64,000 nucleotides of DNA from Candidatus Tayloriibacteriota bacterium (GTDB taxonomy: Bacteria > Patescibacteriota > Minisyncoccia > Phycocordibacterales > CAIRYW01), in assembly GCA_029288615.1 (NCBI GenBank), contig JARIGV010000003.1, positions 1,068 to 65,067 of the forward strand, written 5' to 3'. The notes beneath the pieces are model-generated. The model ran no database searches. It had not been told where the DNA came from and saw nothing but the letters and a program-made list of their open reading frames with translations. Each line of letters opens with the position of its first letter. The first letter of the stretch is position 1. This document shows, piece by piece, positions 1 through 64,000 of this stretch. The translations under genes were made by a program, and so were the position numbers.

Positions 1-1
1 A

Positions 2-631
2 GAAGCAAAGATCATCACATATCTCGACTCTGACATTCACGCTTCAGGACACGGAAACCGCGATGAGCTTAAGTGGATTCACAACCAGATCAACTACAAA
101 TTCTTTATCCCTCTTCACGGTAACCACTACATGCTCCGCCAACATGCTGAAATGGCTGAAAGTCTTGGTAAGGTTCCTAAAGAAAATATCGTGGTGCCTG
201 ACAATGGTTCTATTATCGAGATTTCTGCCGATGGTAAAAGCATTAATGTCCTCAAAGAAAAAGCTCCGTCAGCACCAGCTATGGTGGATGGATTCGCTGT
301 GGGAGACATGCAGGAAGTGGTGATCCGCGACCGACAGCTTCTTGCACAGGATGGAATGTTCGTCATCATTGCATCAGTCAATTCTCAAACAGGAAAACTC
401 AAAAAATCTCCTGATATTATTTCTCGAGGTTTTGTCTATCTTCGAGAGAATCAGGAGCTTCTTCGACAAGCGCGCATCATCATCAAGAAAACAATTGAAG
501 ATAATGCTCAAGGACAGCATCCAATCAACTTCGAATATCTAAAGACTGTTGTGACAGACCAGGTCGCGCGTTTCCTCTTCCAGAAAACTGCAAAAAGACC
601 AATCGTTATTCCGGTACTTCTTGGAGTCTAA
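2..631 (+). CDS. rnj: Ribonuclease J, C-terminal part (5' end lies outside the window)
   Basis: In-frame translation from position 2 gives ...DIHASGHGNRDELKWIHNQINYKFFIPLHGNHYMLRQHAEMAE... and continues through the 166-aa track ORF. The HASGH / IPLHGE-like metallo-beta-lactamase/RNase J C-terminal motifs are recognisable. Stop at 629-631. Confidence 0.75.
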   Translation, partial: EAKIITYLDSDIHASGHGNRDELKWIHNQINYKFFIPLHGNHYMLRQHAEMAESLGKVPKENIVVPDNGSIIEISADGKSINVLKEKAPSAPAMVDGFAVGDMQEVVIRDRQLLAQDGMFVIIASVNSQTGKLKKSPDIISRGFVYLRENQELLRQARIIIKKTIEDNAQGQHPINFEYLKTVVTDQVARFLFQKTAKRPIVIPVLLGV

Positions 632-645
632 TAAAATCCAAAAAA

Positions 646-680
646 TGCCGCGCCTCTAAAAGAGGCGCGGCATTTTTTTT
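646..680 (+). terminator. Rho-independent terminator (12-bp GC-rich stem tgccgcgcctct/agaggcgcggca, 3-nt loop, T8 run)
   Basis: Perfect inverted repeat at 646-657 / 661-672 followed by tttttttt at 673-680, immediately downstream of the RNase J stop. Confidence 0.7.
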
Positions 681-706
681 GACAATTTCCTAAAAAACAC
701 TATCAT
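679..706 (+). promoter_or_regulatory. Putative sigma70-like promoter (ttgaca - 16 nt - tatcat)
   Basis: TTGACA at 679-684 and TATCAT at 701-706, upstream of the 716 ORF. Sequence pattern only. Confidence 0.3.
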
Positions 707-715
707 TCTCCGTTA

Positions 716-1006
716 ATGAATAGTTCTTCACCATCTCAAGTAGCACAAAAGACCTCTCAAAAGAAGTGGGAAAGCCCATTACCCGTCCTCGCGGGCGCGT
801 TTATTATGGCTTTCGGTCCTCTGGGCATATCCTTTTGCGTCGGTTACATTACGCACCCTGAGGAAAAATATAAGGTCCTCTGGACCATTGTAATTTTTTT
901 CCTCATACCACTCTTTTTCGCGTGGTTTATTAGGATGAGTTATTCGCCGAAAGGATCACCCGACTTCGAGGCATCTCCGCTCAAAGAAGAACCTTCGGGT
1001 CGCTAA
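716..1006 (+). CDS. Hypothetical small membrane protein (two predicted TM helices)
   Basis: 96-aa ORF with hydrophobic segments (LPVLAGAFIMAFGPLGISFCVGYI; IVIFFLIPLFFAWFI). No recognisable family. Confidence 0.4.
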   Translation: MNSSSPSQVAQKTSQKKWESPLPVLAGAFIMAFGPLGISFCVGYITHPEEKYKVLWTIVIFFLIPLFFAWFIRMSYSPKGSPDFEASPLKEEPSGR

Positions 1007-1114
1007 TTGGCCCAAATAGTCTGCATCACCATCCGCCTCACAGCGGGTAATTTTTTTATAAAAGTTTTCTCAATTTTTTGCATTTTTTTATACTGGACAT
1101 GATAAAATTATTTC

Positions 1115-2299
1115 ATGTACACATTACTACGAAAATCAAAATTCCGTCCTGGAAAATATCGTCACATTTTTGTCGCCGCACTTTTCCTCTCTTTTCATTA
1201 TTATCTTGTTACCTACATCAACTCCACATTCCTCAAAGGCATTGTGAGTGAAAATATCATCGGACTTCTCTACGCGATCGGTTCTACGATCACCATCGCA
1301 GTATTTCTTACTATCGCTCCAGCAATTAAAAAATGGGGTCTCTATCGATTTGTTTTCACGCTTTCTCTCGTTGAGATCGCCGCGCTTCTTACCTTAGCTC
1401 TTTCCCACTCGCCTCTTCTTATTCTTTTGGCTTTTATCGTCCACGACGCCAACAATCCAGTCCTTCTCGCTTCTCTTGATGTTTATCTCGAAGATAATTC
1501 AGACATTTCACAGATCGGCAGACTCCGCGGTACATTTCTTACCATTCTTTCTGTTGCTGCTGTTATTTCACCGCTTGCGATTGGCTCTCTCGTCGATGAT
1601 GGAACTTTCACGCCAATCTACATGTTCTCAGCCTTCTTCGCATTCCTTTTTCTTCTTTCTGTCATTCTTAATTTCAAACGTCATGCTGATGGTGAGTTTC
1701 GTGAAATCAAAGTATTCAAAGAGCTTCGAGAATTTTGGAAAGATAAAAACATCAGACATATCGGCATGTGCTCTGCCATCCTACAATTTTTCTATTCATG
1801 GCTTGTTATCTACGTGCCAATTTATCTTGCCTTCAATATGGGATTCTCATGGGCAAATACTGCTCTCATCATAAGCATTTCACTCATTCCTTTTCTTCTT
1901 TTTGAAATCCCTGTTGGACAAAGTGCTGATGGAAATGGAAGTGAAAAACACCTCATCTCTTTAGGTTTCTTTCTTATGACAGTAGCACTCATTCTTTTCT
2001 CGTTCATACCAGCAGGATCTTTTTATGCATGGGCAGCGATTCTGTTTCTAGCACGAAGTGGTGCAAGTATTGTTGAACCAGCAAGTGATAGCTATTTCTT
2101 TAAAAAGAGCAAAGGTCGCGACGAACTTATCGGCATTTATCGCATCGCGAGCCCTGGTGCTTTCGTCGTTGGCTCTGTCTTTGGAAGCATACTTCTCACA
2201 TTTATCCCTCTAGGAAATATTTTCCCAATCCTTGCATCGGTCACCTTTTCAGGTTTTCTTATTTCAAAACTTTTAAAAAATAATACGGTTTCGCTTTAG
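1115..2299 (+). CDS. Polytopic membrane transporter, MFS-like (about 12 TM)
   Basis: 394-aa ORF with about 12 hydrophobic helices arranged in two halves and short loops, as in major-facilitator transporters. No substrate can be inferred. Confidence 0.55.
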   Translation: MYTLLRKSKFRPGKYRHIFVAALFLSFHYYLVTYINSTFLKGIVSENIIGLLYAIGSTITIAVFLTIAPAIKKWGLYRFVFTLSLVEIAALLTLALSHSPLLILLAFIVHDANNPVLLASLDVYLEDNSDISQIGRLRGTFLTILSVAAVISPLAIGSLVDDGTFTPIYMFSAFFAFLFLLSVILNFKRHADGEFREIKVFKELREFWKDKNIRHIGMCSAILQFFYSWLVIYVPIYLAFNMGFSWANTALIISISLIPFLLFEIPVGQSADGNGSEKHLISLGFFLMTVALILFSFIPAGSFYAWAAILFLARSGASIVEPASDSYFFKKSKGRDELIGIYRIASPGAFVVGSVFGSILLTFIPLGNIFPILASVTFSGFLISKLLKNNTVSL

Positions 2300-3165
2300 C
2301 CAGTATTTTCTTTGAGACATGCATTGAATGTGTTTGTCTCGTTATTATATCGTGCAATAACATCCTGCATCTGCGACACAAGAGAGTTGTAGGAATTTAC
2401 GAGAGAATTGTAGGATGCGGCGAGAGAATTGTATGTTTGCTTATCAGTTGTCGCATCTATTTTTGCTTTAAGCGTATCAAGCTCACTTTTCATTGAAAGA
2501 ATTTGTTTTGTGCCATTTGCCGCTTCTGTCGCTAATGTCGAATCTGGTTTATCACAGAGACTTCCTGGTGTGCCAAATTCTTGAACAGCGACCCATTCGT
2601 TCTGACCATTGTAAGATCCATACACAACTGCAACACCGATCTCTTTATAATGGCTTCCTAAGATATTTGCGCGGTGTCCAGGGCTTGCCATCCATGCAGC
2701 CACAAGGTCTGCATCATCTTTAAATCCACCGAGTGCTAGATTCTCGCCGATCGAAAGATAATCATAGCCAACACTTTGTGCGAGTTCTGCAGGACCAACT
2801 CCACTAGGTGAAACATGAGCAAAATATCCTTTGGCAAGAATATCCATGGCCTTTTTTTCTGCAGATAAACTAAGCTTTGCATTAAGCGAAAGATCACCAA
2901 GACTCTCCTTTTCTCTTTCTTTGTTTGTAAGCATCACCACACCACTTACAGTAAGGGCGCTGTTTTTATTCGCAGGGCTTCCTGTCGCAACAAGAGGTTC
3001 TGGAAGTGACACTTTGGGTGCAGTACTTGTACTTGAATTCTCTGATGCAATCTGGATTCCGGTCTCTGCCTGGAACGAAGAAATATCCTCAGCGATCTGA
3101 TCCCTAAAATAATAAACGACCGCTGTGGCAAGAATAAGAAGCACGAGCGATCGTATGAATTTCAT
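2296..3165 (-). CDS. Secreted CAP/SCP/PR-1-like domain protein (YkwD-like) with N-terminal anchor and coiled coil
   Basis: C-terminal region GYFAHVSPSGVGPAELAQSVGYDY...GENLALGG...AWMASPGHRANIL matches CAP-domain signature regions (HxSP...GEN...SxGH.xNIL). N-terminal hydrophobic helix. Confidence 0.65.
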   Translation of the reverse strand: MKFIRSLVLLILATAVVYYFRDQIAEDISSFQAETGIQIASENSSTSTAPKVSLPEPLVATGSPANKNSALTVSGVVMLTNKEREKESLGDLSLNAKLSLSAEKKAMDILAKGYFAHVSPSGVGPAELAQSVGYDYLSIGENLALGGFKDDADLVAAWMASPGHRANILGSHYKEIGVAVVYGSYNGQNEWVAVQEFGTPGSLCDKPDSTLATEAANGTKQILSMKSELDTLKAKIDATTDKQTYNSLAASYNSLVNSYNSLVSQMQDVIARYNNETNTFNACLKENTG

Positions 3166-3174
3166 AGAAGAATA

Positions 3175-3552
3175 TTATTTCTTTGAGGCCTTCTTTGGAG
3201 TTTTCTTTATTTTCTTTTCAGTAGTTACAATATGCTTTTTGATATTCTTCCAGTGTGCAAGCATTTCTTTTTTTACCGCATTGATAGCAGGAGCATGATC
3301 TTCAGCGACTTCATGATATTTCTCAGTCACTTTCTCAACGATATCCTTGTATGCATCGGCATCTAGATTCTTAATCTTCTTTGCGCGTGCAACAACCTCT
3401 CTTTTTGCTTTTACTGCGACATCAGCAATTTTCTTTCCTGTTTTCTTTCCTTCGTCAGTTGCGAAAAAATAATACGCCGCTGCTGCTGCCGCTCCCGCAA
3501 GAACAGCTGGTCCTACATTCGATCCGTGCTTCTGTTTCTTTGATGCTTTCAT
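3175..3552 (-). CDS. YtxH-like small protein (lysine-rich, Ala-rich amphipathic N-terminus)
   Basis: GPAVLAGAAAAAAYYFFATDEGKKTGKK resembles the YtxH/DUF948 N-terminal motif. Highly basic. Confidence 0.45.
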   Translation of the reverse strand: MKASKKQKHGSNVGPAVLAGAAAAAAYYFFATDEGKKTGKKIADVAVKAKREVVARAKKIKNLDADAYKDIVEKVTEKYHEVAEDHAPAINAVKKEMLAHWKNIKKHIVTTEKKIKKTPKKASKK

Positions 3553-3570
3553 GTTATTTAAATAAAATTA

Positions 3571-3849
3571 TTAATCTTCCTTTCTCTTTCTTCTCACAGC
3601 TTTTTGCGCCAAAAAAGAGAAAATGAGAGCAAGCATACTATTGCTTTTCTCTTTGAGAGCCATTCGTGTTTCTCTCACATCACTTAAAATTTCCTGACCC
3701 TCTTCCTTTGCTTTTTCTACCAGAACTTTAAGGTCGCGAAAGATCTTGATGCCATAAATAAGCGCTACTGCAGCAAGGATTGTAACCACAACAACACAGA
3801 TTGTTGTGACAAAAAAGAAAATATCTGATTTGAGAAGTGAATTTTCCAT
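3571..3849 (-). CDS. Hypothetical small membrane protein
   Basis: 92 aa, one strong TM segment (IFFFVTTICVVVVTILAAVALIYGI), charged C-terminal tail. Confidence 0.4.
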   Translation of the reverse strand: MENSLLKSDIFFFVTTICVVVVTILAAVALIYGIKIFRDLKVLVEKAKEEGQEILSDVRETRMALKEKSNSMLALIFSFLAQKAVRRKRKED

Positions 3850-3862
3850 AACTTAAGTATAC

Positions 3863-4357
3863 CTAATTGTTAACATCGACGGAAGAACTGTCTCGAAAAA
3901 AGATCGGCACTTTAATCATTGGCACATTACCAAGTCCTGATGGGTCATCTTTTGTAAGAACAATAAATCCTCTATTATCTGTCGTATCTTGCCATGTAAT
4001 ATCTGCGGAGAAATCGATCATACCTGGCACTGTCCAATCAGTTGCTGCATGTGCTTGCCCTTGACCTAACACCACTCCATCTTCATCAATAACTTCCACC
4101 GGAAATGTTGCCTCGAAAAACCAATTATTTTTTGCCTTTCCTGTGACATGTACTGGATTTGAAATCGTTGAGAGTGGAATAGGGGTTGCGACGCTAATTG
4201 TCTTCGCTACTTTGCTTTCAATACCACCACTTGCAATGGCCACAGATGTCCCTGCGACGATTCCATCCGCTGTCTTCCAGATACCTAAGGATGCAAGACC
4301 GGCGCAAAGCGCGATGATTGCGAGATATATATAATCTTTTGTAGTTTCTTTGGGCAT
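3863..4357 (-). CDS. Membrane-anchored Gmad2 immunoglobulin-like domain protein
   Basis: N-terminal TM anchor, then WFFEATFPVEVIDEDGVVLGQG...GFIVLTKDDPSG, typical of the Gmad2/GerMN Ig-like domain. Confidence 0.5.
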   Translation of the reverse strand: MPKETTKDYIYLAIIALCAGLASLGIWKTADGIVAGTSVAIASGGIESKVAKTISVATPIPLSTISNPVHVTGKAKNNWFFEATFPVEVIDEDGVVLGQGQAHAATDWTVPGMIDFSADITWQDTTDNRGFIVLTKDDPSGLGNVPMIKVPIFFRDSSSVDVNN

Positions 4358-4366
4358 ATATGTATT

Positions 4367-4729
4367 TTACATTTTTCTTTCAAACATAGCATTCAAAGTG
4401 ACAAAGACAATACCGAGGATAAGTGTCCCACTTAGATCCGTGATCGATATATAAGAAGAATTTCCGAATGAAATGTTTGATAAAAGAACAGCCTGAATGA
4501 TTGCGGCAAAAAGAAACACAAGCCCATTGAGATGTAAAACCGTATTTCCTTTCGTTGGTTTTATAAAGGCTGTGAGAAGAAAGCTAATTCCACTCAACGC
4601 AAAAAGCAGTGTTTCAAAGCCGCTTTGCAAAGCTATACCATACACCCCAACAAAGGGGTTCTCTGTAAGAGACGCTACAGCAATACCAAGTGTGACAAGG
4701 CCAAAAGCTATAAGTGTATTTCTATGCAT
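4367..4729 (-). CDS. Hypothetical integral membrane protein (4 TM)
   Basis: 120 aa, four hydrophobic helices. No family recognised. Confidence 0.4.
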   Translation of the reverse strand: MHRNTLIAFGLVTLGIAVASLTENPFVGVYGIALQSGFETLLFALSGISFLLTAFIKPTKGNTVLHLNGLVFLFAAIIQAVLLSNISFGNSSYISITDLSGTLILGIVFVTLNAMFERKM

Positions 4730-4736
4730 GAGCTAA

Positions 4737-5501
4737 TTATTGGAGTACAAAGGAAGCTTTGACAGTCACCATGATGTCTTTGTTCACACTTTGTGTGTCG
4801 TATGATCCATAGTCTGATACATCGACAGAATTTGGTGCTGTTACTTGTACCACTCCAGATGACGCTGACTTAAGCGCACCTACCTTTTTGCCAGAACTTT
4901 CCGCAAGCTTCTCTGCTCTTGCCTTTGCATCTTTGATCGCATCCGAAAGAAGTGATACTCGAAGGTCAGGAAGTTTTGAATAATAGTATTCGAGACTATT
5001 TGTAGAAATGAGCACGCCTTTTCCAGCAAGTGATGCTGCCCCATTTGCAGTTGCAGTCACTTGATCTGTACTGCTTGATGAAAGAGAAATATTTTGAACA
5101 AGATTATATTGCTTCTCAGAATTATAATTTTGATTGTTGTAGCTGTAGTCTTCATTCATGAAAACTGGTGAGATTGTATAGTCGTTTTTTGAAAACCCTT
5201 GTGAGGTCATATACACATCAACAGCGGCAGCATCTTTTGCAATCGCTCCATATCCGTCTTTTAGCGTACTCGCCTTTACCGTGCGAGTAATAGAAGCATT
5301 CCATTTTGCCATATCAGCAACAACAGAAGTTTTTGCAGAGCCAGTCACTGTGACATTGTTATCAAATGATCGGATCTTGTAGAAAGTAATCGCACCGATA
5401 ATAGTCGAGAGAATGAGTGCTGCTCCGACAATAAGTGATGGAAAAATAAAGCGGGTGTCGTTCATGTTATGAATTATACTTCTCTTTAATTTTAGCAACA
5501 A
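4737..5501 (-). CDS. Secreted SIMPL/DUF541-like protein (tentative)
   Basis: N-terminal TM/signal, then ...VTVTGSAKTSVVAD...VQVTAPNSVDVSD..., reminiscent of SIMPL-domain periplasmic proteins. Weak recognition. Confidence 0.35.
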   Translation of the reverse strand: MLLKLKRSIIHNMNDTRFIFPSLIVGAALILSTIIGAITFYKIRSFDNNVTVTGSAKTSVVADMAKWNASITRTVKASTLKDGYGAIAKDAAAVDVYMTSQGFSKNDYTISPVFMNEDYSYNNQNYNSEKQYNLVQNISLSSSSTDQVTATANGAASLAGKGVLISTNSLEYYYSKLPDLRVSLLSDAIKDAKARAEKLAESSGKKVGALKSASSGVVQVTAPNSVDVSDYGSYDTQSVNKDIMVTVKASFVLQ

Positions 5502-6000
5502 TCTCCTCCACTACTTCCTCCAATTTTTTATCACCCGTATTAATAGTTAAATCAAAAGAATTTCCATTTTCAAGATCGGTAATGTTGTAGTAATTTGCAA
5601 ATCGTTCGTAAATGGCATCTTCTCGAGCTCGTGTTTCGCGACGAACTTGCTCGACATCTTTCCCTTCTCTTAATGCTATACGTTCTGTACGAAGATTAAA
5701 ATCACAGATAAATCTGATCTTAAAAGAATCTGGAATAAAGTGCCATGCAAGCCGAGCCTCCACAACAAAGTTGTCATTATTTTTCCCAAATTCTTCTGTG
5801 ATTTTATCTCTTTCTCTGTCGTACTTATCATCTGTCTTTGAGAGCTGCTCAAGTTCATCGATTGTCATACCAAATTTTGCCGCAGTCTCTCTCGCAAAAT
5901 TGCCCGCTGAATAAAATTTATAGCCAAGTTTTTCTGCCACTGCTTTTCCTGCACTTGTCTTTCCTGTTCCTGCCATTCCGAAAATAGTTATTTTTGCCAT
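5467..6000 (-). CDS. Cytidylate kinase-like (archaeal-type CMP kinase / AAA) family protein
   Basis: P-loop GMAGTGKTS at the N-terminus; 177 aa; overall similarity to short (d)CMP kinase family proteins. Overlaps the upstream gene by 35 nt. Confidence 0.6.
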   Translation of the reverse strand: MAKITIFGMAGTGKTSAGKAVAEKLGYKFYSAGNFARETAAKFGMTIDELEQLSKTDDKYDRERDKITEEFGKNNDNFVVEARLAWHFIPDSFKIRFICDFNLRTERIALREGKDVEQVRRETRAREDAIYERFANYYNITDLENGNSFDLTINTGDKKLEEVVEEIVAKIKEKYNS

Positions 6001-6023
6001 ATGAATATTTTACAACTTTAATC

Positions 6024-7787
6024 TTATTTTATGAATCCCTTGTACTGATGATTCCAGAAATTAAAATAAATTCCCTTAAGCGCAAGAAGCGTCTTGTGGT
6101 CTCCTTCCTCCACAATTTGGCCTTTCTCCATCACAATAATACGGTCCATCTTCTCGATCGTTGAAAGCCTGTGCGCAATGACAATAGTTGTTTTTCCATG
6201 CATGAGAGCTGTAAGAGCTTCTTTAATGTGAGTTTCAGAAACACTATCGAGTGCGCTCGTCGCTTCATCGAGAATAAGAATTGGCGCATTTTTAAGAATT
6301 GCGCGAGCGATCGCAACACGCTGTCTTTCTCCACCAGAAAGCTTCACGCCACGCTCACCCACCAGTGTCTCATATCCATGTGAAAGGTTTTCAATGAATT
6401 CATGTGCATGCGCTTGTTTTGCAGCTTCTATAATTTCCTCTTCTGTCGCATCAGGTTTTCCGTAGGCAATATTTTCGCGAAGGGTTCGATGAAAAAGAAT
6501 TGGATCCTGTGGCACATAAGAAATAGTCGAACGAAGATCGTCTTGTGTGATCTTTCGAATGTCTTGTCCATCGATTGTAATCGCACCTCCTGTTACATCA
6601 GCAAAACGAAGAAGAAGTTTTGTAATGGTCGTCTTTCCCGCACCAGATGTACCCACAACACCGATCTTTTCTCCCGGTGCGACATAGAGATTAAAATCTG
6701 TAAGCACTTCTTTGCTATTTTTATAAGAGAAACCAACATGATCAAAAACAATCTCTCCAGCTTTTATTTTTAATGTCTCTGGATGTCTCGGATCGGTAAT
6801 CTCAATGTCTTTCTCGATGATATGAGCAAAGTCTGTAGCATTGGTGTATGCATCGCTAAATTGTCTAAATGAACGGCCAAGTCCGCTCAAACGATTAAAA
6901 AGCGTGTTGCTGTAAGACATCACAAGCACAATGGTACCTGCTGTTGTCATACCCTTGCTCCAGAGAAAAATACTTACAAAAACAAGAGAGCTTTGTGCAA
7001 GAAGTGTGATGGCACCGTTTATTGAGAAAGAGTTATTGGCAACAGTCCATGAGCGTGATCGGGCCACTCTTTCTTCTTCAAGTACTTCATCAAAATATTT
7101 TCCTTCTCTTGTTTTTGAAGAAAATAATTTTAGATTAAGAATATTTGTAATGACATCAGAAAGCACACCGGTAGTTCGTGCTTCTTTTTCTCCTCGTTCT
7201 CGTTCAAGTGGGATTCGTTTTTTTGTCCTGACGAGAATTGCGTACGCAAGGAGAACAAACCACCCAAAAGCGACAAAGCCAAGCGTTGCAGATGTTCTAA
7301 ATAACACAAAAAGAATACCAAGAATGTTGATGACAGCATAGAGAAAATCCTCAAAGAAAAGCGCAGACATTGTTTCAAACGCAGAAGAGAACCTTCGCGC
7401 TTTCGTTACAAGTGATCCTGCAAAATTGTCTGTGAAAAATTGATATGAATGCCGCGACAGATGATTGAGTGCATAGGATGCAATTCTTGCTTCTCCTTTC
7501 GAGGTTGCCGTCGATTCAATATATTCGTATGTACGTGAAAAGAAATACTGAAGCACGTTCACTCCAAGCAAAAGATAGAAAAAGTAATAGATACGGGAAT
7601 AATTCTCCGGCGAAGCCAAAGAATCAATAATGCCTTTGTAGTAGAGCGGCGAAAGAATACCGCCAAAGAAAGCCCCCAAGCTGTAGAAAATACCAGCGAT
7701 AAGAAACATCCAGATGGATTTACCCAAAGCAGCTTTGTAGTGCACCCAAATACTTTTTTGGGTTGTTTTTTCTTGTTCTCGAGCCAT
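6024..7787 (-). CDS. ABC transporter, fused permease/ATP-binding protein (MsbA-like exporter)
   Basis: Six N-terminal TM helices; Walker A GTSGAGKTT, signature LSGGERQRVAIARAI, Walker B ILILDEATSALD, H-loop AHRLST. Confidence 0.85.
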   Translation of the reverse strand: MAREQEKTTQKSIWVHYKAALGKSIWMFLIAGIFYSLGAFFGGILSPLYYKGIIDSLASPENYSRIYYFFYLLLGVNVLQYFFSRTYEYIESTATSKGEARIASYALNHLSRHSYQFFTDNFAGSLVTKARRFSSAFETMSALFFEDFLYAVINILGILFVLFRTSATLGFVAFGWFVLLAYAILVRTKKRIPLERERGEKEARTTGVLSDVITNILNLKLFSSKTREGKYFDEVLEEERVARSRSWTVANNSFSINGAITLLAQSSLVFVSIFLWSKGMTTAGTIVLVMSYSNTLFNRLSGLGRSFRQFSDAYTNATDFAHIIEKDIEITDPRHPETLKIKAGEIVFDHVGFSYKNSKEVLTDFNLYVAPGEKIGVVGTSGAGKTTITKLLLRFADVTGGAITIDGQDIRKITQDDLRSTISYVPQDPILFHRTLRENIAYGKPDATEEEIIEAAKQAHAHEFIENLSHGYETLVGERGVKLSGGERQRVAIARAILKNAPILILDEATSALDSVSETHIKEALTALMHGKTTIVIAHRLSTIEKMDRIIVMEKGQIVEEGDHKTLLALKGIYFNFWNHQYKGFIK

Positions 7788-7817
7788 AAGTGGCTCTATT
7801 TTAGCATAGTCGAGCTT

Positions 7818-8783
7818 TTAAGAAATGAGCTTCTTAAACTCCTCTACCATTGGTACTTCATTGCTTTCTGCACCGTAGACTGCCGCCGTGTAAAAAGCCG
7901 TCCAATCAGCAAGGATAAGTGAATTGAAAATCTTTTCTGCAAATGTGCTTCCTGAAAGCGAAAGTGAAATTGTTTTTATGCCGCGATCCTCGTAGAGTCT
8001 TTCTGTTGTATCCATTCTCTTTTTGATTTGAGAATGGTCATCGTTATCATGAATAAAGATCACAATGAAATTTTTCGAAAGCTCTGCACTATGCACTGTG
8101 ACATCAAAACCAGTCATCTCATTGTGATTGAGTTCGGGGAAAACATTGTAGAAAGCAGGAATCTTTCCTGTTTCGTTGAATTTTATTTTCCAGTTGTATG
8201 CCACTCCAAAGTTTTTTCTCGACGTATAAATGATTGGTACATTCCCTTTTATATGCTCCGCCAATTCCTTTCCTTGCTTCTCAAGATTTGAAGACTCAAT
8301 ATTTCCTTTAAGATTTTCGATCTCAGAAAGAAGCTTTTCATCTTTGAGAAGATGCGCAAGAGCAACCACAGAAAATCCAAGGGCAGACCTTGGCTGAATC
8401 TTTGTATCAGGAATTTGAATGTAAGGAAGTTTTTTCTCTTTTGCTGTTTCAAGAAGTTTGCCACCAACAGAAATAACTACGCAGTTTAGTTTCTTCTCAA
8501 GCGCTTCAGTTAGCCCCGCTACTACTTCCTCAGTATTTCCTGAATATGAACTTGCGATTACCAATGAGTCTTTGAGAAATTCATCAGACACTTTCGGCAG
8601 ACCATAGTCTTCAAAAATTGTAATATCAAGTTCAGGTGAAATATTTTTTGCCACATCTGCAGCCAAATGTGACCCTCCCATACCAAGAAGCAAAATATGC
8701 TTAAAAGATTTGAGATTTTCCTTATTAACTATTTCCGGTACAAAATCGAACTGCTTACCAAAATTTTTTATCGCTTCATCCAT
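7818..8783 (-). CDS. pgi: Bifunctional phosphoglucose/phosphomannose isomerase (SIS-domain, archaeal-type PGI/PMI)
   Basis: 321 aa; SIS-domain signature LLLGMGGSHLAADVAK and a second SIS-like half. Length and architecture match the PGI/PMI family. Confidence 0.6.
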   Translation of the reverse strand: MDEAIKNFGKQFDFVPEIVNKENLKSFKHILLLGMGGSHLAADVAKNISPELDITIFEDYGLPKVSDEFLKDSLVIASSYSGNTEEVVAGLTEALEKKLNCVVISVGGKLLETAKEKKLPYIQIPDTKIQPRSALGFSVVALAHLLKDEKLLSEIENLKGNIESSNLEKQGKELAEHIKGNVPIIYTSRKNFGVAYNWKIKFNETGKIPAFYNVFPELNHNEMTGFDVTVHSAELSKNFIVIFIHDNDDHSQIKKRMDTTERLYEDRGIKTISLSLSGSTFAEKIFNSLILADWTAFYTAAVYGAESNEVPMVEEFKKLIS

Positions 8784-8796
8784 AGTTTTATTTTAC

Positions 8797-9438
8797 TCAA
8801 TTATTATTGCTCATAAGTATAGCTCTTGCAGGTGCTCCATCTATACCACTAAATTTAAGTGGCACACATGAAAGAAAATACTCACCTTCAGACACATCTT
8901 TAAGATTTAATCCTTCGACAATTGGGATTTTTTTTGAAAGAAGCGCGATGTGAGGTCTGTTATCCTTGCTTCCTCGCTGCTTCACGGAAATATAATCAAT
9001 TCCAAAAAGCGCTACACCAATTTCTGCTAAGTATTCTGCCCCATCACCTGACAGATATATGTAATCGGGTCGAAAGCTCTCAAAGCCCATATTACTATTC
9101 TTTGTCTTTGCCAAAACCCTTTCGCCTTTCTGAATATTTTTGCTTTCAAGTGAAGCCCTTGTTATCTCGACGTTCTCAAAGTCAAAATCCAACACACGGC
9201 ATGGCCCGACGAATGCTTCGAGCGGAAATACATCAATTTCACCTGCTCCTTCTATTGCATGCATCGGCGCATCGATATGTGTTCCTGAATGCGAACCCAT
9301 TGTGATTTTTGAAAGATGACTTGAATCGTCCGGGAGGTGTGCGTGATTTTCAATTGTTACGGGCACATTGCCTGGATAGACAATAGTGTCGTTTGTAAGC
9401 GGAAGTGATATATCTATAATCTTAGTTATTTTTTCCAT
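8797..9438 (-). CDS. Cyclase family protein (kynurenine formamidase-like metal-dependent hydrolase)
   Basis: Putative-cyclase motifs HSGTHIDAPMH near the N-terminus; 213 aa. Confidence 0.65.
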   Translation of the reverse strand: MEKITKIIDISLPLTNDTIVYPGNVPVTIENHAHLPDDSSHLSKITMGSHSGTHIDAPMHAIEGAGEIDVFPLEAFVGPCRVLDFDFENVEITRASLESKNIQKGERVLAKTKNSNMGFESFRPDYIYLSGDGAEYLAEIGVALFGIDYISVKQRGSKDNRPHIALLSKKIPIVEGLNLKDVSEGEYFLSCVPLKFSGIDGAPARAILMSNNN

Positions 9439-9859
9439 AAATTCTTTTTAGAATTTCTGCTTGAACATTACCTTCTTTCTCGAGCACAGAAATTGCTTCA
9501 GCGATTTCAAACCAATGCACTTCATCAAGGAGTTCGTCATCCATTGGAGTTTTTTCACATTCACCCACTTTCCGTACTAAAAAATAGCATGTGGTTTTGT
9601 TAATTTCTGTTTCGTCCGCCCTTTTAAAAGTAAAAATCATACCACCAAGATACTTCTCAATTTCTACAAGAAGCCCGAGCTCCTCACGAGCCCCTCTTTT
9701 AACAGCTTCTTCAAGTGTTTCATTGAGAGAAATTGTTTCCGAAGGGACTGTATATTTTTTCTGCTTTTTATGTATAAGAATAACTTTTGAATCATCCTTA
9801 ACGACGATTCCAACGGAAAGATGGTATGGGTTTTCCTTTGTTCCGATAATTTCTGCCAT
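9422..9859 (-). CDS. NUDIX hydrolase
   Basis: Nudix box NETLEEAVKRGAREELGL (GX5EX7REUXEEXGU-like); 145 aa. Confidence 0.7.
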   Translation of the reverse strand: MAEIIGTKENPYHLSVGIVVKDDSKVILIHKKQKKYTVPSETISLNETLEEAVKRGAREELGLLVEIEKYLGGMIFTFKRADETEINKTTCYFLVRKVGECEKTPMDDELLDEVHWFEIAEAISVLEKEGNVQAEILKRIYGKNN

Positions 9860-9917
9860 ATTTCTATTCTATCAGAAAGTTCACCCGGGAAACGAAATAC
9901 GCTATAGTGAGTGCCTT

Positions 9918-10532
9918 ATGGCAACAATTATATTTGATCTCGATTACACGCTTCTTGATACTTCCAAGCTCAATAAAATTTCTCATGAACTTCTTCTTAA
10001 AAATAATATTCCGGAAGATGTTATTGATCTTGCAAATAAAAAGCATAGAGAGATTCATAAAAACCCAGCATTTCTTGAACATGTTGCTGAAATCGAGAAA
10101 CTCGGACATAAAGTCCTCAAAGAAGATATAGATCAATTTCTTTCCACTGACTTAAAAAATTATTTGAAAGGTCCTGTTGATCACGTACTCGCACTTCTCA
10201 TTGAGGAAGGACACCGACTAATCCTCCTTACAAGAGGACATGAATATTTCCAATGTTTCAAAATACGAAATTCTGGTCTGCACATATACTTTGATAAAAA
10301 TATTTATATCTGTGAAGAAAAAAAGGAAGAGATCATTGAGCAGATGCCACTTACTGAAGACGTGTATTTCATAAATGATCATGCAGACGAAATTGAAACT
10401 GTATCAAAAAAATATCCGAATTTTCATTATGTTTATATAAAAGGACCTAAGACGCCACACGACAGATTCATAGATCAGGCACACATTCCAACACTCGACG
10501 ATATCTCAACACTTCCTGATCTCATACATTAG
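9918..10532 (+). CDS. HAD-superfamily hydrolase
   Basis: Start trimmed to the ATG at 9918 (the upstream GTG-initiated extension overlaps the NUDIX gene on the opposite strand). N-terminal DxDxT motif IIFDLDYTLLD. Confidence 0.6.
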   Translation: MATIIFDLDYTLLDTSKLNKISHELLLKNNIPEDVIDLANKKHREIHKNPAFLEHVAEIEKLGHKVLKEDIDQFLSTDLKNYLKGPVDHVLALLIEEGHRLILLTRGHEYFQCFKIRNSGLHIYFDKNIYICEEKKEEIIEQMPLTEDVYFINDHADEIETVSKKYPNFHYVYIKGPKTPHDRFIDQAHIPTLDDISTLPDLIH

Positions 10533-10544
10533 AAAATAAAAATT

Positions 10545-10559
10545 CCAGCATAATGCTGG
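10545..10559. terminator. Short hairpin between convergent genes (ccagc-ataat-gctgg)
   Basis: Inverted repeat in the 30-nt gap between the HAD (+) and PfkB (-) stops. Weak. Confidence 0.25.
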
Positions 10560-10562
10560 ATG

Positions 10563-11489
10563 TTACAACTCACTAATCGAAGGACCGTTCGCTCCGCCGG
10601 GCATAGTGATCTTTTTACCTGCAACTTTCGCCGCAAGCGAGACACCTTCTTTAAGTCGTAGAAGATTGAGATCGTGGACTGTGAGTGCATTTTTCTCAAG
10701 CCACCACACAAGAGTGCCCAGGAACCAATCGCCTGCTCCGGTATTGCTTGTGCAGCTACCTTCAAAAGTAACTGCCTCGAAGCGTTCTTTTGAACCGCCG
10801 ACTGACACGACGCCGCCTTTTTCTGCTTCGGTGACAATGACCACTTTTGGACCAATGCGGTGAACTTCATTGGGTGTGAGCCCAATTTTTTGAAGTTCCA
10901 ATTCGTTGACGACGACCATGTCAGCGCCACGAATCACCTCATGCATATGTTCGGAGGATCCCAATCCCTTGTTGAAATTGAGAATTCGTCGGCCAGGCAG
11001 TATGCGCTCAAAAAGTCTGATCGCAAAAAATTCCTGTCCAGGACGAATACCAGTAGCCACTCCATATGCGTCCTTATCGAGGCTTAGCATATCAATGTCA
11101 GCCTCAGCGCCGCTCACTTTATGTGGCAGTACCTTATGCGTCTGACAGAGGATGATGGGGCTATGGCCGTTCTCATCGATCTGAATCACTGCGATATTTG
11201 TGCCGTCCAAAACGTGTAGTGGCTCGAAAGCCATATTCGCCGTCTTGAGGGCTTCGCGCAGCATAACATCGACAAGGAGTGTGTCGTGTGCAGAAACGAA
11301 TCCTACAAGAAGACCGTCACCGCCGTGCTTTCGCACAGCATGTAGCACATTCGCCGAAGATCCCGCCAAAAGCAGTTCCGAGGGTCGAGTCATGGTTTTT
11401 TTGTCACCATGCTCAAGCGAGTTGAAGTAAAAGAGCTGTTCCGGATTGACTGAGGGACCAGTGACAATCCTATAAAGTTTTTGACTCAT
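10563..11489 (-). CDS. PfkB-family carbohydrate kinase (ribokinase-like; substrate unknown)
   Basis: 308 aa with the C-terminal PfkB signature region ...SCTSNTGAGDWFLGTLVW... (GAGD anion hole). Confidence 0.7.
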   Translation of the reverse strand: MSQKLYRIVTGPSVNPEQLFYFNSLEHGDKKTMTRPSELLLAGSSANVLHAVRKHGGDGLLVGFVSAHDTLLVDVMLREALKTANMAFEPLHVLDGTNIAVIQIDENGHSPIILCQTHKVLPHKVSGAEADIDMLSLDKDAYGVATGIRPGQEFFAIRLFERILPGRRILNFNKGLGSSEHMHEVIRGADMVVVNELELQKIGLTPNEVHRIGPKVVIVTEAEKGGVVSVGGSKERFEAVTFEGSCTSNTGAGDWFLGTLVWWLEKNALTVHDLNLLRLKEGVSLAAKVAGKKITMPGGANGPSISEL

Positions 11490-11535
11490 ACTGGCGCACA
11501 GGGTACACCGAGAAGCCGTCTAAATCAACTAGAAA

Positions 11536-12432
11536 TTATTTCTCTGTCACATCATGTCCTCCGAACATCGTGCGCATCGTAGAAAGAATTTTTCCTATAA
11601 ATGTAGGATTTCCTTTTGACCCCTTTCGAAAATTAAGTGATTCTTCAATGATCGTGACGGGCACATTCATTTCTTTCGCGGTATTCACCGTCCACTCGCC
11701 TTCTCCACTCGCTGCAACTTCTCCAGAAATTCCATCGAGATTTTCTCCGAATTTTTTGAAGCCTTGATAGAGCCAATCGATAAGACGAGATTCGACAACC
11801 GAGCGTCTGTTGTAGAGTTCGGCAACTTCACCAAGAGAAAGATTAAATTCTGATTTTTTGAGCACCTCAAATCCTTCAGCAATCGCCTGCATCATTCCAT
11901 ACTCAATGCCATTGTGTACCATTTTTGCAAAATGTCCTGCGCCATTGTCTCCCAAAATTCTCCATGCACCAGGAGCAGAAAGATCATCATAAAGATGAAC
12001 ATATTTCATTGCTACATTTTTCTTTCCACCAATCATGAGACATGCACCATTGCGGCTTCCTCCAGGACCTCCCGACACACCGATATCCAGGAAATTAATT
12101 TCTTTTGCTTCGAGTTCTTTTGCTCGGCGGAGCGCATCTTTATAAAAACAATTTCCACCATCAATAACTGTATCTCCAGGCGTTAGTAGCGGCACAATTT
12201 CATTTAAAACTTCATCCACTCCTTGATGACTCACCATAATCCATACCGTGCGAGGAACAGGAAGTGCATCAATAAGCTCTTTTACAGTATCAACCACTTG
12301 CACACCCGCACTTCGTCCCTTGTTTCGGCCTTCTTCACTTCTATTCCAACCAACAACATCATGACCCTTCTCTTTCATACGAAGAATCATATTAAGTCCC
12401 ATTTTTCCAAAACCGATATATCCTATTTTCAT
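11536..12432 (-). CDS. gnd: 6-phosphogluconate dehydrogenase (decarboxylating), short YqeC/Gnd-like form
   Basis: N-terminal Rossmann motif MKIGYIGFGKMGLNM, 298 aa, Gnd-like C-terminal region. Immediately downstream of zwf. Confidence 0.7.
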   Translation of the reverse strand: MKIGYIGFGKMGLNMILRMKEKGHDVVGWNRSEEGRNKGRSAGVQVVDTVKELIDALPVPRTVWIMVSHQGVDEVLNEIVPLLTPGDTVIDGGNCFYKDALRRAKELEAKEINFLDIGVSGGPGGSRNGACLMIGGKKNVAMKYVHLYDDLSAPGAWRILGDNGAGHFAKMVHNGIEYGMMQAIAEGFEVLKKSEFNLSLGEVAELYNRRSVVESRLIDWLYQGFKKFGENLDGISGEVAASGEGEWTVNTAKEMNVPVTIIEESLNFRKGSKGNPTFIGKILSTMRTMFGGHDVTEK

Positions 12433-12443
12433 ATCCTTTATAA

Positions 12444-13853
12444 TTAATCTTCTTTTATTTCATGAGCATCAGATCCTTTTGGATACACCAAAAGTGGCAC
12501 ATCCTCTAAAACCTTCTCAATGTCAGACGCAATTCGCCATTGTTCTTTAATCTCATCCGTTGAAACAAAGAGAGTTTGATCACCAGAGATTGCATCACGA
12601 AGAAGTTTTACATATGGATAGACAAAAGGTGTTGCATGTGAACTTTTATAATCGAATGAAAGTTTTTTCTTCTCGAGTTCATACTGAAATGCAGATTTTT
12701 TTGCATAAAATTCAATTGAAATTCCTTCTTTTGGTTGTATATGAAAAGTCAGTTTGTTTGTTGCTGGTACAAACATCGATTCATCAGATTCGTCGCTTGC
12801 CTTAAATGTAATTGAAATTTCTGCAAGAGTATCTTTAAGTGCTTTACCGTGCTCAATAAAAATCGGCACTCCTTTCCATCTTTCATTTTTGATCTCGAGT
12901 TCAGCTCTAAAATATGTTTCTGTGTCCGATCCTTCTTCAATACCTGGTTCATCCTGATATCCATCATATTGTGCGTGCGCAAAATTTTTAATGTCCTCTT
13001 TTACCTTAATTGACGAAAGAAGGGCCGTTCGCGCTTCTCGAATATCTTCCGCAGAAAATGAAAGTGGATTCTCCATCGTAGCGATCGCAAGCATTTGGAG
13101 AAGATGATTTTGTCCAACATCGCGAAGTGCGCCGAGCGCGTCATAGAGTTTTGCCCTTTCTGCAAGAGAGCCTTTTTCACTTGTCTCGTGCATTCGTACG
13201 CAAATTTCTGAAACATGTCGCTTAGACCAGAGTGGCTCAAAAAGTGCATTGCCAAAACGAAACGCAAGAATGTTCTGCAAGATTTCTTTTCCAAGATAGT
13301 GATCGATACGAAAAATCTGATCTTCTTCAAAAAGTTTTCCTAAGAGTTCATCAAGCATTTCAGCATGTTCTGCATCTTTTCCAAAAGGCTTCTCAACGAG
13401 CACACGCACCCAACTTAAAGTTTTGTCACCAAATTCTGGAGCACAAGGAATTGTAAGCCCGGAAGCAGAGAGATTACGGAACACTTTTTCATAAAGATCT
13501 GGAATGACTGCGAGATAGAAAAGCTTTCGTGTGCAAAGTCCCAGCATATCATCGCGCATTGTAAATTCATTCTTAAGCATGTCGTACGTTGCCTTGTCAT
13601 CAATGTCTCCCGATCGAAAGAAAAGATTTTCAACAAATTCTTTCGCAAGTTTTTTATCCTCTGTTTCAATTGAAGATAAAACTTGAGCTCGGAAATCTTC
13701 GTCAGCAATCGAGCGTCGTGACACTCCAAAAAGTGAAAAACCAGGAGCAAGAAATCCATCTTTATAAAGATCAAAAAAAGCCTGAGCAAGCTTTTTCTTA
13801 AAGAGATCTCCTGAAGCTCCAAAGATTACGATTGTAAGCGGATGATTATCCAT
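12444..13853 (-). CDS. zwf: Glucose-6-phosphate 1-dehydrogenase
   Basis: IVIFGASGDL NADP-binding motif and the G6PD active-site signature RIDHYLGKE; 469 aa. Confidence 0.85.
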   Translation of the reverse strand: MDNHPLTIVIFGASGDLFKKKLAQAFFDLYKDGFLAPGFSLFGVSRRSIADEDFRAQVLSSIETEDKKLAKEFVENLFFRSGDIDDKATYDMLKNEFTMRDDMLGLCTRKLFYLAVIPDLYEKVFRNLSASGLTIPCAPEFGDKTLSWVRVLVEKPFGKDAEHAEMLDELLGKLFEEDQIFRIDHYLGKEILQNILAFRFGNALFEPLWSKRHVSEICVRMHETSEKGSLAERAKLYDALGALRDVGQNHLLQMLAIATMENPLSFSAEDIREARTALLSSIKVKEDIKNFAHAQYDGYQDEPGIEEGSDTETYFRAELEIKNERWKGVPIFIEHGKALKDTLAEISITFKASDESDESMFVPATNKLTFHIQPKEGISIEFYAKKSAFQYELEKKKLSFDYKSSHATPFVYPYVKLLRDAISGDQTLFVSTDEIKEQWRIASDIEKVLEDVPLLVYPKGSDAHEIKED

Positions 13854-13856
13854 GAA

Positions 13857-14219
13857 TTAAAAATAGTGTGGATTATCGTAACGTATATTATGCGATGCGC
13901 TTGCTCGTCCTTGTTTTGAAATGATTTCACCTTCGAGATGATGCTTGTCATTTTGGAGACGATGAAGTTCGTTTTGTTTAAGGGTTCGAGTTGAAACATT
14001 TTTCTCACGAGCAATCTCCATAGTAAGCTGCTGAATTCTTCCTTCGAGTGTTTGTTTTTGGAGTCTCATTTGTGAAATCTCACGATTCATTCTGTCAGCT
14101 TCCTGCGCCGCTCGACGTGCTTCCTGCTCTTTTGCTTCACGCATAATACGCTCACGCTGTTCGTTATATGTATTTCCCGCCTGCTTATTCAAATTATTTC
14201 CTAAATCTCCAAGTGACAT
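13857..14219 (-). CDS. Hypothetical coiled-coil protein
   Basis: 120 aa, highly charged heptad-like sequence (EQRERIMREAKEQEARRAAQEADRMNREISQMRLQKQ...). Confidence 0.4.
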   Translation of the reverse strand: MSLGDLGNNLNKQAGNTYNEQRERIMREAKEQEARRAAQEADRMNREISQMRLQKQTLEGRIQQLTMEIAREKNVSTRTLKQNELHRLQNDKHHLEGEIISKQGRASASHNIRYDNPHYF

Positions 14220-14222
14220 AGT

Positions 14223-14501
14223 TTATTTTTTATTCCCCCATCGCCATTCAAGCTTTTCTCCTTTGAGATAGCAGAGAACAATGAGAAGCGCTGTTAATGA
14301 AAAGACTTGTGTAAAAATATACGGAATGACAATAGACGCATTTGATTTATCCGGTTCGACAGAATAGATCTGTGTAATCATTGCAGCAACATACAGAAGG
14401 AGTGAAAGCCAACCTTGCCACGTAACTGGATACCAGCCCAATCCATAACGCTTTGAACGAAACCATAACTTGTTGTGTGTCTGATCTTCTTGCATATCCA
14501 C
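14223..14501 (-). CDS. Hypothetical small membrane protein (2 TM)
   Basis: 92 aa with two hydrophobic helices. Confidence 0.4.
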   Translation of the reverse strand: MDMQEDQTHNKLWFRSKRYGLGWYPVTWQGWLSLLLYVAAMITQIYSVEPDKSNASIVIPYIFTQVFSLTALLIVLCYLKGEKLEWRWGNKK

Positions 14502-14522
14502 ATTATATAACAGACAAAAGAA

Positions 14523-14927
14523 ATGATAGAATCAGTGCAGATGCCTATTCCCACTGTTGTTCTACCCCAAGACAAACAAACGAAACGTCCTCAGGATAAA
14601 CAGCCCATTCTGACGTTTCATATCGTTCACCCTACTGTTGAGGGTTTCTTCCCAAGACTGGATCCACGATTTGACGCAATAATTACATGTCCATTCCAAA
14701 GCGACTTCGTCGCCGCATCTCTTCTCCCAGCTCTTAGCCGCTGGGACATAAAAGTGCTCTTGTATTGCACGCCAGAGACAGCTCACCAATTCTTCGACCT
14801 TGTGTCGAGAAGGCTCGATTTTGGCAACAGCGAACAACTGCACAAAGTTCTTGCAAAAGGAGCACGCGAGATACGTCTCTGGTCCGACACGGATCACACG
14901 ACCGCCTTCTCCGTTCTCTGGAACTAA
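14523..14927 (+). CDS. Hypothetical protein (strand assignment uncertain; locally higher GC)
   Basis: 134-aa ORF. An almost co-extensive 111-aa ORF exists on the minus strand (14562..14897). Neither has recognisable motifs. Confidence 0.25.
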   Translation: MIESVQMPIPTVVLPQDKQTKRPQDKQPILTFHIVHPTVEGFFPRLDPRFDAIITCPFQSDFVAASLLPALSRWDIKVLLYCTPETAHQFFDLVSRRLDFGNSEQLHKVLAKGAREIRLWSDTDHTTAFSVLWN

Positions 14928-14947
14928 GCCGCACTGCGCGGCAATTT

Positions 14948-15409
14948 TTATTTCTGCTTCGAAAGCTCCACGATTCTTTTGAAATGTTTTTCAGACACAG
15001 GCTGAATTGAAAGCCTACTTCCCTTTGCTGCAACAACAATTCCAGAAAGATTTTTGTCTTTTTTTATTTCTTCAAGCGACACGATGCGCGGAAATTTTTC
15101 TACAAATGAAAAATCGACGCATTGCCATGTAGGATTTTCTATTTTTGATTTCGGATCAAAGTATTCACTTTTCTTATCAAATTGAGAGAGATCTGGATGT
15201 GGCTTTGACGATACTTTGGCAATACCAGCAACACCGGTCGGATTTCCCATCGAATGATAGAAGAATGCGAGATCACCAACACTCATATCGCGTACCATAT
15301 AATTTCTCGCCTGATAGTTTCTAATTTCCTCCCACGACACTTTTTTATCTTTTTTGAAATCGTCTATCGAATAGCACCCTTCTTCAGATTTTATGAGCCA
15401 GTATTTCAT
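14948..15409 (-). CDS. EVE (PUA-like) domain protein
   Basis: MKYWLIKSEEG...VGDLAFFYHS...GIAKVSS matches the EVE-domain pattern; 153 aa. Confidence 0.7.
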   Translation of the reverse strand: MKYWLIKSEEGCYSIDDFKKDKKVSWEEIRNYQARNYMVRDMSVGDLAFFYHSMGNPTGVAGIAKVSSKPHPDLSQFDKKSEYFDPKSKIENPTWQCVDFSFVEKFPRIVSLEEIKKDKNLSGIVVAAKGSRLSIQPVSEKHFKRIVELSKQK

Positions 15410-15411
15410 GT

Positions 15412-16302
15412 TTATGAATGGTATGAAAAGAATGAAAGTAAAACAAGTCCAACAAGTGTAATGCAGATGCCCACTTTTTCACGACGACTGACATAATCAC
15501 CGAATGTAAACGACGACAAGATCACAAAAAGTATTGGATAAGATCCACCGATTCCACCCGAGATTTCGGTAAATCCTTTGGAAATAGCAAAGTTAAATGC
15601 AAAGTCGCCTGCACGAAGTAGTAGAGCACACATTACGATTGTAAAAAATAATTTTATCGATGAGTAGTGTGTACCTAACGACTTGGATTCATTTGTTTTC
15701 AGATAAAGAATAAAACCAGTTATGATCGCAAGAATGATTGTTAAAAAATGTGGAAGAAACCAACCAACCTTATCTATAACAATTCTCGTAAAACAAAAAT
15801 AAATCCCCCATGTAATCATAGATATAAATGCAAAACCAATGCCTCTATCTTTAAAGATTTCATTGAAATTTTTTATTTCTCCAAAGCCACAAACAAATAT
15901 TCCGATAAAAATAAGGATAAGTGAAAATAATTCCACACTTGTTACTGAATCATGAAAAAATAAAATCGAGAGAATAATACTTATAGCAGTAAATGACGCC
16001 GCAATTGTTCCAACAAGCGGTGCACTTGATTTTCGAAGTCCGATATTAAGAGAAATATTTCCAGCAATTGCAAAAAGTCCAATAAAAATATTGAAAAGAA
16101 AAAGACCCGATGTATAACTCGAAAAATCGTGCGGTACCAAAGGAAGAACGATGAGCGAAACAACAAAACTTGTTATAGAAACCAGAAGCGATGTTGCAAT
16201 ACCGCCAATCTTTCTTGCTGAATATGTACCAAAAATATCTCCACTTCCCCATCCAACAAATGAAATGAATCCAAGTATGACGCTTAGAAAATAAGTGCTC
16301 AT
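15412..16302 (-). CDS. EamA/DMT-family transporter (10 TM, duplicated 5-TM halves)
   Basis: 296 aa, two repeated hydrophobic halves typical of the drug/metabolite transporter superfamily. Confidence 0.65.
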   Translation of the reverse strand: MSTYFLSVILGFISFVGWGSGDIFGTYSARKIGGIATSLLVSITSFVVSLIVLPLVPHDFSSYTSGLFLFNIFIGLFAIAGNISLNIGLRKSSAPLVGTIAASFTAISIILSILFFHDSVTSVELFSLILIFIGIFVCGFGEIKNFNEIFKDRGIGFAFISMITWGIYFCFTRIVIDKVGWFLPHFLTIILAIITGFILYLKTNESKSLGTHYSSIKLFFTIVMCALLLRAGDFAFNFAISKGFTEISGGIGGSYPILFVILSSFTFGDYVSRREKVGICITLVGLVLLSFFSYHS

Positions 16303-17043
16303 TTATGGATGTAATAATTTTTTCACCTCGTCCTGCATTTTAAAGAATACATCGGAGCGCATATCTCTTGTTCGTGGCAATGTGTTTTCAATAATCCCTT
16401 TTACATGGCCTGGCCTATCAGAGAAAACAACAATGCGGTCAGCAAGCTCGATTGCCTCATCGACATTGTGACTTACCATCACCACCGTCGCGTTATGTTC
16501 TTTCCAAAGACGAAGAAGTTCTTTGCGAAGTTCTTCTGCTGTGAAAATATCAAGTTCTGAAAACGGCTCGTCGAGGAAAATAATTTTAGGCGATGTTACG
16601 AATGCTCGCGCGAGACCAACACGCTGTTTCATTCCTCCTGAAAGTTCATGGGGACTTGAATGATAAAACCTGTCGAGGCCAAATTCTTTAAGTTCTTCTT
16701 GTACAAGTGCTCGCCTTTTTTCTTTAGGAACTTTTTTTCCAATGAGATTCAATTCCACATTTTCTCCGACGGTAAGCCATGGGAGCACGGCAGACTGCTG
16801 AAATACAAAGCTCACCTCTTCTTTCAAAGACTCATCAGAAAAAGAAATTTTTCCGGAAGTCTCTGTATCGAGTCCGCTCATAAGACGCAGAAGTGTCGAC
16901 TTACCGCATCCTGAAGGACCAAGAAGTACCAGGAATTCTCCTTCGCGCACATGAAGTGACACATCGCGAAGTGATTCAAGATCCCTATGTCCCGGATCTT
17001 TAAAAGATTTATGTACATGTTCAACTGTAATAAGACTTTTCAT
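16303..17043 (-). CDS. ABC transporter ATP-binding protein (NitT/TauT-type)
   Basis: Walker A LLGPSGCGKSTLLR, signature LSGGMKQRVGLARAF, Walker B IIFLDEPFSELD. Confidence 0.85.
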   Translation of the reverse strand: MKSLITVEHVHKSFKDPGHRDLESLRDVSLHVREGEFLVLLGPSGCGKSTLLRLMSGLDTETSGKISFSDESLKEEVSFVFQQSAVLPWLTVGENVELNLIGKKVPKEKRRALVQEELKEFGLDRFYHSSPHELSGGMKQRVGLARAFVTSPKIIFLDEPFSELDIFTAEELRKELLRLWKEHNATVVMVSHNVDEAIELADRIVVFSDRPGHVKGIIENTLPRTRDMRSDVFFKMQDEVKKLLHP

Positions 17044-17045
17044 AC

Positions 17046-17783
17046 TTATTCTTCCATTTTTTCATGGCTCCATGCGAGAAGTGGCAGCCAAATACTTTTA
17101 TTAATTGTGAAAATTATCGCAAGAAGTGCCAAGATTCCAAGAAGTGTTGCTTGAGGATTCGTTGAAAACATATTGAAAAAGGTGCCGAGTCCGTATTTCA
17201 CATGAATGATAATTTCGGTTGCCACAAGCGATTCCCACGCATCACCAAGACCAATAATTGTTCCTGTAATGAGTCCTGGCAAACTTACAGGAATAAGAAA
17301 AAGCCTAAGGTAATCAATACCTTTAATACGCGAAATCTGCATTGCCTCATTCCAGTCTCTTCGAATAAGCCTCATCGAGCTCACAATTGAGAAAAATATT
17401 GGCCAGATGATTTCAAGAACAAGAAAAAAGACAACAACGAGTCCACCTGAGCCAAGATACATCACAGCAATAGGAAGTGCGGCAGACGTAGGAAAACTCT
17501 GCAGGAGATCGAAAATCGGAAGCGCCACATCTCCTCGTCTTCCTTTATAGAAAAAGACTGCGCAAAGCCATCCTATGATCATCGCCATAATGCATGCAGA
17601 AAATATTCGAAAAAGTGAAAAACCTAGGTTTTCAAAAAGAGAAGGAAGACCGATCTGTGCGACATATGAAAATAAGAGAAGAAAAACCAGAGGTAAAAAA
17701 ATCATTCCGGAAATTGCCAGGAGATGCCCTTTTGTTCGTTTGATGGCAAACGGATGATACATTCGAGGACGTGCTGTTTTCAT
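17046..17783 (-). CDS. ABC transporter permease (binding-protein-dependent inner-membrane component, NitT/TauT-type)
   Basis: 245 aa, 6 TM, EAA-like loop region (...DAWESLVATEII...). Directly upstream of the ATPase. Confidence 0.7.
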   Translation of the reverse strand: MKTARPRMYHPFAIKRTKGHLLAISGMIFLPLVFLLLFSYVAQIGLPSLFENLGFSLFRIFSACIMAMIIGWLCAVFFYKGRRGDVALPIFDLLQSFPTSAALPIAVMYLGSGGLVVVFFLVLEIIWPIFFSIVSSMRLIRRDWNEAMQISRIKGIDYLRLFLIPVSLPGLITGTIIGLGDAWESLVATEIIIHVKYGLGTFFNMFSTNPQATLLGILALLAIIFTINKSIWLPLLAWSHEKMEE

Positions 17784-17829
17784 GCGTAAATTTTAGCACA
17801 GAAAAATCATAGAAATATATTGCTTTAAT

Positions 17830-19524
17830 TTGTATAATTCACATATGCAAAATTCAACAACAGATACACACATACTTCCCCCACTCGATTCCCTTAAAAA
17901 AATATTTAAAGGCGATCTTGATCAAAGTAACGACACACTGACTTCACACTCTCGCGATGCAAGCCTTTTTGAAATAAAACCAGCTCTCGTTGCCTATCCA
18001 AAAGATTCTGAAGACGTGAAAGCAATTGTGCGATTTGTCTCTGAAAATAAAAAAGAATTCCCTTCCCTTTCTATTACAGCGCGTTCAGCCGGCACAGATA
18101 TGTCTGGAGGTCCTCTCAATAATTCAATTATTCTCGACATGAATCGCTACATGACAGGGATTAAGAAAGTAGAGAAGGAGCAATGTGTAGTGGAGCCTGG
18201 CTGCTTCTATCGTGATCTTGATAAAGAAACAAAGAAAGTCGGAAGCTTTATGCCAGCTTTCACAGCCTCTCGTGAGATATGCACCGTCGGTGGAATGGTT
18301 GCAAATAACAGCGGTGGCGAGAAAGCCATTAAATACGGTAAAACGGAAAACTATATCAATTCTTTAAAAATTGTTTTAGAGGATGGCAATGAATATGAAG
18401 TAAAACCTCTTTCAAAAACTGAACTTGAGGCAAAGATTTCAGCAGGCGGATTTGAAGGAAATCTCTATAAAAATATTTTTGATCTCATTAATGAAAATTA
18501 TGAGATTATCATGTCTGCAAAACCTGATGTATCAAAAAATTCTGCCGGCTATTATCTTTGGAATGTCTATGATAAAACCACGGGCACATTCGATATCTGT
18601 CGTCTTATCTGTGGATCACAAGGAACATTTGGCATTATCACTGAAATAAATTTCAAACTTGTTCCTCTCGCAAAATATTCAAACATTCTTGTCGTATTTC
18701 TTCCCTCTCTCGATCGTGTGAGCGATCTTGTTACAAAAATTGTACCTTACAAGCCTGACAGCCTCGAAACATACGACGACTACAGCATGATCCTCGCCGT
18801 AAAATTCTTCTTTGATTTCTTCAAGCGCCTTGGTTTCTGGGGTGCAATACGACTCGGCTTTCAGTTTATTCCTGAATCTTTCATGATCCTTACAGGCGGC
18901 GTACCGAAACTTATTCTCATGATCGAATTTACTGGAGAAACTGAAGCCGAAGTGAAAAAGAAACTTGAGGAAGTACGCGACCATATCACAGATTTCCATT
19001 TCAAAATGCATATCGCAAAAAATAGTGCTGAGGCTGAAAAATATTGGGATATTCGCCACGAAAGCTTTAACCTTCTTCGCAATCATGTTCATGGACAACG
19101 CACAGCACCATTTATTGATGACATTGTCGTAAAGCCTGAAGTATTGCCAGAGTTCTTGCCAAAAGTACGTGAAGCAATTGATGCATACAAACTCAAATAC
19201 ACTGTCCAAGGACACCTTGGTAATGGAAACTTCCACATCATTCCGCTTATGGATCTCGACTCGCCTTTCTCAGGGAACACTATTCTCGAGCTTTCGAAAA
19301 AAGTATATGACCTCGTACATGAATTCAAAGGCTCTATCACAGCCGAACACAATGACGGTATTATTCGTACCCCATATCTTCTCCAAATGTACGGTGAAAA
19401 GATTGTGGAGCTTTTTGGAAAGACAAAGAAAATATTCGATCCAGAGAACATTTTCAATCCCGGCAAAAAAGTTGGTGGCACTTTTGAAGATATCACCAAA
19501 AACCTCATCAAAAAGAATAATTAA
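17830..19524 (+). CDS. FAD-binding oxidoreductase (FAD-linked oxidase, GlcD/D-lactate dehydrogenase-like)
   Basis: PCMH-type FAD-binding domain region ...ITARSAGTDMSGGPLNNSIILDM... and a C-terminal FAD-oxidase domain; 564 aa. The track start is TTG at 17830; an alternative ATG lies at 17845. Confidence 0.75.
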   Translation: MYNSHMQNSTTDTHILPPLDSLKKIFKGDLDQSNDTLTSHSRDASLFEIKPALVAYPKDSEDVKAIVRFVSENKKEFPSLSITARSAGTDMSGGPLNNSIILDMNRYMTGIKKVEKEQCVVEPGCFYRDLDKETKKVGSFMPAFTASREICTVGGMVANNSGGEKAIKYGKTENYINSLKIVLEDGNEYEVKPLSKTELEAKISAGGFEGNLYKNIFDLINENYEIIMSAKPDVSKNSAGYYLWNVYDKTTGTFDICRLICGSQGTFGIITEINFKLVPLAKYSNILVVFLPSLDRVSDLVTKIVPYKPDSLETYDDYSMILAVKFFFDFFKRLGFWGAIRLGFQFIPESFMILTGGVPKLILMIEFTGETEAEVKKKLEEVRDHITDFHFKMHIAKNSAEAEKYWDIRHESFNLLRNHVHGQRTAPFIDDIVVKPEVLPEFLPKVREAIDAYKLKYTVQGHLGNGNFHIIPLMDLDSPFSGNTILELSKKVYDLVHEFKGSITAEHNDGIIRTPYLLQMYGEKIVELFGKTKKIFDPENIFNPGKKVGGTFEDITKNLIKKNN

Positions 19525-19562
19525 GATTTTGACCACTCTTTCGTCTTGGGATAATGTCAGTT

Positions 19563-19591
19563 TTGACATTATTGCCCGTCTTTGATAAAAT
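19563..19591 (+). promoter_or_regulatory. Putative sigma70-like promoter of the marR-efflux operon (ttgaca - 17 nt - taaaat)
   Basis: TTGACA 19563-19568, TAAAAT 19586-19591. Sequence pattern only. Confidence 0.35.
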
Positions 19592-19602
19592 ACTTAGCAA
19601 AG

Positions 19603-19622
19603 CTAACTATTAGGATAGTTAG
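19603..19622. promoter_or_regulatory. Palindromic operator candidate (CTAACTAT-tagg-ATAGTTAG) between the putative -10 and the marR start
   Basis: Perfect 8-bp inverted repeat arms separated by 4 nt, 18 nt upstream of the MarR ATG. A second, weaker inverted repeat (ttagc-aaa-gctaa) abuts it. Confidence 0.45.
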
Positions 19623-19639
19623 GTATTTAGAACAAGACA

Positions 19640-20056
19640 ATGGAAAACATAGAATTGGCAGCGGCCGCGATATTTAAGATCACTCGCTCAATGCGAGAAC
19701 AAATCGGGAAAAGCAAAGTTCTCGGTTCTCTTTCTGTCGTCCAGATCCGCACTCTCGCTATTATTGATGAGAAAAAACACCCTACAATGAAGGAAATCGC
19801 GGATGAACTCTGTGTTACTTCCCCATCTGCAACTCGTGTCATCGAAAGATTAGTACGGACCGGAGAACTCAAGCGAGAACCTGATCCCAAAGATCGCCGC
19901 ATTATCCGCCTCTGCATAACTACTAAGGGAGAAAAAATCCTTCAAAGCGGACTCCGTGAAGCCGGAAAGAAGATGAAAGACATTGTCACTTCCCTTTCAG
20001 CAAAGGAAAAGAAAGATTTTATGGAGCTTATTAAAAAAGTCGCATCGCATATTTAA
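19640..20056 (+). CDS. MarR-family transcriptional regulator
   Basis: Winged-helix region SVVQIRTLAIIDEKKHPTMKEIADELCVTSPSATRVIERLVRTGEL...DRR; 138 aa. Confidence 0.8.
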   Translation: MENIELAAAAIFKITRSMREQIGKSKVLGSLSVVQIRTLAIIDEKKHPTMKEIADELCVTSPSATRVIERLVRTGELKREPDPKDRRIIRLCITTKGEKILQSGLREAGKKMKDIVTSLSAKEKKDFMELIKKVASHI

Positions 20057-20072
20057 ACATTAATAGAATCGT

Positions 20073-21599
20073 ATGCAAAAATTAATTCACAATAGAGCAT
20101 TTGTTATCGGAGCAAGCGTCGTCTTAGGTCTCTTAAGCGCACTTGTCATTTTCTTACTATCAAATCAAAAACAAAATCTTGCGGTACAAGCGGCGGAAAA
20201 TCGCTCACTTATTGCAGCTGTGTCAGCGACTGGCCAAGTAAAAGCTTCTGAGGAAGTTGATCTTGCCTTTGGAAAATCTGGAACTATTGCAGCGGTGTAT
20301 GCTGATGTAGGACAAGCTGTAAGAAAAGGTCAGACGATCGCAGCTCTTCAAGCTGGAGATCTCCAAGGTCAACTTGCACAGGCAAAAGCAACACTCGCGC
20401 AGAATCAAATAAAATTAGACGAACTTCAAAATGCAGGATCTGCAAGTGCTTCATCTGATGTATCTGCATCGATTGCAAACAATCGTCAGACTGTTGCTGA
20501 TAAACTTCGCACAGCTTACACATCGCTCGATAGTGCTGAGAAACTTTACATCGACCAATTCTTCAAAAATCTTTCAACAAATCCAATCTTTGGTGCAACA
20601 ATAAGCCAGGGAAATGGTTCATACACAATCCAACCTCAGGATGCAAACCTTGAACAGAAAATAAACGGTGAACGAGAAGACCTCGATCGAGCACTTTCTT
20701 CATGGGCAGATGCAAATAAAAATCTAAACGATGACAACTCAATCCAGGCAGCAGAAAATCAGGCAACGATTGCAATCAATGCGGCCGGCGCTCTCCTTTC
20801 TGACATCGCTGACGTTCTCAATTCATATACCCCTTCTGATGCAACAAGCAAAGCTGTATATGACTCATATCGCGCAAACGTAGCAACAGCTCGTGCTGCA
20901 GTAGACAGCGCATCAAGTGGAATTCTTACTGCAAAAGAAGCATATACAAGTGCACAAAGCGCAGTCGGCCCATATTCAATTTCTCTTGCACAGGCAAATG
21001 TTCAAAATGCACAAGGTGCAGTGCAAATTATTCAGGCTCAAATCCAGAATGCTGTGATCGTGGCTCCTTTTGATGGTGTCGTAAGCAGACAGGATGCAAA
21101 AGTAGGTCAGACCGCATCACCAGGACAAACACTTGTTGGTGTTATCTCAAATCAAAAATTTGAAGTAGACGCACAAATCGCTGAAAATGATATTGGAAAA
21201 ATTGCTGTTGGACAAAATGCAAAGATTTCTCTCGACACATACGGTCCAAGCGTTCTCTTCGATGCTTCAGTTTCACAAATTGATCCTGCAGAAACAATCA
21301 CAGATGGTGTAGGTACATACAAAGTGACACTCACTTTCACAAATGATGATCCTCGTATTCACTCAGGAATGACAGCAAACGCTTCTATCATGATTGGTTC
21401 AAAAGATAATGCGCTTTCAGTTCCATCAAGCGCTATCATTCGAAAAGGATCTGATACATTTGTGCTCGTAGAAAACCCTGACAAAACTTTTGCTGAGAAA
21501 CAGGTCGTGGTCGGTATTGAAAGCACAGACGGCTGGAGTGAAATTACTTCGGGACTTAACCAAGGAGACATGATTGCAACATTTGGTAACAATCACTAA
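20073..21599 (+). CDS. HlyD-family membrane-fusion protein (periplasmic adaptor with very long coiled-coil hairpin)
   Basis: N-terminal TM anchor, biotin-lipoyl-like half-motifs, an approximately 300-aa Ala/Gln-rich coiled coil, and a C-terminal beta-barrel region (...VVAPFDGVV...). Confidence 0.7.
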   Translation: MQKLIHNRAFVIGASVVLGLLSALVIFLLSNQKQNLAVQAAENRSLIAAVSATGQVKASEEVDLAFGKSGTIAAVYADVGQAVRKGQTIAALQAGDLQGQLAQAKATLAQNQIKLDELQNAGSASASSDVSASIANNRQTVADKLRTAYTSLDSAEKLYIDQFFKNLSTNPIFGATISQGNGSYTIQPQDANLEQKINGEREDLDRALSSWADANKNLNDDNSIQAAENQATIAINAAGALLSDIADVLNSYTPSDATSKAVYDSYRANVATARAAVDSASSGILTAKEAYTSAQSAVGPYSISLAQANVQNAQGAVQIIQAQIQNAVIVAPFDGVVSRQDAKVGQTASPGQTLVGVISNQKFEVDAQIAENDIGKIAVGQNAKISLDTYGPSVLFDASVSQIDPAETITDGVGTYKVTLTFTNDDPRIHSGMTANASIMIGSKDNALSVPSSAIIRKGSDTFVLVENPDKTFAEKQVVVGIESTDGWSEITSGLNQGDMIATFGNNH

Positions 21600-21628
21600 T
21601 CAAGAATCAAAGCATCTAACACATCACT

Positions 21629-22339
21629 ATGGAAAACAACAAAGAAAATAATATGGAGAAAGATATTCTCAAAAAAGAAAATCAGATTCTTGGTGAAATA
21701 AAAAAAGAGGAGGAAAAACTCGAAAAAGTTGCAGCAAATGTCTGGGTTATCAATCTCATCTTTGCACTTCTTATTATCGGTGCGATCGCTGGATTTGCAT
21801 ACTGGAAAGTATCATCGGGCGTTATTTTTACTGATAAATCTGATATTGAAGGATCTGTCGCAGCTCTCTCTCCTACACAAAACGGTACGCTCGAACAAGT
21901 ATTCGTAAACACAGGTGACACTGTGACAGCAAATGAAGTAGTAGCACGTGTTGGTAATGAACTCATCAAAACAAAGACAGCAGGTATCGTATCAAATGTA
22001 GAAAATAATATCGGAAAGCAGGTTAATTCTGGTGAAGCTGTTGTATCAGTCATTGATCCAGCAACACTTCGACTTGTTGCACACATTGAAGAAGATAAAG
22101 GTCTTAAAGATATTGCGATCGGTGAACGAGCGGATTTCACAGTCGACAGCTTCCCTGGAAAAAAATATCAAGGAATTGTTGATGAAATTTCTCCTACATC
22201 GCGAAGCGGTGACATTGTCTTCAACATCTCTGACAAAAGACAGGTGCAGGAATTTGACGTAAAGGTGCGTTTCGACACGACAGCATATCCTGAACTCCAA
22301 AACGGAATGTCTGCGAAGGTTTCTATTTATAAACAGTAA
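21629..22339 (+). CDS. Short HlyD-like / efflux adaptor (barrel-sandwich) protein
   Basis: TM anchor plus lipoyl-like motifs (GTLEQVFVNTGDTVTANEVVARV ... GIVDEI...); 236 aa, lacks the long hairpin. Confidence 0.5.
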   Translation: MENNKENNMEKDILKKENQILGEIKKEEEKLEKVAANVWVINLIFALLIIGAIAGFAYWKVSSGVIFTDKSDIEGSVAALSPTQNGTLEQVFVNTGDTVTANEVVARVGNELIKTKTAGIVSNVENNIGKQVNSGEAVVSVIDPATLRLVAHIEEDKGLKDIAIGERADFTVDSFPGKKYQGIVDEISPTSRSGDIVFNISDKRQVQEFDVKVRFDTTAYPELQNGMSAKVSIYKQ

Positions 22340-22390
22340 TAAATCTGACCGCGTCGCAGCATTTTAATTGCGCGGTGCGACATTAATTCT

Positions 22391-23893
22391 ATGGCAGAAT
22401 CCTGGGGAAAAACAGAACATGGAATTCCAAAATGGATGGTCCTTCTTACAGTGATCGTCGGTACTTTCCTTGGTCGTCTCGACCAAACGATTGTTAACCT
22501 CGCACTCCCAAAGATCATTAGTGACTTTTCTATTTCTGTTTCTGCTGCCGGCTGGATCGCAACTGCTTACATTCTTGCAAACGCAATCTTCGTACCAATC
22601 TGGGGAAAGCTTGGTGACACCATCGGTCGTAAAAAAGTGTACATCTGGGGATTTGCGATCTTTATTGTTGGTTCTGTACTCGCAGGTCTTGCATGGAATC
22701 TTCCTTCGATGATTGCGTTTCGAATCATTCAAGCGATTGCCGGATCAGCTGACTATCCTACCGCCATGGCTATTCTTGCTGTGACATTTAAAGAAGGAAA
22801 AGAGCGTTCACAAGCTCTCGGTATTTGGTCTTCATCTTTTGCAGCAGCGTCTGTATTCGGCCCCCTCATCGGTGGACCACTCATCGATAATTTCGGATGG
22901 CGTTCAGTCTTTCTTGTAAACCTTCCTGTCGGTCTTATCGGTCTTGGAATGGCGCTCACGTATATTCATGAATCAGTTATTCCGAATGCAAAAGCAAAAT
23001 TCGACTGGTGGGGTGCGATTACTCTTGGAGGCGCATTGGCAGCACTCGTTCTTGTGCTCGATCAAGGTGTCGATTGGGGTTGGGTGTCGTTCAATAGTAT
23101 TCTCTCTTATCTTATTATTCTCGGATTTGGAATTGCCTTTTACTTTATCGAAAAGAAACATCCGGAGCCGATCGTCGACCTCAAGTTTTTCAAAAACAGC
23201 ATTTTCGTCGGTGCACTCGTGAACAACTTCATTGTATTCATGGGTATGATGGGCAGCATTTTCCTTATTCCAATTTACGCTCAAACTTTCATGGGTTACG
23301 ACGCTACGCAGGCCGGTTTCCTTTTCGTGCCGATGGCAGTCGCACTTATGATTGCAGCACCAATTGGAGGAAACCTTATCGGAAAATTCGAGCCGCGGTA
23401 TGTGATCGCTTTCTCTACTTTGGTTGCCGCTGTCGGACTTTATTTCTTCTCATGGCTTGATCCACGCTCTGGAGCATGGGCAATTATGATCCCTCTTTCA
23501 ATCATGGCATTTGGTCTCGGTTTTGGAATGGCACAACGAACAGGAGTGATTGCCGCTGCCGTGGATCCACACGAGATCGGTATCGCTTCATCTGTTCTTG
23601 CGCTTGTGCGAAATATTTCTGGAGCATTCGGTATCGCAATCTTTGCAACCATTCTCAACAGCTTCACTGAAAGCAATGTCCTTTCAATTACAAGACAAAG
23701 TCTTCTACATCTCACCGACCCAACTCAATACAAAGAAGCAATTGCACTCATTAGTCTTAAAGCACAGATTGAAGCATATGGAGAAATATTCCTTATCTCA
23801 GCAGCACTTCTTCTTGTAGGTGCCATCATCGCGCTCTTTATGCGCGTCGAGAAAAATAAAATGGATCCCGAAGTTGAGATTTTTGTGGAGTAA
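22391..23893 (+). CDS. MFS transporter, DHA2 (EmrB/QacA, 14-TM) drug:H+ antiporter family
   Basis: 500 aa, 14 hydrophobic helices, MFS motif A-like GKLGDTIGRKKV. Follows MarR and two HlyD genes. Confidence 0.8.
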   Translation: MAESWGKTEHGIPKWMVLLTVIVGTFLGRLDQTIVNLALPKIISDFSISVSAAGWIATAYILANAIFVPIWGKLGDTIGRKKVYIWGFAIFIVGSVLAGLAWNLPSMIAFRIIQAIAGSADYPTAMAILAVTFKEGKERSQALGIWSSSFAAASVFGPLIGGPLIDNFGWRSVFLVNLPVGLIGLGMALTYIHESVIPNAKAKFDWWGAITLGGALAALVLVLDQGVDWGWVSFNSILSYLIILGFGIAFYFIEKKHPEPIVDLKFFKNSIFVGALVNNFIVFMGMMGSIFLIPIYAQTFMGYDATQAGFLFVPMAVALMIAAPIGGNLIGKFEPRYVIAFSTLVAAVGLYFFSWLDPRSGAWAIMIPLSIMAFGLGFGMAQRTGVIAAAVDPHEIGIASSVLALVRNISGAFGIAIFATILNSFTESNVLSITRQSLLHLTDPTQYKEAIALISLKAQIEAYGEIFLISAALLLVGAIIALFMRVEKNKMDPEVEIFVE

Positions 23894-24047
23894 AACAAGT
23901 CAATTTCTATATTTGACTTTGTAAAAATTCGTGTCATTATGACGCTAGTCGTCCTCTGTTTTAGGTTAACTTACAAGAGGCTGAAAGGGTGTTTAAATTC
24001 CTTTTCAGCTTCTTGAGAAGCAAAACCATCGAAACAGACATAAACCT

Positions 24048-24725
24048 ATGGCAAATGCAATCAGCACTGGGGTCTTTGACCGCAGTGGATCAGACGAAGT
24101 CAGTGCGCAATCCTTCTATGGAGCGCTCACCCTTTCACTTCTGTGGGGGCTTATCGGAACTGCCGTGATCGCACACAAAGCGATCGAAATGCACTACAAT
24201 CCGACTTTGATGGGAATCATCATGCTCGGTCTGGTGGTACCCATTATCGGCATTCTTATCGCCGTGAACAGCGACAACCCGATACTCTCATTTATCGGCT
24301 ACAACATGATCGTGGTGCCCTTCGGCATAATCATCGGCCCAGCAGTCAACCACTACAGTCCAGACGTTGTGCGAAACGCTTTCGCTTTGACAGCGATGAT
24401 CACCTTCTTCATGGGCTTTATGGGAACTTGCTTCCCAGGGCTCTTTAAGAAAATGGGCGCACCGCTTTTCCTGGCACTCGGCGGACTCGTCATGGTCCGG
24501 TTCGCGCAGCTCTTCATCCCTGAACTCGCACACTTGCGTGTCGTTGATTACATCGGAGCGGGAATCTTCTCGCTCTACATCGGCTACGACATGTATCGCG
24601 CCAGTGAAGTTGCGAAAACCCTCGACAACGCCGTCGATATTTCGGTTGATCTCTATCTCGACATCATCAATCTCTTCCTGAATCTCCTAGAAATCCTAGG
24701 CAGCAGCGAAGAGGACGACGATTAA
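24048..24725 (+). CDS. Bax-inhibitor-1/YccA-family membrane protein
   Basis: 7-TM, 225 aa, conserved C-terminal region ...DIINLFLNLLEILGSS. Noticeably higher GC than surrounding genes. Confidence 0.55.
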   Translation: MANAISTGVFDRSGSDEVSAQSFYGALTLSLLWGLIGTAVIAHKAIEMHYNPTLMGIIMLGLVVPIIGILIAVNSDNPILSFIGYNMIVVPFGIIIGPAVNHYSPDVVRNAFALTAMITFFMGFMGTCFPGLFKKMGAPLFLALGGLVMVRFAQLFIPELAHLRVVDYIGAGIFSLYIGYDMYRASEVAKTLDNAVDISVDLYLDIINLFLNLLEILGSSEEDDD

Positions 24726-24772
24726 GAGTTAAGAAATCACATTACAAGGAGCTTTAAAGCTCCTATTTTTAT

Positions 24773-25330
24773 TTAAAATTTCCCTCCGCAGGTGGTTGGA
24801 TTCCAAAGGCCTGCATTTGCCGCTCTCGCCTCACTCTCCTTCTCTTTAAAATCACTTTGATATTCATACGGCACATCGTATGTATATTCATATGCGTATC
24901 CATTCGCAATCATAAATTCATTGAAAAATATTCCATCGTTGGTGTGAGCATATGCAAGAAGTCGTCCGTATTTATCATACTTTGATTGCGTCGGGTCTGA
25001 TTCAAGAAGAACTTTCTTTCCTTCAAGAATTTTCTTTGCTTCATCGCTCGCTTGTTTACCAAAACATTGCACCGGTTTCCGAGGATCGACAGTCTCTGGC
25101 GTGTTAATACCAATGAGGCGTACTTTTTCTTCTTTTCCATCGACGCTCGCAACGAAAGTATCACCATCAACAACTCGAACCACATCATAATATTCTCCTG
25201 TTGATGTAGCTGTCTGAGACGATGCAACACCTCCTGACGGAAAATATCCAAGTTTCCACAAAATCAAAACGAGCACGCACGCAAAAATCAGAGAAAAAAT
25301 TTTATTCTTTTCCCTAGTCGTTAAGTACAT
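24773..25330 (-). CDS. Secreted thermonuclease (staphylococcal-nuclease/SNase-like)
   Basis: Start trimmed to the ATG at 25330 (the track extension overlaps the upstream gene). TM anchor, then VVRVVDGDTFVA...VRLIGINTPE...GRLLAYAH, the SNase signature. Confidence 0.7.
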   Translation of the reverse strand: MYLTTREKNKIFSLIFACVLVLILWKLGYFPSGGVASSQTATSTGEYYDVVRVVDGDTFVASVDGKEEKVRLIGINTPETVDPRKPVQCFGKQASDEAKKILEGKKVLLESDPTQSKYDKYGRLLAYAHTNDGIFFNEFMIANGYAYEYTYDVPYEYQSDFKEKESEARAANAGLWNPTTCGGKF

Positions 25331-26150
25331 ACAAATCCTGATATCCACCTTCTCCGACAAACTTTGCTTTTCCAGAAATGATCGCTTCAAAAGGTTTACA
25401 TGCAAAACATCCGCCGCGAGGACATTCAAAAACTCCAAGCTCTCTCGCCTCTTTTACTTTTTTTGCAGTCTCAAGGACTCGTCGTCTCGATTCATTTTCG
25501 TCAGGAAGTTGTACATCTTTTGGAGTATCGTCGCGATCGAGATACCAATAGCTCGCTCCAGAAATTTTTCTTTTCTGAAGTTCTTTTGCGAGAAGAAGAT
25601 AGATTGGAAGCTGGAGAGAATCCTCACTTTCATCGTGTCGTCCAGTTTTAAAATCAAGAATTTTGACACTATCATCTTCTGGCACATATTCGAGCCAGTC
25701 GATCTTACCGCAAAGAATAATGTTGTCGTCAGAGGAAATGAAAAAATTCGGCGGCATCCCATTTGCTGATTCTTTAAGCTTCACAGCCTTATTGAGAAGT
25801 GGTCCAGGATGCCTAGCGACTCGTTCGATCATTTCTTTCGCTCTTTTCTTATACTCTGCTTCTTCTTCTGGATTTTTAAATCCACCGCGCACACCAGTCA
25901 CCTTTTGCCATGCAACTTCAAGGTCCGCTAAAAGATCGCGATGAAAGCGCTCTTCCGCCTTAAAATTTCCAAGACCTTCCACCACCTCGTGCACAGCAAG
26001 TCCCAAAGAAAGCTGTGGCGTCACGATATTTATTTTTCGTCTTGACTTCGGATCTTTATAGATATTCTTAAGAAAATACGCGCGGGGGCATTTCAGAAAA
26101 TCTCCCATTGAGGAGTGAGACACCCATACCGCGCTGTATTTATCTTGCAT
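25314..26150 (-). CDS. PD-(D/E)xK nuclease-superfamily protein with 4 Cys (Cas4/AddB-nuclease-like Fe-S arrangement)
   Basis: N-terminal Cys (CPRAYF) plus a C-terminal CPRGGCFACK triad. Core motifs ...GKIDWLEY... and ...ILDFKTG... (D / E..K) fit the RecB-like nuclease fold. Confidence 0.55.
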   Translation of the reverse strand: MQDKYSAVWVSHSSMGDFLKCPRAYFLKNIYKDPKSRRKINIVTPQLSLGLAVHEVVEGLGNFKAEERFHRDLLADLEVAWQKVTGVRGGFKNPEEEAEYKKRAKEMIERVARHPGPLLNKAVKLKESANGMPPNFFISSDDNIILCGKIDWLEYVPEDDSVKILDFKTGRHDESEDSLQLPIYLLLAKELQKRKISGASYWYLDRDDTPKDVQLPDENESRRRVLETAKKVKEARELGVFECPRGGCFACKPFEAIISGKAKFVGEGGYQDLYVLND

Positions 26151-26172
26151 CGAACAAAAATTATTTACGAAT

Positions 26173-26901
26173 TTATTTAAGTGTAAATGTTACACCACCA
26201 CTTGTCGCACCCGAAGCGTTTGTCACACTCACAATATATGTGCCGCGCTCTACAGGAATCGAGATAGGACCTGTCGTAATATATGAAGGAATCGTGAGAG
26301 AAATTGTTGTGCCGCCATTTGTAGATGCAACACCAGCTATCTGACCCTTAGCACCAAAATACACATTCACAGTGTTGTTATTTGCACTGAAGCCTGTGCC
26401 ATGGATCGTGATCGTGTCACCAATAGAAGCAGATGTTGGAGAAATCGATGAAAGAGTTACAGAGGATGATACAGATCCGCTCACACTTGCATTTGTACCA
26501 GCAGACGCAGAACCACTTGAAGTTTGTGCAGACCCAGTCACAGTTGTTTTTACAGTAGCAGAACCTGGAGCAGTATTTATTGATCCACCATTTGCAGATG
26601 TTCCGTAGTTTATGCTTGCAGAAGTACCATTTGTACCAAGATGAACTCCTCCTACGTCAATTGAGGCCGAATTACCGTCAGATGAAACCGCTGTGTTTCC
26701 TGATACAACCTGACTTCCTTGATCGTCTCCATTTTGCTGTTCATTTCCTTGAGCTGTAACTTCAGTATTCGCATTTACATCTGTTTTAGCTGTCCCACCA
26801 AAAGCTCCGCTTTTAACAGCTACATATGTAGCACCTCCTCCAAGCGCGAGCGCTACAAGCACAGCAATGAGAATTCCGATAAAACCTTGATTCTTTTTCA
26901 T
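26173..26901 (-). CDS. Secreted Ser/Thr/Gly-rich surface protein with C-terminal IPT/TIG-like Ig domain
   Basis: Signal/TM anchor, low-complexity S/T/G/N linker, C-terminal ISPTSASIGDTITIHGTGF...VNVYFG...IVSVTN. Confidence 0.5.
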   Translation of the reverse strand: MKKNQGFIGILIAVLVALALGGGATYVAVKSGAFGGTAKTDVNANTEVTAQGNEQQNGDDQGSQVVSGNTAVSSDGNSASIDVGGVHLGTNGTSASINYGTSANGGSINTAPGSATVKTTVTGSAQTSSGSASAGTNASVSGSVSSSVTLSSISPTSASIGDTITIHGTGFSANNNTVNVYFGAKGQIAGVASTNGGTTISLTIPSYITTGPISIPVERGTYIVSVTNASGATSGGVTFTLK

Positions 26902-26972
26902 AAAGTTAAAAAATAGTCGTCTTCTAAACTGACAATACTTATTCTAGCACGGAAGAAATTACAAGGTATAAT

Positions 26973-27224
26973 ATGCTTATGAACATCATCGTATATACAA
27001 AAACAAACTGTCCTTGGGCAAAACAAGTAATAGATTTTCTTAATGATAAGAAAATACCATTTGAAGAGCGCGACATTTACAAGAACCCTGATTGGAAAAA
27101 AGAAGTAGAAGAAAAAACCGGCCAATCTAAATCACCAACTCTCGACATCGACGGACATTTTCTTCCCGATTCAGATGCAAAACAAGTAGAAAGTTACCTC
27201 AAAGAAAAAGGAGTATTGAACTAA
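26973..27224 (+). CDS. Glutaredoxin-like protein (CPWA active site)
   Basis: 83 aa; VYTKTNCPWAKQV at the N-terminus with thioredoxin-fold spacing. Confidence 0.6.
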   Translation: MLMNIIVYTKTNCPWAKQVIDFLNDKKIPFEERDIYKNPDWKKEVEEKTGQSKSPTLDIDGHFLPDSDAKQVESYLKEKGVLN

Positions 27225-27667
27225 AGCACAACCGCCGTCTTTGATCTTGTAATCTTCGGGATTTTCTCTACCGGGATAATTCTCACCTGCACAGATTCTT
27301 TTCCTTCCATATATGCTTTCGCGAGCCTATGTACCCCATCAAGGAGTCTGAATTTTCCGTTATGCTCTACCGCATCTAGCGGATACGAAAGATCAGCATT
27401 TTTGATCATTTCGAAGTGAAGCGGATTAAGCTCAGGTTTTTCAATAAGCTCTCTTGGGCTCAGATTGAAATCATCAGTTCCAGTGATATCCCAAAACGGC
27501 TCATCCATGTGCCACATGAGATCTGATATACGGATCAAAATAACAGGCGCTTCAACTTTCCATACGTCACGGGCATCCCATTCGAAGCCAATATTAAGAT
27601 GTGCTGGTATGTCTTTAGAGATTCTCTTCATACTTTCGGGGACGAAAAAATATGAATTACCTGACAA
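27221..27667 (-). CDS. ParB/Srx-like nuclease-domain protein
   Basis: ...FRLLDGVHRLAKAYMEG... corresponds to the ParB N-terminal-domain GxxHR-type motif. The TTG start abuts the stop of the upstream helicase gene. Confidence 0.5.
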   Translation of the reverse strand: MSGNSYFFVPESMKRISKDIPAHLNIGFEWDARDVWKVEAPVILIRISDLMWHMDEPFWDITGTDDFNLSPRELIEKPELNPLHFEMIKNADLSYPLDAVEHNGKFRLLDGVHRLAKAYMEGKESVQVRIIPVEKIPKITRSKTAVVL

Positions 27668-29320
27668 TTAAAGAAAGAGTTTTGCAAGTCTTATTTCAAA
27701 GAATGAAAAATTCGGACCAAGTATTGTTTTTACAGGTGAAAGTCTTCCTTCTTTATCTTTTGCTAAAGATTTTTTCCATGCTTCCGAGATTTTCTTAAAG
27801 CGAGTCGGTGGCAAATAAATATTCTTAAGGTAGAGAATGTCTATTTTTTCTCCTTCTTCAGTAAGCTTTTCAATATGTGAAAGCACTGTTTCTTTTGTAA
27901 GACCTCTCTCTTCAGCAATTTTCTCAAGTGATTTTTTCTCTTCGATGAGCTTCCATGTCTTATGATGTGTCGGCACTTCTTTTTCCTTTTTCACTTTCCC
28001 TAAAGAATTTTTAGAGACAAATTCTTCCTGCATTTTATCTATTTCTTTCTTTCCAGTTTCTTCAAGCCAACTTTCTGATTTCCCCGATTCTTTTCTAAAT
28101 GTTCGGTCCATGTCATGCGCTTCAGGATGGACAAGAAGAGCTGTCTTATTAAAACCCTTGAGTGAAAGCCCTTCAAGACGTCTCACACGTGAAAGCGCCA
28201 CATATCCCATGCCTGGTGTAAAAGAGCGAGAGAGGTCAATCCGTGCCGCATCAAGGCTCATTCCTTGGCTTTTGTGTATTGTAATTGCCCACGCCAAACG
28301 AAGCGGAATCTGTCTTATTTCCGCTCGGATTTTTCCATCTTCTTCAATTCTCCAGCTTTCTGGCACAACCGTAATTTTTCGAGAGTCTAAAGTTTTTACG
28401 ATTGGATTTCCGATATCATCAAAATCTACCACCTCACCAAGTGTTCCGTTCGAATACCCCTTATCAAAAGAATTTTTAACAAACATCACTTTCGCTCCAT
28501 ATTTAAGGAAAAGTCTTTCCGGTGCGAGACAGCTTTTTATAAGAGCCTCAACGAGTCGTGCATTCCCTTTTCTATCCATTTCATACACTTTTTCTCTGCC
28601 TCCAATTTTCGAAAGCTCTGTTTCGTTGAGTTCATCGACATTTATATTGTGTGTCGAAAGTTCTGTTGCAAAAGGTACAGCAAGCTCTTTTCCAACTCGC
28701 TCTTTAAGATGCGAAATAATTTCTTCAGTTACAGAATTTTCACGGATCGCATTAAGAACAGAAAGAAACACCGCATCATCTTGTCGATGAGATTCAGTAA
28801 GATAACAAATTCTAAAATTCATATCCTTCCAGATCTTTGATCTGTATGCGAAATGTCCTTCAGTTTCTCCCGGACGTGAGATCGGCGGGAGCTGGAAGAA
28901 ATCTCCACAGAGTACCACCTGAAGTCCGCCGAAAGGTTTATCGTTTCTTTTGAAGAATTTGCAAAGAGTGTCGAGAAGATCGAAACGAAAATGATGAAGC
29001 ATCGAGATCTCATCAATAATAAGCACTCTCGCCTCTTCATATCTTTTCCAAAGATGTTTTTTTGTCTCAAGATCATCGAGATCTCGTTCTGAAAGCGAGT
29101 CTTTGATGCCAAGCCCGCTCCATGCATGAATCGTCACGCCGCCAAGATGCGTCGCAGCAATCCCCGTCGATGCAGTCACCGCAACAGGAATTCCTTTTTC
29201 TTCCAAGTACGAAATATAAGCTCGAAGTGTGTGCGTCTTACCGCTTCCCGCCGCTCCTGTAAGAAAAACATTCTTTCCAGTCTTTAAAATTGTTAGTGCA
29301 TCAGCGCTTGTCATTGGCAA
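27668..29320 (-). CDS. PIF1-family SF1B DNA helicase with C-terminal helix-turn-helix extension
   Basis: Walker A GAAGSGKTH, LIIDEISML, Pif1 signature GDFFQLPPI, TIHKSQG, ALSRV; C-terminal about 120 aa (helicase-associated HTH-like). 550 aa. Confidence 0.75.
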   Translation of the reverse strand: MPMTSADALTILKTGKNVFLTGAAGSGKTHTLRAYISYLEEKGIPVAVTASTGIAATHLGGVTIHAWSGLGIKDSLSERDLDDLETKKHLWKRYEEARVLIIDEISMLHHFRFDLLDTLCKFFKRNDKPFGGLQVVLCGDFFQLPPISRPGETEGHFAYRSKIWKDMNFRICYLTESHRQDDAVFLSVLNAIRENSVTEEIISHLKERVGKELAVPFATELSTHNINVDELNETELSKIGGREKVYEMDRKGNARLVEALIKSCLAPERLFLKYGAKVMFVKNSFDKGYSNGTLGEVVDFDDIGNPIVKTLDSRKITVVPESWRIEEDGKIRAEIRQIPLRLAWAITIHKSQGMSLDAARIDLSRSFTPGMGYVALSRVRRLEGLSLKGFNKTALLVHPEAHDMDRTFRKESGKSESWLEETGKKEIDKMQEEFVSKNSLGKVKKEKEVPTHHKTWKLIEEKKSLEKIAEERGLTKETVLSHIEKLTEEGEKIDILYLKNIYLPPTRFKKISEAWKKSLAKDKEGRLSPVKTILGPNFSFFEIRLAKLFL

Positions 29321-29417
29321 AAGTATAGCTTTTTTTGTAATAGAAAATCTACTCGGGTTTAATTGACAATGCTCAGAAAAAGTTTAGATTTGTCACAGCG
29401 CAGCCATTTCCATCACT

Positions 29418-29777
29418 ATGTCTGAAATTAACGATCAAACTCCGACCAGCGACCTCATTGATAGATTTGTGAGGAACATCCTCTACGATTGTCATTCAGT
29501 TGAGCGCCGTGTAAATTTCTCCGACGCAAGAAAGGAACTGCAGCGTCGTGGCAGAGTTGTACTGAAAGAAATTGCCGAATATCTCACGAAGACTTTCTCC
29601 GGGAAGGGATTTCGGGAATTTCAGGGATTGGATGAGGACCTCTTCTTGGCCTGGGGCTACCTCCTCTTTGGCATCGCAAGAGACCACAATCTACAGAATC
29701 CTTATCCGAATGTAGTTTTTGGCGATCAGAACATGGGTACGTGGACCCAATTCTGCCTTAGCAACGCAGAAAATTAA
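29418..29777 (+). CDS. Hypothetical protein
   Basis: 119-aa ORF, somewhat elevated GC, no motifs recognised. Confidence 0.3.
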   Translation: MSEINDQTPTSDLIDRFVRNILYDCHSVERRVNFSDARKELQRRGRVVLKEIAEYLTKTFSGKGFREFQGLDEDLFLAWGYLLFGIARDHNLQNPYPNVVFGDQNMGTWTQFCLSNAEN

Positions 29778-29812
29778 TCGCTCATAATGAGCGAATTTTT
29801 TATTTTTGAAAA

Positions 29813-30148
29813 CTAGATTCTTCCAGCGTCATCAACAGGCCGTTTTGGATACTCAGGAATTCCCTCTGCGGCACGAGAAAGCATTGCTTTGTGACTGTCG
29901 AGCTCGGCGCGAAGTGCGTCATTATCTTTCATCAAATTTTTCTTTATTCGATAGTTTTTGAAAACTTCCGGAAGTGACACAAGAATACTAATAAGTACAC
30001 CAGAGACCATTGAGAGAAGAAGGATGAGCGCGAGAGAGCCTTCTACATGCCATGTTATAAATGTAACTGTGATATCGCTAGTATTCTGAAGAGCAAAAAC
30101 GACACTAACTGCACCTAAAAGAAGGCCGAGGACAAGAAATGTGAGCAT
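29813..30148 (-). CDS. LapA/DUF1049-domain membrane protein
   Basis: Two N-terminal TM helices followed by ...NDALRAELDSHKAMLSRA..., typical of LapA-domain proteins. Confidence 0.5.
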   Translation of the reverse strand: MLTFLVLGLLLGAVSVVFALQNTSDITVTFITWHVEGSLALILLLSMVSGVLISILVSLPEVFKNYRIKKNLMKDNDALRAELDSHKAMLSRAAEGIPEYPKRPVDDAGRI

Positions 30149-30153
30149 TTGTA

Positions 30154-30495
30154 TTAATTATTAGACTCTTTTCGGTGTAAACCAAAAAGAGCATTGATAA
30201 AGAAAAGAAGAATCGAGAACAAAAGAGCGTTCCAAAATCCCGACACAGAAAACCCTGGCACAATCATCGCGAGAAGTTCAACGATGAGTGCGTTCACAAC
30301 AAGTGAGAAAAGGCCGAGTGTCAAAATATTGAGCGGAAGCGTCAACAAGAATATGAGCGGCTTTATGAAGGCATTCACAAGCCCAAGAACCACAGCAAGC
30401 ACAAGTGCGCCGATAATTGTCACCGAAACTCCCGGTATCAAATACGCTGCGACTCCGATAGCTATAGCACTTACGATCCAATGCTCGATTTTCAT
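30154..30495 (-). CDS. Phage-holin-family-4 (YvlD-like) membrane protein
   Basis: 113 aa, three hydrophobic helices ...GALVLAVVLGLVNAFIKPLIFLLTLPLNILTLGLFSLVVNALIVELLA..., characteristic of this family. Confidence 0.55.
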   Translation of the reverse strand: MKIEHWIVSAIAIGVAAYLIPGVSVTIIGALVLAVVLGLVNAFIKPLIFLLTLPLNILTLGLFSLVVNALIVELLAMIVPGFSVSGFWNALLFSILLFFINALFGLHRKESNN

Positions 30496-30548
30496 AATAC
30501 ATGTATAATATCACATACATATAGTGGCAAAATAAAGATATAAACAGT

Positions 30549-31148
30549 ATGAACGCTCTCGTCCTCATCATTCAAAAATACCGATATCTTGCCCTCTTCC
30601 CACTCGCAGCTTTCGAAGGCCCAATTATTTCTTTGGTCGTGGGTTTTCTTATTCATTCTGGATATCTCGCAATTCTTCCTTCATATGCAATGCTCGTTTT
30701 GGGCGATATCATTCCCGATACTATCTATTATTATGTCGGCCGCTTCGGTGAAGAAAAAAATCTTATTTCAAAATACGCATCCAAAGAAGGTTTTATCGCG
30801 AACAACTTTCCACTTGTAGAAAAACTCTGGGAAAAACATGGATTTAAAACAATGTTTCTTTCAAAGATTGCATACGGCCTCTCAACAATTTTCCTCGTAA
30901 GCGCAGGCCTTGTAAAAATGCCGCTTAAAAGATTTCTTACATACACAATCCCGATCACACTTTTTCAATACGGCGTTATCATGACCATTGGATATTACCT
31001 CGGCCAGTCTTACGAAGCAGCTTCAAAATATATTGAGTACACAGGATATTTTGCAGCAGGTATTGTTGTAATCCTTATCGTTGTTTATATAATCCTCTCA
31101 AAATACGCCCGTAAGAAACTCATAGAGGAAGTAAAAGAAGATAAATAG
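30549..31148 (+). CDS. DedA/VTT-family membrane protein
   Basis: N-terminal motif ...FPLAAFEGPIISLVVGFLIHSGYL... matches the DedA family; 199 aa. Confidence 0.6.
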   Translation: MNALVLIIQKYRYLALFPLAAFEGPIISLVVGFLIHSGYLAILPSYAMLVLGDIIPDTIYYYVGRFGEEKNLISKYASKEGFIANNFPLVEKLWEKHGFKTMFLSKIAYGLSTIFLVSAGLVKMPLKRFLTYTIPITLFQYGVIMTIGYYLGQSYEAASKYIEYTGYFAAGIVVILIVVYIILSKYARKKLIEEVKEDK

Positions 31149-31152
31149 CCGC

Positions 31153-32334
31153 ATGAAAATAGCATATTTTTCCGACAATTTTTATCCAGAACTTTCAGGA
31201 ATTTCCGATTCAATTATCACAACGGGTATAGAGCTTTCAAAACGCGGACACGAGATACATTTTTTTGCACCTTCCTACAGCGAAAAAAATTATCACTCTT
31301 CAGGACTTTCAGATCAGAGCGAACCACACCTCGGTGAAAATATTTTTATTCATCGTCTTCCTTCAATTCCCTTTCCAGCACCCACAGGCGCAGGCCGCCT
31401 CGCTATACCAGATATTTTTCGAGGATTTGATGTAGAGAAATTTGATATCGTTCATAGTCAAAGCATTTTTGGATGCGGCCTTGATGCACTTATCACATCT
31501 AAAATTTCAAAGACTCCTTTCGTTGGTACAAATCACACACTCATTGAAGCATTTGTTCCAAAATACACCATCGTTCAAAACACGATGCGAAGTTTTGAGA
31601 CATGGTATTACAATCACACAAACTTCGTCACGACACCTTCAGAATTTCTCATAGAAGAAATGCAAAAAAATGGACTTATCGTGAAAGCGAAACCTCTTTC
31701 AAACCCTATCGCTTCTGAATTCTTTCACGCACCCGCTTCAAAAGAAGATCTCAAGAAAAAACTTGGACTTCGCAAGTTTTCCATTCTCTACGCCGGTCGC
31801 ATTTCGCCTGAGAAAAACATCATGGATCTTTTTAATGCTTTTGTGATTTTTGCAAAAGAAAATACTGAAGCTGAACTCATTCTCGCAGGAAACGGAATAC
31901 TACTTCCCTCACTTAAACAAAAAACAAAAGAATTAGGGCTCGAAAATAAAATTCGATTTACCGGACTTTTCCAAGGGGAGAATAAAAAAACTCTCTATGA
32001 ATATTTTCACGCTTCTGATGTCTTTGTCATGCCCTCAACCTCCGAAACGCAAAGCATGGGAGTAATTCAAGCTATGGCTTCAGCCCTCCCTGTCATAGTT
32101 GCAAACTCAGGCCCGCTCCCTACCCTTGTCGCCGAAGATCGTGGCCTTGTATGTGAACCAAATAATCCAGCCAGTCTCGCAGTGACACTCAAAAATATAT
32201 CTGAAGATAAAACACTTCAAGAAAAATTCTCGGTGAATGGCAAAAAATATGCAGAAGAATATTCTGTTTCCAAAATCGCAGATGAATGGGAAAAAATTTA
32301 TAAGGAAACAATAGAAAAATATGCACGAGCCTAA
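31153..32334 (+). CDS. Glycosyltransferase family 4 (GT-B)
   Basis: 393 aa, C-terminal GT4 motifs (...GRISPEKNI... EGFGLV-like ...SETQSMGVIQAMASALPVI...). Confidence 0.75.
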   Translation: MKIAYFSDNFYPELSGISDSIITTGIELSKRGHEIHFFAPSYSEKNYHSSGLSDQSEPHLGENIFIHRLPSIPFPAPTGAGRLAIPDIFRGFDVEKFDIVHSQSIFGCGLDALITSKISKTPFVGTNHTLIEAFVPKYTIVQNTMRSFETWYYNHTNFVTTPSEFLIEEMQKNGLIVKAKPLSNPIASEFFHAPASKEDLKKKLGLRKFSILYAGRISPEKNIMDLFNAFVIFAKENTEAELILAGNGILLPSLKQKTKELGLENKIRFTGLFQGENKKTLYEYFHASDVFVMPSTSETQSMGVIQAMASALPVIVANSGPLPTLVAEDRGLVCEPNNPASLAVTLKNISEDKTLQEKFSVNGKKYAEEYSVSKIADEWEKIYKETIEKYARA

Positions 32335-33043
32335 GATAAGTCTTATCATCTGCGCTTACAACGAAGAGAAATATATTGGAAGCTGTTTGGAGCATGTTCA
32401 AAAAAACGCTCATGATAATTTTTTTGAAATAATCGTTGTTGATAATGCATCAACAGATACAACAAAAGAAATCGCTTCAAGGTTTCATAATGTACGAGTA
32501 GTGGAAGAAATACAAAAGGGTCTTACAAGAGCACGCCAACGTGGTTTTCTTGAAGCAAAAGGAGATGTTTTGGCATATATTGATGCAGATACACAAATGC
32601 CTACTGGCTGGTACGAGAGAGTTTCATATGAATTTAAAGAAAATCCTAAACTTGCTGCTCTTTCAGGCCCTGCACTCTACTACGATATTCCTGCATGGCA
32701 GAGATTCCTTGTTTTGGTTTACTGGTATCTTTTTGGAATGCCTGTCTATTTTGTCGTTGGTTTTATGATCATGGGCTCGAATTTTGCCATTCGAAAAGAT
32801 GTACTACAAAAGATGAATGGTTTTGATACAAAAATTGAATTTTATGGAGAAGATACAAACGTCGCGAGACGTGCGAGCAAATTTGGTAAAGTAAAATTCA
32901 CACCAAAACTTAAAATGTACTTTTCTGGTCGCAGACTTCACAATCAAGGACTCTTAAATACCGGCTACGAATATGTAAAAAATTTCCTCTCCGAAGCATT
33001 TCTTAAAAAACCTGTGACTACACATTATAAAGATTTCAGATAG
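32321..33043 (+). CDS. Glycosyltransferase family 2 (GT-A)
   Basis: ISLIICAYNEEKYI...VVDNASTDTT...AYIDADT (DXD). Overlaps the GT4 gene by 14 nt. Confidence 0.75.
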   Translation: MHEPKISLIICAYNEEKYIGSCLEHVQKNAHDNFFEIIVVDNASTDTTKEIASRFHNVRVVEEIQKGLTRARQRGFLEAKGDVLAYIDADTQMPTGWYERVSYEFKENPKLAALSGPALYYDIPAWQRFLVLVYWYLFGMPVYFVVGFMIMGSNFAIRKDVLQKMNGFDTKIEFYGEDTNVARRASKFGKVKFTPKLKMYFSGRRLHNQGLLNTGYEYVKNFLSEAFLKKPVTTHYKDFR

Positions 33044-33052
33044 AATAATGTT

Positions 33053-33706
33053 ATGAAATCCGCGGCCATTAGATGCAAAGACTGCTTCAGCAATAAGAGA
33101 TTTTTGATCTCGTTTATTTCGGGCATTGTCATGCTTGTTGTAAGCTGCGTCATCAACTATTACGCTGGCACATACGCAGCCGAGAGAGCAAGTAACTACG
33201 TCAACGACATAGTTCTCTCCAATATTCCTGTCTTTGATGTTGATGCGGTTTTTGTATTCGGCCCATTTGTACTGTGGCTTATTGTTGCAGTGCTCTGTCT
33301 TCACGAACCTAAACGCATTCCATTCGTTCTCAAAAGCATCGCACTCTTTGTGGTCATTCGTTCGATCTTTATCACCCTCACTCATATTGGACCATTTCCA
33401 GACCACGACATTCTTGATCGAGGACAAACTCTGGTAAAAGATTTTACATTTGGAGCGGATCTTTTCTTTTCAGCTCACACAGGACTTCCTTACCTTATGG
33501 CTCTTGTATTTTGGGACAACACATTTCTCCGCCGATTTTTCACCATAACCGCAGTCTTCTTTGGTGTCATAGTTCTCATGGGACATCTTCACTACACAAT
33601 TGATGTTCTCTCAGCGTTCTTTATTACATACACAATTTACCACCTCGCGACGATCTTCTTCAAAAAAGACAAAACCCTCTTTGATGAGGGCTTGCCGCTT
33701 CCTTAA
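33053..33706 (+). CDS. PAP2-like (phosphatidic acid phosphatase type 2 superfamily-like) membrane protein (tentative)
   Basis: 5-6 TM; candidate PAP2 C-terminal motifs FSAHTG and GHLHYTIDVLSA. Confidence 0.35.
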   Translation: MKSAAIRCKDCFSNKRFLISFISGIVMLVVSCVINYYAGTYAAERASNYVNDIVLSNIPVFDVDAVFVFGPFVLWLIVAVLCLHEPKRIPFVLKSIALFVVIRSIFITLTHIGPFPDHDILDRGQTLVKDFTFGADLFFSAHTGLPYLMALVFWDNTFLRRFFTITAVFFGVIVLMGHLHYTIDVLSAFFITYTIYHLATIFFKKDKTLFDEGLPLP

Positions 33707-33708
33707 AT

Positions 33709-34104
33709 TTATTTTTTCTCTTCGAGATCAAGACAGACTGAGTTCATACAGTATCTTTTTCCTGTTTGCGTTGGTCCATCATCAAATACGTGACCTAGAT
33801 GTGATTCACAGCGAGCACAGACTACTTCTGTGCGCACCATTCCATGAGATTCATCTGTGATCTCTTTTACAGCACCGGGAAGAGCCTGGTCAAATGACGG
33901 CCAGCCAGTGCCGGAATCAAATTTTGCATCAGATGGGAAAAGTGGATTGCCACATGCTGCACATGTATACATTCCTTCTCTTTTTTCGTGGAGAAGTTTG
34001 CCTGAAAACGGCGCTTCTGTCCCTTTTTGTCGGAGCACCTGATACTGCTCTGGCGTGAGCTTACTCTTGAGCTCTTCTTCTGTTGGGATATTTTTGTCGT
34101 CCAT
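33709..34104 (-). CDS. msrB: Peptide-methionine (R)-S-oxide reductase
   Basis: Two CxxC zinc motifs and the catalytic RYCMNSVCL signature. Confidence 0.85.
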
Positions 34105-34119
34105 ATTTTTGCTATTAAT

Positions 34120-34653
34120 TTATAAAGTATTTAGTAAATTCGCGAAATTCTTTTGTACTTTTTCAAGCTTCGGATTTATTACGACCTCGCAATACGGATT
34201 CCCTGGATGGGTTGCGAAATAATCATGATGATAATTTTCCGCTTCATAGAATTTCTCAAATGGCACCACCTCTGTCACCACTTTTTTCCCTTCTGTACTC
34301 GATGCATTGATATCAGCAATAAATTTCTCTGTCTCACTTTTCTGCGTCTCTGTCGTGTAAAAAATCACTGATCGATACTGCGTGCCCACATCATTTCCCT
34401 GTCTGTTTAAAGTCGTTGGGTCATGACTTCCAAAAAAGACAGTCAGAAGATCTGTATATTTTACGAGCGCAGGGTCATATTCAATATACACCACCTCCGC
34501 ATGTCCTGTTGTACCTGTACACACTTCATCGTATGTCGGATTTTCTTTTGTACCTCCAGAATATCCGGGCGATACTTTCAAAACACCTTTCATCATCTTA
34601 AATACTGCCTCAGTACACCAAAAACATCCTCCTCCAAAAATTGCTTTTTCCAT
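34120..34653 (-). CDS. msrA: Peptide-methionine (S)-S-oxide reductase
   Basis: GGGCFWCTEAVF active-site motif at the N-terminus. Confidence 0.85.
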   Translation of the reverse strand: MEKAIFGGGCFWCTEAVFKMMKGVLKVSPGYSGGTKENPTYDEVCTGTTGHAEVVYIEYDPALVKYTDLLTVFFGSHDPTTLNRQGNDVGTQYRSVIFYTTETQKSETEKFIADINASSTEGKKVVTEVVPFEKFYEAENYHHDYFATHPGNPYCEVVINPKLEKVQKNFANLLNTL

Positions 34654-34655
34654 AT

Positions 34656-35774
34656 TTATCCAAAAGTAAATGTAAATGCTTTTAATCCTGCTGGCGTTCG
34701 TATTTCGAGTACATGTTCGCCATAATCCATTCCCTTCACAATACTATAAAGTCTATTTTCTTTGATATTCACCTTTCCATTAATAACATCGTCTCCTGCA
34801 AAATTCTTATCGATTAGCTTTCCATCAAGATAAATCTGAACACTCACGCCCGTATCTGAACTCGCAACAAAATAGACGTTCTTTGCATTATATTTATACA
34901 CTATTTCGCCATCTCCTTGGCTTAAAGCGTACTCATTCTGTAGATCCCAGTGACCACCAAGATACGGAAAATTTAGCTCTGGCGATGTGTCATTTGCAAT
35001 ATATGAACCATCAACTCCTTTTTGATATTTACTTACATATTGATTTCTCTCAAGACCAAAATAAGTTTCTGGACTCGAAACTTTATCTTCATCCATTGTG
35101 ATAACGTTTTTTGGTGTAGAAATTGTAGTGTTAATCTGTGTCTTTTCACCAAGCACTTCTGCACGTTGTGTGAGAGCTTTTTGTATCGCAGCCTCGGTCT
35201 CATCATAATTCCCCTCACCAATTTGATCGTGCACCACGAAGCCATCGATATCGATAAGATACTCGCGCGGCCAATAGCTATTCTCATATGCATTCCATGT
35301 ACCATAATTGCTATCGAGCACGACTGGATATAAGATGCCATCTTTTTTTACAGCTGCTGCGACATTGTCGTAATTTTTCTCGAAATCAAATTCAGGAGTA
35401 TGCACACCGACAATTTCCAAACCTTGATCTTTATATTTCGCATACCAATTTTCAAGGTAAGGCAATGTACGAATACAATTAATACAACTATATGTCCAAA
35501 AATCGAGAAGGATTACTTTTTTTCCAATAAGACTTTTGAGAGTAAAAGGCTTTGAATTGATATATCCTTGTATATCTTGAAACTCTACTGCTCCAGGATA
35601 CTTATCTACCTTACTCGCAATACGCGCCGCTGTCTGTGAATCTGTCGGTGTGCTCGTCGTAGAAATATTTTCCCCGACAACATTATCACGCATCGGTTTT
35701 TTACTTTGGAGAAACCAAATTGCGCCAATGATCACAAGAAGAACAATAAGTAAGGTTATGTTTTTTCTATTCAT
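34656..35774 (-). CDS. Membrane-anchored thioredoxin-fold (TlpA/ResA-like) protein with approximately 190-aa C-terminal extension of unknown function
   Basis: TM anchor, redoxin domain with WTYSCINC (CxxC); the C-terminal half has no recognisable motif. Overlaps the ccdA stop by 8 nt. Confidence 0.65.
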   Translation of the reverse strand: MNRKNITLLIVLLVIIGAIWFLQSKKPMRDNVVGENISTTSTPTDSQTAARIASKVDKYPGAVEFQDIQGYINSKPFTLKSLIGKKVILLDFWTYSCINCIRTLPYLENWYAKYKDQGLEIVGVHTPEFDFEKNYDNVAAAVKKDGILYPVVLDSNYGTWNAYENSYWPREYLIDIDGFVVHDQIGEGNYDETEAAIQKALTQRAEVLGEKTQINTTISTPKNVITMDEDKVSSPETYFGLERNQYVSKYQKGVDGSYIANDTSPELNFPYLGGHWDLQNEYALSQGDGEIVYKYNAKNVYFVASSDTGVSVQIYLDGKLIDKNFAGDDVINGKVNIKENRLYSIVKGMDYGEHVLEIRTPAGLKAFTFTFG

Positions 35775-36552
35775 TTCCTTTATTTTCTAAGTTATTTTTC
35801 GCAGCAGTTGTTGCAAGATATGAGAGAAAGCCTGGAATGATCGGCAATATGCATGGGCTTAAAAATGAACCAAGTCCTGCAACAAAAGCGATAATGATGC
35901 TAATAAAATTAAGTGATGAGATCCGTCCACCGTACGACCAGCCGAATTTAAAGTTATCAAGAAATCCAGCAACACTCTGGAAGTTTGCTATAAGTGAAAG
36001 ATTTTCCGTGAAGACAAGAATACCGATAATGATAAGAAACACTCCGAAAATATATTCAATATATACAAGCCATTTTCCAAGTTTTTGTATTAAAGCGCTC
36101 GCGCGATCAACAAAAAGTCCAACAAGAAGAAATGGAATACCAATGCCGAGTGTGTAAGAAAAAAGAAGAAGAAATGCACTTGTTGGAGCTGATGCAGCAA
36201 GAGCAAGAATGGCCCCTAGGGCCGCCGAGACACATGGTGTCCAGCCAACAGCAAAAGCTGCACCGAAAGCAAATGAAGTAACAAAGTAAGATTTGAAGCG
36301 TCTTCTGACAGCGAATTTATGGTCGCGTTCAAGAAATGCTGGTGTAAAAAGACGAAGAAGAAAAAGGCCGAAAAGAATTATGACAATTCCTCCTACCCGC
36401 GAAAGCCACATCTGTACTTCAAACGATGAATGGAGAAGCAATGTTTGAAGAAGAATGCCCAGAAGCGAGAAAACGGATGAAAATCCGAGTACAAAGAAAA
36501 GGCTTGATAAAAATACATTCCAATCTCTTTTTGTTTTAAGTGTAGTATCCAT
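35767..36552 (-). CDS. ccdA: Cytochrome-c-biogenesis/thiol-disulfide transporter CcdA (DsbD beta-domain homologue)
   Basis: Two conserved Cys in TM helices (FLSPCILPIIPGF; GWTPCVSAALG); 6 TM. Confidence 0.75.
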   Translation of the reverse strand: MDTTLKTKRDWNVFLSSLFFVLGFSSVFSLLGILLQTLLLHSSFEVQMWLSRVGGIVIILFGLFLLRLFTPAFLERDHKFAVRRRFKSYFVTSFAFGAAFAVGWTPCVSAALGAILALAASAPTSAFLLLFSYTLGIGIPFLLVGLFVDRASALIQKLGKWLVYIEYIFGVFLIIIGILVFTENLSLIANFQSVAGFLDNFKFGWSYGGRISSLNFISIIIAFVAGLGSFLSPCILPIIPGFLSYLATTAAKNNLENKGNE

Positions 36553-36572
36553 GACAGTATTATAATACCACT

Positions 36573-37229
36573 ATGAAAACTAAGTATCTCATTTATATTC
36601 TCCCTGCTCTCATTGTTATTTTCTTTATTTTCGCGTTAGCAAACAATAAACATGAAACGATGCAAAATAGCATTACCGCCACTTCAGCTCCAGAAATAAA
36701 AGGAAGTACCGCGACTACTTCAGAAGCTTCCCTTTTTGTCATGCCGATCTCCGATGCAAAAGATCGTATTACCAAAAAACATTTTGGCATAAAAGTGTCT
36801 CCAGGAAACTCTCCCGTTTCGCCCGAGCGATTTACAGGCATTCATACAGGAGTCGACTTCGAAACATTTCCAAGCGAACAAGACACTGATGTGCCCGTGG
36901 TCGCAATTTGTCCCGGAAAACTCCTCGTAGCAGAATTTGGTTCTGGTTATGGTGGAATGATGGTAGAGTCATGCACACTTAATGGCTCACCAATTACAGT
37001 CGTCTACGGACATGTACGACTTTCAAGCATTAAAGCAAAAGTTGGAGATACAATTTCCGCTGGAGAATTTTTAGCGAACCTCGGCACAGGATATTCAAAA
37101 GAAACCGATGGTGAAAGAAAGCATCTCCACCTTGGAATTCACAAAGGCGCGAGCGTTAATACAAAAGGATATGTAGCAAATTATTCAGATCTTTCCGGAT
37201 GGATCGATTTTGAAAAATATCTTAATTAA
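36573..37229 (+). CDS. M23-family peptidoglycan metalloendopeptidase
   Basis: HTGVDF...VYGHV...HLHLGIH (HxxxD / HxH zinc motifs of M23). Confidence 0.75.
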   Translation: MKTKYLIYILPALIVIFFIFALANNKHETMQNSITATSAPEIKGSTATTSEASLFVMPISDAKDRITKKHFGIKVSPGNSPVSPERFTGIHTGVDFETFPSEQDTDVPVVAICPGKLLVAEFGSGYGGMMVESCTLNGSPITVVYGHVRLSSIKAKVGDTISAGEFLANLGTGYSKETDGERKHLHLGIHKGASVNTKGYVANYSDLSGWIDFEKYLN

Positions 37230-38305
37230 AGACCCAATCCTTTTACGACAGGCGTTGCCACTTCCCCCACTGCTGCAGCTGGTGGAGGAAGTTTCACCTC
37301 AACAGATGCATTGACTGCGCCTGAAGAATTATTCGATGTGTTATTTGATGAATTTGAAGTGTTCGATGTATTAACTGATGCGCCTGCCTGCATAGTATTT
37401 CCTACATTCACATTTGTATTTACATTTGCAGATGAATTAGTGTTTACTGATTGTCCATTTTCTACTGGGGCATTATTTACTTCAGTATGTGTTTGCACTG
37501 TTTCTCCTACTACACCATTGTTTTGCTTCACCTCATTTTTATCTTCTACATTATATGAAGCATCATGAGATGGAATCTGTGGCGAAAGTACTGCATTTAC
37601 AGCAGCAGAGGTTGTAGCACCTAAAACATCAAGACCTTTAAGCACCGCATCCACAGAAGATGCAAATGAAGGCATATTTACTGCAGCTCGAGCAGAATCG
37701 GTCATAATAACCTTAAGGTGAGTGAGGATGTCCTGATGTGCAGTGAGGTTATTTTTAAAATTTGTTGTTAGCGCGTAGCTTGTATCATCGCCTGACTGTT
37801 TCATGTTATCGATATTTTCAAGAGAAGATTTTGAATGTTCAAGGAATGACACTTGAAGCTCGTTTGAAGTCGCGGGATCCAAACGATTCTCTGCAGAAAG
37901 TGCCTCAGCTTCTTTGACTCTCTCGAGTGCTTGATCAGCTTGCACTGACGCATTTGACTGAAAGCCAACAGCAAATGCCGCTCGCACTGCTTCCCCAGCA
38001 ATTTTTACAGGATAGAGATTGTCTCCAGGAAGCGAAGACTCACTTGCTGCATATGTGCCTCCTGCACATATTATAAAAACGGCGAAAGCCAAAGCTAACG
38101 CCCGAGGATTTCTAAAAAACTTCAAAAAAGGCGAGGGAACCGCCCCTCGACTTGAATGTGAAATAATATTGTTTTTTAAATTCGTCGGAAGCGGAACTGC
38201 ATCCATTCTTTTCCGAATGGTATCTTTTATTGTATTTATTTCCACAGAAGAAAGTGACTCGCCTTTCGCTGCCTTGATAATATCTTCAAATCTATTGTTC
38301 ATCAT
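37226..38305 (-). CDS. Putative anti-sigma factor (cytoplasmic N-term - TM - extracytoplasmic domain, which I take to be DUF5667-like) with N/S/T-rich tail
   Basis: Topology and position immediately downstream of (overlapping) an ECF sigma gene. Low-complexity C-terminus NTNSSANVNTNVNVGN... Confidence 0.45.
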   Translation of the reverse strand: MMNNRFEDIIKAAKGESLSSVEINTIKDTIRKRMDAVPLPTNLKNNIISHSSRGAVPSPFLKFFRNPRALALAFAVFIICAGGTYAASESSLPGDNLYPVKIAGEAVRAAFAVGFQSNASVQADQALERVKEAEALSAENRLDPATSNELQVSFLEHSKSSLENIDNMKQSGDDTSYALTTNFKNNLTAHQDILTHLKVIMTDSARAAVNMPSFASSVDAVLKGLDVLGATTSAAVNAVLSPQIPSHDASYNVEDKNEVKQNNGVVGETVQTHTEVNNAPVENGQSVNTNSSANVNTNVNVGNTMQAGASVNTSNTSNSSNNTSNNSSGAVNASVEVKLPPPAAAVGEVATPVVKGLGL

Positions 38306-38801
38306 TATTGAATAGTTTTTTTACTTTTTTGAGGCCTCTATGGTACCTCACTGCTACCGTATTCTCCGTTTCCCCTGTTATCTGCCCTATTTCTTTGAAA
38401 CTCATATCTTCCACACAACGAAGAATTATAACATCCTTGTATTCTGGTGGAAGCTTTTCCAAAAGCTTGAATGCACCTTTGGCGTCGAGTCTCTCCTCAG
38501 CAGACACTTCTTCATACGCAGGTGGGTCAAAATTCTCTTCTTCAGAAAGAGCGTCGAGTGACGAGCTCTTCTTTGATCGATAATGATCAATGATGAGATT
38601 TTTGAGAGTTTTATAAAGAAAAGCTTTAAGGTTCTTAACCTCGGAGCCTTTTGCAATGTAGTCCCAAGTCTTTGTAAAAGAGTCTTGAACCACATCTTTG
38701 GCTATTTCACGGTCGCTAATATGCGCCAAACAATATCTGAAGAGAGGCTGTACGTTCTCTTCGTAAACAGTAATGAAGTTTTGTTCGATATTGGTTTCCA
38801 T
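38292..38801 (-). CDS. ECF-type RNA polymerase sigma factor (sigma-70 regions 2 and 4)
   Basis: Start trimmed to the ATG at 38801. Region 2 ...PLFRYCLAHISDREIAKDVVQDSF... and region 4 ...ILRCVEDMSFKEIGQITGETENTVAVRYHRGLKKV... Confidence 0.75.
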   Translation of the reverse strand: METNIEQNFITVYEENVQPLFRYCLAHISDREIAKDVVQDSFTKTWDYIAKGSEVKNLKAFLYKTLKNLIIDHYRSKKSSSLDALSEEENFDPPAYEEVSAEERLDAKGAFKLLEKLPPEYKDVIILRCVEDMSFKEIGQITGETENTVAVRYHRGLKKVKKLFNNDEQ

Positions 38802-38984
38802 GGTGTTTGACGGATGATCTAGTAAAACATTACAAAGGAAAAATTGACGAAATTTTTTGTAAAAAACGTGAATAAAATCGAAAAGGAAGGTTATAGAGTA
38901 TACCCATAGATGATGCCTTGCAACCTCCACCTGTGGATAACTTTTTATATTGGGGATAGAATAAAAAAACCTATATTTTAAGGC

Positions 38985-39737
38985 CTAGTTTTTGAATTTT
39001 TTGTAGTGGTTTTTTGCCCATTGTCCCATTGCTAGACTTGCAGAAACTGAAGCATTGTAAGATTCACATCTCTCCATCATAGGTATACGAAGAAGTGTAT
39101 CGCAAAGTTGCTTTGTCTTTTCGCGAACCCCTTTTGCTTCGTTTCCGACAATAATTGCTGTAGGTGAATTAAATGTCTGATCAAAAAGTGAATCTTTAGA
39201 ATCCCCTTCAAGACCATAAATAAAGAAGCCTCTTTCCTTAAGATCACGTACTGATGTGTTTATATTCGATACACTAAGTATGGGAAGTGCGAATGTCATA
39301 CCAGCAGAGACTTTTACAACGGTACCAGTAAGTGGAGCTTGGTTGTGTTCTGGGATAAGCACGGCCTGTGCCCCAAACCCAGCCGCAGAACGAATGATCG
39401 CCCCGACATTCTGAGGATCTGAGAGTTCGCCTAAAATGACAAACAAACTATCATCATCTATTGCCGCGCTTTCAATGTAGTCTTTGTATGGTACGAGAAT
39501 TTTTGCAGGATTAATAACAGCGGCAATCCCTTGATGCACAGCTTCTCTATCAAGCCCGCCCGGAAGCTTTCCACCAGAGAGCTCTACTGTTGGAATCTTT
39601 TTTTCTTTGATAGCAGCACGTATGTCTTTGTCTGCAAAATGAGGCACGATAAGAATTTTCTCGAGAGATCTCGGAGCATTTTTGAGAGCTTCACTTATCG
39701 CATGCTTTCCATAAATATATGTAGCTGTTTGCTTCAT
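38985..39737 (-). CDS. TrmH/SpoU-family RNA 2'-O-methyltransferase (RlmB-like)
   Basis: Start trimmed to the internal ATG (about 39737). ...IYGKHAISEALKN... and the SPOUT C-terminal motifs ...LVILGELSDPQNVGAIIRSAAGFG... and ...NASVSASLAM... Confidence 0.65.
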   Translation of the reverse strand: MKQTATYIYGKHAISEALKNAPRSLEKILIVPHFADKDIRAAIKEKKIPTVELSGGKLPGGLDREAVHQGIAAVINPAKILVPYKDYIESAAIDDDSLFVILGELSDPQNVGAIIRSAAGFGAQAVLIPEHNQAPLTGTVVKVSAGMTFALPILSVSNINTSVRDLKERGFFIYGLEGDSKDSLFDQTFNSPTAIIVGNEAKGVREKTKQLCDTLLRIPMMERCESYNASVSASLAMGQWAKNHYKKFKN

Positions 39738-39777
39738 AGTAAGTAGAAGTATAATATACAAAAACAACCAAATTACA

Positions 39778-40500
39778 ATGAAGAAAAAAGGACGACATGG
39801 TGGCAGCAAGCGGGCTAAATCCGCAGAAAAGTATTGGAATACCGAATATTCCAAAGAGAAGCATTTTGCGTTGTCTGAAAATCCAAGCGAAGATTTGATG
39901 AAATTTACTCGCTTTCTTCAAAGACTCAATGTGCAGAAAATTCTCACACCGGTTGCGTCCGCACTCGACCTTGGCTGTGGGAATGGACGCAATCTCGCAT
40001 ATCTCACTGAAAATTTCGGAATGAAAGGTATCGGCTATGATATTTCCGCAGAAGCTATCGCGCTCGCCAGAAAAAGAACAGAAGGCTATCCTATCGAATA
40101 CAATGTTCGTTCAATCGTGGGAGATCTTTCTATAGATGATTCTTCTCAGTCGATCGTTCTCGATATGATGACATCTCATTTTCTTTCAAAAGAAGAGCGA
40201 GAAAAACTCCACTCTGAAGTTTATCGCGTGCTTCGACCTGGTGGTTGGTATTTTCTCAAGACATTTCTTCTCGATGAAGATCCTCATGCAAAAAGACTTC
40301 TCGAAGAAAATCCAGGAGACGAAGAAGGCACATACATTCACCCAAAAATCGGCGTTGCGGAACACGTCTTCACTGAAGAAGAACTTGTCGAGGAACTCGA
40401 AAAAGATTTTTCTATCGAAAAAGTACTTACTTCTCACGGCCATCTTCGTCGCTCTGCAAAAAGACGAAGTATTGTTATTTACGCGAGAAAAAGTTTTTAA
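39778..40500 (+). CDS. Class I SAM-dependent methyltransferase
   Basis: Motif I LDLGCGNGRN and downstream motif ...VLRPGGWYF.... Confidence 0.7.
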   Translation: MKKKGRHGGSKRAKSAEKYWNTEYSKEKHFALSENPSEDLMKFTRFLQRLNVQKILTPVASALDLGCGNGRNLAYLTENFGMKGIGYDISAEAIALARKRTEGYPIEYNVRSIVGDLSIDDSSQSIVLDMMTSHFLSKEEREKLHSEVYRVLRPGGWYFLKTFLLDEDPHAKRLLEENPGDEEGTYIHPKIGVAEHVFTEEELVEELEKDFSIEKVLTSHGHLRRSAKRRSIVIYARKSF

Positions 40501-40526
40501 ATAAAAATAGCCGAATAGTTTCGGCT

Positions 40527-40892
40527 TTAATCTTGACTGATATTAAGAAGACTGAGCACTCGCTCACCTATCGACATCTTGTCGGAGTGATGAGTGCACC
40601 CTTCTTTGACCATAATCTGACGAATGTCAGGATTACCGCTTATAGAAACAATGGGTTTCTTAAAACCCGCATCGAGCAAGTGTCTGAGAATCGGCTGAGT
40701 ATTGAATTTGTATCCGCCGAGACATCCATCGAGACAGACGAGATCAAGCTCGTGCGATTCTTGATCGAAAGTTTCTATTGCAGATTTCTCGTCGGCCGCG
40801 ACAGATGTTGTCACACCGTGAACTTCAAGAAATCTGCTCAAACTACTGAGGACCGATTCGTCATCATCTATAATAAGAACACGCTTTTTCAT
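40527..40892 (-). CDS. Stand-alone response-regulator receiver (CheY-like) domain protein
   Basis: 121 aa; VLIIDDDESV...LVCLDGCL (phospho-acceptor Asp)...K. No output domain, and no histidine kinase in the window. Confidence 0.55.
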   Translation of the reverse strand: MKKRVLIIDDDESVLSSLSRFLEVHGVTTSVAADEKSAIETFDQESHELDLVCLDGCLGGYKFNTQPILRHLLDAGFKKPIVSISGNPDIRQIMVKEGCTHHSDKMSIGERVLSLLNISQD

Positions 40893-40945
40893 AAGTACCT
40901 GAATTTACTTCGATACTACTCCCTTATCGAAAAATTGCAAAGATT

Positions 40946-41998
40946 TTAGAGCACCGGCTCACCATCACGAATTCGCTCAAAGATTGCTTTTTCGGCTGTG
41001 TATTTATCATAGCCATGACACAAAAGAGTTGCTGCAACACCGAAAAGAATAAGGTGTGGCCACACAGCTTCTCCAAAGAATGAAATTGAAAGTGTAATGA
41101 AAGAAATAAAAACGAGTGCCATGAAGCGAATTTCGAAACCGATAAAGAAACAAATACCGATTATTGATTCAACAATAAATGCACCGAGTACGAGGAAAAG
41201 CGGTGTGAAATGGAAATAATTTGTAAGGTGATAATCAGCAACAGTATCAAGTGCGAGATTGCTATGAAGGAATTTTGCATAGAAAGACGCAAAGATAAGC
41301 GCGCTGCCAAAAAACATTCTCATAATAAAGAATGCGTAAGGCTCCAAGATGCGTGCGATTCCAAAAAACATTTTCTCGATTTTAAATGGGCTCATGACAC
41401 GATCGAGTGAGAGTGGTCCACCACCCAGAATGAGAAAGAGAATCATTTCTCCTAAATAATTTGCATATGTGACCATGTAGATTCCGTAATGGGCACACAA
41501 GAAAATATAGAGAATAAGACCAAAGAGTGCCATAAGACGTGTAAGCAGGCCGAAAGAAATAAATACTGCAGCGATCATAACGACTAAAGCGAAAACATGC
41601 TCTGCTTGAGGAGAGAGAAAAACAGAAAATGGAAGCTCGGGACCAAAGAAAGCATGGTGATATCCTGAAAGGAAAACACTGGCTCCCAAAGTAAGTCTTC
41701 CTAAAAGTGGTGCGACTTTTTTAAGCTTCATAAGAAAAGGATCAAAGATTTTTTCAAACATCTTTGAAACAGAAAGTGTTAGCACAAGAAGAACGCCAAC
41801 TGCACAGAGTGCTCCCCAAAAAAGAAACTCCTTCTCTTGCTCAGGAATAACTGTAAAAGGATTCGGAGACGGCATCGCTACAGCTGATCGAATTTCTTCT
41901 GGCGAAAGTACATACACTTCATGTGCAGACGCACAGAATGGTGCAAAAAATAGAATCGCGAGGACAAAACTACAAATGAGTGTATATATTTTTTTCAT
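40946..41998 (-). CDS. Integral membrane protein, DoxX-like (tentative)
   Basis: Signal peptide then 8+ TM helices; LGRLTLGASVFLSGYHH resembles the DoxX family motif. Confidence 0.35.
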   Translation of the reverse strand: MKKIYTLICSFVLAILFFAPFCASAHEVYVLSPEEIRSAVAMPSPNPFTVIPEQEKEFLFWGALCAVGVLLVLTLSVSKMFEKIFDPFLMKLKKVAPLLGRLTLGASVFLSGYHHAFFGPELPFSVFLSPQAEHVFALVVMIAAVFISFGLLTRLMALFGLILYIFLCAHYGIYMVTYANYLGEMILFLILGGGPLSLDRVMSPFKIEKMFFGIARILEPYAFFIMRMFFGSALIFASFYAKFLHSNLALDTVADYHLTNYFHFTPLFLVLGAFIVESIIGICFFIGFEIRFMALVFISFITLSISFFGEAVWPHLILFGVAATLLCHGYDKYTAEKAIFERIRDGEPVL

Positions 41999-42003
41999 AA
42001 TAT

Positions 42004-42378
42004 TTATTTGTTGTTCTCCTTCCTTTTATGGATCATAATCTGATTTCCGTCAGGATCTTCCACGAGCACCATATGACATACTCCTGTTTCGTGCGGTTCC
42101 ATAAGGAACTTAGTCCCCGCATCTTTGAGATCTTTTACCGCTGCATCAAAATCTTCAACCTCGAGCGCTACTCCAGGACCAGTTTTTCCAGGATTAAAGC
42201 TTGGTGCACCTTTACCGATCGCAAGCGTATGATCACCCATGTAATATTCGATAAACACAGAATCTTCTCCTTCCCAGACAGATCCCGGTACAAGTCCGAG
42301 TGTCTTTTCATAAAATTCGCGCGCTTTTGGAATATTAACTATAGGGAAACAAACAAATGCAATTTCTTTTATTTTCAT
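42004..42378 (-). CDS. VOC (glyoxalase/bleomycin-resistance/dioxygenase) family protein
   Basis: 124 aa, beta-alpha-beta-beta-beta modules; C-terminal ...VLVEDPDGNQIMI.... Confidence 0.7.
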   Translation of the reverse strand: MKIKEIAFVCFPIVNIPKAREFYEKTLGLVPGSVWEGEDSVFIEYYMGDHTLAIGKGAPSFNPGKTGPGVALEVEDFDAAVKDLKDAGTKFLMEPHETGVCHMVLVEDPDGNQIMIHKRKENNK

Positions 42379-42435
42379 AGCTTAATTATAACAAAGAAAC
42401 ATCTGCGTCGAATGCAGATGTGGTAATAACTCAAA

Positions 42436-43185
42436 TTATTTTGCAAAAGTGAAAATCACCGTTGCAGCTCCATCGGCTTTGCCAGTTGTATAGTCAAAGT
42501 CATGCAGAGATTTCATGAAAGTAAGATAACTGTAGCGATGATCTGCTCCGTCGACACTATCTCCCGGATCGTTCACAATAAATTCTTTTGTTTTTTCATC
42601 ATAGCCACGGATCACCATAACATGATAGGCAGAGCCTGTTGCCAAAAAAGGAATATGAGAATTATGGAGATCAAATCCAGAGTGGAGTGTAATGACAGGA
42701 TGTCCACTTTCAATTTCATTTTTAATATCTAATACAGACGGATTTTTAACAATTTTCTCACCAAAATCTGCATAGTTATCAATTAAAAATGCCATTCGTA
42801 CTGAATCAGAATTTATATTTGATCCATATTTGAGATCTTCTTCATGAAAAAGCATGTTCATGTAATTTTCAGCATCTGTCGTAGTTGCTGTACTTTGTCC
42901 TTTATAAAAACGATCTACCATAAAAATACTTACTTCTTCGCAAGCGTTTTTCCATGGGCCAGACCATACGCCACGCGGCGCCTCACTCATGTAAGGCACC
43001 GCGAGTTCATCGTAGGTCTTTTTAGGAATGACAATAGATTTTGTTGAAGAAGCTAAGGTAACCGAACCGCCAATCAGAGCTTCTGTTTCGCGTGGAAGTG
43101 AAACTGATCTGCTCCAAAAACACATGAGTGCTATAGCTCCCACCGCAGCGAGAGCCACGAGTGCAAACACATTTTCTGTTTTCAT
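42436..43185 (-). CDS. Secreted C39-like (Peptidase_C39_2/YvpB-like) cysteine peptidase-fold protein
   Basis: Signal/TM; candidate catalytic Cys in ...GPWKNACEEVSI... and His in ...YHVMVIRGYD.... Size and order match papain-like C39_2 proteins. Confidence 0.5.
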   Translation of the reverse strand: MKTENVFALVALAAVGAIALMCFWSRSVSLPRETEALIGGSVTLASSTKSIVIPKKTYDELAVPYMSEAPRGVWSGPWKNACEEVSIFMVDRFYKGQSTATTTDAENYMNMLFHEEDLKYGSNINSDSVRMAFLIDNYADFGEKIVKNPSVLDIKNEIESGHPVITLHSGFDLHNSHIPFLATGSAYHVMVIRGYDEKTKEFIVNDPGDSVDGADHRYSYLTFMKSLHDFDYTTGKADGAATVIFTFAK

Positions 43186-43237
43186 GACGATGAGATTTTA
43201 TCTGTAACTTCTTCGACCGTGATTTCAGTATAACAGG

Positions 43238-43390
43238 CTAAGCAATTGGGTTTCTTCCCTGAATGATTCGGATAAGAAACATGATAATCGCGATCACGAG
43301 AAGGATATGGATAAACCATCCAATGCTGTATACCCCGATAACTCCAAGGAGCCAGAGTAAGAGCAAAATAGTAGCAATTGTTACGAGCAT
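43238..43390 (-). CDS. lmo0937-family small membrane protein (50 aa; absent from the ORF track because it is under 60 aa)
   Basis: Reverse-strand translation MLVTIATILLLLWLLGVIGVYSIGWFIHILLVIAIIMFLIRIIQGRNPIA, the hallmark ...LWLLG..G....G.LIH.LLV.A...... of this family. Lies inside the 105-aa track ORF 43182..43499 in another frame; I consider that ORF spurious. Confidence 0.5.
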   Translation of the reverse strand: MLVTIATILLLLWLLGVIGVYSIGWFIHILLVIAIIMFLIRIIQGRNPIA

Positions 43391-43413
43391 ATATTTTCTT
43401 GTTAGCTTCTAAT

Positions 43414-43623
43414 TTATTTTCTGCTTCGCTTTGATGTGCGACGCGAACTCTTTTTGCGAGGGACTTTACCGCCACTTTTACGGGCCTCTGAAAGGCCAAT
43501 AGCGATGGCTTGCTTGCGGCTTTTTACTTTCTTGCCGCTTTTACCCATGCGAAGCTTCCCTCTCTTAAGCTCATGCATGGCTTTTTTGACTTTTTGTCCG
43601 GCTTTTTTACCGTACTTTGCCAT
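43414..43623 (-). CDS. Small highly basic Lys/Arg-rich protein (conserved hypothetical)
   Basis: MAKYGKKAGQKVKKAMHELKRGKLRMGKSGKKVKSRKQAIAIGLSEARKSGGKVPRK...; 69 aa. Resembles a widespread small basic protein family; function unknown. Confidence 0.4.
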   Translation of the reverse strand: MAKYGKKAGQKVKKAMHELKRGKLRMGKSGKKVKSRKQAIAIGLSEARKSGGKVPRKKSSRRTSKRSRK

Positions 43624-43689
43624 AATATTTTTATTGCTAATAAATAACTTTCCTTAATATAGACGAGCAATATGCATGACTATGACGCA

Positions 43690-45177
43690 TTAATAGCGGA
43701 GTTTATATTCATAGAGAGTGAGCCCTGGCGAAAATTCATCTGAATACAATTTTTGGTAGTGAGTGTCAAAATAAAGCTCTACATCTTTTTGATACCCTTG
43801 GTCATAGCTTAAGAGAAGCCAGAGATTGCTGTGGTTTGCTTCGAGTGTGGCTACATCTTTTACAAGTTCATCTTTTGAATATGCTGGGATCGGACCATTC
43901 GCTTCCTGATTCCAAATAGGAAGCGTTGTAAGTGTTGCTGGCCCACGATAATAATAGAGCATTGGATAAATCGTAAACGGAGCAGAGACGACGATAATAT
44001 CCGAAGCCGATGCATTCCTCTCAAGGAATGTGCTCGCTTCTTCATAATTTTCTTTTACAGGCGTTGATGCTGACACTCCTTCAAAAACAAGCGTTGCTGC
44101 CATGAGAGCGATCAAAATACATTTCACAGCAAGAGAAAGAGTCTTGGGATATGTTGAGAAAAGCCAACCCAAGAAAAGATACATCGATGGAATCGTAAAT
44201 ATAAGATAGCGAGTCAAATAAATCGGCGACAGTGTGAGACTTACAATGAAAGCAATGACGTTTGGAAGAAGAAAGACAATGAGAAAGTAAAGCGTCTCTG
44301 GCGCCATTCCTTTGCCTTTTCGAAGAGCAAGAAATCCCAAAAAAACAGTAAGAGGCCACAAAGACACCAATATGGTATTGAGGTGGTCTGTTTGGAATCC
44401 AAACAAGAATTGAGAGAAGGTGTTAAAAAGATCTACAGTTGAAGGTGCAGTGAGCGCCGGTTCAGAACTTGAAATGCCTCCAAGATATATGACAAAAAGT
44501 GCCCAGGGCAAAAAACAGACAATCAGAAAAATTCCGATCTTGAAGAATTTCTTGAAAGCATCTTTTGGGAAAATTTCCTTATGGAAGAAATAGAAAATCA
44601 TGTCGCAGAGTACGAGAAGGAAAAAGAAATAATGCGTATACATACCACATACCGAAACTAGAGCAAACCAAAACCAATCCATGAAATCTCCCCTCTTCCA
44701 TATTTTTACGAAGAAATATTCATGAAGAATTGCCACAAGCACAAACATGCTGTACATACGGATCTCATTTCCGTACCAATTCATAAATGGCGACAGTGTT
44801 AGGAGCGCCGCAACAAAAATTCCAGTTTTTCTTCCATAGCAAATAGCACCTAAAGAATAAATTGCAGGAATTGATAATAAGAAGAAAACAAGTGAAAGAA
44901 GCCTATCGACGGCAACATCATTTCCAAGAAATATTTGCCACGTATGGAGAATAAGATGATAGAGCGGCACGTGCACATCTTTACCTACAAGAGAAAGCAT
45001 CCCCATAACTGTACGCGATGTCTGCCAAATACTTTGTGATTCATCGAGGCGGAGACTTTGCTCTCTGAAGAATACGATCGAGAGAAGCGCCGCAAATAGC
45101 ATAAGCATTAAAATGATCGGAAAATCTGTCGATATCCACGAAGGCGCAGCTTCTGTTTTTTTAACTTCGTTTTCCAT
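43690..45177 (-). CDS. GT-C fold glycosyltransferase, family 39 / PMT_2-like (polyprenyl-phosphate-sugar-dependent mannosyl/arabinosyl-transferase)
   Basis: 495 aa, about 11 N-terminal TM helices with a C-terminal extracytoplasmic domain. Early loop ...LRLDESQSIWQT..., like the ArnT/PMT DE-motif region. Confidence 0.6.
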   Translation of the reverse strand: MENEVKKTEAAPSWISTDFPIILMLMLFAALLSIVFFREQSLRLDESQSIWQTSRTVMGMLSLVGKDVHVPLYHLILHTWQIFLGNDVAVDRLLSLVFFLLSIPAIYSLGAICYGRKTGIFVAALLTLSPFMNWYGNEIRMYSMFVLVAILHEYFFVKIWKRGDFMDWFWFALVSVCGMYTHYFFFLLVLCDMIFYFFHKEIFPKDAFKKFFKIGIFLIVCFLPWALFVIYLGGISSSEPALTAPSTVDLFNTFSQFLFGFQTDHLNTILVSLWPLTVFLGFLALRKGKGMAPETLYFLIVFLLPNVIAFIVSLTLSPIYLTRYLIFTIPSMYLFLGWLFSTYPKTLSLAVKCILIALMAATLVFEGVSASTPVKENYEEASTFLERNASASDIIVVSAPFTIYPMLYYYRGPATLTTLPIWNQEANGPIPAYSKDELVKDVATLEANHSNLWLLLSYDQGYQKDVELYFDTHYQKLYSDEFSPGLTLYEYKLRY

Positions 45178-45186
45178 GGATTTTAT

Positions 45187-46740
45187 TTAGACTGAAACAG
45201 AAACAGATTTATCAACTGTTCTCGCTACATGTTTTGAATGCGATTTTGCTCCCGATGGAAGAGCGGCATAAATTGACGGAACGAATACTCCGACCATAAG
45301 AGCTGCCCAAGCGATGTTTGCAATAAATGATGCAGAAAATCCTTCACGCATAAGTGCAATAGGAATACCACCAAGAACAAGAACAATATAAGCAATATGC
45401 GGAATAACAAGTGAGACAAAATTTCCCTCCACCTGCTTCTTTGGTGTCACTTGGAATGAAGATTTTTCGCGAGTGATCGCAGCCCAAATAGCTTTGATAT
45501 GGATCGTGAATGCACCCATTGAAAATGTAAGAGCGCGGAATGTGAATGAAAAATTACTTGAAAGCTGAATCATGTAGAGTGTAAGGAAGATATAGGGAAG
45601 GAATATAGCGGCAAGGAACATTGTTGAAACAGTAAACGCGATCATTCCGGTGTAAAGGAAGATAACTGGAATAAGCGCATTCATCACAACCACAAGTCCT
45701 GAGAAATAGAAGCTGATCGAAGAGAAATACTGAAATTTCTGTGCAAGAGAAAGATGGCGTCGACTAAGAAAACCGAAAGCGAGTGCATCAAAACCTCCCC
45801 TTGCCCATCGGAATTGTTGTTTTGAATACGAGAGAAAATCTTCTGGCGCCAAACCTTCAGCGAGGACTTCTGGCACATAGACAGACGTAAGACCTTTTTC
45901 GTGAAGCAAAAGACCAGTAAGAAAGTCTTCAGCAATACTATCTTCCGACATTCCACCTACAGAACAAAGCATGTCACGACGAAGTACCATGTTTGTACCA
46001 CACATAGTCACACCATTGAATCTATTTCGACCACGACAGATCGGGCCAAAGAAAAGTTCCTGCTGTTCCCACGCACTTCGTGTAATATAGTTTTTCGCAA
46101 AATTTCTATAGAACTGCGGAGTCTGTACGAAAGCAACTTTAGGATCAAAAAAGTATGTAGCAGTTTTTGAAAGAAAATCTGCGTGTGGAATATGATCAGC
46201 ATCGAAAATTGCAACGAGTCCATTTCCTTCGCCCCATCCTGTTTCTCGAAGTGCATTATTTATATTTCCCGCTTTCGCACCTCCTGGTGTTTTTCGAGTA
46301 ATACAAAATACACCGAGTTTTTCTGCCACGTCTTCTGCCTCTTTCCAATTCTCCTTCTTCGCAACATATCCATCATTGAGAATATATACAGAAAAATCAG
46401 GATAGGTCATATTCTTTACAGCTCGTGTTGTCTCTTCAACAATATCCGCTTCTTCTCCTGCTACAGTAATGAAAACATCCACATGTGGCGTAAATGATGG
46501 ATCTCTTTTATGAAGATAGCTTGTATCCCATGTTGTGAAAATGAAAGAGAGCACTTGATACACATGAAAAATTTCACCAGCAATAAGAAGAGCGAAGAGA
46601 AGACTGACTCCCACAGGAAAAGTGAAAGCGATCACATAGAAATACACGACCGATAAAATAGCTGTTACCGTGAAAAGTCCTCTATGGCTTCTTGTTTGCA
46701 AAAATGCTGTTTTTGCTTTTTCGAATGAATTATTTTTCAT
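45187..46740 (-). CDS. Processive family-2 glycosyltransferase, cellulose-synthase-like (BcsA/CesA-like catalytic core, no PilZ domain)
   Basis: D, DxD (FDADH), TED-like and QQFRWARG (QxxRW) motifs flanked by TM helices; 517 aa. Confidence 0.75.
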   Translation of the reverse strand: MKNNSFEKAKTAFLQTRSHRGLFTVTAILSVVYFYVIAFTFPVGVSLLFALLIAGEIFHVYQVLSFIFTTWDTSYLHKRDPSFTPHVDVFITVAGEEADIVEETTRAVKNMTYPDFSVYILNDGYVAKKENWKEAEDVAEKLGVFCITRKTPGGAKAGNINNALRETGWGEGNGLVAIFDADHIPHADFLSKTATYFFDPKVAFVQTPQFYRNFAKNYITRSAWEQQELFFGPICRGRNRFNGVTMCGTNMVLRRDMLCSVGGMSEDSIAEDFLTGLLLHEKGLTSVYVPEVLAEGLAPEDFLSYSKQQFRWARGGFDALAFGFLSRRHLSLAQKFQYFSSISFYFSGLVVVMNALIPVIFLYTGMIAFTVSTMFLAAIFLPYIFLTLYMIQLSSNFSFTFRALTFSMGAFTIHIKAIWAAITREKSSFQVTPKKQVEGNFVSLVIPHIAYIVLVLGGIPIALMREGFSASFIANIAWAALMVGVFVPSIYAALPSGAKSHSKHVARTVDKSVSVSV

Positions 46741-47938
46741 AGCTTATTCCCGAGGAAAGATTCGGAAGGAGATTGTCGTAAAGGGCAATTCCAAACCACG
46801 CCCAGTTTGCATCGTAATAACTAAGTGGCGTTTTCCAATTTTCCGTATCTTGGTCGAATAAAATTTTAAGTTTCTGATTATAAACATCGTCTGCATCTGC
46901 AGTGTCTGAAACGGCAAAATAACCTATAGCGCCGCCATACATCGCAGGTACTTCTGAAGACGCAACAATAGAGCCATCATGACCATATACAGAGGCGAGC
47001 ATCTTACTGTTTTGCCACTGTGATGAAAGAAATCCAAGCTTATCGAGGTATTGTTTTGCTTCAGGAGCCTTAAACCATTCATAATCAAGTGCAACTCTCC
47101 ATGGCACACGAAGTGCATCGAAACTAAAGTTTGTCGTGAGATTTGAAATTCCTGTTGCAGAAATTGCAGCTTTTGTTTTATCTATTTCTATCCAATCTGG
47201 TGGAAGACCAGAGGAACTTCCTTTATCAAGTTGTGAAGACGCAGAATTATTGAGAAGTGCATACGAAGTATCGACAAGAGAAACCCAATCATGGCTGCGA
47301 TCTATATTTGCAAAGATGCGATATGCATATGGTTCAAAATATGAAGGGTTGATGATGGGTTTTGAGGAAGAAAATTTCTCAAGATTGTTTGCAGTGAGAT
47401 ATGGCTTTCCTGCTATTACCACTACTTCCTTATCCCAAATATCACCCATGATCGCCTTTGCTTCAGTGAGATATTTTGTGTCATTCCATCTGTCGTATGC
47501 GAAAACAAGTGCGAGCGCAATATCAGTATCAGCATCAGTTGCTGCATTCTGTCCTCCCCTATCTGTAAGAATTCCATATGAGCCGTCTGTTTTTTCTCCA
47601 AAAAGCCACGCAAATAGATTGTCGTCCTTGTGCTTCAAATTATTATTCGTCCACTGCAATCCTTTATCGAAAGTTCCTTTATCATCCATCCACACTGCAC
47701 GCAAAAGCAAATAACCCTGTCCCTCGGATGTTGTAATGTTGTTCTGACTCTTATCGATCGCGCGTCCATCGGGATTTATATAATCGCTCTTATAATGAGA
47801 CCAGAGCGATGTGACCATATCTTTATCAGAAAAGACAAGTGAAGTGTGACCGAAAACGCCATTGAAATAAAGAATTGCAATACACAGGATAACGGCAAGT
47901 ACAATCAACGCATACCCGATGACATAGTTTTTTTCCAT
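46730..47938 (-). CDS. Glycoside hydrolase family 8 endoglucanase (BcsZ-like)
   Basis: GH8 signature ATDADTDIALALVFAY plus ...TSEGQGYLLL...; N-terminal TM/signal. Confidence 0.7.
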   Translation of the reverse strand: MEKNYVIGYALIVLAVILCIAILYFNGVFGHTSLVFSDKDMVTSLWSHYKSDYINPDGRAIDKSQNNITTSEGQGYLLLRAVWMDDKGTFDKGLQWTNNNLKHKDDNLFAWLFGEKTDGSYGILTDRGGQNAATDADTDIALALVFAYDRWNDTKYLTEAKAIMGDIWDKEVVVIAGKPYLTANNLEKFSSSKPIINPSYFEPYAYRIFANIDRSHDWVSLVDTSYALLNNSASSQLDKGSSSGLPPDWIEIDKTKAAISATGISNLTTNFSFDALRVPWRVALDYEWFKAPEAKQYLDKLGFLSSQWQNSKMLASVYGHDGSIVASSEVPAMYGGAIGYFAVSDTADADDVYNQKLKILFDQDTENWKTPLSYYDANWAWFGIALYDNLLPNLSSGISYEK

Positions 47939-47963
47939 GAAATTTTAAGTTAAACAATTGAAA

Positions 47964-48668
47964 TTAATGACCAAGCGACATCTTTCGTGATGAGAAGCGT
48001 GATGAATTTCCCATAATGCTTCTCGGAAGCGCTGTCGCTTTCTCGATCGCCCTCTTACCTTCTTTGCCTGCAATCAAAAGCACACCAAGAAGGCCAAGCG
48101 CGAGCGCAGTGACACCCAATGAAAATGTCATTGGCACACCAAGGCGAGCTTTTTCATATGGTGAAATTGCAGATGCAGTCGAAGCATCACCTGCCGCAGA
48201 TTTTTCATTGCGGAGACCGACTGATGGAGTCCTCGGATTTTTTGGTTTATTTTGAATAGTTGAATAGACTGATCCTGCCGTTGGTATAACTGCCGTAGTA
48301 GTAGCAGTTGTTGTTGCATTTACAGTCGCTTTTGTTGAAGTTGAAGTAGTGATCGGAGTTGTTGTTGCATGATTTGGATTTCCGAAAATAAAAAGTGATG
48401 GGAAAATAAAACTTCGAGTTGTACTTGCACCATTGTCAGGACCAGAAGAAGTATCTGCAGGTGTAGTAGTAGACGAAGCATGTGGCACCAACGAGTTCTC
48501 AGCAGGAGTTGTTCTATTTATTCTATTTGTATTTCGGTCACCATGAGATTGATTCCGTGCCGCAGATGCAACACCTGCAAAAGTAAACATATATATGAAA
48601 GCCATCATGCACGCGAACATGATGCCTATTTTTTTATTTTTCATAAATGTGTTTTGTTTCATGTACAA
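47964..48668 (-). CDS. Secreted Thr-rich protein with C-terminal membrane anchor (hypothetical)
   Basis: Signal peptide, T/S/N-rich low-complexity core, C-terminal hydrophobic helix plus basic tail. Confidence 0.4.
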   Translation of the reverse strand: MYMKQNTFMKNKKIGIMFACMMAFIYMFTFAGVASAARNQSHGDRNTNRINRTTPAENSLVPHASSTTTPADTSSGPDNGASTTRSFIFPSLFIFGNPNHATTTPITTSTSTKATVNATTTATTTAVIPTAGSVYSTIQNKPKNPRTPSVGLRNEKSAAGDASTASAISPYEKARLGVPMTFSLGVTALALGLLGVLLIAGKEGKRAIEKATALPRSIMGNSSRFSSRKMSLGH

Positions 48669-48756
48669 AGAGACGGAGCGCTATAGTGATTATGACAGTA
48701 AGCTCATGTTTGAAATGGCTGTCACGATAGCCATCATTTGTCGTCTACCTTTTTGT

Positions 48757-49227
48757 ATGGAAGAGATTATGCCATTACAAAAAAATACAAAGGATATGAG
48801 AAGAGTTGTGCGATTTATCCTTGTTGGTGTGCTCAACACTGCTATCGATTTTGCCGTACTTAATATTCTTATCTCGGCATTCGGTCTCGGCGGAAATAAC
48901 CATTTCCTTTATATTGTTTTCCGCTCGATCTCCTTCTCAGTCGCTGTGGTTAATAGTTTCTTCTGGAATAAAAGATGGGTATTTAAAAGAAATCGTCGTG
49001 TTCTTCATCAGTACGGTGAGCACACACAGTTTGAGCTTGGAAGTTTCCTTGGTGTAAGTGTTGTAGGCCTTGTGATTAATTCCCTCCTCGCACTTTTCTT
49101 TTTCTCAGTTATGTCACCTGTGCTCCCAACATTCTACGCTGCAAATATCGGCGCGCTCATTGGTACATGTGGTGCCCTCGCTTGGAATTTCATTGGTTAT
49201 AAGAAATTCGTATTCAAAGTAGCCTAA
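48757..49227 (+). CDS. GtrA-family polysaccharide-synthesis membrane protein
   Basis: Start trimmed to an internal ATG (48757; alternatives 48769 / 48796). ...RFILVGVLNTAIDFAVLNIL... and ...AWNFIGYKKFVFK are GtrA hallmarks. Confidence 0.55.
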   Translation: MEEIMPLQKNTKDMRRVVRFILVGVLNTAIDFAVLNILISAFGLGGNNHFLYIVFRSISFSVAVVNSFFWNKRWVFKRNRRVLHQYGEHTQFELGSFLGVSVVGLVINSLLALFFFSVMSPVLPTFYAANIGALIGTCGALAWNFIGYKKFVFKVA

Positions 49228-49241
49228 ATAAATTAAATAAA

Positions 49242-49958
49242 ATGCTTGTATCAATTATTATCCCCGCATATAACGAAGAAAAAAGAATAGGAAAAACCCT
49301 TTCTGCGATTTATTCGTATCTTGCAAAACAAAAATATCAAAGTGAGATCATCGTTGTTGATAACGGCTCAGAAGATAGAACAGCAGAAATCGTCGAGATT
49401 TATAAAAGCAATATTCCAAACCTCAGTCTTATTAAAGAAGCAAGTTATGGAAAAGGCTGGGCAGTAAAACAAGGAATGCTTGCTGCTAAGGGAGATTTTC
49501 GTCTCTTTACTGATGCTGATAATTCCACTGATATTAGCGAACTTGCAAAACTCCTTCGCTTTGCGCAAAACGGTTACGATGTTGTCGTAAGTTCACGTCT
49601 TGCGAAAGGCGCAATTGTCATCCACCCTCAACCAGGTTGGAGAAAGACTCTTGGAAAAGTGTTCGCATGGATTGTGCATCTTCTTGTACCAGTAAAAGTA
49701 AAGGACACCCAAAACGGCTTCAAAATTTTCTCACGTGAAGCTGCGGAAAAAATATTTTCTCATCAGACAATTTTCTATTGGGCATTCGATGTAGAGATTA
49801 TTGCGCTCGCTGAGAAATTTAAATTTAAAGTAAAAGAAGTACCAATCCGTTGGGTCAACGATGACAGAAGCCATATGAGCATGACTGGTATGGTCCGTAT
49901 GCTCTTTGAAGTAACACTTGTGCGACTTCATCTAATGACGAGAGACTACGCATCCTAA
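49242..49958 (+). CDS. Family-2 glycosyltransferase, polyprenyl-phosphate sugar (DPM1/GtrB/Ppm1-like) synthase
   Basis: IIIPAYNEEKRI...IVVDNGSEDRT...TDADNS (DAD)...; 238 aa, size and motifs of dolichyl/polyprenyl-phosphate mannose/glucose synthases. Confidence 0.75.
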   Translation: MLVSIIIPAYNEEKRIGKTLSAIYSYLAKQKYQSEIIVVDNGSEDRTAEIVEIYKSNIPNLSLIKEASYGKGWAVKQGMLAAKGDFRLFTDADNSTDISELAKLLRFAQNGYDVVVSSRLAKGAIVIHPQPGWRKTLGKVFAWIVHLLVPVKVKDTQNGFKIFSREAAEKIFSHQTIFYWAFDVEIIALAEKFKFKVKEVPIRWVNDDRSHMSMTGMVRMLFEVTLVRLHLMTRDYAS

Positions 49959-50095
49959 TTGACGCCGTGGAGCTTCTCTTATACGCTTAATGTGATCATA
50001 CAACCACCTCTCCCACGAAAGCCTCGTGAAAAATCGAGAGGAAGATCAGAATATAAAGCGAACAGGCGGTCGCTTATCAGACAAATACATATAGT

Positions 50096-50332
50096 ATGGA
50101 AGACAAGAAAAGCTTCACGAAAGAAGTCGTTGATGGTATCAAAGAAAGCATTCTTCGAAACATCAAAGACGAAGACGATCGTGAAATAAAGGAAGAAACT
50201 CTTCGCAACTGGCGAAGCTGGGGCTCATGGTTCTCATGGGGTTCTCCAGTAGGTTTAGGCCTCTTTCTCATCTCGATCGGTATCTTTCTCGTCCTGTTGC
50301 ATCTCGCAGGTGGAACAGTTCCGACTCATTAA
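50096..50332 (+). CDS. Hypothetical small protein with C-terminal TM helix
   Basis: 78 aa; charged N-terminal half, WRSWGSWFSWGSP motif, hydrophobic C-terminus. Followed by a strong terminator. Confidence 0.35.
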   Translation: MEDKKSFTKEVVDGIKESILRNIKDEDDREIKEETLRNWRSWGSWFSWGSPVGLGLFLISIGIFLVLLHLAGGTVPTH

Positions 50333-50337
50333 AAAAA

Positions 50338-50369
50338 TCCCTGCCGACTTTATCGGCAGGGATTTTTTT
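50338..50369 (+). terminator. Rho-independent terminator (tccctgccga-cttta-tcggcaggga + T7)
   Basis: 10-bp perfect stem, 5-nt loop, T-run 50363-50369. Confidence 0.7.
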
Positions 50370-50418
50370 GACCTAAAAATTCTTTTCCTGCATAATTTTC
50401 ACCAGCGAAAGGAGTACT

Positions 50419-50826
50419 TTGGAAAGAACTTGTTACTTCATAAAACCTGGTGCTGAAGAGCACGAGGAGCGAATTCTTCGAATCATAGAAGAAGCCGGGC
50501 TTCGAGTGTTGGAATGGAAAGATGTACACTTCACACAGCCGCTCGTCAATCGAATGTATGGCCATTTGTCGCCTGAAACTCTTCAAAAAACTGTGAGTTA
50601 TTTGTGGGGCTCAAACTGCAAAGCATATCTAGTCGAGGGTGAAGACGCTATCGCAAAACTTGTAGTCATTGCTGGGAAAAATTTTTCCGCAAACGAATGC
50701 GATGTGAAAAGCATTCGACACATGTTTGGCAATCGCCTTCCAGGAAGTGAGTACCGTAATGCAATTCATCGCCCGACAACTCCCGAAGAAGCAAGAAGAG
50801 ATTTAGAAATCTTAGGTTTTCACTGA
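50419..50826 (+). CDS. Nucleoside-diphosphate-kinase-like protein with divergent active-site region
   Basis: Aligns along its length with NDK (ERTCYFIKPGA ~ ERTxxxIKPDA; ...RMYGHL... ; RNAIHRPTT ~ NxxHGSDS). The catalytic His is retained, but the GSDS and some Arg positions are changed. Confidence 0.5.
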   Translation: MERTCYFIKPGAEEHEERILRIIEEAGLRVLEWKDVHFTQPLVNRMYGHLSPETLQKTVSYLWGSNCKAYLVEGEDAIAKLVVIAGKNFSANECDVKSIRHMFGNRLPGSEYRNAIHRPTTPEEARRDLEILGFH

Positions 50827-50853
50827 CCGCCCAACATAGCGGTCAATTTTTTT
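50825..50853 (+). terminator. Hairpin (gaccgc-N8-gcggtc) + T-run downstream of the ndk-like gene
   Basis: 6-bp stem followed by aattttttta. Confidence 0.4.
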
Positions 50854-50863
50854 ATATAAAAAA

Positions 50864-50905
50864 GCCGCGCTCGCAGTGTTTTATAGCGAGGCGCGGCTTT
50901 TATTT
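50864..50905. terminator. GC-rich hairpin (gccgcgctcgc ... gcgaggcgcggc) flanked by A- and T-runs; likely bidirectional terminator
   Basis: 11/12-bp stem with one bulge, aaaa upstream and ttttatttt downstream, between convergent genes. Confidence 0.5.
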
Positions 50906-50917
50906 TAATTTTTTACT

Positions 50918-51754
50918 TTACCAGAACTTTAGTCGAGCAAAGAAATCCATGATCTTGCCAAAGAATCCTGCGTGAACACCATTTCCTGGTGGTGTTGATG
51001 TAGGACCATGCATATCTGGCTCACCATTTCGTCCGATTGGAAGTCCATCAATAATTTTTGTTGCTGTCACCGTAGTGCTTGATACGGTACCGACGATTGC
51101 AACATTATCTCCTACCGTAATCGATGAGATTGCTATTGTGCTTGTCGCATTGTTTGCCCATTTTACCGCTGTTGCATTTGTTGCATCAACTGTAAATGAA
51201 GTGTTATTTCGTGAAGCAACTGTAAGAGTGTTTCCATTGACTGCAGAAACTGATCCAACAACGACAGGTCGCTCTGCTCCAAGAATTCCCATCACTCCGC
51301 CGCGATCATTTCCCATTCCTACGCCGTCGATAATTTTTGTAGCAACCACTTTTCCATTTGAGAGTGATCCAAGAACGATCAGTCGATCACCGACAGCAAC
51401 GTTTGCGATTGTCGCAGATGTTGTTGATGCTCCTGCACCAGTTTTCATAAATGTAGCTTTTGATGCATCGACAGAAATAGTCGTGCTTCCCTGTCCTGTA
51501 AGCGTGATTGTTGTTCCGCTAATTGCTTTTACAACACCCATCACTGCAGGATTCCCATTTCGTCCATCATCTCTTCCCATACCTTGTCCCTGTGGTGGAC
51601 GTCCCGGCTGCCCAGCAGGCTGACCCATAGGAGGTCGTCCTACATTCACATTAGCATTAGCTCTTACACCAACATTTACGTCCTGTGCGCTCGCACCACC
51701 TGCTACCGCAAGTGTAAGTGCGAGTGCCGAACCAATAATAATTCCCTTTTTCAT
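50918..51754 (-). CDS. Secreted protein with two tandem approximately 85-aa beta-rich repeats (DUF5666-like, tentative) and a Gly/Pro/Gln-rich linker
   Basis: Signal peptide; two modules each ending ...VATKIIDG / ...TATKIIDG with similar ...TLT...TT(I/F)SVDA(S/T)... cores; PPxGQ low-complexity stretch. Confidence 0.45.
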   Translation of the reverse strand: MKKGIIIGSALALTLAVAGGASAQDVNVGVRANANVNVGRPPMGQPAGQPGRPPQGQGMGRDDGRNGNPAVMGVVKAISGTTITLTGQGSTTISVDASKATFMKTGAGASTTSATIANVAVGDRLIVLGSLSNGKVVATKIIDGVGMGNDRGGVMGILGAERPVVVGSVSAVNGNTLTVASRNNTSFTVDATNATAVKWANNATSTIAISSITVGDNVAIVGTVSSTTVTATKIIDGLPIGRNGEPDMHGPTSTPPGNGVHAGFFGKIMDFFARLKFW

Positions 51755-51884
51755 ACTTAATATTTATAGATTAAACTTTTCCTCATAAAGAAGCTCGAGA
51801 ATGCTTCTTCGCGTATCTCTATTATACGCTACCTTTAAGAAGACGGGTGCAGAGCACCACTCTTACAGATGAGCTTAAAGTGCT

Positions 51885-52640
51885 TTATAAATGCGCAAAG
51901 TCATACCCTTCTGTGGATAAAATAGGGATGAGCTTTGTTAAAGCCTCTTCAGTTTTTGGAGCATTTGGTCCCCCAAGATGCATGATCACGATATTATCTC
52001 CCGGCTTTATTTTTCCAAGTACCATAGCAACAATTTTCTTTGCATCCATCTGATGTGGATCCTCTGAAATAATCCCATCATCACTTTCTTTGTAGCCAAG
52101 TTTTTTTATAAGCTCGCTGTCGCTTTTATTTCTGCAAAGCCCCGGCAGTCGTACATACGTCGGAGCATTTCCTGTAAGATCAGTAATTATTTCTGTCGCC
52201 TTTTTTATTTCTTCTGTCTTTGCTTTCTCCTGCGTAACGACTGAAAGACCATAGCACCCAACTGTAAATGCCGCATGATCATATGTGTGATTTTGTATTG
52301 AAAAAAGCCCACTCATTGCGGCCGCACGAATCACTCCTGGATACATTTCTGCAAACATTCCTGTCGTGAAAATTGTTGCTGGCACTTCCCTTTCTTCAAG
52401 ATATGAAATAATTCCCGGGCTATACCAAAGCCCAACCTTTCCTTTTTCCGCCTCATCTTTCATGTGAGGAGTCATGTCCGCATCAAAAGTAAGATAGACT
52501 GTACCGATCTTTTGCTTCAAGGGTGATGGAATATTTTGCGCCACAACAGCAGAGGCTTCACAAAAAAACGAAAGAAAAATAAAAACAATAAAGAAATTAA
52601 AATATTTTTTACAGCACCGATCTATTTCTTTCATCCCCAT
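51885..52640 (-). CDS. Polysaccharide deacetylase (NodB-homology, CE4) family protein
   Basis: TFDAD (motif 1, Asp-Asp) and ...QNHTYDHAAF (His-His zinc motif); N-terminal TM. Confidence 0.7.
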   Translation of the reverse strand: MGMKEIDRCCKKYFNFFIVFIFLSFFCEASAVVAQNIPSPLKQKIGTVYLTFDADMTPHMKDEAEKGKVGLWYSPGIISYLEEREVPATIFTTGMFAEMYPGVIRAAAMSGLFSIQNHTYDHAAFTVGCYGLSVVTQEKAKTEEIKKATEIITDLTGNAPTYVRLPGLCRNKSDSELIKKLGYKESDDGIISEDPHQMDAKKIVAMVLGKIKPGDNIVIMHLGGPNAPKTEEALTKLIPILSTEGYDFAHL

Positions 52641-53167
52641 ATAAACACAGCAAGCGCAAGTGCTGTAACAAGAATCTCTGCAATTCCAGAAATACTTTTA
52701 AAATGATTTTTAATAACTCCACTCCAGCGCGATATTCGTGGCACATCTTTCTTCGCCCATTCAAATGGAAAAGTAAAAAATTTATCCGACAAAGGCCAGA
52801 ACCATTTGGCCCCAAAGACAAATGAATCACAAAGTAGATGGCTCCACGGTGAGAGCCATACCAAAAGTCCCAAAGCTTTTACAAAATCACTTGCAAAAAT
52901 ATCTCCGCAGAAAAAGACAACGCAGCCAAAAAGAAACCAAAAGATCGCGGTGTGTGTAATATAGCCGCGGTGCCCATCGGTGACTGCAGGAGTCAAAGTT
53001 TTCTTTTTGAGGAAACTTAAGAAAATATCAAAATCTGGACCATCACCTAAAAGGGTACCGATCGTATAGATTGCAATATTTTCATTTCCAGAAAATTGAA
53101 AACCAGCAACATGAAGCACAGCATATGTTGTCAGATATCCAGCAGCTAAATGTCCCGGTAAGATCAT
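52631..53167 (-). CDS. Membrane-bound metal-dependent hydrolase family (YdjM/DUF457-like) protein
   Basis: N-terminal MILPGHLAAGYL and GDGPDFD motifs typical of this family; 4-5 TM. Confidence 0.5.
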   Translation of the reverse strand: MILPGHLAAGYLTTYAVLHVAGFQFSGNENIAIYTIGTLLGDGPDFDIFLSFLKKKTLTPAVTDGHRGYITHTAIFWFLFGCVVFFCGDIFASDFVKALGLLVWLSPWSHLLCDSFVFGAKWFWPLSDKFFTFPFEWAKKDVPRISRWSGVIKNHFKSISGIAEILVTALALAVFIWG

Positions 53168-54261
53168 TCTCTTATTCTACGGCGCAAAAGCACATACAAC
53201 AAGGTAACGATCGCAGCGCATACTAGAAAGATTTTTGTATTTATATTATTACTTTGACTCTGTGTTTCAGGCATTACCTCGGCAGAAGCTTTGCCAATTT
53301 TCATGATCGCAAATCGTGTTAAGTGAGATACTGAAAATGTCACAGTATTTCCATCTATTTTAATGTTCGGTACTTCACTCCATGTATTTTTTGTCGTATC
53401 AAACCAAAATACACCGATCTTCTCGCCAACAAGAGACTCCGGCACAGTCAGTGTAATCGTAAGCGGTTTGCTAAATGTATGAATCTCCTTTCCTGATGGA
53501 TCTTTTGCAACAATATCAAAGAAAACTTTTCCAAGGGTTTCTATGATCACATCGAAAGTGGCATTTACAATGTGTGTTGTGACTGTAATTTTTTGAGGAT
53601 AAGCGCCGGCAGGTACATACACTTTCGCGTGTGAAAGTCCTGACAAATTAGACGAATCATTTGGAAAAACTTTCTTTGGATCATTCTTGTTAGTCACTAT
53701 GTGATTGACGACAGGATAAATAGATGGAAAAAAATTGCTATCACTATGTATGACGCCAGCACTTCCAATTCGTGCCGCTATTGAAGAGGTTCCACTATTT
53801 TGTGTATTTGAAACAGCGTTGCGCACATCACAGAGATTACAATCAAAATTTACTCTACCCACAGCATCTCCTTCATTTCCTGCTATACCACTCCATTTTC
53901 CATCTGTTCCAATTGTCACTCCACTCATAGAAAGCCAACCGAGATTTGGAACCCATGCAGAACCACTGAGATGTCCATTCGCATCAATAGAAACTCCCTG
54001 CCCAGAATTCGTCGGACTGAAATTGATCCAACCATACTCTTTGCTCCACGCATATCCTGTTACAGAAGCGTCTGTTACAACAACGCCTTGATACTCACCA
54101 TTATTTTCCGGGGCAAAATTGATCCATCCCATATTTTCTCCCCATGCATATGAATGCGAAGCATCAACAGTTTGTGATGAAGCAAAGACAGAAGTGGAAC
54201 AAAGAAAAAAAAGTGAGACAAGAATGATGAGTGCGTTATTTTTTCTCACATTTCGAGCCAT
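53164..54261 (-). CDS. Secreted repeat protein (G.AW....GWI.F aromatic repeats, possibly glycan/cell-wall binding) with C-terminal TM anchor
   Basis: Signal peptide; three or more repeats YAWGENMGWINFAPEN / YAWSKEYGWINFSPTN / SAWVPNLGWLSMSG; C-terminal hydrophobic helix + RRRIRE. Confidence 0.45.
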   Translation of the reverse strand: MARNVRKNNALIILVSLFFLCSTSVFASSQTVDASHSYAWGENMGWINFAPENNGEYQGVVVTDASVTGYAWSKEYGWINFSPTNSGQGVSIDANGHLSGSAWVPNLGWLSMSGVTIGTDGKWSGIAGNEGDAVGRVNFDCNLCDVRNAVSNTQNSGTSSIAARIGSAGVIHSDSNFFPSIYPVVNHIVTNKNDPKKVFPNDSSNLSGLSHAKVYVPAGAYPQKITVTTHIVNATFDVIIETLGKVFFDIVAKDPSGKEIHTFSKPLTITLTVPESLVGEKIGVFWFDTTKNTWSEVPNIKIDGNTVTFSVSHLTRFAIMKIGKASAEVMPETQSQSNNINTKIFLVCAAIVTLLYVLLRRRIRE

Positions 54262-54263
54262 AA

Positions 54264-57200
54264 CTATTCTGTAGTCGCTTGATTATCTGGAGTATTTGAA
54301 ACTTGCTCACTCTGTGAATCATCTTGTACTGGGGTTTGAGAAGAATCAGGTGTTGATGTTGCTACAACCTCGGGAGTTGAGGTACTCAAAGTATCTGGCG
54401 AAACACTCATGATATCTGGAGTCGACGTTGATTCCTCAGTAGATGATGTCGCATCTTTAAAAGAAGAAGGTGCTATGTTTTGTTTCGAAAGAAGCTCCTG
54501 AAGTTCTTTTTCAGTGACACATGTGTCACCCACACACAATTTACTTGTATCCACTTCATGAGCAAAAATTTTGTCGAAAATTCCCTCCGCCAATGTATTC
54601 ACCTTCGCATAAAGCTCTTTCACCGCTTCAATGATTACAGCGGTAAGATGTGTGTAATCAAGAGTGTAGTAACCATTTGGTGCCAAATGTACCAAATCTG
54701 GGAATTGCTTTGCCACATCTTGTGCAATAAGACCATAATTTTTAGTTTGTCCGTTCATCATCGGATACATAGAAAGATACGTGCTATTCCAATTGAATGT
54801 CACTGCATCAAGCGCTGTGAGTTTATCGAGAGTCGATGTCGTATCTGATGCGACTGCAAGATTTGTAATATTTGTTTTAAGTCTCATATCTGAGAAAGAG
54901 CTCATACATCCATTTGAAAACTGTGAACAAATATCACCTGATGCAAAAATATCTCCGCCGACATCAAGCTTGTGAGTTGGCGACAAAACGCCAACTCCAA
55001 GATTTCCCGATGTTGTAAGGACCAATTGCGAACCAGTCGCATCATCTGCCCCTCCCCACATACCACTGACCGACAGCGCACTACTTGCTTTTGTAATGAA
55101 AACATTTCCAGAAGGACCATTGTTATCATTCACCAAAGGAAAATAACGAGTCGGAATGTCTTCGCCACTATCCATATGAACACTTAGATTGCCAAGATTG
55201 TGGTTAATAATAATGGCATTATTGAAATTACTTGCGGTACCAATAATAGTGACGGGATCAATTTCAACAGCGTAATGACCACTCGCCACACTATTATCAC
55301 TATCAAATTCAAACACTGTTGATCGACTACCATCACTTACTGTCACTGTGTCGCCGTCAGCGGGCTGAGTATTAATTTTTATTGATCCTCGTGCGGGTGC
55401 AGCCACACTTGTTACAGAATTCGGCATACCAGCATTGAAAGTAAGATTGCCATTAGAATTTCCAATTGCTCCATTTACATCGAGAGCATACGCAGGTGTT
55501 GCAGTACCAATACCAATATTTTCTCCTCCGGTGTATGTCACATATGTTCCATCATCTGTAAAAGGCGAAGTGCTTGCTGCTTTGCCATCAGAAAAGAGCG
55601 AGCCGTTATGATAAATATTTCCCGTGAAATTAATGTCTCCGCTCACATCAAGATTAAATCCAGGCGCAACATTATTCACACCAACAAATCCATTCGATAC
55701 CGTAAGCGGATGTACGACACCATCACTTGGCAGTGCCATGTGATCTGCAGGAATTATTTGGAGTGATTGGTTATTGCTCTCCCATGAAAGATGCAAACAC
55801 TCTCCCGTCGCATCAGAACCTACATAATGCTCGATCTTTATTGCAGTCCATTTATTTTTTACAAGATTTACCGTCGCGGTGTGTGCTGTACATGTCGCCT
55901 GGTCATTCCAGTCGTCGATCACCAAATTTCCATCAATCCACAAACGCACTCCATCGTCGGCGCTCAAATGAATCGTATACGTTTCGCTATAGTCTGCTTT
56001 GATAAATCCAGAGATATTTCCAGCGTAATTATTTTCTACACCTTGTGGAGCATAATCATCGACGTCGACTGGACCAAATTGCGTTGAAAGGATCATGCCG
56101 CCGATTTCAGGATTTGATCCTCCATACCAAAATGAATAGAGTCCGCCGACGTTACCGACAAATGATGTATTTGTTACTCCAAAAGTTCCATACACATCGA
56201 GTTTATGTAGTGGTGTTGTTGTACCGATACCGACATTTCCATTTCCTTTAAATGTCACATTTGGTGTGAAAGTACTTGAATCTCCGCCATAGCCAAATTG
56301 CATATCAGAACTCGAAGTGTCTGTGTACATCTGGAGCAAATAATTTTGGATTCCAAAACCATATGCTGCACCTGGAGCACCATCATACAAAGCAATCTTG
56401 TTACCGAGTGCGCTACCAAGAGAAAGTTTTGCGTTGGGGCTATTCGTACCAATACCAACATTCTCATTGCCGTTGTAATACACATTACTGTTATCATCCG
56501 TAAATGGTGATGATCCGCCGCCAGTAAAAGCCACACCATTTTGATAAAGGTTTCCTGAAAAATTCACATCACCATCAACATTGAGAGCATATGAACCCGC
56601 ATTCGTGCCAATACCAACTCCAGTACCAAAAAATCCCGTTCCATGCACCTGCAAATCCTCGCCATTTCCTGTACCCGTATTGTTGTCACCACCCCAAGCA
56701 TTTCCAACAAGAACATTTCCGTTTGTTGTCACCATAAATGGGAAACTTTCATCTCCACCGCCACCTGTGTGTCCTGGTGTATCGTACACAACAGACATCA
56801 CAGGTTTACCGTCTCGCGCATCAAACCGAAGAATGGAACCACCGAGACTTGTATCGCGATCTCCAAACTGTGCGAAGTTGAGTCCAAGATTGAGAGTCTG
56901 TCTATTTGATTCATCGTTCAAACCATCTCCGATAAATCCTCCGCGCAAATTTCCAATCGTACTTGGAGTTATATAAAAAGCATTTGCTTGTGTTATTCCG
57001 TTTACATCAAGTGACTCTGTCGGATTATTCGTGCCAATACCGACATAGTTACCTCCGTTGTAATAAACTTCTGTACCATCATCGATGAACGGCGAAGAAC
57101 TCGCGCCGAGTCCTGCATACAGCTCACCATTTTTATAAAGATTTCCTGTGAAATTAATGTCGCCGTTGACATCAAGATTGAAAAAAGGATGATCAGTACC

Positions 57201-58190
57201 AATACCGACATTTCCAAATGGAGTAAGTCTCATGATTTCTCTCAAACCAAAATCTCCCCACTCTCCCTGATTTGTACTGAACGCTAGCCCTGCTCCGCCA
57301 GGAGCGTATGCTACAGATTGAATACTTGCAGCCGGGTCAGCAAAAAAGGGCACATTCGTATCACGGAAAGCAATATTTGAACCTTCGTTGTCAGATCCAA
57401 AATTACTTTGAAGTGTAAGCAGTGTATTCTGGCCGCTAGATGTTGTTGCAATATCTAGCATCGATAATGGATTCGTCGTACCGATGCCGACAAATCCATT
57501 ATTCACGATATTCATCACAGGATTTCCATTTGTCGCAAAGACAATTTGTCCTTCGCCATTGAGATCACTGTCTGCTGCAAAAGAAAGATCGTCAGGAGTT
57601 GTGATACCCGTTGTTGTCGATGCAGATGTACCCATGAAAGTACCGTCCGGAAAATAAAGACCGTTGCCAAGTCCAGAAATTTTTAGATTACCGTTTACAT
57701 CAAGTGTGGCAGTTGGATTTGTCGTGCCAATACCAACACTTCCATTTGTATATGTCAGCACTCCTTCACCTTGATCTGTCCACTGACTTCCAGAAAAAGG
57801 AGTTCCGTTTTGGTAGAGAGTTCCTGTGAAATTGATATCGCCGTTTACATCAAGATTGTAGTTTGGCGCATTATTTCCAATACCCACAAACCCGTCGTTG
57901 TAATAAATACTTCCCTCGTTGTTTGACCATTGTGAAGAAATTGGCAGTGTTACTGTACAGTTATCTTCCGTCGGCGCACATTCTGGGTTTAGAGTTTCAC
58001 CAGGATTATACGGACTATTATTCCATGCTGCGGAAGCCCGAAAAGGCGTAAAAAGTATAAAAAATAAAAGTGAGAATATGAGTACTAAATGCTCTTTTTT
58101 GGGCATGTATCGAGTGCGAGAAAGTTTTTTCAAAAAACACCGAAGACACTTCTTCGGCCGGTCATCATGGGTTTTCTTTCGCAAGCTCAA
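54264..58190 (-). CDS. Giant (1308-aa) secreted surface protein: tail-fibre-like G(N)VGIGT/DVNGDINFTGxLYxNG repeats, PA14 domain, C-terminal peptidase-S74 intramolecular-chaperone domain, S/T/P-rich tail
   Basis: Signal/TM at the N-terminus; eight or more copies of the short repeat pair. PA14-like block ...GFIKADYSETYTIHLSADDGVRLWIDGNLVIDDW... (about nt 55700-55975). S74-like block SFSDMRLKTNITNL...LDAVTFNW...GLIAQDVAKQFPDLV...LDYTHLTAVIIEAVKEL (about nt 54545-54880). Acidic S/T/P-rich C-terminus. Confidence 0.7.
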   Translation of the reverse strand: MSLRKKTHDDRPKKCLRCFLKKLSRTRYMPKKEHLVLIFSLLFFILFTPFRASAAWNNSPYNPGETLNPECAPTEDNCTVTLPISSQWSNNEGSIYYNDGFVGIGNNAPNYNLDVNGDINFTGTLYQNGTPFSGSQWTDQGEGVLTYTNGSVGIGTTNPTATLDVNGNLKISGLGNGLYFPDGTFMGTSASTTTGITTPDDLSFAADSDLNGEGQIVFATNGNPVMNIVNNGFVGIGTTNPLSMLDIATTSSGQNTLLTLQSNFGSDNEGSNIAFRDTNVPFFADPAASIQSVAYAPGGAGLAFSTNQGEWGDFGLREIMRLTPFGNVGIGTDHPFFNLDVNGDINFTGNLYKNGELYAGLGASSSPFIDDGTEVYYNGGNYVGIGTNNPTESLDVNGITQANAFYITPSTIGNLRGGFIGDGLNDESNRQTLNLGLNFAQFGDRDTSLGGSILRFDARDGKPVMSVVYDTPGHTGGGGDESFPFMVTTNGNVLVGNAWGGDNNTGTGNGEDLQVHGTGFFGTGVGIGTNAGSYALNVDGDVNFSGNLYQNGVAFTGGGSSPFTDDNSNVYYNGNENVGIGTNSPNAKLSLGSALGNKIALYDGAPGAAYGFGIQNYLLQMYTDTSSSDMQFGYGGDSSTFTPNVTFKGNGNVGIGTTTPLHKLDVYGTFGVTNTSFVGNVGGLYSFWYGGSNPEIGGMILSTQFGPVDVDDYAPQGVENNYAGNISGFIKADYSETYTIHLSADDGVRLWIDGNLVIDDWNDQATCTAHTATVNLVKNKWTAIKIEHYVGSDATGECLHLSWESNNQSLQIIPADHMALPSDGVVHPLTVSNGFVGVNNVAPGFNLDVSGDINFTGNIYHNGSLFSDGKAASTSPFTDDGTYVTYTGGENIGIGTATPAYALDVNGAIGNSNGNLTFNAGMPNSVTSVAAPARGSIKINTQPADGDTVTVSDGSRSTVFEFDSDNSVASGHYAVEIDPVTIIGTASNFNNAIIINHNLGNLSVHMDSGEDIPTRYFPLVNDNNGPSGNVFITKASSALSVSGMWGGADDATGSQLVLTTSGNLGVGVLSPTHKLDVGGDIFASGDICSQFSNGCMSSFSDMRLKTNITNLAVASDTTSTLDKLTALDAVTFNWNSTYLSMYPMMNGQTKNYGLIAQDVAKQFPDLVHLAPNGYYTLDYTHLTAVIIEAVKELYAKVNTLAEGIFDKIFAHEVDTSKLCVGDTCVTEKELQELLSKQNIAPSSFKDATSSTEESTSTPDIMSVSPDTLSTSTPEVVATSTPDSSQTPVQDDSQSEQVSNTPDNQATTE

Positions 58191-58258
58191 CTATTATTTT
58201 AGCCCAAAAAACTCCTTAAAGCACGAGCTTTTTCCCCACTTTCCTTAACAAATACAAA

Positions 58259-58963
58259 CTATTTCTTTCCAGTAGCGATTTTTCGCAAAGTTTCTCGAAT
58301 TGCGATCTTCGGAAGCGATATTTTATTCGCTTCTACATAGTTCGCGATCTCTTTTTTAAAATTCTTTACACCCATGCGAAGCACCCACGAAACTGCTTTC
58401 GTAATAACGATTGGCTTCTCATGTTTAAGAGCTTCAACAATGCCAAGTGAAAAGTCGAGCACTCGCTTTTCTTTAGAGAAATTCAAAGGCTTCACCAGAT
58501 ACACCAATGCAGCACGACGCTTATTGATATTTTTATCTTTCGAGAGTTTTAAAATAAACCTCTCCCACTCTTTCCACCTCTCTATCATTTCTTCGCCTGT
58601 ATAAATTCCCGAGCAGAAAGAATCAATCTCTGCCCAGCCCACAAGTCCGTTTAGCCAGCGGTCTAAATCCGCAAACCGGACTTCCTTTCTCATATACGGA
58701 GAATATTCCAAAAGCATGCTCGCTAGTGTCTTTTCATCATATGAATGCCCGTCATAAAGCTCATCTACAAATGAAAGAAAATCTTTTTTTGAAATATCTC
58801 TGTTTTCCTTAAGCCAGCTCTTTGCGAGTACGCGGCGCTCCGGCACCGTAAACCCATAATAATAATGGGTACTCAAAAGATATCTTTCATTGTCGAAAAA
58901 AGTCTCCTTTGGCTTTCTGCTTTTAAAATGACTTATTATTTTTTTATGATGCGCTGACGACAT
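58259..58963 (-). CDS. DNA alkylation repair protein (AlkD/AlkC-like HEAT-repeat glycosylase family)
   Basis: 234 aa, all-alpha, HEAT-like; conserved ...KSWLKENRD... / ...WAEIDSFC... regions characteristic of the DNA_alkylation family. Confidence 0.6.
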   Translation of the reverse strand: MSSAHHKKIISHFKSRKPKETFFDNERYLLSTHYYYGFTVPERRVLAKSWLKENRDISKKDFLSFVDELYDGHSYDEKTLASMLLEYSPYMRKEVRFADLDRWLNGLVGWAEIDSFCSGIYTGEEMIERWKEWERFILKLSKDKNINKRRAALVYLVKPLNFSKEKRVLDFSLGIVEALKHEKPIVITKAVSWVLRMGVKNFKKEIANYVEANKISLPKIAIRETLRKIATGKK

Positions 58964-59402
58964 TTTCTATATAAAACTTTTCATTTCTTCGAAGCTCCGC
59001 TCGGCATTTTTTCCAGTCAGGAACAGTCCGCGCTACCAAATCCCAAAACTTTTCAGAGTGATTGAACTCTCCCAAATGACAAAGCTCATGGACGATGATG
59101 TAGTCGGAAAGTTTTAGAGGTAGCAGTGCGATCTTATAATTGAAATTTATATTCCCCTTTGCAGAACAGCTTCCCCAGCGCGACACTTGAGCTTTGATGA
59201 AGATCCGATTCCATTTAAATCCATAAAATTGGTTGAAATATTCAAGACGTCTGAGAGCAAGCTCTCGCGCGGCCTCTCTGTATTTTGCGAGCTCTTCTTT
59301 TGTCTTTTTGCTCTGCTTTCTTGGCTTCCTTGCACGCCTCCGCCGCACAATTCGTACCCTTTTTCTTCGAATGATCCACTTAAACATGCGAGTATCATAC
59401 AC
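58944..59402 (-). CDS. YgjP-like metal-dependent hydrolase (DUF45/M48-like; HExxH)
   Basis: ...YIIVHELCHLGEFNHSEKFW... zinc motif; basic N-terminus. The upstream part of the track ORF may be an over-extension. Confidence 0.6.
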   Translation of the reverse strand: MYDTRMFKWIIRRKRVRIVRRRRARKPRKQSKKTKEELAKYREAARELALRRLEYFNQFYGFKWNRIFIKAQVSRWGSCSAKGNINFNYKIALLPLKLSDYIIVHELCHLGEFNHSEKFWDLVARTVPDWKKCRAELRRNEKFYIENVVSAS

Positions 59403-59452
59403 GATTGACCAACGCTTAAAAAACTGTAATCTCGAGAGTAGTCAATCGATCT

Positions 59453-59911
59453 ATGAATAAATTCCCGTTTCTTCCTACAGCACAGCCTGGAACACTTCCA
59501 ATCTACTCCACCACAAAACCCTCAAAGACCTTCACTGACGTGCTCTTCCGGGCTTCCGGACGATCCTCATCATGCATATGCGACCTCTGCGGGCGAATGC
59601 ATTTTGACACTGAGGGTGAAGGCATGGAGGATGAAGAGTATGCAGGCTGGCTTACCAATCAAAAAAGCGAACCCGAGCGGTATATCGGGACTGACGGCGG
59701 ACCCTCGCATGTCATCTTCGCTGGAGTTACAGTCATCTACGACTGCCCCTGCAATGTACTTCGCCCTTTTGAAGAGTTGTTCCTCAACCATCCTGGACTG
59801 ATCTGCGGATTGATCTTCGAGACCTCGAAGGAACGCCTGCGAGTCGCAAGCCGTGACAATCAAAATGCAGCGACGGCATTCGAGGCACTCAAACTTCTCC
59901 AGACAGTATAA
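59453..59911 (+). CDS. Hypothetical Cys-containing protein (higher GC)
   Basis: 152-aa ORF with CICDLCGR ... CPCN (possible zinc ribbon). An alternative 116-aa ORF lies on the opposite strand (59570..59920). Confidence 0.3.
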   Translation: MNKFPFLPTAQPGTLPIYSTTKPSKTFTDVLFRASGRSSSCICDLCGRMHFDTEGEGMEDEEYAGWLTNQKSEPERYIGTDGGPSHVIFAGVTVIYDCPCNVLRPFEELFLNHPGLICGLIFETSKERLRVASRDNQNAATAFEALKLLQTV

Positions 59912-59952
59912 TCGCGTCATCGACGCGAATTTTTATTTAATGAATATAAAAA

Positions 59953-59971
59953 ATGACGCCCTTGGCGTCAT
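59953..59971 (-). terminator. Hairpin (atgacgcc-ctt-ggcgtcat) preceded by A5 on the plus strand (= T5 after the hairpin on the minus strand)
   Basis: 8-bp perfect stem. Oriented to terminate a minus-strand transcript, but the nearest minus-strand gene 5' of it is only a gene fragment (see the pseudogene at 60080..60163). Confidence 0.5.
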
Positions 59972-60079
59972 TTAGAAAACTATTTCTTGTTCTTCTTTGG
60001 TTTCTTCTTTTCTTTTTTGTGTCCGTCTCCTTTTGCCATAATTATTTTTTATTGCTCTTAAACTAACATAGTTATTTTA

Positions 60080-60163
60080 TCATCTTTCTAAGAGTTCTAC
60101 TTCATATCCATCAGGGTCCGTAATGAAAGCCATCTTACGCTCTCCTTTTTGGAATTTTTCTCG
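60080..60163 (-). pseudogene. 3'-terminal remnant of a VOC/glyoxalase-I-like gene (encodes ...REKFQKGERKMAFITDPDGYEVELLER*)
   Basis: Reverse-strand reading frame bounded by in-frame stops at 60164-60166 and 60080-60082. Peptide matches the conserved C-terminus of glyoxalase I-type VOC proteins (AFxxDPDGYxIELxE). No upstream coding sequence remains; the helicase island begins immediately 5' of it. Confidence 0.5.
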
Positions 60164-60318
60164 TCAGTCGTCAGGCAACTGAGCAAAAAAAAGGGGGGTA
60201 AAGAAACACTGAAGCAGAGCACTGCGTAGTGCCAGATTACCTTATCATATCCTCCAACCTTAATTCTTGTGTGTAAAATTAGGCATTTTTATTTAAATAT
60301 TTGTTCTGGTTTGTTAAT

Positions 60319-63027
60319 TTATTCATTTAATTTTAGGAGCAATAACGCAATATCTTTCTTTGTATTTCTTTTTTCTAAGCCATTCAATATTTTATTTTCT
60401 GTTTCCGGAGTCCAATATATTTTTAGCTTCTCTTTTGCTCTCGTGATAGCTGTATAAAAAATATTATGTGTAACCATCTCCTCTATCTCATTAGTTATGA
60501 CAATTTTAACTGAATTGAATTCCAATCCTTGTGCCTTATGAATAGAGACAGCGTAAGAAACCTGGAATGGAACTATCGCTTTTGAAGATGATTCATCATC
60601 ATCTTCATCTGTACTAACATACATATTTACAGAAAAACGAATAATAGATTTACTTCCATCAGAAGTGTTACCAATTAACTGGAAGTCGTAGCCTTCGACA
60701 TCAAACTCATTTACTACCTTATCGATCTCAATGTCAAATTCAATTTTATTTGAGGTTTTTTTGATACCGACGATCTTACCCTTAAGGTTGTTATAAATAA
60801 GCGGTGAGTATCTGTTCATCTCATTGAACAGAACAGGATCTCCTATTTTGTAAGTATGCACGCCCCAATATATAGGGCTATTTTTATTATTACTCTGAAG
60901 GAATCTGTTGATGTTATTGATCCCATATAGACCGTCATAATTCAGACAGAGCACAATCTCGTCATCTTCAGCACTCACAAAGAAAGATTTGTCCAGCTTT
61001 ATGGAGTACTTATTCTTTGTAATATGTTCAAGAATATCATTTTCTATGTTTCTTACTTTATTCCAGAGAGTAATGAGCTTCTCGTTGGTACTTCGATATG
61101 GCTTAGTCAACTCAAATCTTGAGGTCTGAGGAACGAAAGATTGGGCTATGTTAAACCAATTTCCAAAGTTTATAGACTCAATCTGAAACACATCACCAAC
61201 CAGGACAAGAAGCTTGGAGTCTGCCTTTTCAAGTACCAATCGCATATCTGAATTACTGACGGTGCTACACTCATCAATGATCAATATATCGTAATCTGTA
61301 TCAGTATTTTTCAGTGAAATAAATTTACTGATTGTCTTATATGTGCAGTTAGCAGCTTGCACTTTTCTCCTAAGGTTGTCTACTGCGGGATTAGTATTTG
61401 CGAGATAAAGCTTCGTCTTATCATTAAAAAAGTTCGAGATGTGATTTATCATCGTCGACTTTCCCGTCCCTGCAGCACCGTACACCAATGCAACTTTTGA
61501 TTTTTCAAAAAGTTTTTTTAACGCATCCTTTTTCTCTTCGCAGTCAACGATGTGTGTGGATGTTTGAAGCCAAGAATCTATAGAATTTGAATAGTTTCTA
61601 ATACCTGAAGCAGAAAGATCGGTCAATTTTCTAATGATATATAACGCAGCTTCTTCATAACCTTTTATATATACATGGTCCTTAAACTTTTCCAACTTTC
61701 GATATTCATGTTTGAAATACAATAAAGAATTGTATTTCTCAATTAACATGTCGACATTTTTAAATCCTTTAGTTTCACTTATTGGAGTATAAAGCTGACC
61801 ATCAATCTCATTTTTATTCGTTATGAACTTTGCCAACATTTCATGTTCTCGTCCTGTCGCATCGATACAATCGAATAAGTCATGTATTCTTGGCTTATGA
61901 TTAAGCGGCGATGAATTAAAAGGCATTTCATCAAACGGGATACAGCCGTATTCCAGTTTTAAATTTGAAAGTTTGTCGCACTCATCAATACTGTACTGCT
62001 GTTTAATAATCTTATTATTAAGCCTATATAGGAGATATCTGGTTATATTTGTCCCTGGCTTCTTGGCTTTTATAAAAGCACGGACTTTATCCAATACGTC
62101 AAAGATATATTTAGTCTTTGCAGTACTAACTATCTTAGCCCTAACACTTTCGTAGTAATCATCTGACAAATCAATAAACTCTATAAGATTAAGTCCAGTC
62201 TTGGTCAAAAATCTCATCAGTTCCTTATACTCATTTGCATTTTGGATCTTAGGATCTTTTCCAAATATTTTTGCAAAATTATTCAACTCGCAAGGGCGAA
62301 TAGATACTTCCCAATCATTGATGATTTGAATGGGCATATTCTTGTCTATGATCTTAATATTGTCAGTAGTTAAGGACAGTTTAACTGCATAATTATCCGA
62401 AATATCTAACCTAGTGAAAGCGATCACTCTATCAAACTTACTTGTATTGTCGTTTGCGCGTGTAAAAGTAACTTCGTAGTAAACTTCGTAATTAACAAAA
62501 AAGGGCTTTATCTTCTGAATGTAAAATCTATCACTGTGAACACCTTTAGGGTCGACGGGTTTTAGTTGAATTATCTTTTCAGCGATCTTTTCGTGATACT
62601 CTTTGAGGACCGAGTCAGTATTCATTGGGAAAACATCTATATTCTTGAGCACTTCCAAGTCGTAAGTATTTTTTAGATACGACTTTATCTTCAACATATA
62701 CTCATAATACTTAAGCATCAATCTTTCTGAGTTTTCTTCGTCAGGGGTATAGTGAGAAATCGTCTTTTGAAGAAGCTTGTGAAAATTACTCAAAAATCGG
62801 AGTTCACCTCTAGTTTTAACGTAGGTTTCAGCTTTTTTTATATTCTCATATGAGTTGTCAAAATCTTGACCATTACTAAATGCTTTTAATGAGATGTGAT
62901 CAACAAAATTTCTAAGTTGTGACAAAATATTCTGCGACAATAACCCTCTCTCTGAAGTATCAAATCTGTCGATGTTGGCAGATATAGACTTGTCTATAGT
63001 TAAAATTTCTGTGTCAATCTTATTCAT
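60319..63027 (-). CDS. Large (902-aa) protein: uncharacterised approximately 500-aa N-terminal region fused to an SF1B (RecD/Pif1/Dda-like, AAA_30 + UvrD_C_2-type) helicase
   Basis: C-terminal half: Walker A GAAGTGKST, Walker B ILIIDECS, LVLVGDVFQIESI, TKPYRS, SIHKAQGLEFNSV, YTAITRAKEKL. N-terminal half: K/N/I/Y-rich, no motif recognised. The gene and its flanks (about 60170-63100) are markedly more AT-rich than neighbouring genes. Confidence 0.7.
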   Translation of the reverse strand: MNKIDTEILTIDKSISANIDRFDTSERGLLSQNILSQLRNFVDHISLKAFSNGQDFDNSYENIKKAETYVKTRGELRFLSNFHKLLQKTISHYTPDEENSERLMLKYYEYMLKIKSYLKNTYDLEVLKNIDVFPMNTDSVLKEYHEKIAEKIIQLKPVDPKGVHSDRFYIQKIKPFFVNYEVYYEVTFTRANDNTSKFDRVIAFTRLDISDNYAVKLSLTTDNIKIIDKNMPIQIINDWEVSIRPCELNNFAKIFGKDPKIQNANEYKELMRFLTKTGLNLIEFIDLSDDYYESVRAKIVSTAKTKYIFDVLDKVRAFIKAKKPGTNITRYLLYRLNNKIIKQQYSIDECDKLSNLKLEYGCIPFDEMPFNSSPLNHKPRIHDLFDCIDATGREHEMLAKFITNKNEIDGQLYTPISETKGFKNVDMLIEKYNSLLYFKHEYRKLEKFKDHVYIKGYEEAALYIIRKLTDLSASGIRNYSNSIDSWLQTSTHIVDCEEKKDALKKLFEKSKVALVYGAAGTGKSTMINHISNFFNDKTKLYLANTNPAVDNLRRKVQAANCTYKTISKFISLKNTDTDYDILIIDECSTVSNSDMRLVLEKADSKLLVLVGDVFQIESINFGNWFNIAQSFVPQTSRFELTKPYRSTNEKLITLWNKVRNIENDILEHITKNKYSIKLDKSFFVSAEDDEIVLCLNYDGLYGINNINRFLQSNNKNSPIYWGVHTYKIGDPVLFNEMNRYSPLIYNNLKGKIVGIKKTSNKIEFDIEIDKVVNEFDVEGYDFQLIGNTSDGSKSIIRFSVNMYVSTDEDDDESSSKAIVPFQVSYAVSIHKAQGLEFNSVKIVITNEIEEMVTHNIFYTAITRAKEKLKIYWTPETENKILNGLEKRNTKKDIALLLLKLNE

Positions 63028-63110
63028 GATTTGGAATTATGTTTGTACACTACCATACAAAGTTGAAGAAAAAATGAAGAAAAGATAAAGTAGGACTTGG
63101 CAAGATCCTT

Positions 63111-63314
63111 ATGTTTAAAGCTCCCAACAAGGCCACTGTAGAGCCTGAATCTACATCTCAAACAAAGCCTTCAACTTTTTTTGAAGACCTGGAGAAACGA
63201 CTCCGGAGCCCGGAATATATCGCTTCTGTCGAGGAGATTCGGCGGCGGCAATGGGAAGATTTCGCTCGAGGTGAGCGGGAGTTTGAGGAATGGTGTGGCA
63301 AACCAGATCGCTAA
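63111..63314 (+). CDS. Hypothetical small acidic protein
   Basis: 67-aa ORF, GC-richer than the adjacent island. No motifs. Confidence 0.3.
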   Translation: MFKAPNKATVEPESTSQTKPSTFFEDLEKRLRSPEYIASVEEIRRRQWEDFARGEREFEEWCGKPDR

Positions 63315-63376
63315 GGCACTTTGTGCCTATTTTTTATAAATGTACTTGGGAGTTGATAAAAAAACCGAAAGGTGTA

Positions 63377-63658
63377 ATGTGTACCGAAAAGCTCTCTATG
63401 GACCAAAAACCGACCGCAACCGCGGAAAAGCCTCAAGCTGAAAAACCTCACGTTACCGTCCTCTCACCGGTGTTGGAGAAATTCCAAAGCGGTAAAGAGT
63501 TGTCACAGCTCCTACCTGCAACTTACGAGCTCCGAGCTGGTGATATCATTCCGGCCTGGTGGCACGGTGAGGAGCGCGGCACTGCGGAAATCATCAACGT
63601 CGAGCCGGCTGAGAAAAATAAATCGATGGCTCGAGTGACATACAAAAAGGCATCCTGA
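63377..63658 (+). CDS. Hypothetical protein
   Basis: Start trimmed to the ATG preceded by aaaggtgtaatg (SD-like); 93 aa; no motifs. Confidence 0.3.
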   Translation: MCTEKLSMDQKPTATAEKPQAEKPHVTVLSPVLEKFQSGKELSQLLPATYELRAGDIIPAWWHGEERGTAEIINVEPAEKNKSMARVTYKKAS

Positions 63659-63718
63659 CCGCACACAAAGCGGTCAATTTTTATTTATAGTTTATTTCCA
63701 GACTATTACAGTTTAGAT

Positions 63719-64000
63719 CTAGTTTTTGATCTCTTCCAAAAGATCATCGAGGTCTTTGTATCGCGGAAGGACCTGCTGGTTATGCATCATCCAGAAGAAG
63801 TTTGGATTGAATGCTTTGATGAATTCGTAGTCGTGAGTGACAAGAAGTATTGAGCTCTTTGAGTTCACGCATGCAGCAAGAAGGATTTCCCAAGTGACTT
63901 CGTCGATATGATTTGTGGGCTCGTCGAGAATGATGAAATCGGGCTTTAGTCCAAAGACGATAGCAAAACGAAGACGCATTCTCTCCCCTCCTGAAAGATT
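63719..64000 (-). CDS. ABC-F-type ATPase, C-terminal part (5' end outside the window)
   Basis: Reading through the window edge: ...LSGGERMRLRFAIVFGLKPDFIILDEPTNHID... (ABC signature + Walker B), then a C-terminal tail ending at the 63719 stop. Confidence 0.6.
   Translation of the reverse strand, partial: NLSGGERMRLRFAIVFGLKPDFIILDEPTNHIDEVTWEILLAACVNSKSSILLVTHDYEFIKAFNPNFFWMMHNQQVLPRYKDLDDLLEEIKN

Follow-up and report, generated by a model that had tools for sequence, protein, structure and literature searches.

A Pif1-family helicase gene and an orphan ParB/Srx-fold gene in a Candidatus Tayloriibacteriota genome are probably neighbours by chance

Do a helicase gene and a small ParB-like gene that lie end to end in a Candidatus Tayloriibacteriota genome constitute a single system, or are they merely neighbours? 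The window, i.e., the whole stretch of 64,000 nucleotides analyzed here, contains a 550-codon ORF bearing the motif GDFFQLPPI at 27668..29320 (-) and a 148-codon ORF bearing LLDGVHRLAKA at 27221..27667 (-), as seen in both the sequence and the ORF list. The TAA stop codon of the former (27670-27668) is followed without a gap by an in-frame TTG (27667-27665). The original prediction regarded the two genes as a translationally coupled Pif1-type helicase and ParB-like nuclease that may make up a nucleic-acid-targeting module. If true, such a helicase/ParB-like defence module would represent a new two-gene nucleic-acid-targeting system.

The letters at the junction are as described, but the TTG is probably not the biological start of the small gene. 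In the ORF list, the start was assigned mechanically to the first ATG, GTG, or TTG following a stop, and the small ORF reaches back to the helicase stop because both ORFs share one reading frame; the spacer at 27632..27667 (-) is stop-free and in frame with the two genes. An identical protein in an NCBI-derived collection is 136 aa long and begins with MKRISKD, corresponding to ATG 27631. Of the 150 proteins listed in the library search, all but three gave matches starting at query residue 13 or beyond, and the three exceptions started at residues 7, 8, and 9. The closest orthologue, which is that of the locus L004 (55% identical, the best match in the database), starts with an ATG (MKQISKPIPK) and is preceded by an in-frame stop nine codons upstream, with no ATG, GTG, or TTG in between. 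Altogether, ATG 27631 is most probably where the ParB-like gene truly begins, which leaves a real gap of 36 nt (27632-27667) to the helicase. The helicase itself most probably starts at ATG 29314, since the identical deposited protein (P0270) is 548 aa long; the mechanical start, TTG 29320, lies two codons upstream. With the start placed 36 nt downstream of the helicase stop, translational coupling via the stop/start abutment is not upheld, and the abutment is not conserved, as the two genes are adjacent in no relative examined. The proposal of one transcription/translation unit survives in part: co-transcription is plausible because the two genes lie on the same strand and a terminator was predicted nowhere between them, whereas the gap argues against translational coupling. 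No promoter-like or terminator-like site was predicted in the spacer, and the genes of the window showed no Shine-Dalgarno enrichment (9% at <= -4 kcal/mol versus 12% for random 17-mers).

The larger protein (27668..29314 (-), 548 aa from ATG 29314) is a Pif1-family SF1B DNA helicase with a C-terminal HTH_40 domain, as had been predicted. It matched Pfam PIF1 (PF05970) with 132.7 bits (cut-off 25.9, E 1.9e-38), Pif1_2B (PF21530) with an E-value of 4.2e-6, and HTH_40 (PF14493) with 73.5 bits (cut-off 27, E 1.8e-20), the last at residues 451-546 of the 550-codon ORF. The top matches in PDB were yeast Pif1 (1.3e-72), human PIF1 (2e-71), and Bacteroides Pif1 (BaPif1; 7e-57), while the RecD2 and TraA models of NCBIfam gave scores far under their cut-offs. 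The translation contains the motifs GAAGSGKT, LIIDEISM, KPFGGLQVVLCGDFFQLPPI, SHRQ, IHKSQG, and YVALSRV; among them, Walker A (GAAGSGKT) and Walker B (LIIDEISM), together with the Pif1 signature segment between motifs II and III (DLLDTLCKFFKRNDKPFGGLQVVLCGDFFQLPPI), align to yeast Pif1. Members of the Pif1 family translocate on single-stranded DNA in the 5'->3' direction, driven by ATP. The helicase shares with yeast Pif1/Rrm3, human PIF1, and BaPif1 the full set of SF1B motifs, the Pif1 signature KPFGGLQVVLCGDFFQLPPI, and the 2B/SH3 domain. It differs from the yeast, human, and Bacteroides proteins in the additional C-terminal HTH_40 winged helix, located past the region matched in the solved chains (up to about residue 410 of the query), in its origin from a CPR bacterium, and in the Cas4-type nuclease gene that usually comes next in its clade.

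More than 8000 homologues of the helicase were found at E<1e-30. The best 120 of them were 53-66% identical, all carried PIF1 and HTH_40, and were nearly all 545-593 aa long (range 507-611); they were named Paceibacterota, Parcubacteria, Yonathbacteria, Lloydbacteria, or Minisyncoccota. The helicase is thus best read as a conserved, vertically inherited protein that occurs widely among Patescibacteria of the Paceibacteria/Parcubacteria type. No relevant publication emerged when the literature was searched for Pif1 helicases in CPR/Patescibacteria.

The small protein (27221..27631 (-), 136 aa) appears to be an orphan single-domain protein of the ParB/Srx fold with the motif LDGxHRL (GxxR P-motif). 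The likeness to the N-terminal domain of ParB that had been noted from the motif agrees with a confidently predicted ParB/Srx fold, based on a structure model and profile-to-PDB comparison. We used an MSA-based model, which displays the three-dimensional ParB/Srx fold; the single-sequence AF2 model (pLDDT 36) was discarded. In the predicted model, the GxxR P-motif is situated at the junction of the strand 93-98 and the helix 100-108. G99 and R102 are the sole invariant residues among 118 family sequences, and the D of the DGxHR motif is conserved in 99% of the family. The superfamily assignment rests on the fold and the profile-to-PDB evidence. Neither ParBc (PF02195) nor another curated ParB model of Pfam or NCBIfam matched the small protein, even at E<=10 or E<=1. 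Weak Pfam matches to Imm21 and VapB-like models (E 0.14-0.16) were judged as noise.

At the sequence level, the closest relatives of the small protein are SbnI and SerK, both ATP-dependent kinases, and sulfiredoxin. Only the N-domain aligns with SbnI (profile positions 77-123 to SbnI residues 38-85), and the 136-aa protein is devoid of the C-terminal substrate-binding domain of SbnI and SerK (~250 aa). The catalytic Cys of the sulfiredoxin motif GGCHR is replaced by Val (LDGVHR), and no Cys is conserved at this position in the family. Furthermore, the family possesses its own conserved segment, FxWD...LxWHLDxPFW, which separates it from the three relatives. The canonical CTP clamps ParB, Noc, and KorB have the N-terminal ParB-CTPase fold and the GxxR phosphate motif in common with the small protein. 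Unlike these clamps, it lacks the GERRxR Box II (the motif being DGVHR) as well as the HTH and dimerisation domains, is acidic, and gives no PF02195 match, and there is no sign of ParA or parS context at the gene. Structurally, the small protein was matched best by short ParB/Srx proteins from jumbo phages and giant viruses (Foldseek E 1e-7 to 1e-6, TMq 0.56-0.62); the profile phrog_17560 matched residues 83-142. These viral proteins (e.g., Q2Z106 of Pseudomonas phage EL; phrog_17560) are similar in size and likewise uncharacterised, but the identity is 21-28% and the gene in the window is cellular, with no prophage genes around it.

Srx, SerK, and SbnI employ the ParB/Srx fold as an ATP-binding module, orphan homologues occur commonly, in many cases with ties to mobile elements, and nucleotide specificity is not predictable from sequence (PMC12704722). 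The invariant GxxR P-motif (LDGVHRL) and the closest relatives being SbnI, SerK, and Srx suggest that the small protein binds NTP, probably ATP. R->A mutants of the GxxR P-motif served as negative controls for NTP binding in PMC12704722.

The family of the small protein comprises 611 clusters at 50% identity, found in CPR bacteria, actinobacteria, jumbo phages, and giant viruses. It is sporadically distributed, uncharacterised, and without a Pfam model. We sampled 80 metagenomic loci carrying a ParB-like gene (41 of them at least 6 kb), and a Pif1-like helicase was found near the gene in a single locus (L033; 32% identical, on the opposite strand and ~4 kb away), which is about the chance level. 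The upstream neighbours include SecA, Sua5, HAD, RNase J, MurB, and NUDIX, the downstream neighbours include NUDIX, transposase, deformylase, FolD, APH, and Fic, and the domains fused to family members include MGMT-DNA-binding, ATP-grasp, S51, SDR, arginase, GNAT, SET, ASCH, His_Phos, HAD, and PPase. Both neighbours and fusion partners are highly heterogeneous.

On the helicase side, we examined 13 lineages, namely seven relatives at >=60% identity and six at ~50% identity. The ParB-like gene was adjacent to the helicase in none of the seven (0/7) and none of the six (0/6; 0/13 overall). The gene found directly 3' of the helicase in five of the seven close relatives (L004/5, L021/22, L109/110, L111, and L112) is PDDEXK_1; the helicase neighbours a PLDc_2 gene in another (L019/20) and a convergent glutaredoxin gene in the last (L018). 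The recurrent downstream partner of the helicase in its clade is, therefore, a Cas4/RecB-type Fe-S PD-(D/E)XK nuclease. In the window, this nuclease (25314..26150 (-); PF12705 at 3.4e-22) is located 1.5 kb downstream of the helicase. The proteins of the close relatives are 68-78% identical to it, and C21, C243, C248, C251, D151, D166, K168, and QLPIY are invariant in the alignment; the cysteine spacing is C-x221-C-x4-C-x2-C in the window and the x4 varies to x6 among the orthologues. In the six relatives at ~50% identity, neither the ParB-like gene (by HMM search) nor the helicase-PDDEXK pairing was detected, and the helicase has housekeeping neighbours; the helicase-PDDEXK synteny was seen only in the clade at >=60% identity. 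Acting together, the two proteins may form a split Dna2/AddB-like helicase-nuclease for DNA end processing or repair. The systems of the Dna2/AddB/Cas4 type likewise combine an SF1B helicase with a RecB-family nuclease bearing four conserved cysteines, D...DxK, and QxxxY; the pair described here differs from them in being split over two genes and in the synteny being limited to one sub-clade. We also asked whether the SET, NUDIX, and His_Phos genes that precede the helicase in L111 and L112 are orthologues of the domains fused to ParB-like proteins, but such a link at the neighbourhood level was rejected because the identity is only 26-28%.

The genes between the helicase and the nuclease in the window are, apart from the ParB-like gene, a glutaredoxin gene (26973..27224 (+); PF00462 at 1.9e-15) and a gene for an S/T/G-rich IPT/TIG-domain protein (26173..26901 (-); PF01833 at 2e-6). 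The former is convergent with the ParB-like gene, the stop codons overlapping by 4 nt, and shares 70% identity with the glutaredoxin of L018, which converges directly on the helicase. No homologue of the latter was found in the loci of the helicase relatives. A Staphylococcal-nuclease-like (SNase) gene lies downstream of the PD-(D/E)XK gene (24773..25438 (-); PF00565 at 1.2e-24); its mechanical ORF start overlaps the upstream gene, and the real start is thus probably further downstream. At the L109 locus, the helicase is followed by PDDEXK, then a 152-aa hypothetical, then SNase, and the SNase there is 61% identical to the window at 24764-25195. The genes that had been named around the pair are indeed present by Pfam: BI-1 (PF01027), SNase (PF00565), and PDDEXK_1 (PF12705). 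The GC content is 0.475 at 24-25 kb and ~0.40 elsewhere, and the region from MsrAB to PDDEXK is rearranged in comparison with the relatives. The genes scanned from 20 to 35 kb include no integrase, transposase, RM, or TA gene, and the whole window contains no tRNA gene or Rfam family that might mark an integration site. PADLOC gave no match for the small protein and only partial, generic SF1-core matches for the helicase to several unrelated systems, including RecD-like and PDC helicases; the two genes do not jointly belong to any one described PADLOC defence system. The phage/defence context assumed for the pair is consequently not borne out.

We regard the two genes as functionally independent and probably neighbours by chance in this genome, the orphan ParB/Srx protein probably being NTP-binding. 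Among the genomes sampled, the pair adjoins only in this one, and an ordinary juxtaposition is therefore favoured over a two-gene DNA-targeting/defence module. The ParB-like, glutaredoxin, and TIG-domain genes lie between the helicase and its usual nuclease partner in this genome. Transcripts begun at the helicase promoter would probably run through the 36-nt gap into the ParB-like gene, which would be translated from its own ATG, uncoupled from the helicase stop. Its product may be a small phosphotransfer enzyme or nucleotide switch rather than a ParB clamp; the explanation is weakest here, as we infer the function from the fold, the motif, and distant homology. A dedicated, translationally coupled, defence-like module made of the two genes is extremely improbable, being largely refuted by the co-occurrence analysis. 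The shared strand, the short gap without a predicted terminator, the occurrence of both superfamilies in phage and defence contexts, the partial PADLOC matches of the helicase, the similarity of the small protein to phrog_17560 and the jumbo-phage and giant-virus proteins, and the rearranged MsrAB-PDDEXK region would fit such a module. Nevertheless, the adjacency is confined to the window, Pif1-like helicases are about as frequent at ParB-like loci (1/80) as chance would give, and the gene most probably does not start at the abutting TTG; neither PADLOC nor the flanks, free of mobile-element and defence genes, point to defence, and the helicase is widely conserved among housekeeping neighbours.

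Some ParB/Srx proteins have been reported as nucleases, and we consider it unlikely, albeit in keeping with the D of DGxHR being conserved in 99% of the family, that the small protein works on DNA by itself, independently of the helicase, as a ParB-like nuclease or DNA-nicking enzyme. Some sources name family members 'ParB-like nuclease' or 'ParB-like nuclease family protein', and the structural neighbours include Osa and pNOB8 ParB-N ('ParB domain protein nuclease'). However, the label 'nuclease' is inherited from the family, kinases and sulfiredoxin are the closest relatives by sequence, and the protein bears no DNA-binding domain, the fusions in the family being mostly to metabolic enzymes. 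An acidic pI is atypical of DNA-binding factors, and the acidity of the family (median pI 5.9, 81% below 7) argues weakly against DNA binding. A sub-clade accessory factor of the helicase/PD-(D/E)XK/SNase repair cluster, for instance an NTP-gated regulator or loader for which adjacency is optional, is quite unlikely. In its favour, the two ParB-like orthologues (55% identical) are on the same strand as the orthologous helicases, 36 nt (window) or ~2 kb (L004/5) past them, both are inside or beside the helicase-nuclease cluster, and one member of the family carries a fused MGMT-type DNA-binding domain. On the other hand, L021, L109, L111, and L112, which are equally close relatives, carry the helicase-PDDEXK pair without a ParB-like gene in the 6 kb flank, the contexts and fusions in the family mostly concern small-molecule enzymes and unrelated housekeeping genes, and the family is acidic. 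It is more speculative, and highly unlikely, that the 136-aa protein represents an undescribed, Pfam-less ParB/Srx branch, a free-standing ATP/NTP phosphotransferase or switch, which was recruited in this Paceibacteria sub-lineage to modulate a split Dna2-like Pif1 helicase/Fe-S nuclease repair cluster.

One observation runs counter to the reading of two independent genes: in two of the eight sampled lineages, the window and L004/5, a ParB-like orthologue is retained on the same strand within 2.1 kb past the helicase; the one in L004/5 is situated after PDDEXK, DoxX, and a hypothetical. This retention could reflect a lineage-specific functional link rather than only inherited gene order, and co-transcription would still allow co-regulation of the pair.

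Given the evidence against the module, the proposed helicase/ParB-like defence system can be retired. The small protein belongs to a sizeable, uncharacterised single-domain ParB/Srx family that is invisible to Pfam and is therefore missed by surveys of the ParB-CTPase fold based on PF02195; this family is a candidate addition to nucleotide-binding screens. The recurrent pair of a Pif1 helicase and a Cas4-type Fe-S nuclease in Paceibacteria may belong to the reduced DNA-repair toolkit of CPR bacteria.

In the window, a 550-codon ORF (27668..29320, minus strand) and the following 148-codon ORF (27221..27667, minus strand) share one reading frame, and the motifs GDFFQLPPI and LLDGVHRLAKA were both found in their translations. 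The original prediction took the two for a translationally coupled pair of a Pif1-type helicase and a ParB-like protein, with the stop codon of the former abutting the TTG start of the latter. The codons do adjoin (TAA at 27670-27668, directly 5' of TTG at 27667-27665), but they do so only because ORFs were called mechanically: the shared frame extends the small ORF to the first start-type codon past the helicase stop. Judged from sequence, the true start of the ParB-like gene is most probably the ATG at 27631, 36 nt past the helicase stop, and translational coupling is not retained with the start placed there. The identical protein in an NCBI-derived collection begins at this ATG (136 aa, MKRISKD). 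In an exhaustive search of representative proteins, the matches started at query residue 13 or later for all but three of the 150 proteins listed (residues 7, 8, and 9 in the exceptions). The closest orthologue (55% identity), found in the relative L004, begins with MKQISKPIPK; its start follows an in-frame stop by nine codons, with no ATG, GTG, or TTG between. The deposited helicase is 548 aa long and starts at ATG 29314. Among the 68 window ORFs of at least 100 aa, 9% had a Shine-Dalgarno interaction at or below -4 kcal/mol versus 12% of random 17-mers, and this lack of enrichment suggests Shine-Dalgarno-independent initiation in this organism.

Between 27670 and 27632 (minus strand), the in-frame genes are separated by a single TAA and the 36-nt stop-free spacer, and read-through of the stop would yield a helicase/ParB-like fusion protein. 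No fusion to a helicase was found among 61 longer members of the ParB-like family scanned for extra domains. Neither a promoter-like nor a terminator-like site was predicted in the spacer; thus, it is plausible that the ParB-like gene is transcribed by read-through from the helicase.

The assignment of the larger protein to Pif1-family helicases with a C-terminal HTH was borne out by the Pfam matches (PIF1, 1.9e-38; Pif1 2B domain; HTH_40, 1.8e-20 at residues 451-546), and among solved structures the closest are those of yeast Pif1 (1.3e-72), human PIF1 (2e-71), and Bacteroides Pif1 (7e-57). Every SF1B motif and the Pif1 signature segment can be read in the sequence. More than 8000 database proteins matched at <1e-30; the best 120 of them are 53-66% identical, nearly all of 545-593 aa (range 507-611), and all share the PIF1+HTH_40 architecture, the named sources being Paceibacterota, Parcubacteria, Yonathbacteria, Lloydbacteria, and Minisyncoccota. 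By these comparisons, we regard the helicase as a conserved gene of candidate-phyla-radiation (CPR) bacteria, not an accessory one, and most likely vertically inherited. The proposed defence context found no backing in PADLOC, in which the small protein had no match and the helicase matched several unrelated systems only partially, through its generic SF1 core.

On the helicase side, seven relatives at 60-66% identity and six at about 50% were sampled. A Cas4/RecB-type PD-(D/E)XK nuclease gene lies directly downstream of the helicase, with gaps of 15-61 nt, in five of the seven close relatives (L004/5, L021/22, L109/110, L111, and L112), while the gene directly downstream is that of a PLD-family protein in L019/20 and a convergent glutaredoxin gene in L018. 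The ParB-like gene adjoins the helicase in none of the seven, and the stop/start abutment is accordingly not conserved; an HMM search also found no ParB-like gene in the six loci of the more distant relatives, in which the helicase has housekeeping neighbours, namely IMPDH, VanY, HI0933-like flavoprotein, MacB/FtsX, CsoR-type repressor, tRNA synthetase, or pseudouridine synthase genes. The order in L109 is helicase, PDDEXK, a 152-aa hypothetical, and SNase, and its two nucleases correspond to the PD-(D/E)XK nuclease (25314-26150, minus strand) and SNase (24773-25438, minus strand) of the window, where ParB-like, glutaredoxin, and TIG genes separate the helicase from the nuclease. MsrA and MsrB genes are upstream of the helicase in L018, directly adjoining it, and in L015; in the window, MsrAB is 4.4 kb away. 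Compared with those two loci, the window has about 4.4 kb of envelope-related genes (29400-33700; 119-aa hypothetical, LapA-domain, holin_4_2-like, VTT/DedA, GT4, and GT2) between MsrB and the helicase, which suggests a local insertion or rearrangement that carries no mobile-element genes.

The genes scanned at 20-35 kb encode HlyD-type, MFS transporter, BI-1, SNase, PDDEXK, TIG, glutaredoxin, ParB-like, helicase, LapA-domain, holin_4_2-like membrane, and VTT/DedA proteins, two glycosyltransferases, and MsrB/MsrA. The BI-1, SNase, and PD-(D/E)XK neighbours named in the original prediction are real, as is the somewhat higher GC of the BI-1 region (0.475 versus about 0.40). None of the genes scanned encodes an integrase, a transposase, a restriction-modification or toxin-antitoxin component, or a recognised defence function, and neither ARAGORN nor Rfam (at gathering thresholds) found a tRNA, an rRNA, or any other RNA family across the 64 kb. 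The 119-aa ORF (29418-29777) had no family match. Between it and the convergent LapA-domain gene, a GC-rich hairpin of 7 bp (29778-29794), with T-tracts on either strand, is likely a bidirectional terminator.

The small protein matched nothing in Pfam, NCBIfam, or PADLOC and one PHROG of function not known (phrog_17560, 6.8e-15). An exhaustive HMMER search recovered 611 representatives of its family at E<=1e-3, most of them stand-alone and 120-160 aa long; with a median pI of 5.9, the family is acidic. Across 118 aligned sequences, the sole invariant residues are G99 and R102, which form the motif LDGxHRL together with D98 and H101, each 99% conserved. With the family profile, SbnI was matched at 1.2e-5 through its N-terminal ParB/Srx domain, whose IDGVHRF falls in register, and a weak match to sulfiredoxin was also obtained. 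AlphaFold2 with the alignment gave a confident model (pLDDT 87.6, pTM 0.81), for which Foldseek matches in the PDB were consistent with the ParB/Srx fold; overall, the model was matched best by short jumbo-phage and giant-virus ParB/Srx proteins (E between 1e-7 and 1e-6). Because profile, model, and Foldseek agree, the ParB/Srx-like call is correct. The term 'nuclease' for this protein is an inherited label only.

The DGxHR/GxxR motif type is common to the small protein, Srx, SerK, and SbnI, but the small protein lacks the GERRxR of CTP clamps and an HTH domain, the catalytic Cys of sulfiredoxin, and the C-terminal domain of SerK/SbnI. The fold serves as an ATP-binding module in Srx, SerK, and SbnI, the GxxR P-motif contacts phosphates, R->A mutants were used as NTP-binding negative controls, and sequence does not predict nucleotide specificity (PMC12704722). 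Orphan ParB/Srx homologues are widespread and often tied to mobile elements (PMC12704722). The seed of that survey was PF02195, to which the present family shows no match. What is new here is a Pfam-less member family of a known superfamily, and no more than that. The small protein is probably an NTP-binding enzyme or switch.

We examined 80 metagenomic loci of the closest ParB-like members (35-52% identity), 41 of which were at least 6 kb. A Pif1-like helicase occurred in one (L033; 32% identical, opposite strand, ~4 kb off), about the chance expectation. The family often sits just 3' of unrelated housekeeping genes: the mutually unrelated upstream neighbours include SecA (three loci), Sua5 (two), HAD (two), RNase J, MurB, NUDIX, and glycosyltransferase, and the downstream ones, likewise unrelated, NUDIX, transposase, deformylase, FolD, APH, and Fic. 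In 31 of 69 loci, the maximal ParB-like ORF begins no more than 30 nt from an upstream ORF on the same strand, so that close packing behind an arbitrary gene is typical of both this family and dense CPR genomes and has nothing to do with the helicase in particular. The fusion partners vary just as widely (MGMT-type DNA-binding, ATP-grasp, peptidase S51, SDR, arginase, GNAT, SET, ASCH, histidine phosphatase, HAD, NUDIX, and pyrophosphatase). Altogether, contexts and fusions are those of a domain that 'hitch-hikes' promiscuously. In Kribbella, the gene lies between those of a methyltransferase and a LuxR-type regulator. In Candidatus Magasanikbacteria (L008-L011, 1392-7354), a 50%-identical member forms a three-gene block with a 298-aa hypothetical and an APH/choline-kinase-family gene, with overlaps of 4 and 14 nt. 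This block adjoins a large serine recombinase and an HTH_3 regulator, and may therefore be an integrated element.

The two-gene module is thus not upheld, as the two genes adjoin in none of the 13 helicase relatives sampled and a Pif1-like helicase occurs in only one of the 80 ParB-like loci; the domain annotations stand. A lineage-specific link between the ParB-like orthologue and the helicase has some footing, as the window and L004/5 both retain the orthologue downstream of the helicase; in L004/5 it lies ~2 kb away, past PDDEXK, DoxX, and one hypothetical gene. We consider such a link improbable. Most likely, an inherited helicase-nuclease pair has been interrupted by an orphan ParB/Srx gene. 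A vertically inherited Pif1/HTH_40 helicase would normally be paired with a Cas4-type Fe-S nuclease, most likely its usual partner in the clade (invariants C21, C243, C248, C251, D151, D166-x-K168, and QLPIY); a gene-order rearrangement would have interposed the orphan, whose function is probably NTP-dependent, and the window nuclease is displaced 1.5 kb from the helicase. Helicase and nuclease appear to resemble a split Dna2/AddB-like helicase-nuclease, and they may belong to the reduced DNA-repair repertoire of CPR bacteria.

Follow-up and report, generated by a model that had tools for sequence, protein, structure and literature searches.

The question raised by this locus is whether its glycosylation genes belong to two envelope systems lying side by side, a cellulose-synthase-like pair and a mannosylation-like set, as the earlier note held, or to a single machine. 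Within the window, a 64,000-nt stretch of a Candidatus Tayloriibacteriota contig, ORF check and Pfam and NCBIfam profiles recovered all six ORFs at the coordinates previously given, and their family assignments were borne out. Four genes form a minus-strand operon in the order anchor, GH8, GT2 synthase and GT-C, with 25 nt between the end of the anchor gene and GH8, an 11-nt overlap between GH8 and the synthase, and 9 nt between the synthase and the GT-C gene, which lies downstream of the synthase in transcription rather than upstream as first described. The genes for GtrA (alternative start at 48769) and the polyprenyl-phosphate sugar synthase form a pair divergent from this operon. The anchor gene had been overlooked as an operon member.

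Table 1. Genes of the glycosylation locus, with window coordinates.
Feature	Coordinates	Strand	Details
Anchor-family gene	47964..48662	-	232 aa from ATG; first gene of operon
GH8 endoglucanase, BcsZ-like, membrane-anchored	46730..47938	-	402 aa; Pfam GH8
PilZ-less BcsA-type processive GT2 synthase	45187..46740	-	517 aa; 2+4 TM helices
GT-C fold glycosyltransferase	43690..45177	-	495 aa; Pfam PMT_2
GtrA-family small membrane protein	48757..49227	+	156 aa from ATG at 48757; GtrA_DPMS_TM 3e-18
DPM1/GtrB-like GT2, soluble-type	49242..49958	+	238 aa; PF00535 5e-28

The synthase belongs to the processive cellulose-type GT2 family, as had been proposed, with BcsA the best match by sequence, profile and fold. 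Pfam matches were Glyco_tranf_2_3 (8e-26) and Cellulose_synt (1.7e-10), and the top NCBIfam match was CelA TIGR03030 (7.9e-76; 255.6 bits vs a cut-off of 699). The closest solved structure by sequence was BcsA (4hg6/5ej1, 7e-53; aligned to BcsA 70-530), which was again best by fold (TMq 0.76-0.78, E 1e-26 to 1e-23). The alignment begins at about BcsA residue 70, so the enzyme lacks BcsA's first two helices; the CelA match spans positions 86-576 of the 714-position profile and thus stops short of the PilZ end. The absence of PilZ extends throughout the synthase family (a PilZ Pfam domain in 0 of the 120 best homologues), and no BcsB-like gene was found in the conserved GH8/GT2/GT-C module; both points agree with the earlier description. 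The catalytic set claimed for the enzyme is present as D123 in LNDG, D180-x-D182 and QxxRW (QQFRW 308-312), but its TED motif reads A270-E271-D272, and these three residues, together with I269, do not vary among 26 orthologues. QTPQ (206-209), MCGT (246-249) and the gating loop FQVTPK (429-434) are also present, and orthologues share the catalytic and gating motifs without variation. With an FxVTxK gating loop and no PilZ, the synthase should therefore run without c-di-GMP.

Gene neighbourhoods were compared for the 80 best-matching loci, drawn from at least 560 species genomes with related loci. In every locus with enough contig (74 of 74), the genes for a PMT_2-type GT-C, the PilZ-less GT2 and GH8 lie next to one another on one strand; the six exceptions among the 80 all stop at contig edges. 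These loci derive from several Patescibacteria classes and from Geodermatophilaceae-type Actinomycetota, and the module exists in two gene orders, so the linkage survives rearrangement. Pairwise-distance correlations were r = 0.83 for GT2-GT-C, 0.74 for GT-C-GH8 and 0.68 for GT2-GH8. Furthermore, GT2-GT-C fusions of about 1000 aa were found in four separate 50%-identity clusters (P0363, P0383, P0387 and P0491) and a GT-C-GH6 fusion once (P0396), every one of them topologically coherent. The fusions rest on metagenomic gene calls, in which sequencing errors are possible in principle; such an origin is unlikely for the GT2-GT-C fusions because there are four divergent cases. The coupling of GT2 and GT-C is thus well supported: GT-C is the obligate and most constant partner of the synthase, and the division into two systems does not hold.

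The GT-C protein itself has PMT_2 (7e-9) as its sole PMT-type Pfam match, with neither PMT/GT39 core domains (PF02366) nor a MIR domain detected by Pfam; no sequence-level relative was found in the PDB, and its best named NCBIfam relatives were all far under cut-off. The actinobacterial-type protein O-mannosylation suggested for this set is accordingly not supported. The synteny and the fusions to the synthase in four lineages and to GH6 in one already contradict a chance meeting of independent neighbours, namely a minimal cellulose synthase with GH8 and a Pmt/GtrA/Ppm1 set for protein O-mannosylation, and the domain content of the GT-C also speaks against it. Such a meeting is extremely unlikely, even though the GtrA and DPM genes are transcribed divergently from the operon, some orthologues are labelled 'mannosyltransferase' by JGI, and a GT-C enzyme with a polyprenyl-phosphate-sugar synthase is a known self-sufficient scheme.

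The AF2 model of the protein (pLDDT 85) has a GT-C fold that superposes best on ArnT (TMq 0.63), followed by STT3/PglB, ALG9/12, Pmt4, DPY19 and AftB, while the top Foldseek matches by E-value were the oligosaccharyltransferases STT3, PglB and AglB. Invariant residues are L44-D45-E46 in the first outer loop, H69-x-P71, R140-M141-Y142 and R323-Y324; D45-E46, H69, R140 and R323 are retained over 38-60 orthologues at 26-60% identity. The C-terminal outer domain is rich in aromatic residues (SAPFTIYPxxYYYxG from 398, W422, DQGY 459-462). The modelled fold and the invariant D45-E46 suggest that the protein is probably catalytic. Were it instead a non-catalytic scaffold replacing BcsB, steadying the channel and guiding the chain while DPM and GtrA serve other pathways, the lack of a BcsB-like gene in the module and of a DPM-like gene within 10 kb in about half of the loci would fit, and a precedent exists in Streptomyces, where CslA activity requires GlxA, a non-homologous TM-anchored partner (bioRxiv 10.1101/2023.11.20.567928). 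However, the invariant residues form a pattern typical of active GT-C enzymes, and the scaffold role is judged very unlikely.

The reading to which we give about an even chance makes the stretch a single envelope machine: a beta-glucan synthase complex, independent of c-di-GMP, with a lipid-sugar-dependent GT-C decorating the chain. From UDP-sugar, the BcsA-type GT2 would build a glucan with beta linkages (most likely beta-1,4) and extrude it via its own channel. Docked on the synthase, to which it is covalently fused in some lineages, the GT-C would move a sugar at the outer face from a polyprenyl-phosphate carrier to the emerging chain, yielding a side-decorated glucan, or possibly anchor the nascent chain instead. 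The carrier would be charged by the DPM-like GT2, with flipping helped by GtrA. The membrane-anchored GH8, plus a secreted GH6 in many relatives, may trim or release the chain, and the small TM protein with the Tyr motif is a candidate membrane subunit of the complex that may act as the BcsB or GlxA TM anchor does. Decoration would be analogous to that by BcsG, which places phosphoethanolamine on cellulose, or by GtrC-, GacL- or YfhO-type enzymes on other polymers. All NCBIfam matches are far below equivalog cut-offs, so direct transfer of function is not possible. The module is common to hundreds of tiny candidate-phyla bacteria and some actinobacteria, and no description of it was found in the searchable literature.

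The set of polyprenyl-phosphate-sugar synthase, GtrA and GT-C recognized earlier is indeed present, as the PMT_2 match and the profile matches in Table 1 attest. The DPM1/GtrB-like GT2 carries the motifs DNGS (from 40) and DADN (from 91), and its top NCBIfam match is PgfS (2e-19, far below cut-off); it is presumed to be a polyprenyl-phosphate sugar synthase providing the GT-C donor. In 38 of the 80 loci, among them all seven from actinobacteria, a DPM1-like sugar synthase lies no more than 10 kb from the cellulose-type synthase, GtrA being either part of the same protein or a gene of its own; about half of the loci have no DPM-like gene within that distance. In many relatives (e.g. L002) the sugar synthase carries the GtrA domain at its C-terminus.

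The anchor protein contains a signal peptide, a Ser/Thr/Pro-rich stretch (31% S+T+P), a juxtamembrane Tyr motif (SPYEKARLGVP from residue 167) and a Gly-containing C-terminal TM anchor helix (about 180-198) followed by a basic tail. A Ser/Thr/Pro-rich region beside a PMT-like enzyme could be an acceptor itself. An HMM of the 36-aa motif plus TM, searched in 15,241 stop-to-stop ORFs from 81 sources, gave 4 non-training matches at E<0.01, three of them 44-98 nt upstream of GH8 and one directly after GT-C; the window copy, part of the training set, matched at 8e-7. Independent gene callers also predicted the gene in L081 and L082, both with the Tyr motif. The family is detectable in about 34 of the 80 loci, usually directly upstream of GH8, and in L052 anchor and GH8 share one stop-to-stop frame. 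Fusions to the DPM-like GT2 are frequent and, like those of GT-C, topologically coherent; they occur in Saccharimonadales and were seen in L036 and L038. Long forms make up 89 of the 120 best DPM-like clusters, and 20 of these 89 matched the HMM at E<0.01 vs 0 of 27 short forms.

The anchor bears on whether the complex is real but its GT-C O-glycosylates protein, either the Ser/Thr/Pro-rich anchor or other surface proteins, rather than glucan, in the manner of actinobacterial Pmt or the Streptococcus mutans Pgf system. The long Thr/Ser/Pro-rich outer segment in the window copy and most relatives, the PgfS match and the PMT-type enzymes among the GT-C structural matches are consistent with this. 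In L003, L010, L011, L013 and L072, however, the anchor is only 45-90 aa, comprising Tyr motif, TM helix and tail; because at least five lineages thus have no Ser/Thr-rich region, the conserved part of the family is a membrane anchor and not a glycosylation target. Nor would this role account for the fusions that join GT-C with the synthase or GH6, and protein glycosylation appears not very likely. A lipid-primed scheme, in which the DPM-like enzyme makes a polyprenyl-phosphate-glucose primer, the synthase elongates it and GT-C transfers the chain en bloc to a wall, lipid or protein acceptor, would use every component, and the polymer so anchored would suit an episymbiont surface. The oligosaccharyltransferases heading the Foldseek matches favour it, and a start on a lipid acceptor is described for some synthases, e.g. 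the pneumococcal type 3 synthase (PMC8892547). The best superposition, however, is with ArnT, a monosaccharide transferase, and a lipid primer is not known as a requirement of BcsA-type enzymes (PMC8892547); we regard this scheme as unlikely.

The decorating complex favoured here shares features with several known systems. A GT2 polyprenyl-phosphate-sugar synthase, a GtrA-family protein and a GT-C transferase also make up the three-component extracytoplasmic glycosylation systems GtrA/GtrB/GtrC, CsbB/GtcA/YfhO, GacI/J/K/L and PpgS/Rv3779, whose acceptors (O-antigen, teichoic acid, rhamnan, arabinogalactan) come from other pathways; none is known to be joined to a BcsA-type synthase. Actinobacterial Ppm1/Pmt likewise combines a polyprenyl-phosphate-sugar synthase with a GT-C enzyme bearing a DE motif in loop 1, but the window GT-C differs in its PMT_2-only matches and lack of a PDB sequence relative, and its type is always linked to a glucan synthase. 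With BcsA-BcsB-BcsZ (bcs operon types I-III) the locus has in common a processive membrane GT2 of BcsA fold, the D, DxD, xED and QxxRW motifs with the FxVTxK gating loop, and a BcsZ-like GH8, whose gene here overlaps that of the synthase. It differs in having no PilZ or BcsB, in AED for TED, in a score well short of the CelA/BcsA equivalog cut-off, and in its constant partner, a GT-C enzyme plus a small TM protein.

The Streptomyces CslA-GlxA-CslZ apical glucan system is similar in its Gram-positive-type cellulose-like synthase needing a non-BcsB TM-anchored partner, and in its GH6 neighbour, CslZ, which adjoins CslA (PMC9040799; bioRxiv 10.1101/2023.11.20.567928). In contrast, the window module has a GT-C transferase as partner and no GlxA copper oxidase, GH8 is always present in the module, and CslA retains a partial PilZ and responds to c-di-GMP (bioRxiv 10.1101/2023.11.20.567928), whereas the window synthase has no PilZ. 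In the E. coli BcsA-BcsG phosphoethanolamine-cellulose complex, a polytopic membrane enzyme on the synthase modifies the nascent chain outside from a lipid-borne donor (PMC8892547), the same logic as that proposed by analogy for GT-C. Synthase:pEtN-transferase complexes (9fmv, 9fmz) were among the sequence/fold matches. BcsG differs in its alkaline-phosphatase fold and use of pEtN from phosphatidylethanolamine, where the GT-C fold would be expected to take a sugar from polyprenyl phosphate.

The GH8 protein, correctly named a BcsZ-like endoglucanase from the start, matches Pfam GH8 at 1.6e-53 and NCBIfam BcsZ at 1e-42 (below the BcsZ cut-off) and has an N-terminal TM helix (5-23). Its residues 133-151, ATDADTDIALALVFAYDRW, agree with the GH8 signature pattern (PROSITE PS00812). 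Glu72 (TSEGQ) and Asp274 (FDALRV), which we take to be catalytic acid and base, align with the matching residues of the solved GH8 glucanase 7f81. Of the 80 loci, 77 have GH8 adjoining the synthase; contig ends cut the remaining three. No GH6 gene was found within the 64-kb window; one occurs in 29 of the 80 related loci and, in the closest relatives, adjoins the module. Judged by family, GH8, nearest to BcsZ-type glucanases, and GH6 point to a beta-1,4-glucan, although chitosan, xylan and lichenan are substrates of these families too. Six loci carry a gene of GH113, a family known for mannan hydrolases.

The glycan module at 43690-49958 comprises a tight minus-strand operon, encoding in order a small membrane anchor, a GH8 glycoside hydrolase, a BcsA-like GT2 synthase and a GT-C glycosyltransferase, together with divergent genes for a GtrA-family protein and a DPM1-like GT2. 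The G+C content of the window is ~40%, and the closest homologues of its proteins are found in Paceibacteria/Parcubacteria-type Patescibacteria. The identities that an earlier note had assigned to the GT2, GH8, GT-C, GtrA and DPM-like proteins were borne out by Pfam, profiles and folds; the anchor gene was missing from its list. Scans of the window for tRNAs and Rfam families found no RNA genes, and a promoter and terminator scan returned background-level signal only. A small, very basic ORF (MAKYGKKAGQKVKKAMHELKRGKLRMGKSGKKVKSRKQAIAIGLSEAR...), too short for the ORF list, lies just 3' of the GT-C stop at 43480..43622 (-).

Genes of the predicted glycan module in the window
Feature	Position	Strand	Remark
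Anchor, 232-aa membrane protein	47964..48662	-	First gene of operon
GH8	46730..47938	-	Starts 25 nt after anchor gene
BcsA-like GT2, 517 aa	45187..46740	-	11-nt overlap with GH8
GT-C, 495 aa	43690..45177	-	9 nt after GT2
GtrA	48757..49227	+	Divergent, ~95 bp from operon; Pfam
DPM1-like GT2, 238 aa	49242..49958	+	Divergent; Pfam

By profile, sequence and fold, the operon GT2 is a BcsA-type processive membrane glycosyltransferase. It matched the NCBIfam CelA profile TIGR03030 at 7.9e-76 over profile positions 86-576 of 714 and, among solved structures, aligned by sequence with residues 70-530 of BcsA (7e-53). Foldseek comparison of its AF2 model (pLDDT 83) ranked BcsA first (TMq 0.76-0.78, with 9b8v_E and 4p00_A at 0.77-0.78), plant CesA second and hyaluronan synthases (HAS) third. 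The D, DxD, TED, QxxRW set read earlier from the sequence was recovered as D123, D180xD182, E271-D272 and Q308xxR311W312 (QQFRW, 308-312), invariant in 26 orthologues, except that the Thr of TED is replaced by Ala270, the motif reading A270-E271-D272 across all 26. The proposed lack of a PilZ domain was likewise upheld: the profile match ends at 576, the BcsA alignment ends at ~530, and the PilZ Pfam domain was absent from the window GT2 and from 120/120 best homologues, which measured 462-599 aa (most 490-546 aa). The GT2 thus falls outside the canonical BcsA equivalog (TIGR03030/PRK11498) on both the PilZ domain and the curated score, with 255.6 bits against a cut-off of 699. A BcsB partner, also reported as missing, was found neither among the genes recurring in 80 related loci nor by Pfam among the window proteins scanned, which represent part of the ORFs. 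In BcsA, the PilZ domain keeps the gating loop closed; the FxVTxK gating loop is present in the window GT2 (FQVTPK at 429-434). A crude regular-expression test for GGDEF, EAL and PilZ, confined to window ORFs of >=80 aa in these 64 kb, gave no match. Judged by the nearest relatives of the synthase and by the GH8 and GH6 neighbours, the product is probably a beta-glucan, and probably beta-1,4, presumably made from UDP-glucose; that the polymer is something other than glucan is an uncertainty independent of the readings weighed below.

The GH8 domain was recovered by Pfam at 1.6e-53, and what we take to be the family signature was matched at 133-151. Glu72 and Asp274, presumably the catalytic residues, align with the equivalent residues of the solved BcsZ-like glucanase 7f81, and the protein carries an N-terminal TM anchor. 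Its description as BcsZ-like stands for domain, signature and these two residues, but not for equivalence with BcsZ: it scored 146 against a cut-off of 299 and is accordingly a GH8 family member rather than a BcsZ equivalog.

For the GT-C, the sole Pfam family matched was PMT_2 (PF13231, 7e-9); the PMT core (PF02366) and PMT_4TMC domains of a GT39 Pmt, and the MIR domains of its eukaryotic members, were not found in it. Since a profile search of the PDB returned nothing at E<=1, a fold comparison was needed. The model (pLDDT 85) has a GT-C fold that superposed best on ArnT, followed by STT3/PglB, ALG9/12, Pmt4, DPY19 and AftB. Foldseek matches to ArnT, STT3, PglB, ALG9/12, DPY19 and AftB fell at E 1e-7 to 1e-3, with Pmt4 at mid-rank only. 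Residues L44-D45-E46, in the first outer (extracytoplasmic) loop, are invariant, and the outer C-terminal domain is aromatic-rich.

Relatives of the module were collected by scanning one genome per species. At least 560 genomes carry a relative of the GT2, and the best 80 loci (designated by L-numbers) were kept, in which synteny was read from tblastn of the window proteins. GH8, GT2 and GT-C adjoin in the same direction in 74/80 loci; as all six exceptions run into a contig end, the trio is present in 74/74 informative loci. Two gene orders occur, GH8-GT2-GT-C (65 loci) and GH8-GT-C-GT2 (nine loci), which means that the linkage has withstood rearrangement. Represented among the loci are Paceibacteria, Saccharimonadia, Doudna-, Gracili-, Levyi- and Blackburnbacteria, along with seven actinobacterial genomes (Geodermatophilus, Klenkia, Quadrisphaera and one labelled Streptomyces sp. 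NP160). Identity to the window proteins across classes is 44-61% for the synthase and 26-54% for the GT-C. Pairwise distances of GT2 and GT-C were correlated at r = 0.83, and those with GH8 at 0.68-0.74. A typical CPR module also occurs in loci labelled Verrucomicrobiia, Acidobacteriaceae, Chloroflexi and 'uncultured Gammaproteobacteria' (L021, L026, L041, L064, L065, L068, L069 and L074), one of them on a 773-kb contig. A wider distribution based on these labels was left out of the evidence, the records being probably automated, mis-binned or mislabelled.

A GT-C profile run against 1.84 billion cluster representatives yielded 3063 proteins at E<=1e-30. The top 150 contain four metagenomic gene calls of ~1000 aa that join the BcsA-like GT2 to the GT-C: P0363 (the top match, with 58% identity to the window GT2 across 490 residues), P0383, P0387 and P0491. 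A further metagenomic gene call, P0396, joins GT-C to a GH6. The topology of the fusions is coherent: both the C-terminus of the synthase and the N-terminus of the GT-C lie in the cytoplasm, and the C-terminal domain of the GT-C lies outside, as does GH6. Synteny, co-variation and fusions therefore identify the GT-C as a core partner of the synthase, not as a member of an unrelated mannosylation set. Neither the earlier picture of two separate systems side by side nor that of a Pmt-type O-mannosylation set survives these results. The GT-C is obligately linked to the synthase and, with its invariant L44-D45-E46, probably catalytic; a purely structural GT-C is very improbable.

A DPM-like GT2 lies within 10 kb of the synthase in 38/80 loci, including all seven actinobacterial ones. 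In many loci this enzyme has a C-terminal GtrA_DPMS_TM domain, which in the window is a separate gene. Its named NCBIfam relatives (PgfS, dolichyl-P-hexose transferase, PpgS and ArnC) all scored far under their cut-offs. A Gtr-type trio of polyprenyl-P-sugar synthase GT2, GtrA-family protein and GT-C is encoded together, with activities predicted from sequence, and the module joins a synthase-dependent glucan pathway to a Gtr-type three-component glycosylation scheme. Furthermore, a GH6 gene (Pfam 3e-64) was present in 29/80 loci, mostly convergent and directly 3' of GT-C; neither GH6 nor GH113 was found in the window by tblastn. The nearest relatives for which independent gene calls exist are laid out as GH6 / DPM, GtrA / small protein, GH8, GT2, PMT_2. 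A CPR GH6 (L002:14387-15826) and a GH113 (L007:4235-6106) have in common an unannotated domain of ~70 aa (WWP..G....G.QP.KA......YxxYWQVDG....M.....DYPHKE), N-terminal in GH6 and C-terminal in GH113, which may be a new carbohydrate-binding module.

Directly 5' of GH8, at least 26 loci encode a small protein of 70-254 aa. These proteins do not cluster by BLAST; they share a gapless 36-aa pattern of an invariant Tyr, a hydrophobic residue ~6 positions on and a TM helix with Gly at fixed spacing, usually followed by a basic tail. As the training set had been chosen by eye, the derived HMM was run against the 15,241 stop-to-stop ORFs of all loci. Only four non-training matches were obtained at E<0.01, three ending 44-98 nt 5' of GH8 and one directly after GT-C. 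L052, in which the motif shares a reading frame with the GH8 N-terminus, came up in a second round, as did L036 and L038, where it ends a long DPM-like enzyme; L042 has the domain layout of the latter two but no score against the HMM. With the L036 long form as database query, 89 of the best 120 clusters were long forms, and the HMM at E<0.01 recognized 20/89 long DPM forms versus 0/27 short forms. The small upstream proteins form a real family. In five lineages the anchor measures only 45-90 aa and is made up of the motif, the TM helix and the tail. What is conserved is therefore the membrane anchor, with the Ser/Thr/Pro-rich stretch as an optional addition. This bears on a reading in which the GT-C O-glycosylates a protein, with the Ser/Thr/Pro-rich anchor offering itself as target: the stretch is missing in those five lineages, and we consider such a role unlikely.

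Of the nine loci in which the order is GH8-GT-C-GT2, five (L004, L012, L020, L022 and L055) encode a ~200-aa multi-TM protein (cluster c10) with no Pfam match, directly after GT2 in four of the five, and a PAP2 phosphatase (c12) recurs in L004, L012, L020 and L055. A Tyr-motif anchor was not detected in any of these five loci, and the c10 and c12 proteins may be lineage-specific substitutes.

In the proposed working of the module, the BcsA-type synthase would make and export the glucan without control by c-di-GMP, given that the gating loop is kept while the PilZ domain is missing. The GT-C, docked on the synthase, would transfer a sugar from a polyprenyl-P carrier to the emerging chain, which GH8 and GH6 would trim, and the anchor would serve as a TM partner in a BcsB- or GlxA-like role. 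In Streptomyces, the TM-anchored, non-homologous GlxA is needed for CslA activity (bioRxiv 10.1101/2023.11.20.567928). BcsG, which docks on BcsA and modifies cellulose from a lipid donor (PMC8892547), would be the closest analogy for the GT-C modification step. The same carrier and GT-C could instead support lipid-primed synthesis, with the GT-C then transferring the chain en bloc, a route to which we give rather little credence. Compared with canonical Bcs systems, the module is without PilZ and BcsB and scores under the equivalog cut-offs. It differs from CslA-GlxA-CslZ of Streptomyces in the absence of GlxA, no gene for this radical copper oxidase being present either in the window neighbourhood or in any of the clusters that recur, and from Pmt/Ppm1 O-mannosylation in a GT-C without the PMT core. 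We tentatively propose, as one possibility, that CPR, and some actinobacteria with which Saccharimonadales have the module in common en bloc, possess an unrecognised major envelope polymer, made by a c-di-GMP-independent cellulose-type synthase welded to a GT-C that would glycosylate the nascent beta-glucan from polyprenyl-P-sugar.

The envelope of CPR/Patescibacteria, whose cells live on hosts, is poorly understood. Occurrence in at least 560 species-level genomes, together with the conservation of its core proteins, therefore makes the module a strong candidate for the source of a key surface polymer. If true, chain glycosylation would represent a third natural cellulose modification, beside acetylation and phosphoethanolamine, and the product would be a candidate surface glycan in episymbiont-host attachment. 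The module would also show a BcsA-type synthase working without PilZ and without BcsB, and would connect a synthase-dependent pathway with a GT-C step that relies on a lipid carrier, although these two routes are mostly regarded as distinct. Full-text literature searches, and the reviews and surveys of bcs operons consulted, yielded no description of the module; a systematic bcs survey would have missed it, since BcsB was required there.

The actinobacterial GT2, GT-C and GH8 (L054, L056-L059, L061 and L063) are nearest to those of the Saccharimonadales locus L042, with 65-67%, 47-50% and 57-59% identity, respectively. Neighbour-joining trees of GT2 and GT-C placed the actinobacterial copies as sister to L042, L038 and L028, and the GH8 tree was unresolved. 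In L054, L056, L061 and L063, the loci in which this was checked, the G+C content of the module is ~4-5 points below that of the actinobacterial flanks. These results suggest en bloc transfer of the module between an episymbiont lineage and Actinomycetota, in either direction. Saccharimonadales-type episymbionts are known parasites of the actinobacterial phylum, and the Saccharimonadales-like copies hint at gene exchange between the episymbiont lineage and the phylum it parasitises. Culturable Geodermatophilus and Klenkia carry the module and would provide a tractable experimental model. The actinobacterial loci have an additional GT4 gene between the DPM-like gene and GH8, Pfam-confirmed for L054 and falling in cluster c18 in 4/7. 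Naive ORF clustering of these loci was dropped in favour of tblastn positions because spurious ORFs in high-GC DNA made it unreliable.

The module is flanked in the window by a Peptidase_C39_2-like protein (42436..43185 (-), 7e-13) and a polysaccharide deacetylase (51885..52640 (-), 2e-20). The C39-like peptidase, NDK and DUF5666 neighbours were rejected as module parts, as none recurs in related loci, and the C39-like gene is thus probably unrelated to the module. Further along, a secreted protein of 1308 aa (54264..58190 (-)) combines a PA14 carbohydrate-binding domain (3.5e-15) with an intramolecular-chaperone domain, Peptidase_S74, of phage tail-spike type at its C-terminus (2.8e-11). With these domains it resembles a tail-fibre-like adhesin, here encoded by a CPR genome; the 365-aa protein encoded downstream (53164..54261 (-)) had no Pfam match. 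A second lipid-linked glycan cluster at 30549..33706 (+) encodes a VTT/DedA-family protein, a GT4, a 240-aa GT2 and a PAP2_C protein. DedA proteins are tied to polyprenyl-phosphate recycling, and this cluster may therefore feed the same carrier pool.

Follow-up and report, generated by a model that had tools for sequence, protein, structure and literature searches.

A probable cellular surface fibre with an S74 chaperone, a fused PA14 domain and a conserved membrane-anchored partner gene

The closest described systems to the gene considered here are the mosaic adhesive trimeric (MAT) adhesins of Bdellovibrio, which include S74-ended trimeric fibres made from cellular genes (Caulton 2024, PMC10769870). 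Of the 21 Bdellovibrio MAT fibres, 13 have an S74 end bearing an SDxxxK motif, and similar proteins have been listed for other predators and symbionts, a list from which Patescibacteria are absent (PMC10769870). MAT fibres are displayed on the surface, bind glycans and bind foreign cell surfaces, and after the signal peptide they carry a beta-rich N-terminal domain of ~130 aa that is described as invariant across all 21 MATs of B. bacteriovorus; the same authors describe the 'surface element' holding the fibres on the cell as still to be identified and raise a possible interplay with type IV pili (PMC10769870). How ultrasmall episymbiotic bacteria recognize and hold their hosts is largely unknown, with few candidates besides type IV pili (PMC11623550). 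In the 64-kb window, by which I mean the whole stretch of 64,000 nucleotides that was analyzed, there is a gene whose product is probably a homotrimeric surface fibre, cellular and exported through Sec, that belongs to one kind with the MAT adhesins and phage tail fibres. The most likely function is that of a surface fibre which is secreted, matures itself and bears a lectin, perhaps docked on a partner, and I infer that this fibre trimerizes, cleaves itself, is displayed at the surface and binds a ligand.

The fibre open reading frame was confirmed at 54264..58190 on the reverse strand (1308 aa from a TTG), and all features described below lie on this same strand. The true start is probably M29, giving a most likely CDS of 1280 aa at 54264..58106, because a terminator-like hairpin of the upstream gene (58139..58158) lies within the 5' extension of the maximal frame, after the TTG and before the ATG at 58106, and because the public database copy of the protein is 1280 aa; the hairpin also argues for a separate transcription unit for the fibre gene. 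The signal peptide (58026..58106, residues 29-55), read from the sequence as KK, a hydrophobic core and a site between ASA and AW where it would probably be removed after directing export, is the only hydrophobic segment of the protein and fits a secreted protein or the surface protein that the original prediction had proposed. No anchor is evident within the fibre protein, and given this the fibre could simply be released from the cell. Residues 56-99 (57894..58025) form a module of the type AWxxxPYxPGxTLNPECxPTxDNCTV, common to the relative P0057 and the fibre at locus L018 and partly to P0038 and P0074, and this Cys module is the candidate cell-proximal end.

Shaft 1 (56169..57893, residues 100-674) is made of VGIGTxxPxxxL capping loops, DVNGDINFTG repeats and an 'FGIQ' module (residues 578-650) that is common to many relatives, and beyond the PA14 domain shaft 2 (55455..55700, residues 831-912) adds two further capping loops and a DVSGDINFTG repeat. 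The fibre holds nine strict matches to the capping-loop pattern [VI]G[IVGN][GNT]x..[PA]...[LF], four copies of DVNGDINFTGxLY and two degenerate loops seen by eye (GVGIGTNAGSYAL at about residue 525 and LGVGVLSPTHKL at 1064), which bears out the tail-fibre-like pair of repeated motifs noticed at the outset. When the whole window was scanned in six frames, all capping-loop matches fell inside the fibre frame, and the DNA repeat families D1 (8 copies), D2 (3) and D3 (3) are likewise all within the gene. Shaft 2 leads into an orphan domain (55056..55454, residues 913-1045), for which the homologue search found nothing except a 36-residue stretch in P0057, and then into a segment (54894..55055) comprising the last capping loop, LGVGVLSPTHKL, and a Cys1088/Cys1095 pair directly before the cleavage serine.

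The Peptidase_S74, or intramolecular chaperone, domain (54546..54893, residues 1100-1215) was recognized by Pfam PF13884 at residues 1100-1168 (E=2.8e-11, 44 bits against a gathering cutoff of 22, full profile 1-58), and its SDxxxK motif at 1100-1105 reads S1100-D-M-R-L-K1105, with the S, D and K invariant in an alignment of 26 sequences. The AF2 model of this module has a pLDDT of 80-95 across the core, and Foldseek returned the MyRF ICA domain as its best PDB match (7dc3, probability 1.00, TM 0.68), with 3gw6 and 3gud, both phage chaperones, next in rank but not significant (E 0.05-0.17). As a profile, the capping loop plus S74 matches MyRF ICA (E=6e-24), the phage long-tail-fibre 6f45 (E=7e-22), T5 pb1, GA-1, Bdellovibrio Bd2133 (8ond, E=9e-20) and four chains named 'cell wall surface anchor family protein', whose PDB codes stand in the data list of the MAT paper. 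The S74 chaperone with its self-cleavage serine is therefore upheld by the Pfam score, the invariant S1100/K1105 pair and the modelled ICA fold, but its supposed position at the extreme C-terminus is not, since about 95 residues come after it: this extension (54267..54545) consists of a Cys hairpin, 'LCVGDTCVTEKELQELL', and a 73-aa acidic S/T/P-rich tail, both conserved in relatives that bear a signal peptide. A trimeric autotransporter adhesin was also considered and rejected, as Pfam gave no match to a YadA-type beta-barrel translocator and the protein ends in S74 with an acidic tail behind it.

PA14 is typically an inserted lectin module of surface proteins and glycosidases. The PA14 insert proposed within the shaft (55707..56147, residues about 682-828) scores, like S74, above its Pfam cutoff (PF07691, residues 719-815, E=3.5e-15, 56.5 bits against a gathering cutoff of 24) and resembles solved PA14 domains, with PDB sequence matches to RsgI3 PA14 (6qe7, E=6.5e-27) and anthrax PA (E=3e-4). 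Among 120 relatives listed out of at least 1,360, PA14 was present in two, namely the fibre's own database entry and P0057. At sister loci the lectin-like Laminin_G_3 protein is a separate gene, and it is on this protein that PA14 sits in L016 and L017.

Turning to the surroundings of the gene, the neighbours encode glycosyltransferases, GH8, a polysaccharide deacetylase, YdjM, DNA-alkylation repair, YgjP, an SF1 helicase and PGI/G6PD/6PGD, the 10 genes closest to the fibre gave no match to a PHROG structural family, and genes for a capsid, terminase, portal, sheath, tube or baseplate are absent from the window, which extends 54 kb on one side and 6 kb on the other. The DNA of the window is cellular, and the fibre gene is not in a recognizable prophage there, just as the absence of flanking phage structural genes had been read at first, and relatives of the same architecture sit among housekeeping genes too. 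A BcsA-like GT2, GH8 and deacetylase are found nearby, which would suit a role in the cell's own matrix as well as host attachment.

It is nevertheless highly improbable, rather than inconceivable, that the gene comes from a phage and continues to supply a phage-like particle, whether with a prophage tail fibre or with one for a tailocin or extracellular contractile injection system. The fibre matches 17 PHROG families at E<=0.01, 10 of them tail or tail-fibre families whose matches cover both the shaft and the C-terminus, but matches among GenBank phages are confined to 51 of 50,697 records, all below 38% identity and modular only, and a search of IMG/VR found no close relative. Among the best-scoring relatives, many have no signal peptide and a viral look; neither a virion fibre nor a tailocin fibre would be expected to carry the Sec signal peptide present here. 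At a distance of 2 kb, on the side where the window holds only 6 kb, its edge contains an SF1 helicase whose PHROG match is strong and Dda-like; even so, no virion or tail-machine genes appear across the two flanks, which largely refutes a phage-particle fibre within the window, and the cassette of fibre and partner is found again in housekeeping surroundings at six distinct loci, with the partner searched for and not found in viral contigs. Nor does the use of a tailspike folding module by a cellular gene look unusual any longer, as the original prediction had held, considering the S74-ended majority of MAT fibres and the homology search itself, which returned at least 1,360 relatives at E<=1e-5, several of which, from Patescibacteria, Pacebacteria and Elusimicrobiota MAGs, bear the name 'tail fiber domain-containing protein'.

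The partner gene (53164..54261, 365 aa) begins 2 nt downstream of the fibre stop and encodes a signal peptide, a GW-repeat domain (53812..54174, residues 30-150; three copies of 'AW(G/S)xxxGWINF' plus 'FDCxxCxV', pLDDT above 90), a linker, a ZU5/GAIN-like beta-sandwich (53296..53679, residues 195-322), a C-terminal TM helix (53170..53247, residues 339-364) and a basic tail. It adjoins S74 fibres at six distinct loci, a homologue comes directly after the fibre in L012 and L002, and in a search started from the partner all three orthologues examined lay just downstream of a giant S74 fibre; the fibres beside partner orthologues share the N-terminal motif (seen in L018), S74, and the C-terminal hairpin and tail. 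The partner is absent beside related fibres at two cellular loci, L011 and L014. The cassette in L002 stands directly after pilB/pilT/pilC, pilins and a prepilin peptidase, and pilM lies 2 kb downstream in L012, which together with the type IV pili interplay raised in the MAT paper (PMC10769870) would allow the fibre to be an accessory adhesin of a type IV pilus system and not free-standing, yet no type IV pilus gene is present in the scanned window ORFs or in L016-L020 and the fibre carries an ordinary signal peptide instead of a prepilin leader, making such a role very doubtful.

The fibre also heads a tightly spaced run of fibre, partner, YdjM and polysaccharide deacetylase, with a cellulose-synthase-like GT2, GH8, PMT_2 and another GT2 within 10 kb, and PA14 is commonly polysaccharide-binding, the closest solved relative, RsgI3, sensing plant polysaccharide. 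Hence the fibre may act on its own envelope or exopolysaccharide and not on a host cell, as a structural or matrix-binding element or as a tailspike-like polysaccharide-binding or -processing protein alongside the adjacent synthesis genes. I consider this unlikely, although deserving of some weight, since at the other loci the partner is kept but the polysaccharide genes beside the cassette are not, a search of the fibre for a glycosidase or lyase domain detected none, and characterized MAT fibres bind foreign cell surfaces (PMC10769870).

For the free-standing surface fibre that I prefer, maturation can be pictured from what the family does. After export, the S74 chaperone would bring three chains into register and nucleate folding of the upstream beta-helical shaft, the VGIGTxxPxxxL loops capping its turns; from the motif and the fold, S1100/K1105 would then be expected to cut the chain, leaving a stable trimer and freeing a fragment of ~209 aa made of the chaperone, Cys hairpin and acidic tail. 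The mature fibre would thereby display three PA14 lectin-type domains on its shaft, with the orphan domain near the distal tip once S74 is released, and may bind carbohydrate of another cell or of a polysaccharide matrix. At its other end, the N-terminal Cys motif could be held close to the cell by the co-transcribed, membrane-anchored GW-repeat partner.

The partner's beta-sandwich has the fold of a ZU5/GAIN subdomain B, and H313-L314-T315 (53317-53325), which covers the close of the penultimate strand and the turn leading to the last one (flanking strands 306-313 and 316-321), is invariant as an H-[LF]-[ST] type motif in 14 of 14 full-length orthologues. Against Pfam GPS PF01825, positions 4-44 of 45 are aligned at E=0.13 and 13.3 bits, below the cutoff of 22.5, and in one of 22 members only. 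Bacterial ZU5 surface proteins were proposed by Zhang et al. 2012 (PMC3482391). It is tempting, if distinctly speculative, to picture fibre and partner as a two-piece surface organelle of a Patescibacteria-like lineage, in which the S74-matured, lectin-bearing trimer would dock through its N-terminal Cys motif on the GW-repeat domain and the juxtamembrane ZU5/GAIN-like domain would cleave itself between HL and T, leaving a non-covalent, force-sensitive joint as in adhesion GPCRs for release or signalling upon host engagement. If HLT is a true cleavage site, it would be a single-pass, prokaryotic counterpart to the autoproteolysis module of adhesion GPCRs, and if the lineage is Patescibacteria, as the source names of related proteins suggest, the cassette, in which a phage-style, lectin-carrying fibre that would mature itself is accompanied by a conserved anchored partner, would be a concrete, testable candidate for host or substrate recognition, extending the MAT-fibre idea past predatory Proteobacteria and offering the partner as a candidate for the 'surface element' that holds MAT-like fibres on the cell.

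How, then, does this locus compare with known systems? The autoproteolytic ZU5-superfamily comparators of the partner are adhesion-GPCR GAIN/GPS, PIDD/UNC5 ZU5 and NLRP1/CARD8 FIIND, and unlike adhesion-GPCR GAIN/GPS the partner has a single-pass anchor and not 7TM, no GPS cysteines, no GAIN helical subdomain and a cleavage that is only putative. With RsgI3 6qe7, anthrax protective antigen and the fungal Flo/Epa GLEYA adhesins the fibre shares clear PA14 sequence membership, but the host architecture differs, being an S74 fibre shaft here. The S74 fold, Ser-Lys dyad and GxxAQ are common to the fibre and K1F endosialidase 3gw6, T5 pb1 4uw8/8hqz, the GA-1 neck appendage 3gud and the tip 6f45, and as in phage tail fibres and tailspikes the chaperone comes directly after a beta-helical trimer segment; the fibre differs in having a signal peptide, no nearby phage genes and a chaperone that is not at the extreme C-terminus. 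Eukaryotic MyRF ICA, the best structural and profile match of the S74 module, likewise has further sequence after the domain, but in MyRF that sequence anchors the protein in the membrane and a transcription factor is set free by cleavage, whereas here the following sequence lacks a TM and the upstream part would be an extracellular fibre. Closest of all is the MAT S74 subgroup (e.g. Bd3182), with which the fibre shares a chromosomal gene, a signal peptide, a mosaic of ~1,000 aa with variable lectin-type modules, the capping-loop consensus V-G-G/N-pi-x-x-P-x-x-x-L and a C-terminal S74 with SDxxxK; the fibre's profile also matches Bd2133 directly and, probably, another four MAT chains. In contrast to MATs, only 44 residues with a short Cys motif precede the first capping loop, leaving, as judged by length, no obvious room for a ~130-aa domain. 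The fibre is thus a variant on already known cellular S74 fibres, and what goes beyond the MAT precedent is its lineage-specific ends (the N-terminal Cys motif and the post-S74 hairpin with its acidic S/T tail), the PA14 domain fused into the shaft where sister loci have a separate lectin-like gene, and a conserved, previously undescribed membrane-anchored partner gene of the fibre's lineage.

The open reading frame at 54264..58190 on the minus strand encodes 1308 aa counted from its TTG codon, from which residues are numbered here, and the repeated motif pair noticed in the original prediction is borne out by a regular-expression scan, which finds nine strict capping loops of the form [VI]G[IV]G[TN]xxPxxxL (residues 102, 152, 234, 328, 383, 578, 653, 836 and 892) and four copies of DVNGDINFTGxLY; two degenerate capping loops (residues ~525 and ~1064) were recognised by eye. 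When all six frames of the 64-kb window were scanned, every match to the capping-loop motif fell in this ORF, and the DNA repeat families D1 (8 copies), D2 (3) and D3 (3) likewise lie entirely within the fibre gene. A diversity-generating retroelement was considered and rejected, with no template/variable repeat pair present and the long repeats all internal to the gene.

The start codon deserves comment, since a terminator-like hairpin (58158-58139, minus strand), probably belonging to the upstream DNA-alkylation-repair gene, falls after the TTG but ahead of the next ATG (58106), within the first 28 codons of the ORF (58107-58190), and the identical public protein has 1280 aa. For both reasons the sequence points to M29, at that ATG, as the most likely start, the protein then opening at once with a signal peptide in which KK precedes a hydrophobic core of 16 residues and ASA|AW; this is the sole hydrophobic segment of the fibre. 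An NCBIfam search of the fibre gave no meaningful match; a trimeric autotransporter was rejected for want of a matching domain, as was anchoring by sortase/LPXTG or PEP-CTERM, for which a C-terminal sorting signal is also missing. The stretch from the signal peptide to the first capping loop is only 44 residues long and bears the motif AWxxxPYxPGxTLNPECxPTxDNCTV, common to the related protein P0057 and the fibre of locus L018 and partial in two further relatives, P0038 and P0074.

Within the shaft sits the PA14 domain that had been proposed (Pfam, residues 719-815, E=3.5e-15, well over the gathering score), a region resembling the solved PA14 domains of RsgI3 (E=6.5e-27) and anthrax protective antigen and carried, among the 120 relatives listed, only by the fibre's own entry and by P0057. 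After the last shaft repeats, and ahead of the final capping loop, come ~130 aa (residues 913-1045, window 55056-55454, minus strand) that form a candidate distal binding domain; for the region 901-1045, Pfam was empty even at E<=10, the PDB gave no sequence match, and neither a search of 5.8 billion proteins nor a comparison with 123 relatives gave anything, the sole similarity being to a 36-residue stretch of P0057.

The tailspike-type chaperone, or S74 domain, is equally present (Pfam Peptidase_S74, residues 1100-1168, E=2.8e-11, well over the gathering score), and S1100-D-M-R-L-K1105 matches the SDxxxK dyad, whose S, D and K, together with a downstream G-x-x-A-Q, are invariant in an alignment of the C-terminal module with 25 relatives. 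An AlphaFold2 model based on this alignment gives the chaperone core a pLDDT of 80-95, and Foldseek ranks the MyRF intramolecular chaperone domain first (7dc3, probability 1.00, TM 0.68), followed by the K1F endosialidase (3gw6) and GA-1 (3gud) chaperones, both weak (E 0.05-0.17). The alignment profile also matches MyRF by sequence (E=6e-24), the phage long-tail-fibre tip 6f45 (E=7e-22), T5 pb1 (8hqz) and GA-1 (3gud), as well as Bdellovibrio Bd2133 (8ond, E=9e-20, a match that runs through the capping loop); it further matches four PDB chains named "cell wall surface anchor family protein", e.g., 8onf, which are probably Bdellovibrio mosaic adhesive trimeric (MAT) fibres too, since their codes stand in the data-availability list of the MAT paper (PMC10769870). 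The domain does not close the protein, however: it is followed by a helix, a predicted two-Cys beta-hairpin LCVGDTCVTEKELQELL and a 73-residue acidic S/T/P-rich tail. This post-S74 module (window 54267-54545, minus strand; hairpin pattern LCVGxTCVTxxELxxLL) recurs in five related proteins (P0038, P0052, P0062, P0072 and P0078) and in the fibres of loci L016, L018 and L020. O-glycosylation of the tail is conceivable, given that a gene for a PMT_2-family protein mannosyltransferase lies at 43690-45177.

The fibre's neighbours include PMT_2, a cellulose-synthase-like GT2, GH8, a second GT2, DUF5666, a polysaccharide deacetylase, YdjM, DNA-alkylation repair, YgjP and an SF1 helicase, with PGI, G6PD, 6PGD, transporters and thioredoxins further off in the window. 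If the gene instead encoded a prophage, tailocin or eCIS fibre, phage structural genes might be expected beside it; none of the 10 nearest genes matches a PHROG structural family, with 6 kb seen to the right of the gene, and the only strong PHROG match nearby is the helicase. Of 50,697 GenBank phage records, 51 match the fibre, at coverage <=41% and identity <38% and only over its S74 end or a few repeats, and a scan of IMG/VR based on a few peptide patterns found no close relative; the window was also scanned for tRNAs and Rfam families, with nothing found and so no clue to a tRNA-type integration site. As a taxonomic marker, G6PD reached 38% identity at best, to Chloroflexota, Dormiibacterota, Actinomycetota and Peribacteria, and a scan of genome contigs with the fibre gave no match. 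A phage-derived fibre is thus largely excluded within the window, in agreement with the original prediction that the gene lies outside any recognisable prophage, and on its sequence context, 6 kb of it on the right side, the gene is cellular. The helicase itself (902 aa, window 60319-63027, minus strand, Dda-like PHROG match at E=5e-77), 2 kb from the fibre gene and near the window edge, is the only phage-flavoured gene close to it.

The PMT_2, cellulose-synthase-like GT2 and GH8 genes form a run (window 43690-47938, minus strand) that recalls a BcsA/BcsZ-type exopolysaccharide module and lies 6-10 kb downstream of the fibre; a 50-nt direct repeat (32425-32474 and 49343-49392, 80% identity) links two GT2 genes 17 kb apart, probably reflecting paralogy at their conserved N-terminal motif. 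It is plausible that the fibre works in the cell's own polysaccharide matrix, as the nearby GT2, GH8 and deacetylase genes would suggest, although the polysaccharide genes are not kept at other loci.

At E<=1e-5 the homology search for the fibre yielded 1,360 proteins, and 21 of the 122 relatives inspected have signal-peptide-like N-termini, among them Patescibacteria, Pacebacteria and Elusimicrobiota MAG proteins labelled "tail fiber domain-containing protein"; relatives with a signal peptide are located among housekeeping genes. About 100 of the 122 have no signal peptide, many starting MADSACYIELASN..., and the sampled contexts of this group look viral. Examples are locus L001 (992-22477), with four tandem S74 fibre genes on a 377-kb contig, and locus L003 (10001-14215), with a repeat-only relative free of S74 on what looks like a giant virus contig bearing a Pox_A32 ATPase, MutS and ribonucleotide reductase. 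Phages, giant viruses and cellular bacteria therefore have the capping-loop repeat in common.

What accompanies the cellular fibre is a second gene (53164..54261, minus strand), beginning 2 nt past the fibre stop codon and encoding a 365-aa partner protein with no Pfam or PHROG match at standard thresholds. Homologues lie directly downstream of the fibre in loci L012 (E=2e-14) and L002 (E=1e-8), and a partner search found 43 relatives, about 15 full length and one named Candidatus Gribaldobacteria. The three orthologues examined (P0134, P0132 and P0137) all have a giant Peptidase_S74 fibre gene just upstream, amid genes such as SecA, ribonucleotide reductase and threonine synthase, and these fibres have the S74 domain, hairpin and tail in common with the window protein, with SSRRFK or SSMRFK as the catalytic motif in two of the three; the only one with a visible N-terminus (L018) has the same signal peptide and N-terminal motif. 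In all, fibre and partner are adjacent at six distinct loci, six of the six so far seen to carry the partner; two related cellular loci (L011 and L014) have no partner adjoining the fibre, and an IMG/VR scan resting on a few peptide patterns did not find the partner. The two genes are separated in L016-L019 by a Laminin_G_3 lectin-like protein together with a small TM protein of 182-186 aa (e.g., L016 6511-8991 and L018 6311-8986), and in L020 (8542-8997) by only a related 151-aa TM protein; the window has neither the small TM protein nor the separate LamG gene. In L016 and L017 the lectin-like protein also carries PA14, which in L016 is 31% identical (E=6e-14) to the fused copy of the window fibre, and a domain fused in one cassette and separate in another argues that the components work together. 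The cassette adjoins type IV pilus genes in L002 (646-9334; pilB/pilT/pilC, pilins and prepilin peptidase) and lies near pilM in L012 (7724-8731), and this gene neighbourhood at two loci is the only basis for an accessory role of the fibre in the pilus.

Alignment of the partner orthologues and an AlphaFold2 model resolve a signal peptide, a conserved domain (residues 30-150, pLDDT >90) with three AW(G/S)xxxGWINF repeats, here called GW repeats, and FDCxxCxV, a variable linker, a beta-sandwich (residues 195-322, pLDDT ~85) and a C-terminal TM helix with a basic tail. Fold matches of the sandwich include the GAIN domains of adhesion GPCRs (CD97, 9.7; CELSR1, BAI3, GPR126 and LPHN3), the UNC5B ZU5 domain (9.4) and the CARD8/NLRP1 FIIND. 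The motif HLTxFA[IV] is invariant in 14/14 full-length orthologues, and in the model H313 closes the penultimate strand, L314 and T315 form a tight turn and the last strand spans 316-321, the TM helix starting about 20 residues beyond. The GPS site of adhesion GPCRs is HL|TxFAVL (summarised in PMC10328401), and the partner shares its sequence and, in the model, its geometry, self-cleavage here being putative; the Pfam GPS model aligns nearly end to end, below threshold (E=0.13). The idea of an autoproteolytic ZU5-type partner has precedent, since ZU5-superfamily autopeptidases were proposed in bacterial surface proteins (Zhang et al., 2012; PMC3482391).

Given a signal peptide, a capping-loop shaft, PA14, an S74 fold with its dyad, a cellular context and a conserved partner, each seen in sequence or models, a mechanism can be sketched in which, by family analogy, S74 would nucleate trimerisation and self-cleavage at S1100 would free about 209 residues, the hairpin and tail departing with the released chaperone, to leave a stable fibre whose length would be tens of nm. 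Carbohydrate would be bound by PA14, the orphan tip domain or both, and the N-terminal Cys motif might dock on the GW-repeat domain of the partner, itself tethered to the membrane via a possibly self-cleaved ZU5/GAIN-like joint.

The original prediction regarded cellular use of a tailspike folding module as unusual, a view that is not supported because the kind is already known and abundant. Bdellovibrio bacteriovorus has 21 MAT fibres with signal peptides (Caulton et al., 2024; PMC10769870), which are surface-displayed and bind prey glycans, 13 of the 21 ending in S74 with SDxxxK, and whose shaft capping-loop consensus, V-G-G/N-pi-x-x-P-x-x-x-L, is the very motif noted in the window fibre. 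On this precedent the class of cellular fibre adhesins with a tailspike chaperone is already known, and the window gene is a further example from a new lineage; the same paper gives S74-like examples from other predators and Omnitrophica, with no Patescibacteria among them, and no published description of S74 fibres or a GW-repeat partner in Patescibacteria was found in a literature whose coverage was incomplete. Interest is moderate and would be greater if the partner turns out to be the fibre's anchor. All 21 MATs are reported to have a ~130-aa domain after the signal peptide, whereas the window fibre has its 44-residue motif region instead; it is best filed with the MAT-like, S74-matured cellular fibre adhesins, from which its ends, its fused PA14 and a conserved partner gene, for which no earlier published account was found, set it apart.
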